A stretch of DNA of 60,490 nt, counting the filler, from Jimgerdemannia flammicorona (lineage: Eukaryota), in NCBI GenBank assembly GCA_003990765.1. It is 2 parts of 2 records of this genome, joined end to end, with 100 filler letters (N's around TTAATTAATTAA, not from the genome) between each part and the next. Parts side by side here need not be neighbours in the genome. Positions count along the whole stretch, not along the records: positions 1 to 30,236 come from RBNJ01000452.1; 1 more part is not named here. One strand, 5' to 3'. The notes beneath the pieces are model-generated. The model searched no databases. It was given only the letters and a program-made list of their open reading frames with translations, and was not told the origin of the DNA. The position numbers and the translations under genes were made by a program. Numbering within the stretch: position 1 is the first letter of the stretch; each line of letters starts with the position of its first letter. Shown here in pieces: positions 1-60,490 of this stretch.

Positions 1-410
1 CCCCTACCCCTTCTCGATGAAAAACCACTTTATCAAATACTATCGCCACCTGCCCACCACTCTGAAAACTCCTCCTTCTATCAAGTATCTCAATCTAAAG
101 TTTAATATAATATTCCTTTTTAAGATATATTATTACACCACTTAGAATCTTGGAAAAAACCACTACCACACCTCAGCACTTCAGGACCAGACTCCAGCTC
201 AGTCTCATACCTCACCAATACTCACCAACTACTAGCCCACTGGTCATAAATCCTATTCTACCTATTGATACTTAATGCTAATACTAATGTCAAAGTTTAA
301 ATACCCAATAAAAGCCTGTCCCACTTCTATATTGCAGGTCCCCATTGCACCTTCCCCTCATTATCTCACCAATGTAGACCAATGCAGTGAGCCCCAACAT
401 ATAAGCAATG
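1..410 (-). mobile_element. Decayed 3' fragment of the LINE family (ORF2 C-terminus)
   Basis: 1-65 aligns by eye with 11640-11705, and 140-400 with ~12180-12450, of the full-length LINE. Many transitions and an internal deletion. Confidence 0.6.
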
Positions 411-824
411 TCTATCTCAACTAAGATTTACAAAAAAAGGTATAAATAACTATTATTACTATTCACTATCTCAACAATTTAAAAGAACTTTAAGACCAAC
501 TACTCTTACCCCTACTAAAGGAAGTCCCAAAGTTCTGTGATCAAAAAAGACCTTCAAGAATCCATGAACCGACTACCAGAAAATGACTGAAATAATATAC
601 AATGACAACATAATAACGAATGATCAAGTCACATGACCAATAACTCGAAAATGACTTTAAAGTACTCTGAGACCATAAGACGCACTTCTACAAGTGACAC
701 ATTGAGCCATGCTTGAAGCAATAAGAGATACAAATCGCATGCCACAATATCTTCAGAACTTCTGAAATATGCTCACATATAAAATGGAAAAGGTAAGCTT
801 ATGATCCTGTTACGGCCGGCTGTA

Positions 825-3800
825 TTAATACGATTTCCTCCTCAACTTTGAAAACTCATCCTCGGGAATGGCAGCCTGTTGTCCACCTTGATGCCTTGAC
901 ATAAAACAGTAGATATCCTTCTTCAACTCCTCGCCTTCATGCTTCATCTTTAAAATCTCATCAACGACATCAACATCGGGCTTGTACCGCGAGGCAGTGT
1001 CAAGGCTGATGAGGAACAAAAGGATCTTCGGGAAAATATCGAGGTTGAGCCACTCCTGAGGTGTCATATAAAAGATCTCTATCTCAGATATCAGCTGCGC
1101 TATATGCATTACCCATACGTTCTCCGCCCGCTGAAATGCTGCCGTGTACTTGTTATTCAAAGTGCGATAAGCAGGTTGAATAGCAAGATCCCTGTTGTGA
1201 GCAAGAAAATGACGCAATAAATATCCGAAGCCCAGTTTAAGCCATCAATGTTTTGAGAATGCTCTGTAGTCCTGGGTGAGCACAAGGAAGATGGATTTGG
1301 CAGAGATCCAGATGGGAGTGAAGTGGTTCATGACATTATCAGGGACAGGGACTGCATTGGGGACAGCTGGGTCAAGTAGGAGTGGGAGAACGCCACAATG
1401 ATGACAAGTAGGAACCAGAGAAATGGGAGGATACCGTATCTGACGTTCAAGACAACATTGACAAAAATGCCCACAGATTTCAAGATGCGAGTTTGGATGA
1501 GCTGGTGTGCCAGATATATAACACGAGAGGAATGTGTCAGAATGGCAGGAGGAAGTTTTAGTGGTGTGAATCACAAGAGAGAGGCGATAACTCACAAAAT
1601 GAATCCACAGGAGGAATATGGTGAATGACATCTGCTGTTGGGGAGGTGGCTGAGGCAGCTCAATGATGTTATTAGGGGCAGTATGAATGCCCTGAGATTG
1701 ATATAGTTGTAGGCCGACCAGAAGTAGCCGAGTGGGGAGTAGATCATTTGACGTAACTCGTTGAATAGATATAACAAACACAGCGTTACAACTGCATGGA
1801 AGAGGCCACGGATCTGTGGGCCGATGGGATCTGCCCACCCTGGAGCTATCGCAATGCCGAAATAGATGAGGATCAGAACTTGTAATGTTGCAATGCTAAT
1901 AAAATGCCACATCACGAATTTCCGTCACTAAAATAATAAATATAAACCGAAAATTAAAAGTTATTTCACTGAGCAGGAATGACAAACTTCCAGTCACCTA
2001 AGATGTATCTCTGCGATAAAAGGAATCAGGCTCACTTTAAAGTCAATAACGGCCTTCCAAAATGGGATGCCGAAAACATCTGAGTTATGGGCCGCAGCAA
2101 TCTCGGTGAAGGGGCTGCAAGGAAAAAACTAATCTTTTAAGAACCCACTACTGCTATACCAACATAGGTTTGGTAGGGGTACTATGAAGCTCTTGAGCTG
2201 GTCCATGGAACCAAACCATGATCCTCTATCACGCAAAGCCTCCTCACTAATGGGAATAACAGGTTTTGTAACAACCGAGATAAAAATGATCCAAAACTGT
2301 AGGAGGATGTCAAAAAACAGAGGAACCAAAAACAATAAAAGTTTTAGAGGAAATAGTAGAAACCTAAACAATCTGAAATCGAAAGAGATGTCGTTTTTCA
2401 TAGTGAAAAATGGCTGATATTTGTCAAATTCTAATGCCCTCAACATCTAGAGTAGGAAGGAAACACATCTTTTTCAAGTGTTTGATAATGTCATCAGGAT
2501 ATTCATGAATAAGGATGGGGCAAGACACTGTCACTGGTTCCATAAAGCCGATATTTTTCGTTTCATCAGCACACTTGGTTAAATAATTTAACACTTCCTT
2601 GACACTGGCTGTCTCCCGTAACCTGGTCATGTTGGCGAGAAATCCCTTCCCGATGGGGGTGTTGTCAACAGAGAAAAACCTTTTGCTCTTGATAGTTTCC
2701 AAGACCTGATATGTCACACTCATTGCGCCGACATATTATAAGTAAATACGTCCAGCAGCTGGAAAAACGCGTTCATCAACAAGGTCGGATGCTTTCGAAA
2801 CATAATTTCTGCGAATATTAATATGTACAACTGACAGGGCAGCGAGTCAGAATAGGACTTCGGCTGTATGCTGATCAAGTGGTGCAGGTACTCCTTGAAG
2901 TCTATCGCTGCCTTCATACTATAGGCATTGAGTTCCACGATAATGGTCACCTCACGACCATCATTCTCTTCATGACCGTCGTTCTCTTCATGACTGTCGT
3001 TCTCTTCATGACCATCGTTCTCTTCACGGTATGTCACCGCGAAGGACGTCAAATCGTTGCACGCTCGGACTTGGCTGATGTTATACAGTGGTATGCCATT
3101 CTCGCGAGGGACCATCCAAGCCAGTAGCAAGTTGTGAGAGCACGCGTAGAAAGGCGAAATGGGTCTCGTGACGTCGCTCCTTGGGTCGCGACTTGTGAAC
3201 CTGTATCATATGGGGTCCCACCATCAAGGTTCAATGCTCATCGAGTTTGTAGAATTTAAATTTCCTTGCATCCTTGGTTTCATAGATTTCATGGTTAATG
3301 TTAGCATAACGTAATGTGTCCACCTTATTTTTGGGAAGCTCATCAAATTCGTTAAAAGGCTCCGGTAATGACTTTAAAGGCTCGGGTGTCAATTTCTGCA
3401 TTTCAATAGCATTTAGATCATCGTTGGATACGACGACTAGTCGACATACCACGGGCTCTCTACGCTCCCCCAAAACTGAAAACACCACATGCAGCGAGGA
3501 TGTCATCAGCAGAGGCTCGATTTTCACATCACGGATGGTGCTGAGGAGAAAGTCCCAGAGCCGGAATGACTTTCCATCTCCGCCCCTCGGCGGCAGCGAG
3601 CATCTTTGTCCGTATACAAACTGCACCGGTTCCCAACTGTTGTCCGTTTCAGCAACCATGCAGCCCGTCGGTATACTGGAGCATTGGCTGTCCACCATTG
3701 TCATCACGATGTAGCAGCTGTCGGGGGAAATGACTATCTGCTGAATGTCACTCGGGTATTGCCTATCTGTTGCAGGGCGCCAGTGTCCACAGACTATGTC

Positions 3801-5996
3801 TGAGCAACCACTTTTTTAGAAGAGACGTCGAAAAATGCAAAATGCGTAGGGCCGATCATCATCCGCAATTCCCTAACCTCCTGCTCTTTCAGCATGTTCA
3901 TGGAGACCCGGCTCACCAGGACGAAATTGGGATCGATGGGCATGTACATTCTTTTCACCACCTTAAAGTCTGGGCGAATGGAGATGATCTTCACAGAGAA
4001 CTTGTTCCACCACTCGTTTTTCCGATGGGTGGTAGTGGTGTACAGGAGAACACGGCCAGAGAGTTGGTGTCCAGTAGAGCGTGCTTGAAGTTCTGTTTAG
4101 ACAAGAAATGCAACTTGCCAAAATAGGGGATTTCATTGGGTGAGGAGCATGAGGAGTAGTCACCTGAGGAGTAGTTGTCATCGTAGTAGTAGACAGGCAT
4201 TGCGGAGGCATGATCACTGGTCGGTGAGACATTCAGGAAGAGAATAGGCTTAGACTTGGAGCTGGAGAATATGAGATATTCTGGGCTGCCAGGCGTGTAC
4301 TCTACAGTGACGTCTTTAGGTGACAGGCTCGGGGGGAATGAACTTGACAGGCTGGGAGAATACCAGGTGGACTTGAGGAGAGAGCAGCTCCCACACAGTG
4401 ACCATGCGTCGGTAGGGCTATATGTCATGGCATACTTGTAGTTGCATGATATCTTCATCACTTCAATTGGAGATTTATGAGGACTCTGAGACTCTGATGC
4501 ATAATCAATTTTTAGATCGCTTATAAACAAGTGAGCAATGATGGCCCTGAGTGGCAGAGATTGATGCCGATTCAGTGATATTGATGACTTTGTTGGAATT
4601 TTTTAAATTCATGTCCAGTGCTAAAAATGGTGATGTCGGAATATTTGAACTCATCCGAAAGAGTGTGATTGCCCAAGATATCATCTCTGACTTTTGTGGC
4701 TGTCAAAGGATCCCATAACGTTAGAGTGTATTTCGTGTTGCTGCCATCTATTGTCATCAGGAAAAAAATCACTATTGATCATAATGAACTTCGTACCAAC
4801 AACCTTCATATCATCTATATCTGAGCAGTTAGCTTCGCAAATGGAGATCCCAGTCTGTGTGGTGAAAATCTTCAATCCGTCAGTACCATAGAATGTGATG
4901 AGATTGTGGGATGCGTCATAGTCGTATTTGTCATTCATATTAAATGTGTAGCAAAATGTTTGCACCAAACTCCTGGTCCGGACATTCCACATTATCGTGT
5001 AGTCAGGACTACCATACCATTGAAAATGGTGCTACCCTAGCGGTTTCAACAGAGGTTTGCCATCGACCACAGGTTCTGAATGACCTTCGAAGGCCCTAAC
5101 ATTCAATTTTTTTTCTATCAAACGTATGTGTCAACGATTGCGATTTCATGTTCACCATAAAGAGGTGTTCGGAATCCAGAATCAGAAGAGTGTGGCCATC
5201 ATCCAGAATATGGACATGACCGACAATACTCCGCTGACGGGCGACATTATCCAGACGAGTATAACTGTTTTTTGTGTTGATGCGCAGGAAAATAACTTTA
5301 TGGTTGTCCGAAGTAAGGCTGGTATGATAATGGGTGAGAACGAGTTGGGCCATTGGTTGTTGGATGTGTTCGAAATGGCAAGGCTGAACTGGGCATGAGG
5401 GAACCCTAGTGATGAGCTATGAACTTCCTCGGATATACACTGGAATCTGTCGACTGTCAAGACACCACAATGAAAGAATTCTATCATCTCCACGAAGGAA
5501 GCCGCGTAGAGGCAATCCGGTGAACACTCATACAGTCCAATGGGAACCTGGTGTGGAAGGTGAAAAAGGCTGACGGTTTTTATGCCTGAACTTGGTGGTT
5601 TTTATTTTGAAGTCAGGACTTGACTGTACGAAGCGGATGGCAGGATACAAACTGTAGGGAAGACATCCTTTTCTCACAATCTCTGTTGATATAAAAAAGA
5701 AACAGTAAGAAGACAATTTTTCGGGATAGTGTATTGGATGGATATCATTGTCTTAGCACTCTACCTTTTCCTTCCCCATCATTCTTAATGATGAAGCGTG
5801 TCATGCCAAATCCAATCGTAATACTACCATCTGCTGTGATTGGGTCGTGGGCATACAACATGTTGTCGAACTTTAAAGACCCTATCAGCGGCTCTAAGCT
5901 CCACGTCACATTTTGCTTGAAATCTGTACTGGACCATATTTCGGTAACAAATCCTAGCCAAACGGCGCTTCAATAGGCGAAATGATCAGCAAGGGG
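825..5996 (-). pseudogene. Large TRP-like ion channel gene (N-terminal WD40-like region, C-terminal TM/pore/TRP-box region), multiply frameshifted
   Basis: A chain of overlapping minus-strand ORFs: WD-like segments (MWNVRTRSLVQTF, HVHILDDGHTLLILD), hydrophobic helices (1592-1915), a pore-like segment (NHFTPIWISAKSIFLVLTQDY) and a C-terminal 'AQLISEIEIFYMTP...FPKILL', resembling the TRP-like family expanded in Mucoromycota. A probable splice acceptor (ttctcatag) lies at ~5997; the 5' exons are not visible. Confidence 0.65.
2956..3026. repeat. 18-bp tandem repeat x4 (encodes EENDGH/EENDSH)
   Basis: Unit gaccRtcRttctcttcat, repeated four times inside the TRP-like gene. Confidence 0.9.
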
Positions 5997-6045
5997 CTAT
6001 GAGAATAAGAAATAAGATGGTATTGGATACTCAATTTGAACATCC

Positions 6046-7185
6046 CTACCTAATAAGAGGGAGAGTATCCTCCCAGACTTCAAACATGCTATCTGTATAT
6101 GGGTCACTGCTCACTATCTTCCCAGCCTCATCCAGATCCTTCTCTACATCCCCTCCTCCTGTTCCTGCCCAGGCACTTGCTTTCATGCCCCCAGACTCCT
6201 CAATGCCACCAGCATCCTTCTTCATCCTTTCTTCCAGACTCACTAACAACTCCCTCTGCCTCTTACACCCTTGAGACCACTCCCACAGTCTCTTGTCAAT
6301 GCAGACATACTTCTCATCCACAATCTCCAAATGTGTCAACTCCATATACTCCTTTCAAGCCTTTGCCCTCCACTCTACTATTTCACTCATCTCCTCCAAT
6401 ACCTCCAACAAATCCTCCTCCTCCTCCTCACTCTTCTTTACCCTTGTTACCTTATATACAAAAGCCCCCCACATCATTACTGATGGCCAATAATGAGTCT
6501 TCCCAGTAGTCTCCCTCTCTGTCAGCTGAAGCCAAACATCAATATCTCCTGTTCTGAATGAGGTCTCTTCTCAGACTTGAAAGCCAATATCAACCACCTC
6601 TCCATACTCCACCATGATCTCCTCTACTCTTCTTTTCATCTTTATAGCCATCATCATGAGCACTCTTTTTACCAGAAGCTGTATCACTCTGGGGTCTCAC
6701 CTCAAGCATCATGCCATTAGAACACACACCTCCCCAATAGTCAACTCTGTCTTCAGTACAGCTTTCAAAAGCTCAGCCTCTTTAAAGCCCACCTTCACTC
6801 CTTCTAAGTCCCTCAGAAACTTCACTGATACTGCTCTATCTATCTGCTTTGCAATCAGCCCCAAGACCATTTTTACTATCACTATCAAGCTCTAGAAGTA
6901 CAGCATAACTATGAACTCTGAGATCAACTTCTTAAGTAATAGTGCTACTACCAGATTCATTATACCATCAGCCAGATCACTAGGCCTCATACCTTCCTCA
7001 TAGCTCAGTCCACCATCAGTAGTCCAATCTAGATTTTTTTTCAGATTATCTGTCATACTCTTATCAGCAGTTACCCCCCCCAGCTATCACACCACCAGCT
7101 CCACTACTCTGGCCCCTCAGAAGGACTCTCTTTTGAAGCTATTGTCCTATAGTCTTTATCATCTCCTTATCTCTCCTCAGCCAAC
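6046..7185 (-). mobile_element. Decayed LINE ORF1 fragment
   Basis: ELTHLEIVDEKYVCIDKRLWEWSQGCKRQRELL matches ORF1 at 15122-17155 (DLTHLEVVGGRCIHMDKKQWEWVQRCKRQKELL). Contains stops. Confidence 0.85.
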
Positions 7186-7189
7186 CCTA

Positions 7190-8930
7190 AGGTAAAAAAG
7201 GGGGACTTGCTATCAGATTGGCATTTTGAGAAAGGTCCTAAAACAAACCAGATTTTATTGGTTATTTATTTTCACATAAATTTGCTAACTGAATATTTCA
7301 AGTATAGATTTTGGCCATTATGACAGACAATACCACAAATAACTCAACATTTTTCTATATTTTAGCAGCCAGCCTCAAACAGGAAAACATGGCCTTCAGT
7401 GCAGAAAGCTACCATGTACAATGCCAGGCTCACATACTAAACCTTACTGTTCAGAACTATCTTATATATGTAGACAAAACATCTGAGAGAGGAGGGGCCC
7501 TAAGTATAATTTCCAAGCTATGCAAACTGGTTGTATCAGTCTGATCATCCCCACAATGATGAGACAAATTTGCTGCACAGTATAGGGTGATTAGTTTAGC
7601 CCCAAAAGAGCTTATATTAGATGTCTGTATATGTTGAAACTCAACATTTGTAATGATCCAGCATATGCTGAAGTTTGCTGTGGTATGCATTCTTTTTTTC
7701 TTCAGTCAGCTGAAGTAACTTGTTTCAGATAATTGAAGATTTATTTTAAAAAAACAAAAAAAAAAAACAAAAAAAGCCAATAGATTCAATAGTGGCTACT
7801 AATAAGGAAATATGGGCTGAGGCTCTAGGTGAAAGCAAGTGAGACATACTTAGAAATGTTATCAGAGTTTTGGAAGTAAGTAGTAATTGCTCTGGCTCCA
7901 TACTCATTTTGTCTACCTCTATACTCATTTTGTCTACCTCTGTATAATATAACACCTCACTATATATAACTGCTAGTATTTTGATGATTATATGAAGGAT
8001 ATAGTCAAACAAATGACCCTGATAATAAGCTCTACAATATCAGTATACAACCTTCTGATTGACCAGCTAGAGGACAAGCTTGAGAATAGGCTAGAGGGTT
8101 GTGGTGATTTATGGTTAAGCCCAGATCAGAGAGATGCCATAGAAATTGCTCTAAGTAAGCTCAGAAAATACTACTCCCAAACAGATACTACTGTATACTC
8201 AATCAGTATAGATATATTGATATTGGCATGTGGCCATTGCCCCTTCCAAAATAGAGAAACTCCTACAAAAACTCACTCTCCTTTTTTTCAAACAGTGCTG
8301 GACCTATGCTTAAAGCTACAATACCATAAAGATCAGGGCTGAGAGCAGCACTTCATTAAGAGAACCAAGTAGGCTATAATTGAAGTGTACCAGAAAAACT
8401 ATGTACCACTACAAGGTTCTAGCTAAAGTCCAGATAAATATGCTAAAAGATCCCTCCTGTCCCACATTTACTTCAGCAGAAAGAGAAAGAGGGAGCTGTC
8501 AGTGGAAGAGCTGCTGTCAATAGATGAACTTACCATTTACCTTGCCAGCGACTATGTGATCCTGCTGGAGGGTGCAGAGGTGCTCAACTGATAGAAAGTG
8601 GGTTGTCAGGCAGGCATTGGGCCAATTTAACCCACCAATCTAACTACTGCTCTACTCACTAGGGTGTGTAGCTGCATCAAACAAAATTCTCCAGCCTATA
8701 TGGTATGGCTCAGAACTATCTGGCAATTCCTGCCTCCAGCACTCTTGTTGAGCAGATGTTCTCAGGTAGAATGAACCTTGTTGCCCCAAAGAGGTATGTG
8801 CTAAATACTGAGACAATCCAGGTATATATGTATCTGAAGTCTTGGTGGGGCTTAGGCCACTAAAATTTGGCAGGTCCTGGGGGTTTGCAGATAAGTTGGT
8901 TGGCCTTATGAAATAGTTAATATCTTTCAA
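7190..8930 (+). mobile_element. hAT-superfamily transposase relic (5'-truncated, apparently intron-containing)
   Basis: Motifs 'IMTDNTTNN' (catalytic D), 'CQAHILNL' (CxxH), 'ELILDVCIC*NST' (DVxTRWNST) and 'AIPASSTLVEQMFS' (hAT dimerisation region). Contains stops; CpG-depleted. Confidence 0.85.
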
Positions 8931-9019
8931 AAATAATAAAAAGGGAAAAAAAACCTGAGAACTTGGCCCAGAGTTTGTGGCCTAAGTGAGGCAGTGGTCA
9001 GTAGATTGGCAGTGGTGAT

Positions 9020-9505
9020 AGAGAGAGCATGTAATATTTGTAGCCCTCTGCTAGCAGCAAGGGGCAGTCTCAAGCTATCAGTGCCTGAGATGGTGGGTGG
9101 GTCAGTAGATAGGTCAGTGAGTGGGCATGAGATCAGCAGAGAGAGTATGCAAAATTTGTGGCCCTCTGCTGGCAGCAAGGAGCAGCCCTAAGCCACAAGT
9201 GTCTGGGTTGGGGGGGTTGGTGGGGGGGTAGAGGGGGGGGTAGGTAGAGGGAGTATGCAAAATTTGCAGCCCTCTACCAGCAGCAAGGGGCAGCCCCAAG
9301 CTGTCAGTATCTGAATCAGTAGGCAGGATCAGTTAGCAGGGTTGGTGGACATGGGGTCAGTGGAGGGAGCATGCAAAATTTGCAGCCCTCCGCTGGCAGC
9401 AAGGAGTAGCCCCAAGCTGCAAGTGTCCAGAATGAGTGGGGCAGGCAGAGGGAGTGTGTAAAATTTACAGTCCTTCACCAGTGATATAGGGGCAGCTCCA
9501 AGCCA
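9020..9505. repeat. Five dispersed ~50-bp GC-rich repeats, probable hAT subterminal repeats
   Basis: Motif gagYatgcaaaatttgcagccctcYgctggcagcaaggRgcagccccaagc at ~9024, 9143, 9251, 9367 and 9452, directly downstream of the transposase. Confidence 0.75.
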
Positions 9506-9526
9506 CCAAGAAGTCAGGGGCAGAGA

Positions 9527-9874
9527 GTGCTCCTGATAGTTGGAGGGTGCTTCTGATAGTCATGGGGTGCTTTTAGTAGTCAGAGAGCATTTTCAGTGGT
9601 CAGAGGGTACTTCTGGCAGTCAAAGCCCATCATAGATTTAGACCCCATTACCAGTTTGGGTCTCACAGACACTCTGGCCCTGCACTGCAGTACTATACTG
9701 AGTAGGGCCAAGGGGCCAGTAGAGCCCTACATAATGGCTAAGCTAGTACTACAGAAGAAGTGCTTGGCCCAACCCCCTATATAAGACTGCCCAACCTATA
9801 CAAAATAACTGCCTAACCCTTATAAAAGATTGCCTAACCCTCATAAAAGATTGCCTAACTCTTACAAAAACTGC
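9527..9874. repeat. Two short minisatellites (~20 bp x5 at 9527-9620; ~21 bp x4-5 at 9782-9874)
   Basis: Units gtgcttctgatagtcagagg and aaaagattgcctaacccttat, both imperfect. Confidence 0.7.
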
Positions 9875-11136
9875 TCCACCTATTGGTCCCAGGCCTTGAT
9901 AAGTCTATCATCTATTGTGAGTATGACAACTATTGTATCCAAGCTCTTCTCAAAGGCAACAGTATTATGGTAGTTGTATGGTTAGAAGAGGACAGCCATG
10001 TTAGCTATAAACGGAACCCTGAAGTCATAGGTGAGATCATACCAGACTCCACCACTATTCTTCCAGATTGGGCCCTTCCTTTCTAGAATGTAAAATATTA
10101 CCAGAGTGACATTGTTGTCTGTGTGTGTGGATAGAGAAATGTTGTACCTGATGTATCCTGATATGATATGAGCATATAGTTGGGTGAACCCTTGGCCCAG
10201 GACCTCATATTGCTAGACTATACTGGTGGATGCCTGCTCTTGGTCCAGCCCCAGGAGCCTTGGCTTGAAACCCTACCAAAATGGATGGTAACTGGTCAGT
10301 CCCTTTTGTGTGCAAGAAGGCAGAAAACCCCTGGACTACAAAAACCCCTGGGCTGCAGCACCCCAAAAAAGTGAAGCTCCTTACCTCATATGGCACACTA
10401 AATTGTACCAAAAATGTACATATAGCTGTGCCAAGATCACCACCAAGCTGACCTGCTATATGTTCTATCAATCTGCTCAAAGAACCCCAGATCATAGCTA
10501 CCATCACCATATAGACTGTATTGTATTCATGTGCAGTTTGCTCTTTAATAGTACTTCTAAAGTTCTGGTAGAGGTACAGAATCTTGTGCATCTCTGGAAT
10601 TGTATCAAAAAAGAGTATATCAGCAAAGAGTGTGATTTATCTGGAGAGGAGTAAAAAAAAAGGGAGATGAGTACAGGGGATTTCAGAACTCTGGAACCCA
10701 CTTTTACCAGTATTGCAGTATATCTGATTCTCATCCAAACCCCCCCTCTTTGCTTTTTTCACACCCTCTTTTCTGTCACCTGGTATTTGATGCAATTCTT
10801 ATAAATCTCATTGATGTGGTGGTAAAGCTTGTCACCATAGAGGTTCTTTATCACCATCACAACTACCTCTCTGTATTTGTTAATAATAATATAGTTCTCT
10901 TCACCATTGGTTACTCCTGCTGGCCAATGGACCCCTTGGTCAAGAACAATTAACTCTGATTTAAATGTAGACCCCCAAGCCTTGATGACAATGCTAGTAC
11001 TGCTCATGCTAAACATCTTGCCCCTGGATTTCTCTATTTTATCAGACACTGGATGTGGTTGAACTTGGGTAACTTTGAACTCTCCTTTTCAATAGAACTG
11101 AGCCCTAATCTGAGGGACTGAGATAAGTATATGAAT

Positions 11137-11288
11137 GGGTTGCATACAGACAGGTTGTATGCAGATAGGTTGTATGAGATAGGTTGCATACAGATAGGTT
11201 ACATGTAGATGGGTTGCATGTGGACAGGTTGTATATGGGTGAGTTGTGTGTAGATGGATTGCATGCAGACAGATTGTATGTGGGTGTG
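11137..11288. repeat. 15-bp minisatellite (~10 copies) within a putative intron
   Basis: Unit ggttgYatRcagata, repeated imperfectly. Confidence 0.85.
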
Positions 11289-11609
11289 GGTATTTTTTAG
11301 AGGGAGACCATATAAAAAATAAAATTAAATAAAACATAAAGATGGGTATTTTAGAAAAAGAGCATAAGTGAGTGAGTGAGTGAGCTGCATACTGGTGAGT
11401 TGTATGCCAACAAGTTATATGAGTTGTACAAGATTGCTCACAAAGGCTTGCTTCTGTTCCTTTTGAGACCTCTACCACATGATACATTGACTCAACAGCT
11501 CAGCCACTAAAGGCATGTTTTTTTTTTTTTTTTTTTTTTTTATAGTCACTTGGACTCTCTTCCTTTATTAATACCTATCTATCCCATATAATTACAATGA
11601 TCCCACCCC

Positions 11610-14600
11610 CTATCCAATCCCCCTAGGGGGGCTCCCCCCCCCTACTCCTTCTCTGTAAAAGACTACTTTGTCGAACACTATTCCCACCCTCCCACCACTC
11701 TGCTCACAGATCTTCATCACCAAACCACGATGTCATCCTCTCTGAGGACCCCAACCCACCCACCATCCGGTCAGTAGATCCCCCACCAGCTCCTCCTATC
11801 TTAACACCTTCTCATGTAGTCCCAACCACTGCCCCTCCTCAAATACAAAAAGCCAATGGCCCGTCAGTCCCACCTATACTACTAACATCCATCCTATAGT
11901 GAGCCAACTATCCCCCATCCCACCTACAAGCCGAGATCTTAAGTCCTCCCAGTGACCCCCCTCCCCTACCCGCCAATGCCCCACATCCAGTCTATCCCCT
12001 ATCTCAGCCCAAAATTCCCCCAAGACCTCACACTCTCTCAGCCAATGTTCCAGCATCTGTACATGACCCCCAGCCTGCCCAACATTGTAACACTCCTTAC
12101 AGTCAAATTGTCCACCCTCTACTAAATGCCCTGAGTGGAAATTCAGCATGACATTCCTTTGCAACATTCGCCACCATACCATCCAGAACTTGGGAGGAAG
12201 CCACCTCTGTACCTCAGCACTCCAAGACCAGATGCCTGCCCAGTCCCACTTCTCTCCAATTCCAACTGCCTGCCAGCTACTTGGCCAAAGGTCCTGGCCA
12301 AGCCCCTGCTGATACTCCACTCTCTCCCCAATATTGAATGCAGCCAGTGGAGTACCCCTCAGGAGTAGTCTATCCCAATGCCACATATTAGGCCCCCATG
12401 CCACCTCCCCCTCGTTATCTTGCCATCGCAGGCCAATTTGGTGTGCTCCATTGGCCACTCCCCACCAAAAGCCCTTGAACCGCAGCCTCCGAATGCCATT
12501 CAGCCCCACTAAAGAGAGCAGATCTCCGGAGGACCCTTGGGGGGATGTTCACATCTCCCATACCTTCTGCAGCAGAGGCACCCAACCTCTGCCCTGCAAT
12601 TCCACAGCTCTCTTCAACCACCAGACTCTCAAGCAGTACAGCCTCTTAGAGAAATCCACCAGGCCAAGACCTCCCCTGACTACTGGTCTCGCAAGAGTAT
12701 CCCAACTGACCTGGGACCTCCTCCCCACCTAAATCCAATCCCTAGCCACCTTCGTCAGCTTCTTCACCACCCACGCTGGGAAGTTAAGGTAATATGCCAC
12801 ATACTACAGCTTTGGGAACCAATATACATTCAGGATCGACACCCACCCTGCTAGAGAGATATGGCGGCCTCCCCATCCTCAAAGGGCCTCCCCCCAACTA
12901 TTCACCCTGCCCTCCCACCACACTCATGGCAAGACAGAACCATATACAGAGAGGAAGATGCCCAGATACCACACCACCTTACCAGTAGGGACAATTGTTC
13001 CAATGATGTCCCCACCCACTAGCCCATTCCCTAGCACCATTGTCTCACACTTATGCCAGTTGAGTTTTGCTCCCAAGTGAGCCTCATACCATTCCACAGT
13101 CTCCTGAAGTGCCTCTACATCTGCCACAGACCCAAGTCCAACCACCATATCATCAGCAAAGGCCCCCACCTTCCACACTATACTATATATAGAGAGCCCT
13201 GCTACCTTCTGACGAATCCTATCCATCAATGACTCCAGTGACAGGGCATAGAGAATCAAGGATAGAGGGTCCCCCTGAGGTACTCCTCTTCCCAAGAGAA
13301 ATGCCCTCCCATAGTGACCATTACATATCAGAGCTGCCTGACTACTTTCCAGCAGACTCAATATAGAGGCCCTAAATGTTGGGGGAACACCAATTCAGTC
13401 CAACACCTTTCCCAGCCACACCCACCATATATGGTCATAGGCCTTCTCCTGGTCTAGAAAGACCAACCTTCCATCCAGTCCATAGGCCCGGGCCCCTTCA
13501 ATGACACCATGAACCCATGCAGTCCCATCTCTTATTAGTCTGCCCCCAACAAAGCCCCTCTGCTCTTCCCCTAGCACCTGTTGGGCAACCTTCTGCAGCC
13601 TTGCAACAATCATCTTAGTCACCATCTTCCTGTCTATATCCAGAAGCATGATCAGCCTCCAGTTCTTTCAGTCTTCCCTCCTTCCCTTGTCTTTGTACAG
13701 TAAGGCCACCAGCCTCAGATCCTGCTCTCCAACTCACTCATCACTCTGAAGGACATGGTCACAAAGATCAGCCATCTCGCCCAATACTCTGGAGATATTT
13801 ATCATCTTCTTCCAGAAGTCCCAAGGCAATTCATCCTCCCCTGGCACCGTCTCAAGCTTAGTTGCTGCCAGGACACTCTGGATCTCCTCCCCCTGCACTG
13901 GTAAGATCAAGTCCCTCAGTCCAGCAACCTGTGGTGGCCCCCACTCATCTAGTGTATTTACAATCTCTGCCTCATCTGCACCCCCTTCTCCCTCACTCTA
14001 CAAACCCTGCCATCTCTCCTTCAAGACCCCCAGGATTTGTTGCATGCCATGAATCATGTCCCCATCAGCATACAGGACCCCATCCCACCAATGACACACT
14101 CTTCTAGCTTTGAGAAGTCTCGATAAGTACCTAGTAGGCTGCTCACCCTCCTCAAGCCCCTGCCACCACAGCCTAGCAGCCATGCCCCGCATATGGGTCT
14201 CCTCCTCTTCCCTCAGTACCTGTTGTAGTTCCACTATCTCCAATTTCGCCCTCTCTATCCTTCAATCCTCCACCCCTACAACAGTGAGCAAATCTGCCCA
14301 ATCTATTTGTAGTCTCCTCAGCCTGCTGGAAGCACACCTCATGTGCCTCCTTCTCTGCCTCCCAGCCTCTCTACCAGCCTCTCCCCAATAAACCCTTGCA
14401 GCCCTCCAGTGATCAGACCATGGGCACCACTCTACTTCCAATGCCTTTCAAACATCCAAACCCCAGCACTCCACCATCAGAATCCAGTCAATCCTTATGC
14501 CTAGGCCATTCACTCAATGCGTATAAACCCTGGTATCACCCCACCTCATTCTGCCCATATCCCCCAAGGAGCTCAACGTCTCTACCTCCTCCCATGTATC

Positions 14601-15089
14601 CAGACCTCCACTTCTACCCCCGGCACTCCTCCCTCCATCAGTTCTGTCCAGGCGCTGATCCCGAACCATATTAAAGTCCCCACTGAGAACATCGACCCCT
14701 TCCTCTAAGAGAATACCCTCCTCTAGCAATCCCCTAATCCATGCAATCCTCTCACCCCTAGCTGTAGGGCAGTAGCAAGAGCCCACCTTCACTGATTCCC
14801 ACCCTGGCTGATGCCAATCTCCCCAGACCAAGCAATTGCCCCAGCTCCTGATTCCCCCCAAGTCTCCTCTACCCTTCCTCACCAGAATTGCTATCTTTCC
14901 AAACCAAGCAGCAGCCCCCCCCCACTCCCTAGTCCACTCTGCCTGATTGTCCTCATCCTCATATTGAACATCCTGCAATAAAAAGAGATCAGCCTCCAAT
15001 CCCTTGAGCCAAGTAAAAATGTTCCTATGCTGCCCAGATCCCCTTAGCCCATTCACATTCAAGGAAAAAATGTTGGTTGTACTGTTCAT
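11610..15089 (-). pseudogene. LINE ORF2 (APE endonuclease, reverse transcriptase, C-terminal zinc finger), interrupted by stops
   Basis: NVNGL, GDFN and SDH (APE); DQEKAYD, GVPQGDPLS and AFADD (RT); CKEC...EHWLREC. Confidence 0.9.
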
Positions 15090-15121
15090 AAAGAATAATG
15101 ATATATATCAGAGCCTATCCT

Positions 15122-17155
15122 CTATAAGTCAGCATCCTGCCTCTCCTGCACTAAGTCCAAGTTAAGCTCAGCAGCCAGTTCCCTCTCCCCAGCTTTCCGT
15201 GCCTCCAACTCTCCCAGAAGTTCTACCATTGCCCCATCCTCACACTCCTCAAAATCCTCACAATACTCCAGACAGGCCGCCTGCCAGAGCTGCAGACTCC
15301 AACGCTCTGCCCAACAGTAGTCCGCCCACTCAGTGGTGACCACCCCCAGCTCTGCCTTCCTCACCTCGTCAACCTCATATCCCTCCTCCTCCAGCAAAAT
15401 TGCCAGAATCTCTACCTTCAGTGCCTCCACCATTCCATCCCCATGCAGGATCCTTGCCCAATGCTCCTCAGGCATTGCCCACAGGTCTATCTCCCCTAAT
15501 GCTTCTGCTGCGAGGTTATCCATCATCTTGCGTACCCACAACAAGTTCCCCACCTCCTTCCCTCCTGGAGTCCCTAGTCGCCCTGCATCCAACATTGTGG
15601 TGTCAGCTCCTACACTAGCAGCCTCATCCCACTCCTCCTCAGGGACATCCACCAGCTCATCCTTGCCAACTGCCACCACCTGACCCCCTTGAGCCACATC
15701 AGGGACCCCAAAGCACATCTGCTGGGCCCCCTGCATCCGTGTATCCTCCATCCTCCCTCTCTTCCCCACTGGGCCCCTCCTGATAAGTGGAGGGGGGGTG
15801 GCATCCAACTCCGGCTCCCACACTTCAAAGGTACTATCAGCAAATGGGTCCTTGTCCAGCCCCTTCCCAGCTCCTGCCTCCTTCACTTCTACCTCCTCTC
15901 CTTCTTTATCAGCCCAGACACTGGCCTCAGCGCCTCCAGACTCCTCAGCTTCACCTGACTTCTTCTTCCCCCCACCTGTCATACTTGCCAACAGCTCCTT
16001 CTGCCTCTTGCATCTCTGGACCCACTCCCACTGCTTCTTATCCATATGGATACACCTCCCGCCCACAACCTCCAGATGTGTCAAGTCCTCATACAGTTTC
16101 CAGGCCTTCGCCCTCCTCTCTACAGTACCACCCAACTCCTCCAGTGCCTCCAACAAGTCCTCCTCCTCCTCTTCGCTCCTCTTCACCCTTGATACCTTGC
16201 AGATGACGGCCCCCCACATCAGCACCAAGGGCCAGTCACTTATCTTCCCTGTGGCCTCCTTTCCTGCCAACCGAATCCTGACATCGACGTTGCCTGTCCT
16301 GATAGTTGTTCCCTCCCACAACTGAAATCCAATGTCCACCATGTCTCCATACTCTACTATCACCTCCTCCACCCTCCTCCTAGTCTCCTTCTTAGTCACC
16401 ATGGGCACCCCCCTCACCAGAAGCTGCACCACCCTGGGGTCCCACCTCAAGCACCTTATCATGGGGACCACCACCTCCCCAACCACCACTCCTGTCTTCA
16501 TGGCCTCGTCCAGTAGGCCTGCCTCCTCAAAGCCCACCTCAACCCCCTCCATGCCCTTCAAGAACTTCACTGAGGCTGCACCAGCCACCTGCCTCGAGAT
16601 AAGCCCCAGGACCATCCTCGCTATCACTGCCAAGCCCCGGAAGCACAAGATAGCCGCAAACTCTGAGATTGACTTCTTGAGCAATGGGGCCACCGCCAGT
16701 CCCATTATACCATCAGCCAGGTCTCTCTTCTGCATCGGGAGCCCCTGCCCCCCCTGGTCATCAGCTGTCACATCTCTTTTTTTTTCCTGATTCACTGTCA
16801 CACTACCATCAGCAGTCCCGCCACTACCCCCAGCCACTACTCCACTCCCTCCACCTCTCACCAGCGAAGGCCCAGCTCCCCCAGCATCACCAACCTTCTG
16901 CTTCCCCTTTCCTTCTGCCTGTCCACTGCGGGCACCCCTCAGCCAACCCCCAGCCTTAAGTGCATCTACAAAGCTCCCTCCCTGCTGCCCTCCAGCCCTC
17001 CCACCAGTGCCTCCTCCACCCCCCGAGCTGCCCAGTCCACTCGATCCACTAAAAGACCCCATCCCTAGTCCATACCCTCTCCCGACATACTGCCAGTTGA
17101 AGGCCCCAGGTCCACCCGACCTAGGATGTGCATCAGCTCGCTTGCTGGTTGATAT
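15122..17155 (-). CDS. LINE ORF1 (Gly-rich N-terminus, probable RRM-like core, acidic C-terminus); stop-free, but the start codon appears mutated ATG>ATA
   Basis: Open frame of ~677 codons upstream of ORF2. Alignment with copy 2 (MVTNRQSEGHTGQGGPG at 53974) places the start at ATA 17155-17153 rather than at 17263. Confidence 0.8.
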   Translation of the reverse strand: MSTSKRADAHPRSGGPGAFNWQYVGRGYGLGMGSFSGSSGLGSSGGGGGTGGRAGGQQGGSFVDALKAGGWLRGARSGQAEGKGKQKVGDAGGAGPSLVRGGGSGVVAGGSGGTADGSVTVNQEKKRDVTADDQGGQGLPMQKRDLADGIMGLAVAPLLKKSISEFAAILCFRGLAVIARMVLGLISRQVAGAASVKFLKGMEGVEVGFEEAGLLDEAMKTGVVVGEVVVPMIRCLRWDPRVVQLLVRGVPMVTKKETRRRVEEVIVEYGDMVDIGFQLWEGTTIRTGNVDVRIRLAGKEATGKISDWPLVLMWGAVICKVSRVKRSEEEEEDLLEALEELGGTVERRAKAWKLYEDLTHLEVVGGRCIHMDKKQWEWVQRCKRQKELLASMTGGGKKKSGEAEESGGAEASVWADKEGEEVEVKEAGAGKGLDKDPFADSTFEVWEPELDATPPPLIRRGPVGKRGRMEDTRMQGAQQMCFGVPDVAQGGQVVAVGKDELVDVPEEEWDEAASVGADTTMLDAGRLGTPGGKEVGNLLWVRKMMDNLAAEALGEIDLWAMPEEHWARILHGDGMVEALKVEILAILLEEEGYEVDEVRKAELGVVTTEWADYCWAERWSLQLWQAACLEYCEDFEECEDGAMVELLGELEARKAGERELAAELNLDLVQERQDADL

Positions 17156-17904
17156 CTCCTTAATATCTTTCTCCAATAAATGATTTGAAAGTGTGTTGTA
17201 AAGTGTGTATAATGTGAATTGTAGTGGAGAGAGATGACTAAAGGTATGTCCTGCAACATCCACCAGCCTTTCTTTATCTTGACCAGATGTTGTGAATAAA
17301 GTCAGCAGATCTTGCTATAGAGCTGTGGATCCTAAGAAAAGTACAAGATGAATTAGGTCATACTTGAGAAATTTAAATAAACACAAGTAAATAAGTAGCA
17401 GCCAAGTGAGCAATCTACATCTACTATCAGCTGCTCCAAAAAGGCTACTACATATATAGCTGTGAGGTCTGTGAATTCCGAGATCTAAAGGACCACTGTG
17501 AGTTGTTGTCAGAATTCTCTCTCATCCTCACCATTACCACTGCCATCACCACCACTATTGCCCCTTTGGCTCTCAATGAGCAGCTTGTGTGCTGCCCACA
17601 TGAGAAAGAATCTAACATTGTCAGTAGAGAGTACATTTCCACCTTGAATACTCCCTCTTTTGATGATCATTGCAGAGTGAAAAATGAGTAGACTGGACCA
17701 ATATATGAATTAAGGGCTGCTGTTTTGTTTGCTTATAATGTGGCAGAAAATAATAAAGAAAAAGAACAAAGAAAAAGAACAAAGAAAAGAATAAAAGAAG
17801 AGAGGGAATAAAAGAAAAGAATAATGTCACCAAAGTGCAATAGGGAAAAAAAAAACAAGAGTAAAATAAACAAAAGAAAGGGTGATGTCATTAAAGATTT
17901 CAAT

Positions 17905-18081
17905 TTGGATGGATCAATCTGGATCAATCCAGATCAATCTGGATGGATTAATCTGGATGGATCAATCTAGATGAATCAATCCAGATTAGATCATGAGACT
18001 AATCTGAGTTAATTCAAATCCATTATATGATGAATCTGAATTGAATCTCATCTGGATCAACTCCATCCATTCAGAGTACTA
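17905..18081. mobile_element. Decayed hAT-type terminus with (ggatcaatcY)n subterminal repeats
   Basis: Ends in gagtacta, whose reverse complement tagtactc matches the TIR tagtgctcc of the MITE at 34521-34672. The internal repeats look like CpG-decayed versions of that MITE's atccggat/atccga repeats. Confidence 0.6.
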
Positions 18082-18089
18082 CTTGGAAT

Positions 18090-19885
18090 ACTTTTGTCTT
18101 CTCTTTTTTCTTTAGCTGACTGCTCCCTTTCTCTCCTTCAAGTTTTTACCTTATTCTTGGGTCTTTGCTTTGTTTTTCCTACAACTTCCTCACAATTCTC
18201 CTCCACCAATCCAGCTCATCTTATATGTTTTCATTGTGCTCTTGACCTTATCATCTTCTTTGAAGATTATGATGAGATACCCTCTTACTATTATATCTCT
18301 AAATTGGGTCCCCTCTCCCAATGTCTCTTTATACTGTGTATTCCTTGATATAGCTTGCTTGCTGTCTATTCCTGGATGCACTTGCTCTTGCTTGGTTTCA
18401 GACTGTACTATATATATTATACTTAAATTGGTCAAGCAATTGCCTTTGTACTTGCTTATAGTCACTGATAAGAATTAAGATTTTGTACTTATTCCTAAGT
18501 TGCTCTACCTTGATGATCTTTCTGCTCTCCTTCAAGCCATGGCTTATGAGCCTAGTGCTCTTGGATTGGATGAGGTTCTAACTCTCCTTTGGGTTTCTCT
18601 GACTTATACCAGATCACTTTCAGATTCTCCTTTTGCAAACCCCATTTTTAACTTCTTTCAGAACTCTTTGTCCTTGTCAGATATTTGTCTTCCAGTTTTC
18701 TATACTCTTCCTAAAGTTCATAAGCCCACATTGGCTTAACATCCCATTATAGCTACTTTTAGCTCTCCTACTACTAAGATTTTGAAGTAGTTGTCCCATT
18801 TCTTCCTCTTCTGGATAGCTCTTCTACAATACCATCTTGGATCTAAGTATACAATTCTTCATGACACTCAGGAGCTCACTCTTCTCTGCTCCACTATTGT
18901 GCCTGTTTATCATTTTTCCCATCTGGCCTCTGGTGACTTCTCCTCCTTCTATACTGCTATTCATTTTGATGAGATTGATAATTGTCTTTGCTTCCTGGGT
19001 TTTATTGTTTTTCCTTTAGATTCTCCAGTTTTGTTGGCTTCTATTGTTGAGCTTATGCTCCTCATCTGTGGCTCCAACTATTTTGAGTCAGCCCTTGGCT
19101 CCTTTTATCAGACTTCTGGTATTGCTATAAGAATGAATTGTACCCCCACCCTTATCAACCTCATTGGCCTGGCCCATGAACTTTGTGTAATATATAATCC
19201 TTCTTTATCTCTTTCTATTGAATTCTGGGCTGGGAATATCTTCTTCCACTAATACATTGATAACTTTATTATTCTTGCTATTTCTGGTATTGATATTTTG
19301 AGTGTGTTCTGTGGCATCTACTCTCCCCATTATTCTATTACTTGGGTATATGATATAACTAGTACTTTCTTTTTGGATCTTTTTATTTCTCTTTCTCTCT
19401 TCTGAACTATTGTTTATTCTCATTTTTCCCATTCTCAACAGTTCTCTGACTTCCATTCCAATTACTCTTATCACACTCTTCTTAAATATATTTGTAGTGA
19501 GGTTCATCATCTTATATTATGCTACTCCCATTATTCTGATTGGATATCTGCTGTCTGGGTTCTTAGCAACTTCATGGTCTATCATCATATCTATCCAATT
19601 TCTATTGTTTATGATCTGCTTGCTTCTATTGAATAGTCTGTTATTTGCTCTTCTCTTCTCTCTCCTCTTTACCCCTCCTCCCTTTCCTCCCTCTCTCCTT
19701 ACCCACTCCATACCCTCTCTTCATTCCCACCCCCAATTCTTATCATACCATTTGATTATGCTCACTGGGTTATGCAATGTCCTGATACTATCCTGTATTC
19801 TTCTCTTTCATGTCATAGACTTTTATCTCTTTCCTGATACCCTCTGATTACTTGTTCACATCTTCCTTCTATTTCTTCTCTAATC
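18090..19885 (+). mobile_element. Penelope-like retroelement relic (RT), no GIY-YIG domain seen
   Basis: PLE-type motifs in order: TDKN, FYTLPKVHKP..*HPII, SGDFSSFYTAI, YQTSGIA..NCTPTLINL, *YIDNF (RYIDD) and a thumb-like region (~19450-19510). Confidence 0.8.
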
Positions 19886-21073
19886 CATTACTCTCATTTT
19901 GCATTTTTGTCATCTTCTGATACCTCTGGTTTTTCTGAAGAGGATTAAAAAACATCCTTGCCCCCTCCTGGGTCTCATACTCACTCTGAGGTCTCAGCCT
20001 TCACTCTGCTCTCCTCTACTGCCTTCAGTCCCTTACTTTGCTTGAACTTGCTGTGGCTCACTCTGTTTTGGCCTCACCTCTTGCTCATGCTCACCCCTCT
20101 GGGGTCTGCAGATGTTTTTTAATCTCAATTTGGATTTGTTTTGTTTGTATTTGTATGTGATTTTTATCCTATAACTGGGATTGGCTCCCTCTTTATCTCT
20201 GCTTATCTCTGATAGTCATGTGGTTCCTAATTTAGTTTGCCCCAATTTGTGGTGTATCTTCTCTTTTAGAACATTATATTTTGTATATAAAGACTGTATT
20301 TTTACATGACAATAAATAGCTGATGCAAATTTGATTATATTCTTTGTTTGTCTCTCTTATATATACTCTTCTACATATCTTCTGTTTGCTTTAATACTGG
20401 CTCTAGGTTCACTCTCATGGCTCCCACTGGGCCCTCTTCTTTTACTGCACCTAACTCTACTAGACTATTCACTCTGACTATAGATACCTCTGACATTGCT
20501 ATTGGGGTAGTACTTAGCTAAGAAGATCACCCAGTAGTCTATCTTTCTCAAAAACTCAAGCCAGCTGAGACCCAGTATACTACCCATGAGAAAAAACTTC
20601 TGGCCATTGTCACTGCACTCCAGAAATGGTACTATTTTCTCCTAGAACAAACATTTATAGTCTATACTAATTACTATGCTCTGCAGTATATTCATATATA
20701 GCTCATACTGATCCACAGACAAGTCTGCTGAATAGAAATCATTGCCAACTTTGATATGGAAATTAAATATATCCCAGACAAAACCAACTATATAGCTGAT
20801 GGTTTCTCTAAATATATAGAAGACAAACTTGTCTTCATGGTTGAGATAATTGGAGATCTCACTTAAATGATCAAAGATAACTATCAATAAGATAGCTCCT
20901 TGATGAAATTCCTTCAATTCTGCCTAGACTCAGAGGCCAAGGTCTCAGAACCCATGAGGCAAATATCTAAGAGATTCACTTATCATGATAGACTTATCTA
21001 TAGAGATCATAATAGAGTAGTTGTACTTAACAATAATACTCTGTAGCTCAAGATCATACAAGAACTCCATAAT

Positions 21074-21477
21074 TGTAACAGTTCTAGTTTCTAAATAAGG
21101 AAGTGACTAGTTCTGGTGGTTCTAAGTAGCTCAAAGAGATACTTAAGGGTTCAAGTATTCTTAAAGGATTTCTGAGAGAAAATATTCTGAGGCTTTATTC
21201 ATGAGAACAAAGGGAATATTTATATAAGATCTGAAAGAAGGATCCAGAAGGATCTGAGAAATCAAAGGAAAATGCCAAGAGGAAAGTTCTCAACAAGGAT
21301 GAAAAATGATGATAAATAAAGTTCTACAAGTTTCCAGAACATTCAGTGACTAGCTAAATAAGTACTAGTAAATACTCAGCACCAAGAAAGGATTTCTAAG
21401 TATTTGGAAAGTACTGGAAGGTTGTAGAATATTGAGGAAAGATAAAGAAAAGGAATAAACTATGCTAAAATGTTACA
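21074..21477 (-). repeat. 3' LTR of the nested gypsy element
   Basis: TGTAACA...TGTTACA; direct repeat of 26683-27086. Confidence 0.95.
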
Positions 21478-24400
21478 TCTCCCCCTCCTTAAGAATCAAC
21501 ATTCTTGTTAAATTCTCAAAGCTATACATAATAAACAATAAGACTAAAAGAAACTTCAAATAAAATATATTAGCTCATTGGCAGGGACTGGCCATCCTTG
21601 TATAAGGTGAGGGCCAAAGTATCATCTTGATCAGATGAGAACTAATTCAAACCTTATTGGTTGCAAGATTTATAGAGTTCTCCTATATCTTTTGTTTCTG
21701 ATACTATATCCTTTAGAGTGCCCCAATGCTTATGTGCCTGATCAGTACAGTATGTCATCTACTATTCAAGAGAAGAACCTCATGGGCAGTCAATGAGTTC
21801 CTTTTTGCTCAAACTCTTAGATGAGGTCTTGAGAGTTCTTGAGATTGGCAGCAGGTTCCCAGGTGATATCATATTCAGAGTAACTCATCCACTTGACTAG
21901 ATATTCTGTGTGATAGTACTAGACTCATTTGTCTAAGATTTTCTTGACTTCATACTTGATGTGGTCTTCAACTATCATTGATACTGATAGTGTTGGAATT
22001 TGGCCAGGATATGAAGGTGACTGGTTCTAGGCCTTGAGTTGTGACATATGGAATACTGGGTGTATATGTATAGTTGTTGGCAAGTTGAGGCAGTAAGACC
22101 AGGTGGAGACTTGCTCAGTGATCTCAAAGAGTCCAAGGTACTTGGACTGAAATTTGGCTGACTAGTGGTTGATTTGAGATTAAGCCTTGATGTTGTTGAC
22201 TTTGAGTCATCAATGTTGTATATGACATCTCACCACTTCTTATCTACATACTTAGCTTGATATTACTGAGCCTTTTGCAGGTTTGTAGTAGTGATTTTGA
22301 GAAGGGAATCCATTTTGTTGATAAGGTTCTGGGCTGTGGGGACTTGTGTGTGACTGGATTGCTAGAATGAGACTAGGCTTGTAGGAGTCTTGGGGTTTTG
22401 ACTGTAAAGTAGCTGAAATGGGGAAAGGCCAGTTGATGATTAGATGGCATTATTGTAGGCAAACTCAGCATAGGTCAGATAGTGGTCACAATTGTCTTAC
22501 TCATAAGATACATAGTTTCTGAGCATTTGTTCAAGTGTTTTGTTCATTCACTCAGTCTGTCCATCAGTTTGAGGGTGGAAGACAGTAGACATAGCAATTT
22601 GGATTCCAAGGGTCTTGAAGAGTGCTTGCCAGAAGTGGCTTATAAACTTGGGGTTGTGGTTGCTGATAATTACTCGAGGAAGTCCATAATAGTGGAAGAC
22701 AGTCTTGAAGAAGATTCTTGTAATTTCTGGAGCAGTAGCATTAGTTGTGGTTGGCTCAGCAATTGTAATCTTAGTGAGACAGTCCTCAAATACAACAATA
22801 GCATCATAGCCTGTTTTGGTTCGTGAAAGTTGTACAATGAAGTCCATTGTGACTTATTCAAACTTCTTAGTTGGAATTGGCAAGAGTTATAGAAGACCAG
22901 TAGATACTTGATTGCTTGACTTGTTTCTTTAGTAAAAATCACAGCTTTAGACATACTCCTTGATTTTCTTGAGCATGTTTGGCCAGTAGTAGTCTCATTG
23001 GATATTCTTGATAATCTTCTCCATTCCAAGGTGACTAGCTAGTGGGGAGTTATAATGTTCATGAAGAATCTTATACCATAGTTCAGGGTTGGCAGGAATA
23101 TATACTTTGTCTTGATGGTACATAAGGTTGTCCTTGATGGTGTACTTTTCCTTAAATTTCTTAGTATTCCTTTGTAGAACCAGAGAGTCTTGTTCATATG
23201 CCTTCTTGATCTGATTGAGTAATTCTAGTGCCATGGTGACTTGTAAAATTGCAGCAAGGTCAGGTTCTTTTTGAAAGTGCATCTGGTACAACTAGAGTTT
23301 TGCCAGGCTTATAGATGATGTTTGGGGTAAAGGTCTGAAGTAGTTAACTCTACTTGGCTTGTTGGCAAGAAAGGGTTAGTTGAGTGTTGATGTACTGAAG
23401 AGACCTGTGATTAGTAATTACATCAAACTCAACTCCTTCTAGGTAGTATTGCCAAGTCTTGAGGGCATGCATAATTGCCAGGAGTTCCTTTTCATGAGTA
23501 GCCAGCTTTTGTTCTTCTGGGGACAATTTTCTTGACTCAAAGGCAATAGGTCAGTGTTCTTGATCATCATTTTGAGAAATGACTGCACCAATGGCAAAGT
23601 TAGATGTATCTATAGTGACCATGAACTTCAAGTTTGGGTCCATATTTCTAAGAACAGATGCATGGGTCAGGCAGTTCTTGAGTTCTTGGAAAGCTTATTG
23701 ACAGAAAGCATCCCAGATATAGGGGACATAGAGGTCAGAGTTGGGTTCTTTTTGCAGGAGGTTTGTCAAAGATTCTGCAATGCTAGAGAAGTTCTTGACA
23801 AATCGATGGTAGTATTCAGCCAGACCAAGGAAGGACCTGAGTTCAGTGAAGTTTGCTGGTACAGACCACTGTTCAATGGCTTGTATTTTCCTTGGGTCTA
23901 CTTGAATTCCTTTGGCTGATATAATGTGTCCAAGGTATTCAACTTGATCTTTGAAAAACTCACATTTCTTGAGCTTTGCATAGAGCTTGTTCTCATAGAG
24001 GATCTTGAGGACTTGTTCAATGTACTTGAGGTATTCTTCTTCAGTACTACTAAAGATCAGGATGTCATCAATATATACAAGTATAAAGATATAGAGCTGA
24101 TTCTTGAAGACAGTTTGCATGAGATCTTAAAAGATTGCTGGTACATTGATAAGACCAAAGGCTATGACTAGAAATTTGTAGAGTCTGAAGAGTGTCATGA
24201 AGGCAGTCTTGGGTATGTCTTCTGGCTTGATTCGAATTTGGTGATACCCAGAGATGAGATCAATCTTGGTGAAGTACTTTGCATTTTTAAGAGCATCAAA
24301 GATTTGATTTTTGAGCAGTAGCAGATAATGGTTCTTGACTATGATCTTGTTGAGTGCTCAGTTGTCTATGTACATTCACCGAATATTATCCTTTTTCTTG

Positions 24401-25174
24401 ACAAATAGGACTGGGGAGCCAAAGGGTGACTTGCTTGGCTAAATGACTCCTTGCTCAATAAGTTCATTGAGTTCCTTCTTGACTGCTTCAATTTTGAGTG
24501 GAGATATGTAGTACATTTTCTTCTTAGGTATAGCTATATCAGATACCAACTTGATTTCATAGTCATGGTCTCTTGAAGGTGGTAGACCAGGTAGTTTGTC
24601 TGGGAAGACATCCTTGTACTTGTTCAGCAGTAACTTGATACTTTCACTAATTGATAGCTTCTTGTCTTCTTTCTTTAGTCGGATCAGTGCTATGAAGACA
24701 CAGATAGCTTTCTTGAGGGCCTTCTTGAACTGAATTGCTAAAAGGGTAGCAATTGGGGTTCTTGTCTGAGTCTTGTCTGGCTTGATGGTAATGTTAGTTC
24801 CATTCTGAATCAGGGTAACTTCATTCTTGGTCCAATCAATCTGAGGGTTGTGTCATATAAGCCAGAGTTTGCCTAGGATCAGGTCATGGTCTCCTAGTGG
24901 TGCTACCTTGAAATCTAAATGTTCCCGTACTTCTGGATCTTGAGAGAGAGTTTAGCAGCAATTGAGTCAATTGGTAAGGTGGTGCCATCTGTAGTGACAA
25001 CTCCACCATTCTTACCAGCTGGTTTGGTGAGAATCTTGAGCTTGTTGATGAGGTTCTTGTTGATGAAGTTACCAATAGCTCCACTGTCTATAAGAACATC
25101 TAGTTCTTGTCCCTTGACTAGACCTTTGAAAATGAGCATTTAATTGGCTTGGTTCTTAGTTATGCTTGCAACTT

Positions 25175-25590
25175 TATCAGTGCTGCCAAAGTCTTTCTGA
25201 TCTCACTTAATTGAAGACAGCTTGGTGACTTCTTTGATGACTGGTAGGGTGGCTTGCTCCAGAATGAGCTATGCAATTCTGTCACCTTCATTGACAGTAT
25301 ATGGTTGATTCTTGTGATTGACTAGCAGGACTTGCATTTCACCTCAGAAGTCAGGGTCAATGACTCCAACACTAACATCCAATAAGTGCTTGAAACTGAG
25401 GCTAGATCTTGGTGCAATTCTTACATAATGTTTCTTGGGGATTTTGACTGAAAAGCCAGTTAGAATGAGCCTTCTTTCATGTGCAGAAATAGTGATTTGT
25501 TATACTGCTTGAAGGTCCAAACCAATGGCTCCTTCTGACTATACTTATGGGATCTGGACCTTGGGGTTGACTTATATGAAATTGAGTACA
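25175..25590 (-). pseudogene. dUTPase domain between gag and protease
   Basis: All five trimeric dUTPase motifs recognisable: AIGLDL, IAPRSSL, GVIDPDF*GE, GDRIA*L and *DQKDFGST. Confidence 0.9.
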
Positions 25591-26682
25591 ACTTCTTGTT
25601 CAACTGGTTGACCTTGGGTGTCTTTGGACAGGACCAGAATCCTCTTTGGTTTGGCAGTTTTCTTGGGACATTTGGTTGCAATGTGATCAGGCTGATGGTA
25701 AAAGAAACAGGCTTCAGCCTTCTTGAGGTGCTCCTTTCCTCAGATATAAGCTTACCTTTCTTATTCTTATCAATAGTATCTAGGTTCATGAGGGCAGGTC
25801 CAACAGTTCTAACTTTGGGTTCCTCTCTTTTGTGGTTGTTGTTGAAAGATAGTCTCTTCTATTCAAAGCAGTGACCATAGGTAATGATATCAAATCTATC
25901 AGCAATCTTCATTGCTGTATCTAGGTCCTTGAGTTCTTCTAGTTTGACATAAACTTGGGTTTGACCTTTCAAGCCTCAGATATACTTATCGACCTTCTTG
26001 TCTTCAGTGACATGTGATAATTCTAGCAGGATTGATAGGAATTATGTATTGTATACTTGTACAGACTTGAGTTGTTTGACATTCACCAGGTGGTCTTGTG
26101 CAGCCTTGGTGCTATTGACTGGTTTGAATTGGCCTTGAATGGTATCAGAGAATTCATTCCAGATTCTGATCCAGCCAGCAAATCTGGTATTCTGAACATG
26201 GTTTCATCACTAGATTGCAGCATTCCCTCAGAGGAGTGTGGCGGTAAATTGGACTAGTATTGCTTCTTCCAAATTGGTCAGTTCTCTATATTGCTCCAAT
26301 TGGAAAAGCCAGGCATTAGTAGACAGTCCTCCTCTTTGACCATCAAAAGTATCAGGCTTCTGAGGCTTGATAGTGACTACTGTCAGATATATTGATGTCA
26401 GTAGAGATGCAGAGGTATGAGCAGGGGTCTTGCTTTCCTTTCTTTCTATATGTTCTTGAAGTTGAGCAATCTGAGCTAATATGGTCTGCAAAAGACTCTC
26501 AATGGCCCTGGTTGACTGAGTAGGGTTTTGCTGTTTCTCTTCTTCTTGCTGATTGTATGAGACATTACCTGGACTGTAGGTACTGTATAAAGGGTTCCAC
26601 TCATTGTCCTCCATAGTGTTGTAACTGATATCTTGAGAGATATCTTGATAAGACTAGGTATAACTTAACCACTGCTACCAAG

Positions 26683-27086
26683 TATAACAGTTCTAGTTTC
26701 TAAATGAGGAAGCAACTAGTTCTGGTAGTTCTAAGTAGCTTGAAGAGATACTTAAGGATTCAAGTGTTCTCAAAGGATTTCTGAGAGAAAATATTCTGAG
26801 GCTTTATTCATGAGAACAAAGGGAATATTTATACAAGATCTGAAAGAAGGATCCAGAAGGATCTGAGAAATCAAAGGAAAATGCCAAGAGGAAAGTTCTT
26901 GACAAAGATGACAAATAATGATAAATAAAGTTCTACAAGTTTCCAGGACATTCAGTGACTAGCTAAATAAGTACTAGTGGATGCTCCGTACCAAGAAAGA
27001 ATTTCTAAGTGTTTGGAAAGTACTGGAAGGTTGTAGAATATCAAGGAAAGATAAAGAAAAGGAATAAACTATGCTAAAATATTATA
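26683..27086 (-). repeat. 5' LTR of the nested gypsy element
   Basis: TATAACA...TATTATA (mutated TG..CA termini), adjacent to the PBS. Confidence 0.95.
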
Positions 27087-29848
27087 ATAATACTCCTGCA
27101 GTAGGACATTTTGATTTTGAAAAGACCTACAATCTCCTCTCAAGAGAGTTCTACTGGCTAAAGATGACTAAGGATATCAAAGACTTTGTGGCCTCATATG
27201 AGATATGCTAAAGATTCAAGAGTAGTAATAAGCTACCAGTAGGACTTCTGCAACCTCTGCCTATTCTGAGTCATAACTGGGATCAGATTGTAATGAACTT
27301 CATTGTTCAACTCCCTAAGACCAAGGAGAATGAGATGCCATTATAGTATTTATAGACTGCTTAAGCAAGCAAGCTCATTTTGCACCTACTAAGACTACTG
27401 CTACAGTACCAAAGATTGCCAAAATCTTTCTCAACCAAGTATTCAGGCTATATAATATGTCTAGTATCATTATATCTGATTAAGATACAAAGTTTATAAG
27501 TAACCTCTGGAAGGCATTCTTCTCTCTTCATGGAATTAAGCTGAAGTTCTCTACTGTCTACTATGTATCTCTAGACTGACAGTCAAACTGAGTGAATCAA
27601 TAGGACCCTCAAACAGATGCTTAGTATCTTCTGCTGTTACAAACAAAATAATTGGGATAAGTATCTTATCCATGCCAAGTTTGCCTATAATAATAGCCAG
27701 CAAATCTTTATAAAAAAGACTCCATTCTTTCTGAACCATGGTCAATATCTAAGAACTCCAAGTACTACTGCAAAATCAGTAGTTCCAGTAGCCTAAGATC
27801 TGACTGAGACCATTTCTGATCTTAATTAAATGATAAGAGATGCTCTTATAGAAGCATAGGACTATCTAACCAAGTATGCACACTTGAAGTAAAAGAAGTC
27901 TCCTACAACAATGGTGACATAGTCATACTTAGAACAGACCACCTCCACCCAGACATTCCTGGTATAACAACCAGCCAAGAAACTCTGTGCTAGAAGAATT
28001 AGACTATACAAGATTGTGGAAAAAGTCAGCAAAGTCAACTATAAGTTACAACTTCCCCACAATATTTGAGTATATCTAGTATTCCATATCAGTCAATTGG
28101 TGGACTACTATGAGAACTCATTCTCTGAGCTTATAGTTCCACCACTACTCCCAATTAGGATCAATGATTATGAGAAATTCAAAATTAAGAAAGTACTTGA
28201 CCACAAGGTCTGCAAATATCCCAAAACAGTCAAGCAGTTTTCTCTCATCAAGTGGAAGGTTTATCCCACCTATAACACTACCTGGAAAAAGGAAGAAGCT
28301 CTGAAGAATACATGTGAAGTCCTCCAGAACTATATGGAAACACTCACCCCACAGTAAAGGAAGGAACTGTAGCTCTAAAATTTAGAGCACATAGTAAACA
28401 AAGATAATACTATATATTTTATCTGAAAAATATAATACCAAATATTATAAAAAAAAAGAACACTATAATTAATTAATAAGAAGATACTCAGGCAAAGGAC
28501 AATCTAGTATGGTGTAACAAAATGCATTTGAATAATTCTACTTTATACCATCTGTGTCATCTCTGCTAGATGATGATATACCCTTCATATAAAACTTAAG
28601 AAAGCCAACAATGTTGAAACTAATCTAAGTCCATCTATATGACAGATATTGTTACTAGAAATTATCTTAAATTATAAGAAATACTATTTCTGAGAAGTTC
28701 AAACCCCCAGCTATGACAATAAGAGCTCTTGCTCTAGATAAAGATGGCCAGTCCTCATAAATACACCAATAAGACAAAAAAAAAAGAGAACTAAGATCTG
28801 TCAACTCTGTGTAACCACAATTATAAGTAGTAATATCTTTAAAATCAGGATTTCTCCAGGTGATCAGCACATACTCTACTTACAGCAACAGGTCACATAT
28901 TCTGCTAGAAAGTATAATCAAAAGAAGGTTACACCAGACAGATAAATAGATATAAATACCCAAGGCAAGAATATACTACAACTCTTATCCCCCTTTCTCT
29001 ATAAAGAAAAGACAAGACAAGAATACCTGCTACCTACTACCAAACTGCCTGTCATTGCCAGCCTCTCTCAAGCCAGATTGACTGCCTCTTTGGATATATC
29101 CAGGTTGCTATCTAAGGAAGGAACTGCTGCTCTGAGGCCCTTAACCTCTCCAGCCCAGACCTAGGACAATATGTCCTTGACTGCTGTGAACTCATTGAAA
29201 TGGCCTACCTTGTTACCAGCTATCTAGAGATTTGGCATGAATATGAAATTGGCTATCAACTTCTCTAATATACAAAGGACCTACTCACTGACCAGGTCTC
29301 AGACTGAACCCACTTAGATAGGTATAAGCAAAGACTAGTTAAGAATATCCATTAAGTTATATACTATATACTCTTTGCAATCTCTAACCTCAACTATGTC
29401 CAACTGAAGGACTTCTAGAACCTCTTCTTCCCTGAGATTGACAAGCTAAAGATCAAGGTAGCCCAAGAAGCCAACTCCTGAATTACCCTCAAGTCTACTG
29501 ACTGTGAACCCCACTAGAGTCCCCTCCTAAATGATAACTCAGACCAATGGCTCCAAGGTCTCTCTGATCTCTTTAAAGGACTGTCCATCTGAATAGATAT
29601 CTTCAGGTATGAGGATCAAGAACTCTACTTAGATAGTCCCAACTATATTAGATGGAGAACTCCTATACTAATGCCTATACCAATATAAGAACTATTTGCA
29701 GACCTCATTGACTTCTCCATCCTGGATAGCAAGCCATCAGCAACTGCCCCCCCTGCCACTGAAGAAGAAGGCAATAATACTGAGAAAGATTCTCCACCTT
29801 TCTCTCCCCTGGTTCTCAATTTCTGAATCAATGAGGATATTGATTTCT

Positions 29849-30105
29849 AAGGAGAGAAGGATGTAATAGAATGAATGAACAGACAAGATATGATGAGATG
29901 AGCAATCATATGACTCAGTGAGTGATGATATAATACATATTCAAGTGCAACATATGAATAATAGATGAATAATATGAAATTATGCAAAAAACAATATCTA
30001 GCTTATCCTAACAATCAGTACCACAGCAACTATTACTCCAGTAGTTAATTATTGCCTAGTAATTGAGATCCTAATCACAAAGTATCTTTTGCAACAAATC
30101 ATCTG
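29849..30105 (+). mobile_element. Probable PPT and start of a gypsy 3' LTR
   Basis: gaggatattgatttctaaggagagaagga|TGTAAT resembles the PPT/LTR junction of the nested element (gaatgttgattcttaaggagggggaga|TGTAAC). Confidence 0.5.
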
Positions 30106-30109
30106 ATAA

Positions 30110-30236
30110 AGTGGTGGGTGGGTAGAGGTGATTAATGACCTAGTGGTCTTTAATAAAGAGAGTGTAGGAGGGGGGGGGAGGGAGAGCCCATAGGGGGATT
30201 GAGTAGGAGGAGGCTCAATGTATTATATATGGGATA
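30110..30236 (+). mobile_element. LINE 3'-end fragment
   Basis: Aligns with 59598-59700 and with the reverse complement of 11580-11700; cut off by the gap. Confidence 0.65.
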
Positions 30237-30336
30237 NNNNNNNNNNNNNNNNNNNNNNNNNNNNNNNNNNNNNNNNNNNNTTAATTAATTAANNNNNNNN
30301 NNNNNNNNNNNNNNNNNNNNNNNNNNNNNNNNNNNN
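30237..30336. other. Artificial contig linker / assembly gap
   Basis: 44 N + TTAATTAATTAA (palindromic, stops in all six frames) + 44 N = exactly 100 bp. Confidence 0.97.
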
Positions 30337-31437
30337 ACCCACCAAGCACTGCCCCCCCATTAACCTAGGCTAGCTATTGTCCAGCAGCTCAACCATGCCA
30401 GGCGCAGCAGGACTGATAAGCCCGCACCTCATTCTGTGTACCATGCTCTCCCTACCACCAGGGGAAACCCAACCATATGCCAACGACTGAAAGCGCACAC
30501 CTGAGAACCCAATGTATGTACAAGGCCACGCCCGAGCCGAATAGAATAGCCCCTACCACCACAAAGAGAATGACAGGTAAAGAAAAAACCCTCATCAAAG
30601 CACAATACGGTGGGTAGGGCCTGGTTCTCCCAGTCGAGGTGAGTAAAGGACTTACACATGAGGCGGGAGGAAACCCCCAATACCCCACTACTCAAGCCTG
30701 CAGGCCTCGATCACGTTGCCATGTCAGCTCCCGGTTCCAGTTGAGTGCAGCCAAGATGCCTGAAATGGGTAGCCTCGGGCCCCCCGACCCCCCCTGACGA
30801 CTGGGGCCTCACCCCGCTACCCGCCAAAAGAAGCCGAGAGTGACACCTACCACCTAACCATGCCACACCAATCAAAAGGCCCCACCGAAGCAGCACCTGC
30901 CCCAGCCCCGACAACCGCCCCCAGCCTGGCACCCTACTGGTTCACCGTAATCACCCTTCCACCTATCTGTGACAGCCATCTCCCCTCCCATCCTGACAAC
31001 ACCCAAAAAGCAGTCACCTATGCCAGAACTGCGCTCACCGGGAAGCTCGCCAAAGCCAGAGGGCCCCACCACAGGCACCGAGGACCTGCAGGTAACCTAC
31101 ACTGAGCACTTGACGCCCAAGGTTGGCCGACTCCCTACGTAGCCCGAGACACACCGAGACAACTCCTTGTTGGCGACGGCAAAAGGAAGAAGGCGCCGCA
31201 CCAAAACGGGTACACCCCAGACGCAGCTGAAGGCACCAGAATCCGCGAAAATGTGGAGGAAGCACCGATCTGACACCGATAAAGGGGCAACTCATCACCA
31301 TTGCCCTCCTCCCACCATACCCCTGCAGGCACAGCAAACCAACCCGAGGTAGAGGGGGTAATATTAGGGGAAAGGGGACTCGGAAGGTCGCCTACCAAAC
31401 CTTGTGACCGGTAAGGTAGCGGAGAAAGGAGCGCCAG
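30337..31437 (-). mobile_element. Non-autonomous poly(A) retroposon, CpG-rich (young) copy; 3' end lost in the gap
   Basis: Colinear inverted homology with ~45226-46335. Its 5' end abuts decayed LINE ORF2 sequence. Confidence 0.8.
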
Positions 31438-34400
31438 TCCCACTCTTCACTAATACCAACTAACTGCCAGCTGACCAGCTACAGATTCTGGCCCATTTAC
31501 TGTTAGTACTCTAATTTGAGACCAATGTCAAAGTCTATCTGAGAGGAGCCACTCTGCTACAGCCTATCTCATTTCCATATTTCTGGACTCTAGTGCATCT
31601 CTCTTTGAATATCTCTTTAGTACAGATTAATAAAATAAGTACCATCCACTACCTCTCATCAGAACTCCTTAAACTGTAGATATTTACTATTCTTCAGATT
31701 AACTATAGATAGTAGATTACTAGAGAATCCTCTAGGGGAGAACTGCATCTTCCAGACTCTCTGCATCAAGATACCTATCTCTCTTTATATAGCTTTATAG
31801 CCCTCTTTAATCACTAAGTCTGAAAGCAGTACAATCTCTATTAGACCAATATCTCTTCTATTAATCTGAGTTACCAAGATCTCTCAACTAATCAGACTCC
31901 TTCTCTTAGCCCAAATCTAGTTCTTAGCTATCTTCAACAATCTCTTTACTACTTATGCAAGAAAGTTTAGATATAATATCAAGTATCTGAGCTTTAGTAT
32001 TCAATAGATATTTAGAATTGACATCTATCTAGTAAGAGAAATATAGTACTCCCCTCAACTCTGAAGAATATTCTCCTATTCTTCTACCTTTTACTCTCAC
32101 TATACTTTAGATAAAACTGAAATATCAATAGAAAGATGTCTAGATATCTCATAGCTTCTCCTGCAGAGACAATTTAACCAAGAACATCCTTACTGATCAA
32201 ACTACTCCCTAGTGCTATTATTTCATACTTATACTAATTGAGCTTTCCCCAGAGTACTTCTCATACTAATCTGCTATCTCTTAAAATATACCTATATCTG
32301 TAATAGAGCCAAGTATAACTACTATATTATCTATAAAGACCACAACCTTTTAGACCACTCAGAGGACTAAAAGCCCTATTACCTTGTAGTGAATTCTGTT
32401 TATAAATAGCTCTAATAATAAAGTATATAAGATAGAGAACAGTGGGTCCCTCTGAGGAAGCTCTCTCCTTAACTAGAATATAGCAATATAATGATTATTA
32501 TATAAAATTACTGCTCTGCTCTCCTTTAGAAGACTCACTATTATCACCTAAAATTAGTGAAAAATATCAATTCTCTCTCACACTTTCTTTAGCCAAACTC
32601 ACCAAACCCAGTCATAGGTCTTCTCCTAATCCAGAAAGACCAATCTCCCATCTAGTCTACTAGTCCTCACTCTCTCAATTACTCTATATATCTATGCTAT
32701 CTCATCTTTAATTAGCTAACTACTAACAAAGTTTCATTGCTTAGCTTCCAATATCTGTTAGATAACCCTCTGTATCAATTACCTTAGTGACCAACTTTCT
32801 GTCTATATCTAGAAGCATAATAGACCTCTAATTCTTCCAATTCTTCTATCTACTCTTGTCTCTCTAGAGCAGTATAACTTGGCCAAGATCCGGTTCTCCA
32901 ACCTACTCTCTAGATATAAGGACAAAGTTTCAAAGAGCTATTATCTCTCTCAGTACCCCCAGGACTCCTACTATCTTCTTCCAAAAGTCTTAAGAGTTGT
33001 ATCCAGTTTTGTAGCTAACAGAATAAACAGAATCTCATCCTTCTGAACTAGTAGAATTAGGTTCTTAAGATTATCAATCTGTAGAGAGTACCACTTCTCC
33101 AAGGTATATCCAATAGTCTCTACATCAGTATTCTCTTCCTTCTCACTCTACAGATCTCTCTACTGATCTCTCAGAGAACATAAGATCTACTATACCTCTG
33201 CTACTAAGATGCTCTCTCCATCTAATACTCCTTCTTACTATTGCCTCACTCTCTTTATCTAGAGAAGTCTAGACAAGTACCTATAAGGCCACTAACCCTT
33301 CTCAAGTTTCTATTATCATAATTGAGCTTCTATACCCTAAACTCAACTCCTCCTCTCTCAATACTCTCTTCAACTCTTCTATCTCTATCTGGATTTGTTC
33401 CAGTCTCTAATCCTTTATAGCTATCTGATCAAATAAATTAGCTCAATTCAGCTATAACCTCTCTAACTAATAAGAAGACCACCTCACTTTTCATTACTGT
33501 AATATCCCTTGGAATCTATTAGTTTCTCTTAAATATATCTTAGCCTCTTCTATCAACTTCACTCAAAAGACCCCTATAGAAGATCTATTAAGATTTCAGT
33601 AAATAATTTTAGATTCAATGTCCTCTATCAATATCTTCTACAACCTTGGCTCTACCAGTAAATAGGAATTGAGATATCAATGTCCAGGCCAATCTCCACT
33701 CTTGATCAAGAATACTACTCAGGCTCTAGGTCTATAAAAATATCTATCCCCCAGTAGTCAGCAGTTAGCATCCAATCAATCTATATTCTAAGTCTATTTA
33801 CTCAGTATGTATGAACCTGCTAGTCTCTCTGCAATACCCTATCAGTATTTACTAGAGAACTTAGACACTCTACCTTCTTTTAGATATCTGAACTATCATA
33901 CCAGCCTCCAGCACTCCTTTCACCATTAGTTCTGTCTAACAATATATTTCTTACTATATTAAAGTCTCTATCAAGCATATCTACACTAGTCTTAGTAAGT
34001 GTATCATACTTATAAAGACTATCTATCTATTTGATTCTATTCTCTCTAACTGCAGAGCAGTAGTAAGAGCTAATAACTACTGGCTCTCACCCAGACCTCT
34101 GCCACTCTCTCCATATCAAGTGTTCTCTCTAACCTCCAATCTTACAAAGATCTCCTTTGTGCTTCCATACTAGAATCCCCATCTTACTATATAAAACCAC
34201 CAATTTACCTCATTTCTATCCATCTAAGTCCTCCTTATAGTGCACATTCTATAACAGAGAAAGATCCACACCCAGTTCTCTTAGCTAAGCAAAAATATTT
34301 TGAGAGCCCCTCAAGCCATTCACATTTAGCAAGAAAATGATAGTTATACTATTCATAAGATATAATAATATAGAGTAGTCTCAACTCCTCACAGTTTCAC

Positions 34401-34830
34401 ACTTATCTCTTCCTAAGCTAAGTTCTAACTATACTCAACTACAGCCTCCTCCTCCTCAACCTCCCATACCTCCAGACCAGTCAAGATCTCAGCAATCATC
34501 TCATCATTCTTAGCCTCTATTAGTGCTCCGAACGAGTCAATCCGGATGGGATTCGGATGGATTGGAAATCAAAACAATGGTTGATTCGAATCCATCCGAG
34601 TTGATCCGGATGGGATTCAATCCGAATCAATCCGAATCAAATCCGGATTAAATTGACTTGTTAGGAGCACTAGCCTCTATCTTCTCTTTATATTCATTAC
34701 AAGCCAACTGCCATATTTGCAAGCCATGCCATTGCTTAAACCAGAATGCAGCCCACTCCCCCGCCACTGCCACCAATTCAGCCTCCCTCACCACATCAAC
34801 CTCATAACTCTCCTCCTCCAGGAAGATACT
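31438..34830 (-). mobile_element. Heavily transition-mutated LINE (end of ORF1 plus most of ORF2)
   Basis: Colinear with LINE copy 1: ORF2 start near 34357 (MNV*LSFSC..NVNGL-like) and ORF1 'IFLEEESYEVD' near 34800-34828. Dense TAG/TAA stops. Confidence 0.85.
34521..34672. mobile_element. 152-bp hAT-type MITE
   Basis: 21-bp TIR tagtgctcc(g/t)aac(g/a)agtcaat; perfect 8-bp TSD gcctctat (34513-34520, 34673-34680); CpGs retained. Confidence 0.93.
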
Positions 34831-35033
34831 CAGTCGTTTGGCACATCAAGAGAGATGTCGACTTTCCAGAAATTGAGGTTTTTGGTATTGAAAGAGGGGT
34901 AATCAAGCTGAATCTTCTTCTTAATAGCCTTCTTGAGTTTGTTGATCATCTTGCTCCTATCGATGTTGAGATCAAATGTATCATTATCAGGATCCTCGCC
35001 CTGGACGAGACAGTTGAGTGTGATGTCAGTCAT
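34830..35033 (-). pseudogene. Crinkler (CRN)-type N-terminal ubiquitin-like domain, truncated by LINE sequence
   Basis: MTDITLNCLVQGEDPDNDTFDLNID...INKLKKAIKKK...LNFWKVDI is the fungal CRN N-terminus pattern (LxCLV..F..I..LK..IK..LWKV). The frame ends at the LINE junction. Confidence 0.8.
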
Positions 35034-36427
35034 GGCCAGACAGAGGAGAAAAAGGTGACATTTGTTGCGCCCCAAATATTTCCAGTGCCAATTTCCAACC
35101 ACATCATCAGGGATCGTGTGACTAACACGCGAATATAATTTCAATAAAATAAAATCAATCCCCCTTCTTCCGAATTCCAGTATTTCCCCAACACCCACTT
35201 GTCCGTCCTCTTACCTCTGTTGACCATACATGTCCTGTCTCACCCGTATGCATCGGGATAATACAGATATGATTGAATCTAATTTTTATCAGGCCGACTT
35301 CTGCGCGTGCCGGGGAGGATACGACTGATGCGAGACGAGGCATACTTGCCGATGGTACGACCCGACCACGGGTGGTAGTGCTGGTCGTGATCCGGGTAGG
35401 GAATGGTGTTGTTCAATATGGTGAGCCAGTCAAGGTCAACAGTTTTGTGGAGTTATGTGGGAAGAAGTATTTTGCAACATTGTCTAATCATTTTCTTCCT
35501 CTTTCGACCCTTTTGTCACCAACCTCTCTCCCCCCCTCAAAAAAATAAAAAATGGAAGACTCCACCTAAGGAAAGCTCGCGATCGCGAAAATGTTTTCTT
35601 TCCTATCCGCTTAGAACATCCTAAAATGCTTCGGCTCGCGAGGAGAGCGTGACTATATGAGAAGGAATGTGACAGAATTTTCAAGCTCGAAATGACATTC
35701 ATAATGGCTTGTTCACTTATACTGTCTCCATCCTCCCTCCAAAAAGAATCATTCACATATCTCTGGATCGCGGCCTTTCGGATGGCATGCTTGACGTTTC
35801 GGCGAATTGCGTTCAGAGAGTGGGGTAGTGGTCGTATTCGTTGTGGGATATACTCATCCTGGGGAAGACTGTTTTGTTAGATTTGATCACGGACGTGTGC
35901 TTGCATAATTTGTGTTGGCCGTTTATTAGTGTCTTCCGCGAGGCCCTTCGATAGGATTACGTGGCGCCCGTACTTGGCTATAGTGTTAGTAAAAATGCTG
36001 TATATATAAATTGTGGTCGCGCGTTAGGATGATAAAGGGGGATTTCGGTGAGGAATCGGCCATTTTTCGAGCTTAACAGGTTCACTTGTAACACGATAGG
36101 GCCACAACACATACCACCTCGCTGTAAATGTGACACCACGTACTACCAAAGCCTAAGGAAATGCGTCGATACCACTTTTAAAAGTTATTCAGTTCATTCA
36201 CACATGGGATTGTTCGAAACAAACCCAGTAATATTTATTGTTGTAAAAGGCGCAGAAACTCAACTGTATATCAGAAGTGCGGCTACACCAAAATTTCTTC
36301 CTCGCCGAAATTCACCTCTCTATCATCGAGTACCGGCGTTCTCGGAAATAACGCCGAAACCACATGAGATGTATTTCCTAAACTGCCTTGTCTGCATTTA
36401 TTAGAAGCAGGATAAGTACAATTCAAG

Positions 36428-36600
36428 TGAACAATATGTATTTATTTTACAAGATACAGGGCAAGTATGACAAGGCTAAGCTGCTGTATCCACGAATACT
36501 AGCCATCAATGAGAAGGTGTACAAACTGAATTTTATCAACCTGACCACACTCTATGAGATATTGGACAAATATGATGAGAGCTGGCGGATTTCTAGACTT
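36428..36600 (+). pseudogene. Fragment of a kinesin-light-chain-type TPR gene
   Basis: NNMYLFYKIQGKYDKAKLLYPRILAINEK followed by NLTTLYEILDKYDE matches the NLAxLYxxQGKYxxAEPLYxRALAIxEK repeat; only ~1.5 repeats. Confidence 0.7.
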
Positions 36601-36698
36601 CTAAAATAAATAAGTAAATAATATTTATAATATATAAGTAATATATTTCTATAGAATACACAATTATATAGCAGCTGTACATTATGACAACTAGGTAC

Positions 36699-37740
36699 AA
36701 CGCACTCCACAAATCCTCACTCCATAAGCAGTGGATGGGACGATAAGCAGGATTGTTGAACATACATTGCAGCCTTTTCAATAAAATGTTTACCACATCT
36801 TACCACTGCGTTGAGGTTCATTTAGCGATGTGGAGGGAGGGTAATCTCTGTATCGTCCTGCTGTGATAGTCATGGACGCGAGCAGGGAACCTGCGATTCG
36901 TTGTGTCACAGATCTTGTAGACGTTGTGGTAGAACCATAGGAAATGCCCAGGTTTGTCTTCGAACTCCTGAAGCATCTGCTTCGTGATGGCCAACCTTCC
37001 GCAATCACGGTTCTTCTGTTGGAATTGGTACTTTTCGTTGTCGAGGTGTTTGAACCATGCGATATCTAAAGCTTTCGATGTGAGATTACTTATCCAGTCC
37101 CGGATATTGAATCCGTGATGGTGGGATATTCTAAGTTTGATCGAATCGTTGTAGTTGGTGGCGGTACTCCTGGAACTTGTTCGGTGTAGATGATCCCTTG
37201 GAAAGCAATGCCGCGGAAGCGGCCAAATAGGAATCGCCAGAGAAATCCGTTATGACGAATTTTCATCAGCAGTAAACGACCTAGGATTATTTCCGGCTCC
37301 GGTCTGCTGTCAGCGCTTTTCAGACATCCTTGTCCCCGATGTAGCTGATGTGGGTAGCGGGAGGGTTGGGAAAGACCGTAGGAATCATCAAAGCAGTGGG
37401 AGCTCTGGTTTCTGTCCCACTGGAAGAATTTCCTGTCTTTCACAGTAATTTTCCTTGGATGCAGTTTGATTTCGGAAAGCCTGAGAATTTTGAGAATAAT
37501 GTTCAGGAGGAGCGGGAAAATGACCAAATCGACTTTTTGGATGGATTTGAAAAAATCGCGGATTGATTCGGCTTGGCCTTCGTGGTTTGCGAAGAATTGA
37601 TGTCATCTCAGCAACAAGCTGTCATCTGCATGGAGTAAGACCTTGTGAGCTCGATGACGACCGATGGAGGAAGAGAGGCAATGATCAGATGGGTATGGTA
37701 ATGTTCTCTTGGGATGCTACGAGTGAAAGATTTTCCATTT
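36699..37740 (-). pseudogene. Inverted, frameshifted and 3'-truncated paralog of the ORF at 38253-39524
   Basis: Shared peptides LNIIL.IL.LSEIKLHPR, FLWRFLFGRFR and NPAYRPIHCLWSE.LW.AL. Deletions include loss of EDDYLLAMLDCS; several frameshifts. Confidence 0.9.
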
Positions 37741-38252
37741 GAAACCGAATCCCGACCATATTAGAATATTTCCTTTAAGTTTTCTCTAGTCGGTTTAATG
37801 CAGCAGACGTTCCACAATTGGGTGTACCAATTTATGTGTGCGTGGTGACCCAATTGGATCATGTGATAATAAAAAAAATTAGACCACGTTCGATGCGGCT
37901 AATCGTAATCATCGCTTTCCGCGGGTGGCTTATTGTCAGTCAGAGTGATACAGCCATTGATGGACGTGGTTGGCCACGCAGAAAGCGGCTTCTAGCCAAT
38001 AGCACGGGTGACGGCTCCTACTACCCCAGGTGACGGCAAACTACTACCCTAGGTAATGGCTACTACCGGTAGGAACCATCAGGGTCGGAACCATCAATTA
38101 GAAGCCGTCAAGGTAGGAGCCGCCTATACTGCGGTCGAGATTTGTGTTGCAAGCGACCGCAGCACATCAGGTTATAAATGGAATAAAAATTAGACATCTT
38201 TCACCCACAGTATCCCCAGTATCCCGAGAGAACATTATCACACCCATTGATC

Positions 38253-39524
38253 ATGACATCACTACCTCCATCTGTCGTTATCGAGCTCGCAAGGTCCAAC
38301 TCCAGTTTTGCAGACGACAGCTTGTTGCGGAGATGGCAGCAATTCCTCACAAGTCACGAAGATATCAATCGCCCAGCCGAATCAATCCACGATTTTTTCA
38401 AATCTATCCAAAAAGTCGATTTGGCCATTTTCCTGCGCCGCCTGAACATTATTCTCGAAATTCTCAAGCTTTCCGAAATCAAACTGCATCCAAGGAATAT
38501 TTCTGTCACCAACTCGGAGGAAGACAGGAAATTCTTCCTGCTGTACAGAAACAAGAGCTCTCACAGCTTTGACGATTCCTACGGGTTTTCCCAACCCACC
38601 TTCTATGTAAATCCGGTGCAAGGACGTCTGAAAAACGCCGAGAGCGAACCGGAGCCAGAAATTATCTTAAGTCGCTTCCTGCTGATGGAAATTCGTCGTG
38701 ACAGTTTTCTCTGGCGATTCCTGTTTGGCCGCTTCCGCGAAGATGACTACTTACTGGCCATGCTCGATTGCAGCATCGCCTTCCAAGGGATCCTCTACAT
38801 CGGCTATGGACAAGATCCCGGGGGTACCGCCAACAGCTACAATGATCCCATCAAGTTTAAGATATTCCGTCGTCATGGATTCAATACCCAGGGCTGGATA
38901 AGTAATTTCAAATCGAAAGCCTCAGACGTCGCCTGGTTCGACTACCTTGACTACGAAAAGTACAAAGCCCAACAGAAGAACCGTGATTGCGGAAGGTTTG
39001 CCATCTCAAAGCAGACGCCTCAGGGGTTCGAAGACAAACCTGGACATTTCCTGTCCCTCTACCACAACGTCTACAAGATCCGCGACACGAAGAATCGCAA
39101 GTACCCTGCTCGCGTCCATGACTATCACAGCAGGATGGTGCAAACCATACCCTCTCTCCACATTGCCAAATGGACCCCAACGCAGTGGCAAGACGTGATA
39201 AACATTCCGTTGAAAAGGCTACAACGTATGCTTGATAATCCTGCTTATCGTCCCATCCACTGTCTGTGGAGTGAGAATTTGTGGACTGCGTTGTCGGCGG
39301 ATTTCAATGCCACGGAAGACCAGCAGAAGATGGGCGAACAAATCAAACTTATCAAAGCTTTACGGCACGATTTCGGTGGGAGCATCGAAGTCTTCCGAGC
39401 GTATGCACGGGAATGGGAAACGCGCCCGATGCTCCATATTCATCGGAAGTATGAAGTGTTGGGTTCAGCGTCAGCGGGCCAACTCCCAGTAGATCCAAGG
39501 TGCGCGATTAAGCAGAAATGGTAG
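38253..39524 (+). CDS. Hypothetical protein, 423 aa, uninterrupted ORF
   Basis: Long ORF with C-rich third positions, CpG retained and a diverged paralog. First ATG at 38253. No family recognised. Confidence 0.85.
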   Translation: MTSLPPSVVIELARSNSSFADDSLLRRWQQFLTSHEDINRPAESIHDFFKSIQKVDLAIFLRRLNIILEILKLSEIKLHPRNISVTNSEEDRKFFLLYRNKSSHSFDDSYGFSQPTFYVNPVQGRLKNAESEPEPEIILSRFLLMEIRRDSFLWRFLFGRFREDDYLLAMLDCSIAFQGILYIGYGQDPGGTANSYNDPIKFKIFRRHGFNTQGWISNFKSKASDVAWFDYLDYEKYKAQQKNRDCGRFAISKQTPQGFEDKPGHFLSLYHNVYKIRDTKNRKYPARVHDYHSRMVQTIPSLHIAKWTPTQWQDVINIPLKRLQRMLDNPAYRPIHCLWSENLWTALSADFNATEDQQKMGEQIKLIKALRHDFGGSIEVFRAYAREWETRPMLHIHRKYEVLGSASAGQLPVDPRCAIKQKW

Positions 39525-40468
39525 TCGCGTTGCAGTTATTATATGAGTTGTGACGAATTGTGCATCGACCTGTGGAAGACAACCTATGAAATAATTTCGT
39601 TTTAACACTGTAACTTTATGTGAACTAGGTATTACCTATAGATAGGATAAGTTCGTATATTTCTATATAAATACATCAGTGGGAGAAATTATCCATAATG
39701 ATACGAATGTTGAAAATAAAGATTTTTAAAAACATATCTGATGTTTCGCGAGGACTGGTTTTGCGTGGCAGGAAATCAGAGTCTTTACTTATTCATGCGC
39801 AGCAGTACTATGCATGTTCGGCACTTCATATATATCGGGAATTCTCTTCGATGAATATTTTTCCATCTCGTTTTCCCGACAGAAATGGGCACTTTTTGGA
39901 GGCTCTTTACACGGAAAACAACGACGGCAGTGGTCAACTTATATTGATGAAGGTAACATTCGCCCATGCTGATTATCTCGAGTTTTTGGATTCCAAACAA
40001 TTTGGATTTTGACCATATTTTAACTTTAGGATAATGCATGTGAATTTTCCAAGGCTTAGAAAGACAAAAACCGAAATTACGATAGGGACAATCAGAATTT
40101 TATAAGGGCGTAAAGGAGCAATTAATGTTTTTTACAAAACTTTATCTGAACACTGGGGAGAGTGCCGAGTATCCGTAATTACTCCGGTAATTCCACAACA
40201 GGAATCGTCGTCGGAATTGCTGAATTTCATATATTTTGGGGGCCTTCGACGAAAAAATCTAAACCCGACCAGAAGACAGAACATTCGCCGGTTTTCGAAT
40301 TTTGCTAGCTAAAGCTGCCGGCCCTGGCTATCATTATCACCGTACACCAATTGGCAACGACCATCATGTCAGTAAGAAAATATTTCGAGTTTCATATACA
40401 TCGCGGGCTGAAGAAAAAGATTTAGACGGCGACCGAACTTTGGTTGACTGTTTTACGATGTAATCGCC

Positions 40469-40667
40469 TAGGGATCCCAGATGGTTGGCCATATGGCCAA
40501 TGGCTGGCCAGGGTGGCTCAGCCTTAAATTTACAGCCAACTGGTCAAGTGGCATTTATGGACCTTTTATAAAACAGTCAAATAAGGCCTGGCCACTTGGC
40601 CAACAAATTTAAGGCCGAGCCACCCTGGCCAGCCATTGGCCATATGGCCAGCCATCTGGGATCCCTA
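40469..40667. mobile_element. 199-bp MITE with long TIRs
   Basis: ~63-bp near-perfect inverted repeats beginning TAGGGATCCCAGATGG; no clean TSD. Confidence 0.85.
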
Positions 40668-40861
40668 TTCGCGACGCTGCGGCCGTCTGCAGACTTACAA
40701 TATTGATGTGGCAACTCCCTCAGTAATATATTTTCGTATCAGTTGACTTCGCTCGACAAATAGACAGCCATGTTAAAATATTTAGAGATACCAAAACTTC
40801 ATAATAATCGATCAAAATTTATATTGTATTCGATGAAACCGAACAAACTAAAGTGTGACAA

Positions 40862-41618
40862 CTACTGAGGATTAGATGCAGATATAAAAATCTTGAGCGT
40901 TGACCAACCAACGGTACCACTCACATCCTCATCAAAAACGTGATAAGCATTCCCAGCATATTTCCAGTCACAACTTTCATCACTGGGCGCGACACCACCA
41001 CCGGGAACCTTTCTTCCACTGAATTTCCACCAAGTATTGGCAAAGGCACACGTAAGAGGCTCGACGAACGCGGAGCAAACTGGACACTTGCATTTGTGCT
41101 GGTCTTCGATGAAGTCAAAGTCCCGCTGACCCCAATTGACGATTACGCGCCGGTTATAGGCCTTGCAGGACGAGCTTTTGCATATTCCTATATATGAGAA
41201 AAGCAATGTGCATTCAATTACAAAATACGTCGAATGTTTTCTTTATAGCAGTAGAGTTTAGTCACAAGATTGTCTCACCTTCCAAATTCAAACCATTACA
41301 AGCTCTCCGCCAATCCGGACCATCCGTGCTCCATTCATGTCGTTTATATCCTGAGGTGTTGGTCAAATCCACGAATTGTGGCGCCAAAAAGCCACCTCGT
41401 AGGCGTAATACCAAATGCAAAGTTGACTCCTTCTGAACATTGTAGTCGCTAAGTGTACGCGTTTCTTCAAGTTGCTGGCCGGCGAAAATGAGTTTCTGTT
41501 GGTCGGGAGGGATACCTTCCTTATCTTGGATCTTCTCCTTGACCTTAAGTATGGTATCCTTTGATTCGGTATCAATGACGACGTTTTTACCCGTTAGGGT
41601 TTTGACAAAAATCTTCAT
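40862..41618 (-). CDS. Divergent ubiquitin fused to a 145-aa Cys/Trp-rich domain (221 aa; exons 41618-41279 and 41187-40862)
   Basis: 76-aa ubiquitin ending LRLRGG. A 91-nt GT..AG intron restores GLNLE-G-ICK, and the spliced CDS is 666 nt. The tail has C-x4-C and CxCPxC motifs. Confidence 0.88.
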
Positions 41619-42649
41619 TATGTGTTCTTGACGTGATGGGTGTAAATTTTGTGAAAAGAAAGACCGTCTTTTTATGAACATTATCAACTTGCAAAGAGCC
41701 GTAGTCGCCATTCCCACAGGCACGTGGTTGTGTTACAGAATATGCTCGATATGGACAGGCGCTGTCAACAACATCGTCATCAGCATTAAGGTTCTACCTC
41801 AAGTGGCACCGTGATTCGGCGGGTGCACAATAGAATTCTATGCTTTACATTCTGAGCGGATGGGGAAACCACAATTGAATTTAAATATTCATATTAAACT
41901 AACTATTTATCTGCACTATCTGATGAATTGAGGCTAAAATATGAAAATTATAATATGGCTGAATAAAGTCATGCTACGCCACCTTTGTAGTTGTCTACCA
42001 CAGTATATTACGTAATGGAGGCTGGCCATCAATTGGTAGGAACCGGTCCTATCAAATTCAGCGGCACAACCCATGAATAAACTATTTTTATGCTTTATAG
42101 GCATCCGAGGTGTCTTGCCAAGAACACCGATATATCATTATATCATGATAAGGCGCATGATGACTTGAAAGTTAGCTTAAGGAAGGGTAAGCCACAATCT
42201 ACAACGTTGATTTACACGCGAAGCGTACTTTGAATTGGAGCCAGAACATAGATCTGCGCCTTGTACTTTGGTTCGATCTTGTGTACATTAGCTCAAACCG
42301 TTACGGGCTCCCCGCCAAACCGACCGTCCCATATTTATGATAGATTTTGTTAGCGATTACCAAATTTGATAGCGGTAGCTGATTCGGAAGGCGAAGTCAT
42401 TACCACATGGATCTTATGCCAAGCAGCCGTGGAACTCAGTAACTATTAGATGGGCAGACTTGAGAAAGTTGCCTTTCGAACTTGGGAATCCCCATCTAAC
42501 TGCTGCAGATTCGCAATACTGCACTTGTCACTACAAACGACGGCTTGCATGTTTATTTCGGATTTGTCATCGGAAATGCTGCATTTTATATTTTGAGGGA
42601 CGTTGACGAAAAAAAAAAAAAAAAAAAAAAAAAAAAACGGATACTCGAT

Positions 42650-43080
42650 TAGCAGACAGAACATTATCCGGTCGGTGAGTTTTGCACGCTAAAACTACCT
42701 ATCGAAGCCAGGCCCTGGCTATAATTGACACCATACACCAATTGGCGATGAGCGCTCCTCTGCACCATGCTGCGGAGACCGGCAAAATTGACGTGGCAAT
42801 TCCCTTAGTAATATATTTCGCGTACCAGTTAACTTTGCCCAACCAGAACAACTTGAACAGTAGACAACAGGGGCAATATATTTTGGATATCACAAATTTG
42901 TTAGACTGAGTCGTACTGATTGTCGAAACCGTACAAAACTAGAGTGTAGCAACTACCTTGGAGCACATGAAAGATATATGAATCTTTTGTTAGACTGAGT
43001 CGTACTGATTGACAACTAGAGTGCAGCAACTACCTTGGACCATATGAAGATATATGAATCTTTTGTTAGACTGAGTCGCA
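42650..43080 (-). repeat. Relic duplicate of the 3' end and downstream flank of the ubiquitin-fusion gene, with a small local tandem duplication
   Basis: 42655-42750 resembles 40275-40360, and 42787-42985 resembles 40702-40895 including the stop codon. The block at ~42898-42985 recurs, with a deletion, at ~42988-43063. Confidence 0.7.
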
Positions 43081-44666
43081 AAGAAAGCATTAGACTAAAT
43101 AGCGATTGATGAAGAGGAATTAGGCATTGACGTTATTTGTAATTAATTATATCTGCCCATATTTTAATGAAAGCTGTCATCAGAAGTGCATGAATAATTT
43201 ATTTATGTCTCATTTTTATTGGGCAGCGAAGTGAGGTCTATAATCAAGAAAGCCGACTTCCAAAAGTTTAGGGTTAGGGTTACTAATTTGATGATATATT
43301 TTTTATATACACTTGCCGTCGTCCCCCTCAGTTATTATTATGTGTACGAAAAATGAACCAATTGAGATCCATACCACAGAACCCTACGCCAGCCACTGAC
43401 CCGCAAACCCAAACCTCAACACTTCACCCAACAGTCCCTCGTACTCCAGCTCGAGAACGGTGAGCCTTTCGGTCTAGTCGCTTCCGCTAAGTGCTTCATT
43501 GGCCCAATGGCTTGCTTACAATCTGTTTGTGCTGCCGATTAGGGAACAGGAAGCGGAGAACTCGGAATATAGAGACACGAGCTCCTCTGTGTTTATCAAA
43601 CTGAGGACTCTATATTATACAGACATTCCACGATGCTGTTCGACGGGGTGAGGGGATGATACCCTTTTAATCGCCATTTTTCCATCACACTGTGGAATAC
43701 AGTTGGGTTCGGTCGAGTGCTGGGGTTTCATGGAAAGACGAGGAGAGCCTGTGTTCGTATCGTCGTGGAAAATGTTTTACACCTGGTTTGGCCATAGGCG
43801 CGAATAGTGTCATTACAACAGCCAATAATATATGTGGGGTCGACTTAGGTTCGGTTCTATTGTATCATAAATGGATGCGCAAGTGGCTGGGATGAGAGAC
43901 AAACTTATTGTCATGATGGAGTAGTCAAAGATTACTGAATGAGAAGGTGTAGGTGACGGGATCGACGATCAGCAGCACGGCAGGAAGAAAGATAATATAT
44001 ATTAAGACAGGTGTTTCGGGAAGAAGCAGATATGGTCACCGAGAAGGGGAAGGAAAAATAACACTGAATCCCAAGCGAAAATCGCTTGATCCCTCCTAAC
44101 CACACACATCAACAAACTCTTAACACTTCCGAAGTCGGCGAACCCTCCCAATACGTGACAACAGTCTTATCGGGTGACAGGCCTCCAACAGGATGATGAC
44201 ATTGCCGTTGCAGTATTTGATTTCATGAATTATCTTGCACGATTGAATGGCATAGGGGTATAGAGGGATATATAATAGACCTGGGGTTCTGATCTGCCAT
44301 CTCGCACAACACAGCAAATCCAATATATGCCCGACAATGTACACTTTAACTTCCCAATCCTCGTCCTTCAGCCCTTCCACCCACCGTCCATCTCGACCCC
44401 CTTATCCTTCTCTCTCACTCACTTGCCGGTTTGCTCACAAGGTTCTGGTTCCCAAAAACTGTACATCAATGTCGTCGGCGCAACTCTCCTCTCCTGTCCA
44501 ACTTCTTCCTGGAGCCAAGCGCATCATCATCGAACGGGAACTTCTGACGACATGCCTCAGATAGAACATCTAAACTAGGTAACACCAGGTTCCAGGCTGC
44601 AGAAGGAAAGGTGTTGTGGGATGCAAGCAGGTGTGTGCGAGGACGTGTCTTTGTTGAAATTCTCAT

Positions 44667-46396
44667 TATTACATCTTGATAATGTGGCTTATATATAACT
44701 ATGTCATCTTTGAGTTATGTCACTCAATGTGTAAATACATGCTATCTGGAATAATAAACAATGTCCTCTTCTCATCACTCTATATTCCCAACTAAGATAT
44801 GACAAAGATTATAAGCCCTGGTTAGCAGCTAACAAGAAACACCTCTCTAAGACTATACACTACTCTATACCAAGATGTCACAACTGAAGAATTAAGGAGC
44901 CAGTATAAACACATCAGCCATAGTAGACACAGGTATCCCTGGAATGAGTATGATGGTCACAGTTTCTATGGTAAGCATAAATATAGCAAAGAGGTTGATT
45001 TCTTTCTTTGATAACAAGGATTACACTATTTGGGTATTCTATATAAGCAATCTTCTAGAGGAGTGCCACTTGGCAGAGTATATGAAACTACAAGTATAGA
45101 TTCAAGATTATAATATTACAAATAATTACTGAGTATTATGAGAGATTGTATATTATTGAACTAGCAAATGAAGCTTATAATATATGCTATAATAGTCTAT
45201 AATATGTAGAAAACTCTACACAATTGATACCCCCTTTCTCTGCTATCTTACCAGTCACAATGGTTTGGTAGGCAATCTTCCAAGTTCACTTTCCACAACT
45301 ATTACCCCCTCTATCTCAAGTTGGTTTACTGTATCTATTGCAGGGCAGTAGGGGGAAGGCAATAGTGATGAGTTGCCCCTTTATTGGTGTCTGATCAGTG
45401 TCTTCTCTACTTTTTCACAGTTTCTGGTACCTTTGGCTATGTCTGGAGTACATTTGTTTTGGTGCAGTGCTTTCTTCCTTTTACCATCACCAATAAGGTA
45501 CTGTCTCAGTATATCATAGGTTATATAGGGAGTCAGCTGATCTTGGGTGTCAAGTGCTCAGTGTAGGTTACCTGCAGGTCCTCAGTATCTGTGGTGGGGC
45601 TCTCTGGCTTTGGCAAGCTTCCTGGTGAGTATATTTCTGGTATAGGTGATTGTTTTTTGAGTGATTTCAGGATAGGAGAGAAGATGGCCATCACAGATAA
45701 AAGAAAGGGCAATTATGGTGAACCAGTAGAGTGCCAGACTGGGGGTGGTCATTGGGACTGGGACAGGTGCTGCTTTGGTAGGGCCTTTTGATTGGTGTGG
45801 AGCAGTTAGGTGATAGATATCACTCTTAGCTTCTTTTGGCAATTCAGCAGGTTAGGCCCTGGTTATTGGGGGGGGTTGGGGGGCCTGAGGCTACCCATTT
45901 CAGATATCTTGACTATACTTAACTGAAACTGGGAGCTGATATAGCAATATGATCGAGGCCCACAGGCTTGAGTAGTGGGGTATTGGGAGTCTTCTCCTGC
46001 CTTACATATAAGTCCTTTACTCATCTTAACTGGGAGAACCAGGCTCTACCCACCATGATATACTTTGATGAGAGTTTTTCTTTGTCTGCCATTCTTCTTG
46101 GAGTAGCAGAGGCTATTCTATTTGGCTTAGGCATGGCCTTGTACATATATTGGAGTCTTGGATATATACTTTCAGTCGTTGGTATATAGCTGGGTTCCCC
46201 TCAGTAGTAGGGAGAGCATGGTATGCAAAATGAGGTATGGGCCAAAATAGGCCCTGCTGCACCTGGTATGGTCAAGCTGCTGGATAATAGCTAGCCTAGA
46301 TTAATAGAGAGGCAGTGCTTGATGAGTGGTGGGAGAGGGTTTTGGCCTATATAGTCTAGGTTCTCTTCCAATAAAAATCCACAGGACATTGAGTCC

Positions 46397-46461
<65 letters not shown>

Positions 46462-47130
46462 ACACAATCATCATATACAAGTATTTTTATCAAATCAGTT
46501 TTATCTACAATCTCAGCTATTTAATCTATAAATAAAACCTAAGAAAAGTATCTATAAATATACTAATTATATCAATGATCTGATGAATTAAGTGAATTTT
46601 CTAAATATGTCAGTAGAGTATATCAGCAATGAAGACAAGATTTTGGCCCTTATAAGAGACCTCTCTAAGGCATATAACATTATAGTAACAGTTATATATG
46701 AGAGCAAGAAACTTATAGACTAAGTCTTATTAATGAAGAGATGCATCAAGAAAATATTAACAATAATATTAATGAGAAAGGATTCTATAAATCAAACAGA
46801 TAAGATAAGAAGATCAAAAACATAAATCTAAGTTTGATGGAAACTATTAGTAGTAAGTATAGATATATGTAGAAAAGTTACTATTGTAAAAATAAGAAAA
46901 ATGATTAAAAGTCAGTATTAACAACATGGGAGTAGTAGAAAGAAATATGACAGCAAAGAGTAATATTATATGCTAAATACTATCAAAATTGATGAAAATT
47001 AGGATAGAGATATATTCTACATATAAGTAATATATACTGAGTATCTGGAGAAGACATCTATATCCATATCTAAGCTACGAACTTTTGAAATAATAAAAAG
47101 TAATAATATAAGCAAAGTATATACTAATAT
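44667..47130 (+). mobile_element. Extremely decayed Ty1/copia element (LTR end, PBS, gag, probable protease), split by the retroposon at 45225-46457
   Basis: ...tgaca-aa-gattataagccc (decayed GGTTATGAGCCC copia PBS, ~44807). Gag-like FDNKDYTIW...NLLEE, and UBN2-like ISNEDKILALIRDLSKAYNIIVTVI at ~46620-46700. Confidence 0.65.
45225..46457 (+). mobile_element. 1.2-kb non-autonomous poly(A) retroposon (SINE-like), complete copy
   Basis: TSD (aaa)ctctacacaat at 45214-45224 and 46458-46468; AATAAA; 58-A tail (46400-46457); second copy at 30337-31437; no RT ORF. Confidence 0.85.
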
Positions 47131-50100
47131 AGTATAATGTGCCTGACTCAATAGAGGCAAATTATAAGGTTGAGGGTTGATGTAGTTTGGCTTGAGCCTC
47201 TAGTTACTTTGTCAAAAAGCAACAAAATATTCTAAGATTCCTGAGATCCTTGGTGTTTAGTGGTATAATAGTCAAAGGCGAGCAGTTTGTATATTGATTT
47301 CCTAATTGGGGTAATTCTCTAGATGTAGTAGCAATTTGTATATGAATGGATTTCCTTCTTGAATCAACTGGAAGTTGGTAGAATTCATATATAGCACAAT
47401 GGGTTCCTTATTTAGATCAATTGGAAATATCACAATTTACATTGCACAATGATCACTGTATAATAGTCCAGCAATTTAGCAGTTCTCCTTCTTGAGTAAC
47501 AAGCAATCTCTATATAGTGTAATGATCTCTGTATAGCATGATGATCTCTAAAAGTATGTGATTTCTGACAGATAACTCAATTTGGCTTACTGGGAATAGA
47601 GGTTGATATGGGTTCTTCTTACTGGGAATTATACTAATGGTGGGGTCTTCTCAGGCTCACTGGAAACAATGAATAACTTGATGGTAGATAATTTAGATAA
47701 CTCAGATAACTCAGATGTTGTGGGTTCAGCTTCAACTGGATATACTACTCAGATGGTATAGGTTCTCTGGAAATGTGGATAACTCAAAAATAGTGGATGA
47801 TGCAGATTCTCTAAAATCAATGGGTTTCTGAGAAATAACTTGGATGGCATGAGTTCTTCTGAATCAGGCTCTTCTGGGAATATGATGGTACAGATTTCTT
47901 CTGAATCAGCGGCTTTAACTGGGAAATAGCAGTAAAGTTCTTCCTTGAACTTAGGTAGCAAACTTCAGGCTTATCTGGCAAGCAAACTAAAATCAGACTC
48001 ATTCTTTATATCAGAAAGTAGACCAGAGTAGAAGAGAAGAGAATCAAGCTCACAACTTCTTGACAGTGGCTCATTGGCAGGCATATCTCCTAAGTATTGC
48101 AATTCTTTCTAAATCAAGTGGCTTTTGGCAGATATTTCTCCTAAGTGTATCAGACAATTGACTTTTGCTTTGGTTTGTATTCAACTTTTGGACTGAGGTT
48201 TATTCACTCTTATCTCTGAGGTAATTTATACAAGTTAGTTGCTATCAGGTTACTATGTAGCTAACTATAGATTTGCTACTTATGGCAGGTGTACAGAGTC
48301 TGTATAGGTAAACAGACCCTATCTGGTATGTCTGGCTAATTATAAGTGTGGCAGCATGGGTAACTATGATATACTAGATGTCATGCTGGGAGCCTATGTC
48401 ATCTGATTAAATATACCAATTGTTTGTATTATCTGGCTAAGTTATAATTTGAGTGGTATGTTTTGGTCTTGTTACATTAGTCCCCACTAAAGAATAGTCT
48501 GTCCCAGACTGTTCTTCAGTCATCATCTCAATAAGCATAGACTACTTCTACATCTACATATATCTGTTCTATCATCTTCATTGTCTCTACTAGGGTTACT
48601 CCATTCTATGGACTCTTTCTCTTCTTTAGGGAATAGAATTTTGACGGAATTGATGATACTCAAATAGGGGACAGGGTTCATTTCTTGAATATTATTCAGG
48701 GAGAACTGCACCTAAGTCAGAGCTGTGACATTTCATGTATAGTCTATCTGCAGCAATAGTGTCTCTCCTGATCAGACCTGTGGTATTCCTGATGTAGGTC
48801 TGATCTGGGGCTGGAAGATTCTGCAATTGTTTGCCAATTGCATAATAGGCCTACAGTTGGTGGACTTGTAGTAGGTGCCTGGCCAAGGTGAGATTTTCTT
48901 GGTGAACTTGGATCTTCTGAAAGGGGTTTTTATTGGCTTAGCTGAATTGAGGTAGAGGAACTGGTAGGGCCTGGAAGGAGCTGAGGACCAATGTCTGGAG
49001 GCACTGATTAATCCTTTAGCTCATGGTGCAGGGGAAAATATAGTTTGAGGTGATTGATGTATACTGGTATTCTCAGGGTTTATCCATCCATGCTTCTTAA
49101 ATAGATGCTAGTTCCTCTGATATTATGTATATACAAGATAAGGTCCTTCCCATTTGAGTTCCAGTTTGGCAGTAAAATTCATTTCAATTATTCTTCTCAA
49201 AACTAGTACTTATCTCTAATCTTGATCTCCTGATATTTCTGTTTTTAGTTATAGTACTTCTTTTGTCTTTCTTGGGCTTTGATAATCTGTCCTCAGGCTT
49301 GATTACATAACTGTTCTGCCTTCTTGAGGAGGTCTCCAAGACACTCATGATTAGCAGTTCTGGTTTTCTTGGCAAACATCATTTTGAATGGCTTCTGTTT
49401 GGTGGAGGCAGCAGAGGTATTCCAAATTTCCCATAGGATCTCAGGTAAGCAGAGGGTCCAATTGGTAGAATTGACTTAGGCAAGTCCTTTTTTGATGGTT
49501 TAGTTTATTATTTCTGTCATACCATTGGTCTGAGAATGATATAATGTGATTTGTTTGAGATGAATCTTGTAAATTCGGGCATAACTTGTGATTATGTTGT
49601 TGATGAATTCTGTGCCTCGCTCAGAGATAAGTTCTTCTTGGAATCTATATCTGAGTGTGAGTCCATAGAGAAGGCCTACAATGGTTAGAGCATCTGTGAT
49701 TTCCATTGGGAAAGCCTCTGGCCACTTGGTCAGATATTTCATAAATACAAGAATATATTTGTTTCTTCTTAGTGTAATCAGTAGAGGTCCAATTACATCT
49801 ACTCCCCATCTCTGAAAGATGTGAGTGGGTGGGGGAATCAGTTGCAAAGGGGCTTGATAGTTCTTCTTTTCTTGGTACTTCTGGCAAGTATCACATTTCT
49901 GGATGATATCTCCAACCTGGATTCTGAGGTGGGGCTGGTGTTGATACAGTTTTCAAATCTTATCTTCTATACTTGTCTGTCCTTGGTGGGCTTTCTGATG
50001 ATCTTTACAGATGAGATCTTCTTGTGCCTTGATGGGCTGAAGAGCTTTTTTTAGGATGTAGTTCCTTGGGACACCCTTCTTCTAGTTTATTGGGGTTGGT

Positions 50101-51899
50101 GGGAAAGTATATCAATATTGTTGTGGGCTTTCCCTGCTTTGTGAATGATGGTGATTTTGTAATCCTGAAAAATAAGGATCCAGCAGACTAGGATTCTGGT
50201 GGGTTCCTTGCAGTTGAATAACCATTTGAGGGCTGTATGGTCTGTGATCAGAGTGAACCTTTTTCTGATAAAGTAATGCTTGAATAGAGTGACTGCCCAT
50301 ATGACTGTGAGACATTCCAGTTTGGTGCTATCATAGTTCATCTGCTGCTGATTGGTAGCTCTGCTTGCATAAGCTATTATATAGTATTGTTGATCAGGTC
50401 CTTCTTGGGCTAGAACTGCTCTGAGACCATCTTTAGAAGTATCTGTATATAAGATGAATGGCTTCTATAGATTGGGGCACACAAGGAATGGTGCTATAGT
50501 CATACAGTTCTTGAGTTCTTTGAAGGCTTTTTCTTGTGATTCTGTCTATTTAAATGGTACTTCTTTCTTAAGAAGGGTCCAGATTGAGGTAGTGATTTGA
50601 GCAAAGTCCTTAATAAACCTTCTGTAATTGGATACTAGTATCAGAAATGATAGTGTTTCCTTTGAAGTCTTGGGTATTGGTCAATTGCTGATCTTCTCAG
50701 TTTTATTTGGATCTGTATGGGTTCCTTCTTTCAAAACTATGAATCCAAGGAATTTGAGTTTCTGTTTCTCAAAGTAGCATTTCTTTGCATTCAGCCTCAA
50801 GTAGTTCTTGTGAGTGAGCTTGAAGAATTTCTCTAGGTGGTGTTCTTCGAAATTTGCTGAATAGATGTTGGAATCATCCATATATACAATCAGGCAGTAG
50901 TGGATTAAGAGAGTATAGACTGAATTCATCATCCTCTGAAAGATGGGGAGTGCTTTGCAAAGTCCAAAGGGTATTTGGAGGTATTCAAACAGTTTTCCTA
51001 GAGCAAGGAAGGCTGTCTTTTGAATGTCTTTTGGGTCTATGGGAATTTCATGGAATCCCATAAAGAGGTCCATACTGCTGAAGTATCTGATATCTTATAA
51101 CTGATCCAAAAGGTCATCAATTCTGGGCAAAGGATAGGCATCCTTTTTGGTCACTGAATTGAGTTTCCTGTAATCCACACAGAGTCTCTATCCTCCTTTC
51201 TTTGGTACAATAAGTATAGGACTAGTCCAGGGGCTGGTAGAGGGTCGGATGACTCCATTGTCTAAGAGTTCTTAGATGTGCTCCTTTTTGAATGTTTTCA
51301 AGTAATGTGGTATTCTATAGGGTTTCTGCTGAATAGGTGTTGCATTTTTTATATTTATGCTATAGTGATATGATGGATTGTATGGCAGGTTATCATAATC
51401 AGTAGTGAAGATATCTTGATATTTGTTGAGAAGTTCTACTAGTTGTTATTATTGTTGAGGTGTCAATTCTTCTCCAATGTTGGTGGAAGGCTTCACTGTC
51501 TCCTGGGTCACAGAGGGGCCTTTCCTTTCTTCTGGGACCTTTTGCCATTTCCCGATAGGTTTAGTTCATAAACTTCTCTATGAGTTCAGTTGAGAAAAGA
51601 TACCAGATGTCCTATGATGGTTCCTTTTGGCAAGATGATGGTTTCCCAACTTTGGTTGGTTGCTCGAGAGTGTACTGAGTTCATCTTGTTAGGGAATGTG
51701 TGTCCTTCTATATCCAGAAGGGGAATATCTTCCTTGGGTTCAAAGAAAAGGTTTCTGGGATCAGGTTGTGCAAAGATTTCGAAGGTAGTTTGTTCTCCAG
51801 GCTCCAGGATCAGATTCTTGTACAGTCTGACTGGTTGTCAGTATACTTGCTGGGGAGCATTTCTTTTAAGGTGGTTGACTTGAATGAGATGTACTTCCT

Positions 51900-52300
51900 T
51901 CGTGTCTGAACTTCCAAATCCTTTGGCTTATCTTGTTCCTTCAATTAGTTCAGAGACTTCTTCCAATTGTGGAGTTTTGATCTTCATGAAGACTACTTGG
52001 ACAATCTTCTGTCCTCCAATGATTCAGTATCATTCTGTACTGCTGTTGTATAGGATGACCTTGATTTCACCTATATATCTTGGGTCAATAGTACCTCCTT
52101 CCACAGTTATTCCTTGTCTGGCAAGTCCAGACCAGTTGGATATAAGCTCCCTGAGGTAGCTGCATGGCTAATCCAGTTCTGATCATGAAGTTTTTTCCAG
52201 ACTTGATAGATTTGTCCTCTAGGCTGTGAAGATCATATCCTATATCCTCTGGGTGGGCTTTGGTTGGGGGTTTGGCCTTAGGGTGCAGCAGGGCATACTG
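51900..52300 (-). pseudogene. dUTPase domain between protease and RT
   Basis: DIGYDLHS, SGLA, GGTIDPRYIGE, GQKIVQV and R*AKGFGSS motifs. Confidence 0.9.
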
Positions 52301-53906
52301 GGCAATATCCTTACTGAGTTCAGGCTTTTCTAAGGCTGAGGCTCCACTAGCAGAAAGCCTCCAAGCTTTAAGGTTGAGATGTGGCCATCTGGCTCCCATA
52401 GAGGGGTCTCAGAGATAGTTAATTCTCCTTCTTCCTGTAGGATCAAGGGCTTCCATGAAGTTGGTGGTATCTTCTGCCCATTCTTGGTGGGTTGCATGTC
52501 TGATGAGAGCTAGGATATCTTCTTCTAAATTGTAGATCTTGAGGATTCTTTTTTCTGACTTTTTGATCTGGCTTTTTCGGATCTAGCTTTTTCAGATCTG
52601 ACTTCAGTTATCTCCTCTCTTCAAAGTGTGAACTGCAACATCATAACTGAGATGGATCTTCTGATGCCTGCAGTCTTGGCAGTCTGGGTGTCTTCCATGG
52701 TTATAATATCCCATTGCTTGAAAGTGATGTTCCTGATTATTGATCTCTTGTTGTCTTGGGAATCAGTACCCATCTTGGTCATAGGTGGGTAGAAGAGTAG
52801 AGAAGGGATATATTTCCATCTGGGTGAAGAAGCCTTGTCCCCTAAATCAGCTTTGCAACTTAGTGGTGACTTCTTGAAAAGTAGTTGACTATGCAAGTAT
52901 ATTCAGGGGTTCTTATCTCTGGGGTCTCTGTATCTCCTATTGGTCTAGTAAGTGGTACTGATAGCAGTAGTCTCAGGGAGAGTGGAAGACCATTTGGTGT
53001 AGACATCTTCCTAGCCAAAAAGCTTTTTCTTGGTGAGTTTCTTTCTTGGAGATGATGGTGATTATACTGGGTCCTTCTTCTGTATTCCAAGGGTCATTGT
53101 CTTCAGGTGGTATCTAGCAAGAATCATCCCAGGAGATGAGTTTGGGGACCTCTTCTTCTTCAGGTACTTCTTGTTCAGAAACTTCTTGGTCAGAAGTTTC
53201 CTCTTCCTCAGATGATTCTTGACCCCAAATTGCTTGTACTTCTGCAGCTTTGGTTGCAGGTGTTTCTGGAACATGTCTGCATTTCTTCTACTTCCTTCTG
53301 CACTCTGAGCAGACTGTGCCAGGCGATTTCCTTATTCCCATAATCTTGGAGAAATGCTCAAGACACTTATGTCTCTTGAGGCAGATAGGGCATTCTTTGA
53401 TTTCTCCTACAATGGCTCCAATGGTGATGGGGACAGTGTTCTTTGGCCCATACATTGTCCTCTAGTCTATCATCCACCAGGTTAATTTGGGGTTGAGTCT
53501 GGGATCATTTTCATCTACAGATTCTTCTTCCTCCTCTATGGTAGATTCTTCACTGCTGGCATATTCTTCCTGAATAGTGACCTTCTTCTTCTTCTTTGAT
53601 TGCTCATAGCTAGTCACCTTAACTCTATACTTCTTACCTCTGTAATCAAACTTGAGTACTTGTTGGCCAATATCAATGACTGCATTCATTTCCTTCATTC
53701 AGTTGGTACCAAGAATCATATCATTGATGACAGCTTTGGTGACAATAGCTTTGGAAATAGAGAACTGAATATATTTAAGGGAGCTAGTGATATTTCATAC
53801 TTCTCCAAGGGGTTGAGTTCAGGTGCCATTTGCTACTATGATGCTGAGGTTGGATGGTCCATCAATGGGCCATTGGAGGGTGTCTAGGAACTATTTGGCA
53901 ATAGTA

Positions 53907-56900
53907 CCATTCAGGTTACACAACCTTTGGAAGACACTTACAACATCATTTTTGGAGAAAAGAGGCTAACAACATGGTGACCAATAGGCAATCTGAGGGG
54001 CATACTGGGCAGGGTGGCCCAGGCACTTTCGAATGGCAGCAGGTGGAGAGGGGCCCGGGCCTGGGGGGGGGTATGAGGGGGCTGCTAGCGGGAGGATGTG
54101 GAAGAGGTGGAGGTATTGGTGGAGGACAAGGGTCTGGGAGAGCAAGCTTTGTGAAGATGGTGAAAGAGAGGCAGCAGGCATTAGGGCTGGAGGGCTGGCT
54201 GAGGAGGGGCAAGGAGACCGAGAAGGTGGTGATGTATGGGAGAGTAGCCCTTGGAGAGGGAGGCAGTGGAGCTGGGGGAGTAGTGGCTGGGGGAGTGTGA
54301 CTGCTGATGGTGATGGGACTGCTAAGCTGGAAAAAAATCCAGATGTGACGGCTGTTGGCAAGGCTGAGCAGCCGAGGCTTGAAAGACAAGGGGATTTGGC
54401 AGATGGCATGATGGGCCTAGTGGTGGCCCCATTACTCAAAAAATCGATCTCAGCATTCACAGTTATACTGTGCTTTCAGGGCTTAGTGGTGATGGCAAAA
54501 ATGGTGCTGGGGCTTATTGCTAAGCAGGTGGCAGGAGCTGTATCAGTAAAGTTTTTGAAGGGACTGGAGGGTGTAGAGGTGGGTTTTGAGGAGGCTGAGC
54601 TACTGGAGGAGGCATTGAAGATTGAGTTGGTGGTTGGGGAGGTATGTGTTCTGATGGCGAGGTGTCTGAAATGAGATCTGAGGGTGGTCCAACTGCTGGT
54701 AAAAGGAGTGCCCACGGTGACAGTGATGGAGACAAGAAATAGAGTTGAGGATGTTATGGCAGAGTATAGAGAGATGGTGGATATCAGATTCAGGGTCTGG
54801 GAATGGACCTCACTCAGGACTGGGGACATGGATGTGAGGATTCAGCTGGCTGGGAAAGAAGCTACTGGGAAGGCAAGAGACTGGCCTGTAGTGATGGTCT
54901 GGGGAGTGATCTTGTGCAAGGTGACAAGGGTGAAAGGAAGTGAAGAGGAGGAAGAGGATTTATTGGAAGTGCTGGAAGAATTGGATGGTGCTGTGGTGTG
55001 GTGAGCAAAGGCTTGGAAGGCTTTCATGGAGTCAATGTACCTGGAGGTAGTGGATGGAAAGAGGATTCGAGTGGACAAGGTGCAGTAGGAAAGGGCTCAG
55101 GGGCATAAGAGACAGAAGGATCTGCTGGCTAAACTGGGGAGCAGACTACAGGAGGATGTGAGCAGGATGATGGGTGTAGAAGGGGCCAAAGCAAGTATCT
55201 GGGCTAGCAAGAGGAGTGGGAATGCCGGGGAGGAGACAGGGAAGGTGAAGGAGGTAAAGATTATTGACCCATATACTGATGGCATCTTGGAGGTTTGGGA
55301 TGGGGTCTGGGAGGGTTCCCCCACTCCTTCTCCTCTTATCAGATGAGGCCCAGCTTCCAGAACCAAGATGGTGGAGGATGTGACAATGCTGGGGACCCAT
55401 TGGGTGAAATTCAGTATTCCAGAGGTGATGAATGGGGGACATGTGGTGGCGGCTGGGGAGGAGGAACTGGTGGATGTCCCGGAGGTGTGGGATGAGGCTA
55501 CAAGTGCTGGAGCCGACACCACAATACTGGATGGAGGGAGGCTGGTGACCTCTGGAGGGAAGGAGGTGGAGAACCTACTTTAGATATGCAGAATGATAAA
55601 TAACCTGGCAGCAGGAGAGTTGGGGGAGGTGGACTTGTGATTGATAGGTGATGAGCACTGGATACAGATTTTGCAGGGAGATGAAGTGATGATGGCACTG
55701 AAGGCAGAAATTTTTGCAGTGTATCTGGAGGAGGAAGGTTATGAGGTGGACAAGGAGTGGGAGGCAGAGATGACAGTTGTTGCTGGGGAGAGGGCTGAGT
55801 ACTGTTGGAACAAGTGTCATAGATTGCAGCTTTGGCAGGAGGCTTGCATTGAGTACTGGGAGGAGTTTGAGGAGAAGGCAGATGGGGAGATGAATGAGCT
55901 GCTGGCTGGATTGGAGGCTCAGAGGGCTGAAGAGGAGGAGGTGATGGCAGAACATAATCTTGATATGGCACAGGAGGAGATGAGCATGGAACAGTAGAGA
56001 TCAACTGATAACAATTCATATTTTATTATGAACAGTACAACTAACATTTTTTCTTTGAATATGAATGGGCTACAGGGCACTGTTAGACATAGGAACATTT
56101 TTATTTGGCTGAAGGGATTGGAGGCTGATCTCTTTCTCTTGCAGGATGTCAGGTGTGAGGATGACTCTGATAGGATGGAATAGACAAAGGAATAGGGTGG
56201 CATAGCAATTTGGAATGGCAAGTTTGGGATTCTGGTTTGGAAAGGCAGAGGGGAGATAAGGGATGTGAGGAGCTGGGGGAAGAGGCTGGTCTGGGGTGAA
56301 TGGATTCATACAGGCTGGGAGCCAGTTACCATTGGCTCCTGTTACTCCTCTGCCATAAGGGGGGAGCATGTAGATTAGGTGAAGGGTCTCCATGAGAGTG
56401 AGATACTGGTAGAGACTGGAGTGGATATGCTTGGGGGAGATTTCAATATTGTTCAGGATATGCAGATGGATAGAACTGATGGAGGATGGGGTGCTGAGAG
56501 TGGGAGTGGGGGGCTGGCGATGTGGGAGAAAGTCAAAAGACTGGGAGTGCTGGTAGATGCTGGTAGGGAGTACTGGGGGGATAGGAGGATATATACACAT
56601 TGGGCTGGAGGCCTGGAGACAAGGATCGACTGGATTCTGACAGCCGACTGTTGGGGCCGAGATGTTTAGAAGTTGCTAGAGGTGGAATGGTGTCCATGGT
56701 TGGATCACTGGGACCTTTTGGGACAGGGGTGCTTTGGGGGAAGTGGGGATGGGCCTGGACATTGGCATCTAAATTCCTCCTTACTAGATGATGAGTCCCA
56801 GTGGGAGGAGGGGCTAAGGACATTCAGCTGAAGGTGGAGACTTGGCAGCAGGAGGGTGCCTCAATTGGGGCTCAGTGGATGAGGATGAAAGAGATGGCCA

Positions 56901-59758
56901 GGATGTACTGGAGCGAGGCAGGCAAGGAGGCAGGGAAGCAGCAAAGGCAGAGAGTGCATTGGGCTTCTACAAGATTGGCTAGGCTTCTGGAGGAGAGGGT
57001 GAGACTGGCAATGGTGGAGAGAGAAGAAGATTGGAGAGTAATGAGGGCAAAGATGGAAGTTGGGGAACTACAACAGGTGCTGCAGGAAGAGGAAGAGACA
57101 AGGGTGCAAAGCTTAGTGGCACAGCTTCATTGGCAGAGGCTAGAGGAAGGGGAGAGACCTTCCAAGTTTCTTATGAGGACCCTTAGGGCAAGAAGGGTAC
57201 AGCAATGGTGAGAAGAGGTACTTGACTCAGATGGTATACTAGTGCATGGTGTACAGGATATTCTTGGATCACTGAAGGAGTGGTGGAGTAGATTGTGGAG
57301 TGAGGAGGAGGGTGGGGCAGATACTACTGCCATTGACTGAATATTGGAGAATTGGCACCCACCACAAGTTGTGGGACTAGGTGATCTGGTGATGCCTGTA
57401 AAAGAGGATGAGATCTGCCATATTCTTGCCATGACAGCCTCAGGTACAGCACCTGGGGAGGATGGCCTACCCTGGGACTTCTGGAAGCGAATGGTTGGAG
57501 TCCCAGATGTGATGGGAGAGTTGATGGCATTGTGTGACTCTATATTGCAGACAGAGAGATGGGTGGGAGAGCAGGATCTTAGGCTGGTGATGCTGCTTTA
57601 TAAGAACAAAGGAAGGTGAGAGGATTGGAAGAACTGGCAGCTGATAATGTTGCTAGATATGAACAGAAAGTTGGTGACTAAGGTGGTGGTTGCAAGGCTA
57701 CAGAAGATAGCCCAGCAAGTTGTGGGTATTGAGCAGAGGGGATTTGTGGGTGGTTGGCTCATTAGAGATAGTACAGCCTGGGTACATGGAGTTATTGAAG
57801 GGGCTAGAGCCTGTGGACTGGATGGGTGACTAGTCTTCTTGGACCAGGAGAAGGCTTATGACTGGGTATGATGAGTCTGGCTGGCAAAAGTATTGGATAG
57901 AATGGGAGTTCTGACCCAATTTCGGTCAGCAATGGTCAGCCTACTGGAAGGGAGTAAGGCTGCACTTCTGTGTAATAGACATAGAGGAGTAGTGTTCCCT
58001 CTAGATAGGGGGGTGCCCCAGGGGGACCCACTGTCCCCTATCTTGTATGCTCTTTCCCTGGAACCCCTGATGGACAGAATTAGGCAGAGGATAGTGCAGC
58101 TCTCTATCTATGGCATTGGGTGGAAAGTTGGGGCCTTTGCGGATGACATAGTGGTTGGTTTGGGATCAATTGCAGATGTTGAGGAGCTCAAGAAGACAGT
58201 GGAGTAGTATGAGGAGAACTCTGGGGTGAAGCTGAATTGGCACAAGTGTGAAACAATGGTGCTAGACAATGGCCTGGTGGGAGGAGAAGTTATAGGAACA
58301 ATTGTCCCCACCAGTGAGGCAGTGCAATACTTGGGCATCTATTTGTCAGTCTATGGGTCAGTTCTGCCCAGACTTTGGTGGGAGCAGTGAATTGGAATTT
58401 AGAAGGAGGATCTGTGGGGTTGGGGGGGAAGACACTTTTCTCTGGCACAACAGGTCTTGATTTTAAATGTATATTGGCTGCTGAAGCTGTGGTATTTGGC
58501 TTATCATCTGAACTTCCCAGTCTGAGTGGTGAAGAGATTGGTGAAGATAGCCAAGGGATGGATTTGGGCTGGCAGACAGAGCCAGATTGGTTGGGAGACC
58601 TTGTCCCTACCAGTGGCAAGAGGTGGTCTTGGGCTAGTGGACTTTCCCAAATGACTACACTGCTTGAGGACATGGTGGCTTAAGAGGGCAGTGGAGTTGT
58701 GAGGCAGAGGTTGGGTTCCCCTGCTGCAGAAGGTCTGGGAGAGGTGGATATCACCAAGAGGCTCAACTGGTGATCTTCTCTCATTGGTTGGACTTTGGAA
58801 CACTGCACAATTGAGATATAAAGGTTTCTGGTGGGGGATAGTAGAGGGGGCACACTGTATTGGTATTCATTAGCAGGGAAATGAGGGGGAGGAGGCTTAG
58901 GACCTGGCAATGTAGAGATGGAATGGCATACTGCTGGGTGGCATGCCTTTACTTGAGTTCAATGTTGGTGATGGTATAGAATACCAAAGGGGACCAGGCC
59001 AGGATCTGTGGCCTAGTGGTTGGCAAGGAGTTGGAATTGGAGAAGAGTGAGACTGGCATGGTATTTGGATCTAGAGTACCATAGTATACCAATGGATGCC
59101 ACCAAAGTACTGGGTGGTCTGGTGGCACATACTGAGGAGGAATGTAATGCTCAACTCCTGCTCAGGGCACCTTATCATAGGGGGTTGCTTCAACTATGAG
59201 GAGTGCCATAATGTAAGGCAGGAGGGGGGCTTTGTACAGATACCAGAACATTGGCTAGGAGAGTGCGAGGTGTTGGGAGACTTTTGGCAGGTCATCAGGG
59301 ACCACTTGGGGGTGAGGCATAGGAGAGTTGAAGTATTGGGGAGGTGGGAGGACATGAGGGATTGATTGGTAGGAGGGGTAGGAAAGGAGTGGATTACCTT
59401 AGGTTGGGCATTGGCTATTTGGATTGGGCTGGCCAGTCACTGGCTATTTGTTTTTGAGGATAGGAGGTGATAGAGCTTGGGGAGCCAGTTGTTGCAGTGG
59501 CAGAGACTTATGGAAGACACCTTGATAGGCTGGTGGCTTGATTGGGGGCTACAGGGGGGTCAAAGGCACCACTTGGTAGAGAAAATCTGTGAACAGAGTG
59601 GTGGGAGAGTTGGAGTTGTTAGTGAGAGGGTAATCTTTATTCATAAAGGGGTGGGAAGGGGCTCCCCTATGGGGATCAGATAGTGGGTGCTGATATTGTA
59701 TACTTATTCATAGACTGGTAATAAAGACAGAGTCCAAGAAAAAAAAAAAAAAAAAAAA
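53907..59758 (+). mobile_element. Full-length L1/Tx1-like LINE (copy 2), both ORFs decayed
   Basis: ORF1 from 53974 and ORF2 from 56028 (MNSTTNIFSLNMNGL); poly(A) 59739-59758; ~20-bp TSD ggaacYatttggYaataRta (53887-53906, 59759-59778). Confidence 0.93.
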
Positions 59759-60490
59759 GGAACCATTTGGTAATAATATAGACAGCTGCTCCTGTATCTA
59801 TAAGGATCTTCACCTTTTGTCCTCCAATATCTCCATGTAGGTAGGTGCTGATATGTCTTTCAGCTGCTTAGAGAGAGATGGGAACTGGTTCTTGCTGTGG
59901 GATTGAGACTCAGCCAGTGTTAGATCTGGTGGTTCTCAGCAATTTGTTTTGGACTTCAGCTGGTGTCAGTTGCAGGAACTGCAGGAGGGGGACTTCTATC
60001 TTGGCTTCTTGGATCTTCTATCAGACTTCATTGTAGATATCTCTAGGAATGGTCTTTTGGTTGTACTTTTTCTTGGGCTTTGGGGCAACAGGTTCTCATT
60101 CTTCATGTTCGATTTCTTCATTTTCTGGTGGCAACTCATTTGTCTTAGAGATAAAAGGTGAGGGGGTTCAGGGAGGTGTTTCTACTTATTCTTCCTCATG
60201 TTCTTCATCTTCTTCTTGGATAATTCTTCTGCTGATGTTCCTGGATGGCCTTTCCACAGGTCTCTTCCTTTTCTCTGCTGGGTAAACTGTTCTTTAGGAG
60301 GTAACCTTGGTAGGGTATAAGTCTAGGTCACTATAGTCTTTACTGTTACTTGCTTCCTCAAAATCTTCCACAGGATGGGCTTCAGTCTTATTGTACTGAG
60401 TGTCATTCCTTTGGTTTGGTGGTTCTGAGTCCCTTTGGTCACTTTTTCTGTTGTCACATTCAGTAGCATAGTATCTGAATTGTCTTTTTT

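Follow-up and report, generated by a model that had tools for sequence, protein, structure and literature searches.

Fungal genomes hold expanded sets of TET/JBP genes, often carried by transposons, which are thought to counter methylation-based silencing. Two such types have been described from fungal transposons (Kojima, 2025, PMC12730594): the PE type, found in Agaricales and Pezizales, carries an HxE motif as its hallmark (section 3.4) and gives an HHpred E of 1.4 against CMD1, and the PU type comes from rust-fungus transposons that include hAT7 carriers. CMD1, a TET homologue of algae, uses vitamin C. According to PMC7854593 it has the TET fold with an HxD...H triad (His345, Asp347 and His397, an offset of 52) and is unable to use 2OG, as the C5-carboxyl of 2OG is not stabilised by any basic residue; its R410 is retained in the sequence and faces away from the site. 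The 2OG-binding Arg is R385 in CcTet, nine residues past the distal His and essential (PMC11040006), R289 in NgTET1 and R1896 in TET2 (PMC7854593). In phages, the Tet_JBP family (PF12851) is represented by the gp2 group of Mycobacterium phage Cooper.

The window analysed here, a stretch of 60,490 nucleotides from Jimgerdemannia flammicorona, contains a dead gene copy, and the sequence comparisons below suggest that its family is most likely a branch of the TET/JBP (2OGFeDO) dioxygenases that has diverged deeply, a reading that we favour on balance. The copy itself has no function, and its value is that of a pointer to the family. If the family is a true TET/JBP branch, it would widen the known sequence range of these enzymes.

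Structure of the gene relic

The relic is a four-exon gene on the minus strand (9883-17259) with GT..AG introns and no frameshifts. All six splice sites are GT or AG, and the spliced model, whose length is divisible by three, has 361 codons with five in-frame stops. Exon 0 starts at a candidate ATG (17259-17257) and runs for about seven codons (17237..17259) before being cut by a LINE; its remainder (11442..11518) contains a TAG (11474-11472) and ends at a donor GT (11441-11440). When rejoined across the LINE, this exon aligns with the N-terminus of a complete homologous protein (P0006) and with exon 0 of a metagenome locus (L001), whose first intron also matches the position and phase of intron 0 (11110..11441, phase 0, GT/AG). 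A tandem repeat of 15/30-bp units lies inside the latter at 11130-11280.

Exon 1 (10698..11109, ending in phase 1) encodes the N-terminal half of the domain, matches P0006 and a second relative, P0005, and contains two TGA stops (11091-11089 and 10761-10759). The preliminary description had placed a donor after ..KYQ in this exon, which is not needed, as the reading runs through the stop at 10761. Intron 1 (10594-10697, phase 1, GT/AG) is followed by exon 2 (10385..10593), which has no stops and matches residues 168-227 of P0006 by BLASTP (E 1e-4), a homology backed by the match of L001 exon 2 to P0006 (E 3e-10). The phase-0 intron that had been proposed ahead of the last exon was confirmed as intron 2 (10273-10384), with donor GT at 10384-10383 and acceptor AG at 10274-10273. 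Given this acceptor, 10272 is the first position of the last exon, which extends upstream beyond the open piece and takes in a second stop, TAG 10215-10213.

Exon 3 (9883..10272) is the catalytic-core exon and ends at a natural stop, TAG 9882-9880. As had been described, it contains HTD, stops and a distal His 52 residues on: the minus-strand translation of 9883-10212 reads ..N-ISLST-HTD-NNVTLVIFYILERKGPIWKNSGGVWYDLTYDFRVPFIANMAVLF-stop-PYNYHNTVAFEKSLDT.., with HTD at 10125-10117, the distal His codon at 9969-9967 and a TAA (9984-9982) between them. The two stops of this exon correspond to W and Q in the closest relative, P0003.

The insert that splits exon 0, about eight codons past the candidate ATG, is a decayed non-LTR retrotransposon of 5.7 kb on the minus strand (11519..17236). 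It has a 730-aa ORF1-like frame, an apurinic-type endonuclease (Exo_endo_phos, 14517-15107, minus strand, Pfam E 5.4e-7), a reverse transcriptase (RVT_1, 12927-13394, minus strand, Pfam E 9.5e-12) and a 3' poly-A that ends at 11519, features that together with a target-site duplication identify it as a LINE. The duplication is of 13 bp, with an upstream copy ACATACCTTTAGT (17249-17237) and a downstream copy ACATGCCTTTAGT (11518-11506), identical at 12 of 13 positions. A LINE with a target-site duplication splitting an exon had thus been correctly recognised, but the bounds given for it, 11518-17249, included one copy of the duplication. The relic is a dead nuclear gene, put out of action by this insertion in its first coding exon and by its five nonsense mutations; the window copy is a real pseudogene, unable to make the protein.

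Relatives of the relic

A full HMMER search with the read-through translation among 1,835,955,588 proteins yielded five relatives at E <= 1e-3 (E 1.2e-52, 4e-21, 2.9e-11, 2.7e-7 and 5.6e-4). Three of them cover exon 3 (P0003, P0004 and P0007), one covers exon 1 (P0005; E 2.9e-11, query 20-125), and P0006, a complete protein of 374 aa, covers both. Exon 3 is 71% identical to P0003 (E 1.2e-52) and 43% identical to P0004. At L001 an intact four-exon copy was found, with 376 codons, no stops and introns at the same positions and phases as in the window. The gene relic proposed earlier is borne out by these data, its exons having homologues both in real proteins and, elsewhere, in a gene that is intact and contains introns.

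An H-x-D with a second His 50 residues on is a short pattern, and the window is rich in repeats, so that the motif and the open pieces might be chance features of non-coding repeat DNA. Such an origin is extremely improbable: the match to an independent protein has an E of 1.2e-52, each of the four exons has homologues, and the introns agree in position and phase. The chance-motif reading was rejected on the read-through search, which showed what the motif by itself could not.

The intact relatives, of about 375 residues, belong to a family that carries no annotation and is very rare: the 1.84 billion protein representatives contain only five clusters of it, and it is invisible to Pfam. At E <= 10, no Pfam family was matched by the window exons, by P0003-P0007 or by the L001 exons, in scans in which the HMMER filters discard most matches with E above about 0.1. 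Thus, the HMMER comparison with PF12851 and the 2OG families that the preliminary description had suggested gave no match for the window exons or the relatives. Searches of PHROG and of PDB sequences were also negative for every member, even at E <= 10.

Conserved residues

The putative metal motif (H283, D285 and H335 in P0006 numbering, a His-to-His offset of 52) is invariant in the five lineages that cover it, and R298, G300, G307, Y315 and F329 are invariant in all six lineages covering them. The family signature consists of H-x-D, an Arg at Asp+13, a GG turn and a distal His-Gly-Thr/Ser; the H-x-D...H arrangement with an offset of about 50, as in TET/JBP proteins, is conserved among the relatives. 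Intact members would adopt a double-stranded beta-helix fold, use the H-x-D...H triad to bind Fe(II) and are predicted to oxidise a methylated base in DNA.

The caveat raised earlier, that the Arg expected about ten residues past the distal His is absent, holds for the window and for all relatives. None of the five lineages has an Arg at +9 to +16 past the distal His; closer than +21 there is a single basic residue, the Lys at +7 of the window copy, and an Arg at +21 is present in four of the five lineages, being missing in that of L001. As the canonical 2OG-binding Arg is missing, active enzymes of this family would have to bind their co-substrate differently from TET2, NgTET1 and CcTET. By its described features (PMC7854593) CMD1 resembles the family, both having an HxD...H with an offset of 52 and neither having a basic residue that serves the 2OG C5-carboxyl.

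Intact members might accordingly be derived from TET/JBP enzymes without being 2OG-dependent oxidases, either using another co-substrate as CMD1 does or having lost catalysis and acting by binding. In no lineage is the canonical position past the distal His occupied by a basic residue, and CMD1, which is unable to use 2OG for want of such a residue at the C5-carboxyl (PMC7854593), provides a precedent. However, the metal triad and the invariant Arg at Asp+13 are kept, which argues for catalysis; this Arg is itself another possible carboxylate binder, and the canonical position also varies in PU-type fungal TETs, for which some Table S1 rows show K or H as judged by eye. We consider this alternative quite unlikely. 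JmjC/FIH-type enzymes use a Lys at the place of the Asp+13 Arg. A true TET/JBP branch would offer a natural variant without the canonical Arg and could show whether CMD1-like co-substrates are more widespread.

Profile comparison with Tet_JBP

The reference for profile comparisons was an alignment of 38 phage Tet_JBP proteins (A8), 34 of which match PF12851 (best E 5.5e-13). No other family is matched, and the A8 profile retrieves NgTet1 from the PDB (E 0.0013). Against it, hhalign gave a score of 44.6 for the family alignment A5 (P 1.9e-5, probability 77.7%, 179 columns), 45.1 for A6, 31.1 for A4 (P 0.0018) and 36.0 for the alignment with the spliced model (P 4.4e-4). In the register obtained, HxD falls on HRD, R-x-G on RRG, GG on GG and HG on HG, corresponding to the P-x-H-x-D, (K/R)R-x-G, GG and HG(V/T) motifs shared with the phage proteins, and the alignment also takes in an N-terminal strand and the helical region upstream. 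In contrast, the phage proteins have an Arg past the distal His in a Y-R-x-S motif (R236, invariant in A8) and match PF12851, whereas the family does neither.

Block shuffles of A5 scored 15.1 on average (sd 2.4, maximum 21.0) and none of 60 reached the observed score, nor did any of 60 column shuffles or any of 40 shuffles of the spliced-model alignment (0/160 altogether); the reversed alignment scored 15.3. Control alignments of 39 2OG-FeII_Oxy_3 sequences (9.1-13.8, P 0.4-0.96) and of 37 AlkB sequences (15.5-17.2, P 0.16-0.29) stayed at background level, with 9.1-17.2 against 31.1-45.1 (P 1.8e-3 to 1.6e-5) for Tet_JBP. The Tet_JBP values depend on the alignment and on the options, P ranging from 1.9e-5 to 0.026 and the probability from 2% to 79%; the score drops to about 21 with '-M first', and the best values lean on N-terminal columns that P0006 alone covers.

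Structure prediction gave unusable models, with AlphaFold2 mean pLDDT of 36.7 for P0006 (8-row alignment) and 37.6 for P0003 (15 rows), and the Foldseek search with the former had no match at E <= 1e-3 and returned only meaningless rows. In the ESM Atlas, the nearest cluster (score 0.96) was a basidiomycete one with PF20515 (2OG-FeII_Oxy_6) on 15% of its members, a cluster bearing Tet_JBP came at rank 11 (score 0.91), and all neighbours bearing a family belonged to one family or clan; as the recognition value, 2142, is below the mark of 2300, these scores are weak evidence.

The family could be real yet unrelated to TET/JBP. It would then have another cupin or beta-sandwich fold or belong to a different lineage of 2OG oxygenases, and its H-x-D...H would have arisen by convergence or play another role. 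This is what the lack of HMM matches to 2OG families, the pLDDT of about 37, the absent canonical Arg and hhalign probabilities as low as 2-15% under some alignment settings would suggest. We judge it improbable, since the similarity to Tet_JBP lies above every shuffle and both control 2OG families, four conserved motifs are in register, and the Atlas neighbours share a single family or clan. The TET/JBP-like assignment made earlier has support of no more than moderate strength: the H-x-D and distal His of all five lineages and the specific hhalign similarity speak for it, while a Pfam match, a confident fold and the Arg are wanting.

Comparison with fungal TET/JBP types

Among fungal TET/JBP-like proteins, the family appears by eye to be closest to the PE type of Table S1 (PMC12730594), with which it shares the order of motifs; standard TET profiles also miss both families or scarcely connect to them. 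In this visual comparison, the PE-type strand ending in ..V..RD corresponds to ..VLVVWHD in the family, SAGSRS to SAGYTVS, RMD..G to LPGLDGG, TT.R past the metal motif to (A/C)(K/E)R, GG.FF..(D/E)YGIR(I/V)...N..V.W.P...HGTSL to GG.FYN..YGFGV...N..V.F.P...HGT..L, and GLSFVTSSRL to GLSLTTDERL. However, the five lineages have HxD instead of HxE, and none of the 5-6-residue motifs of the family was found in the PE-type rows of Table S1, 11 of the 12 having no matches and the twelfth occurring at an unrelated position of a PU row. With the PU type no motifs were common in the Table S1 search, and its G(W/F)R and (T/S)R.G.S.Q are missing from the family, although the general order of elements looks similar by eye and a hAT relic adjoins the window gene.

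A more specific and rather speculative proposal is that the relic represents an undescribed TET/JBP-like clade that has retained HxD and is sister to the PE type of fungi. As the canonical Arg would have been given up, 2OG would be held through the invariant Asp+13 Arg, or another co-substrate would be used as in CMD1, and the gene would persist in multiple copies, decaying by transitions, in eukaryotic genomes (probably those of fungi) with heavy CpG methylation.

Transposon carriage and CpG depletion

A decayed hAT relic adjoins the gene, with its dimerisation domain at 8672-8860. Apart from it, no KDZ, Plavaka or other DDE transposase was detected among the 46 ORFs with 100 aa or more over the whole window and 121 ORFs of 55-99 aa in its first 34 kb. 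No hAT termini and no convincing inverted repeat were found, and the search for a TIR plus TSD pair around the hAT alone or the hAT with the gene gave no candidates, compared to 2, 0 and 0 in shuffles. The window lacks a further copy of the gene, and the L001 and L002 flanks showed no transposase match. Thus, whereas PE-type genes lie inside identified transposons, no carrier was seen for the window gene, and the earlier suggestions that it is TE-borne and travels with KDZ and Plavaka elements find no support here.

The gene could still be a present or past passenger of a DNA transposon, hAT or unrecognised, so that the relic would be part of a dead transposon and not a host gene. This is compatible with the 28 near-identical variants of the L001 type found across metagenomes, of which 13 were aligned and several are changed at conserved sites (D-to-N in 2, distal His to Y in 1, and R-to-C/H/Q), and with the two stops of the L002 copy. 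The variants may, however, be population variation and not copies, and with the negative searches for a second copy, terminal structures, KDZ or Plavaka domains (167 ORFs) and flanking transposases, we find passenger status doubtful.

The methylation-type decay noted in the preliminary description was evident in the base composition. The ratio of observed to expected CpG is 0.01 in the gene (1 CpG in 1631 bases) and 0.02 in 17237-30000, and the two LINE copies, the second of which lies at about 54-60 kb of the window with about 68% identity, have 0.19 and 0.07. In this respect the window copy exemplifies the destruction of a presumed demethylase gene in DNA that is almost devoid of CpG.

Identification and structure of the gene relic

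The minus-strand reading of the last exon runs ..STHTDNNVTLVIFYILERKGPIWKNSGGVWYDLTYDFRVPFIANMAVLF, a TAA stop and PYNYHNTVAFEKSLDT.., in a window that is eukaryotic and rich in repeats. The H-x-D and distal His reported on this strand in the preliminary description were read as claimed, with 52 positions from His to His, and the model of the gene required small corrections. Because a motif of three residues, even with a second His, carries little weight by itself, the existence of relatives of the frame was taken as the test.

Word-indexed protein searches with the last exon, exon 2 and the profile A1 revealed nothing beyond P0006 itself. A full HMMER search of 1,835,955,588 representatives, with 9883-11088 read through and X placed at the stops as query, gave five proteins at E <= 1e-3: P0003 (136 aa, last exon, 71% identity, E 1.2e-52), P0004 (134 aa, 43% identity, E 4e-21), P0005 (128 aa, exon 1 match, E 2.9e-11), P0006 (374 aa, matched by exon 1 as well as by the last exon, E 2.7e-7) and P0007 (128 aa, E 5.6e-4). 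All five are encoded on short contigs of metagenomic or Logan origin, and the only name found for them was 'hypothetical protein'.

A metagenome scan yielded only the P0007-type locus, which was found twice (L001 and L002). L001 is an intact four-exon gene of 376 codons, free of stops and with short introns of the GT..AG type. L002, which shares 99% identity with L001 over 2.7 kb and differs from it by 23 transitions and 5 transversions, carries two in-frame stops. The L001-type gene (P0007-P0021) was present in 28 metagenomic variants at least 90% identical, 13 of which were aligned; the changes at conserved sites among these 13 included D->N, H->Y and R->C/H/Q, and several L001-type variants had conserved residues damaged by transition-type changes. 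The variant set fits a multi-copy element undergoing transition-driven decay, but also population variation. When P0006 was searched by tblastn against phage genomes only noise was obtained (E 7-9), no relatives were found in the prokaryote genome contigs and viral contigs scanned, and no sequencing runs with the gene, RNA included, were listed.

With P0006 and L001 as guides, a four-exon gene was modelled on the minus strand of the window. Exon 0 runs from an ATG candidate at 17259 to 17237 and, past a LINE, from 11505 to 11442; exon 1 covers 11109-10698 and ends in phase 1; exon 2 covers 10593-10385; and exon 3 covers 10272-9883, followed by the stop codon at 9882-9880. GT/AG was found at all six splice sites, and the intron positions and phases are those of L001. 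Exon 2 homology was detected between the relic and P0006 (E 1e-4) and between exon 2 of L001 and P0006 (E 3e-10). Over its 361 codons the model is broken by five in-frame stops but by no frameshift; two of these stops fall where P0003 has a Trp (TGG -> TAG) and a Gln (CAA -> TAA), and a third stands at a Trp of P0006. The locus is certainly a gene relic. The phase-0 intron described previously is real and corresponds to intron 2, whereas the donor proposed directly after ..KYQ in exon 1 was ruled out, as the frame past the TGA is still homologous to P0005, P0006 and L001 and exon 1 continues through this codon. No Rfam matches were detected over the window. Three tandem or periodic repeats lie in or near the gene: a 21-bp unit repeated 4.8 times at 9774-9874, just beyond its stop codon; 15/30-bp units at 11130-11280, within intron 0; and a repeat of about 110-bp periodicity at 9000-9450, between a hAT relic and the gene relic.

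Comparison of the family with Tet_JBP

When the window exons, the five relatives and the L001 exons were searched against Pfam at E <= 10, no match was obtained. PDB sequence searches with the family profiles and searches of PHROGs gave nothing relevant. The family alignments (A4, A5 and A6) were compared by hhalign to a Tet_JBP reference seeded with gp2 of Mycobacterium phage Cooper (PF12851, E 4e-8) and extended with relatives from viral contigs, in which 38 of 80 retained loci were aligned; a further locus, L048, was excluded because of an internal stop. This reference is genuine: 34 of its 38 members match PF12851 and nothing else, and a PDB search with its profile recovers NgTet1 (E 0.0013).

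Against the reference, A5 scored 44.6 (probability 77.7%, 179 columns, P 1.9e-5), A6 45.1 (P 1.6e-5), A4 31.1 (P 1.8e-3) and the spliced gene models 36.0 (P 4.4e-4). In the register obtained, the family motifs P-x-H-x-D, (K/E)R-x-G, GG and H-G-T coincide with P-Y-H-R-D, R-R-G, GG and H-G-V of the reference, respectively. Block shuffles of A5 gave a mean of 15.1 (sd 2.4, maximum 21.0), none of 60 reaching the observed score; column shuffles likewise gave 0/60, and the reversed alignment scored 15.3. For the spliced models none of 40 shuffles reached the observed score, and for A4 none of 60 in each shuffle type, yet its reversed alignment scored 26.1. Alignments of other dioxygenases built in the same way remained at background level, both for cyanophage 2OG-FeII_Oxy_3 (39 sequences, 9.1-13.8) and for AlkB (37 sequences, 15.5-17.2); on the same scale, Tet_JBP scores 24.3 against AlkB and 16.6 against Oxy_3. 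The match is unstable to some settings, as a seven-sequence reference gave P 0.003-0.013 and the option '-M first' reduced A5 and A6 to P 0.02-0.03.

In P0006 numbering, H283, D285 and H335 are retained in all five lineages, and R298 (Asp+13), G300, G307, Y315 and F329 in 6/6. The 2OG-binding Arg of TET enzymes lies 9-15 residues past the distal His. This residue is R289 in NgTET1 and R1896 in TET2 (PMC7854593), and R385 of CcTet binds 2OG and is essential (PMC11040006). The preliminary description had noted that the expected Arg was not visible, and this was borne out, as no counterpart exists at +9 to +16 after the distal His in any of the five lineages; an Arg is found at +21 in four of the five.

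Two AlphaFold2 runs gave mean pLDDT values of 36.7 and 37.6, too low for use, and Foldseek on the first model gave meaningless output. In the ESM Atlas, a 76-aa open piece of the relic had no usable match. For P0006 the nearest entry was a basidiomycete cluster (score 0.96) with PF20515 (2OG-FeII_Oxy_6) on 15% of its members, and a Tet_JBP-bearing cluster appeared at rank 11 (score 0.91); this neighbourhood is taken as a lead only, because the recognition value of 2142 is under the 2300 mark.

The best-supported reading is that the family is probably related to TET/JBP, on the strength of the conservation of the metal ligands and of a profile-profile similarity that is specific, if moderate. 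Counting against this reading are the lack of the Arg, the absence of Pfam or other HMM matches and the lack of a fold.

Closest described group

In Kojima 2025 (PMC12730594), transposon-borne fungal TET/JBP proteins are divided into three types. The PE type is reported to be very divergent, its HHpred match to CMD1 reaching only E 1.4, while its AlphaFold DB models match CMD1, NgTET and CcTET (PMC12730594). Judged by eye, the PE-type rows of Table S1 share the motif series and its order with the family, and a resemblance to this type may be proposed. The PE hallmark in that article is HxE, whereas the family has HxD. None of 12 short family motifs searched in Table S1 was found at a comparable place. 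PU-type membership was ruled out, as no motifs are shared with the rows of this type in Table S1. Neither literature searches nor the motif searches of Table S1 turned up a description of the family, which does not prove that none exists.

Transposons within and around the relic

As described previously, a LINE with a target site duplication (TSD) splits an exon. The element (11519-17236) has endonuclease and reverse-transcriptase domains and ends in poly-A, and the two copies of its 13-bp TSD differ at a single position (A/G); it entered exon 0 about 8 codons past the candidate start and is itself decayed. A second copy of this LINE family occupies 53900-60490 (+), with RVT_1 at 57875-58204 and a CpG observed/expected ratio (o/e) of 0.07; it is ~68% identical to the copy in the gene, from which it differs by 854 transitions and 685 transversions.

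In addition to this LINE, a hAT relic lies 1 kb off and LTR remains extend beyond 18.5 kb; the relic is both ringed and interrupted by transposons. No support was found for an association with KDZ or Plavaka: none of the 167 ORFs scanned in the window carries a KDZ or Plavaka domain or any further DDE domain. No second copy of the gene was found in the window, a scan for pairs of terminal inverted repeats and TSDs gave no candidates, and inverted repeats were limited to poly-A/poly-T and weak pairs. A pattern of hAT7-like termini matched 31 times against 24.2 expected, which is uninformative. Nothing shows that the relic was carried by a transposon.

The decayed hAT transposase (5900-8900, +) is recognised by Dimer_Tnp_hAT at 8672-8860 (E 5.8e-9), with hAT-like motifs upstream of this match in the six-frame translation; 1 kb separates its end from the 3' end of the gene relic, which lies on the other strand. 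Domain matches place LTR-retrotransposon remains at 18500-29000 and 49500-52400. The former include RT_RNaseH (20522-20698, +; 23353-23550, -), RVT_1 (23698-24126 and 24130-24357, -), a protease (24918-25139, -) and a chromodomain (28070-28354, +), and a better-kept element with RT, RNase H and dUTPase lies at 50090-52408 (-).

CpG depletion

The methylation-type decay noted in the preliminary description was confirmed. The relic contains a single CpG in 1631 bases (o/e 0.01), the o/e was 0.02 in 17237-30000 and 0.07-0.19 in the LINEs, and TpG/CpA was in excess alongside the CpG loss in the gene, the block to 30 kb and the LINEs. Elsewhere in the window the CpG o/e was 0.41 (1-9880) and 0.53 (30400-53900). 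CpG loss with TpG/CpA excess fits long-standing CpG methylation and deamination, and the values suggest that 9883-30000 is a long-methylated block with sharp bounds.

Other features of the window

Two runs of 44 N are located at 30237-30280 and 30293-30336. The longest unexplained ORF apart from the LINEs is a 445-aa open frame at 38187-39521 (+), which has no Pfam match. An open frame at 41265-41732 (-) encodes a full ubiquitin domain (E 1.1e-27); no other domain of an ordinary cellular kind was seen in the window.
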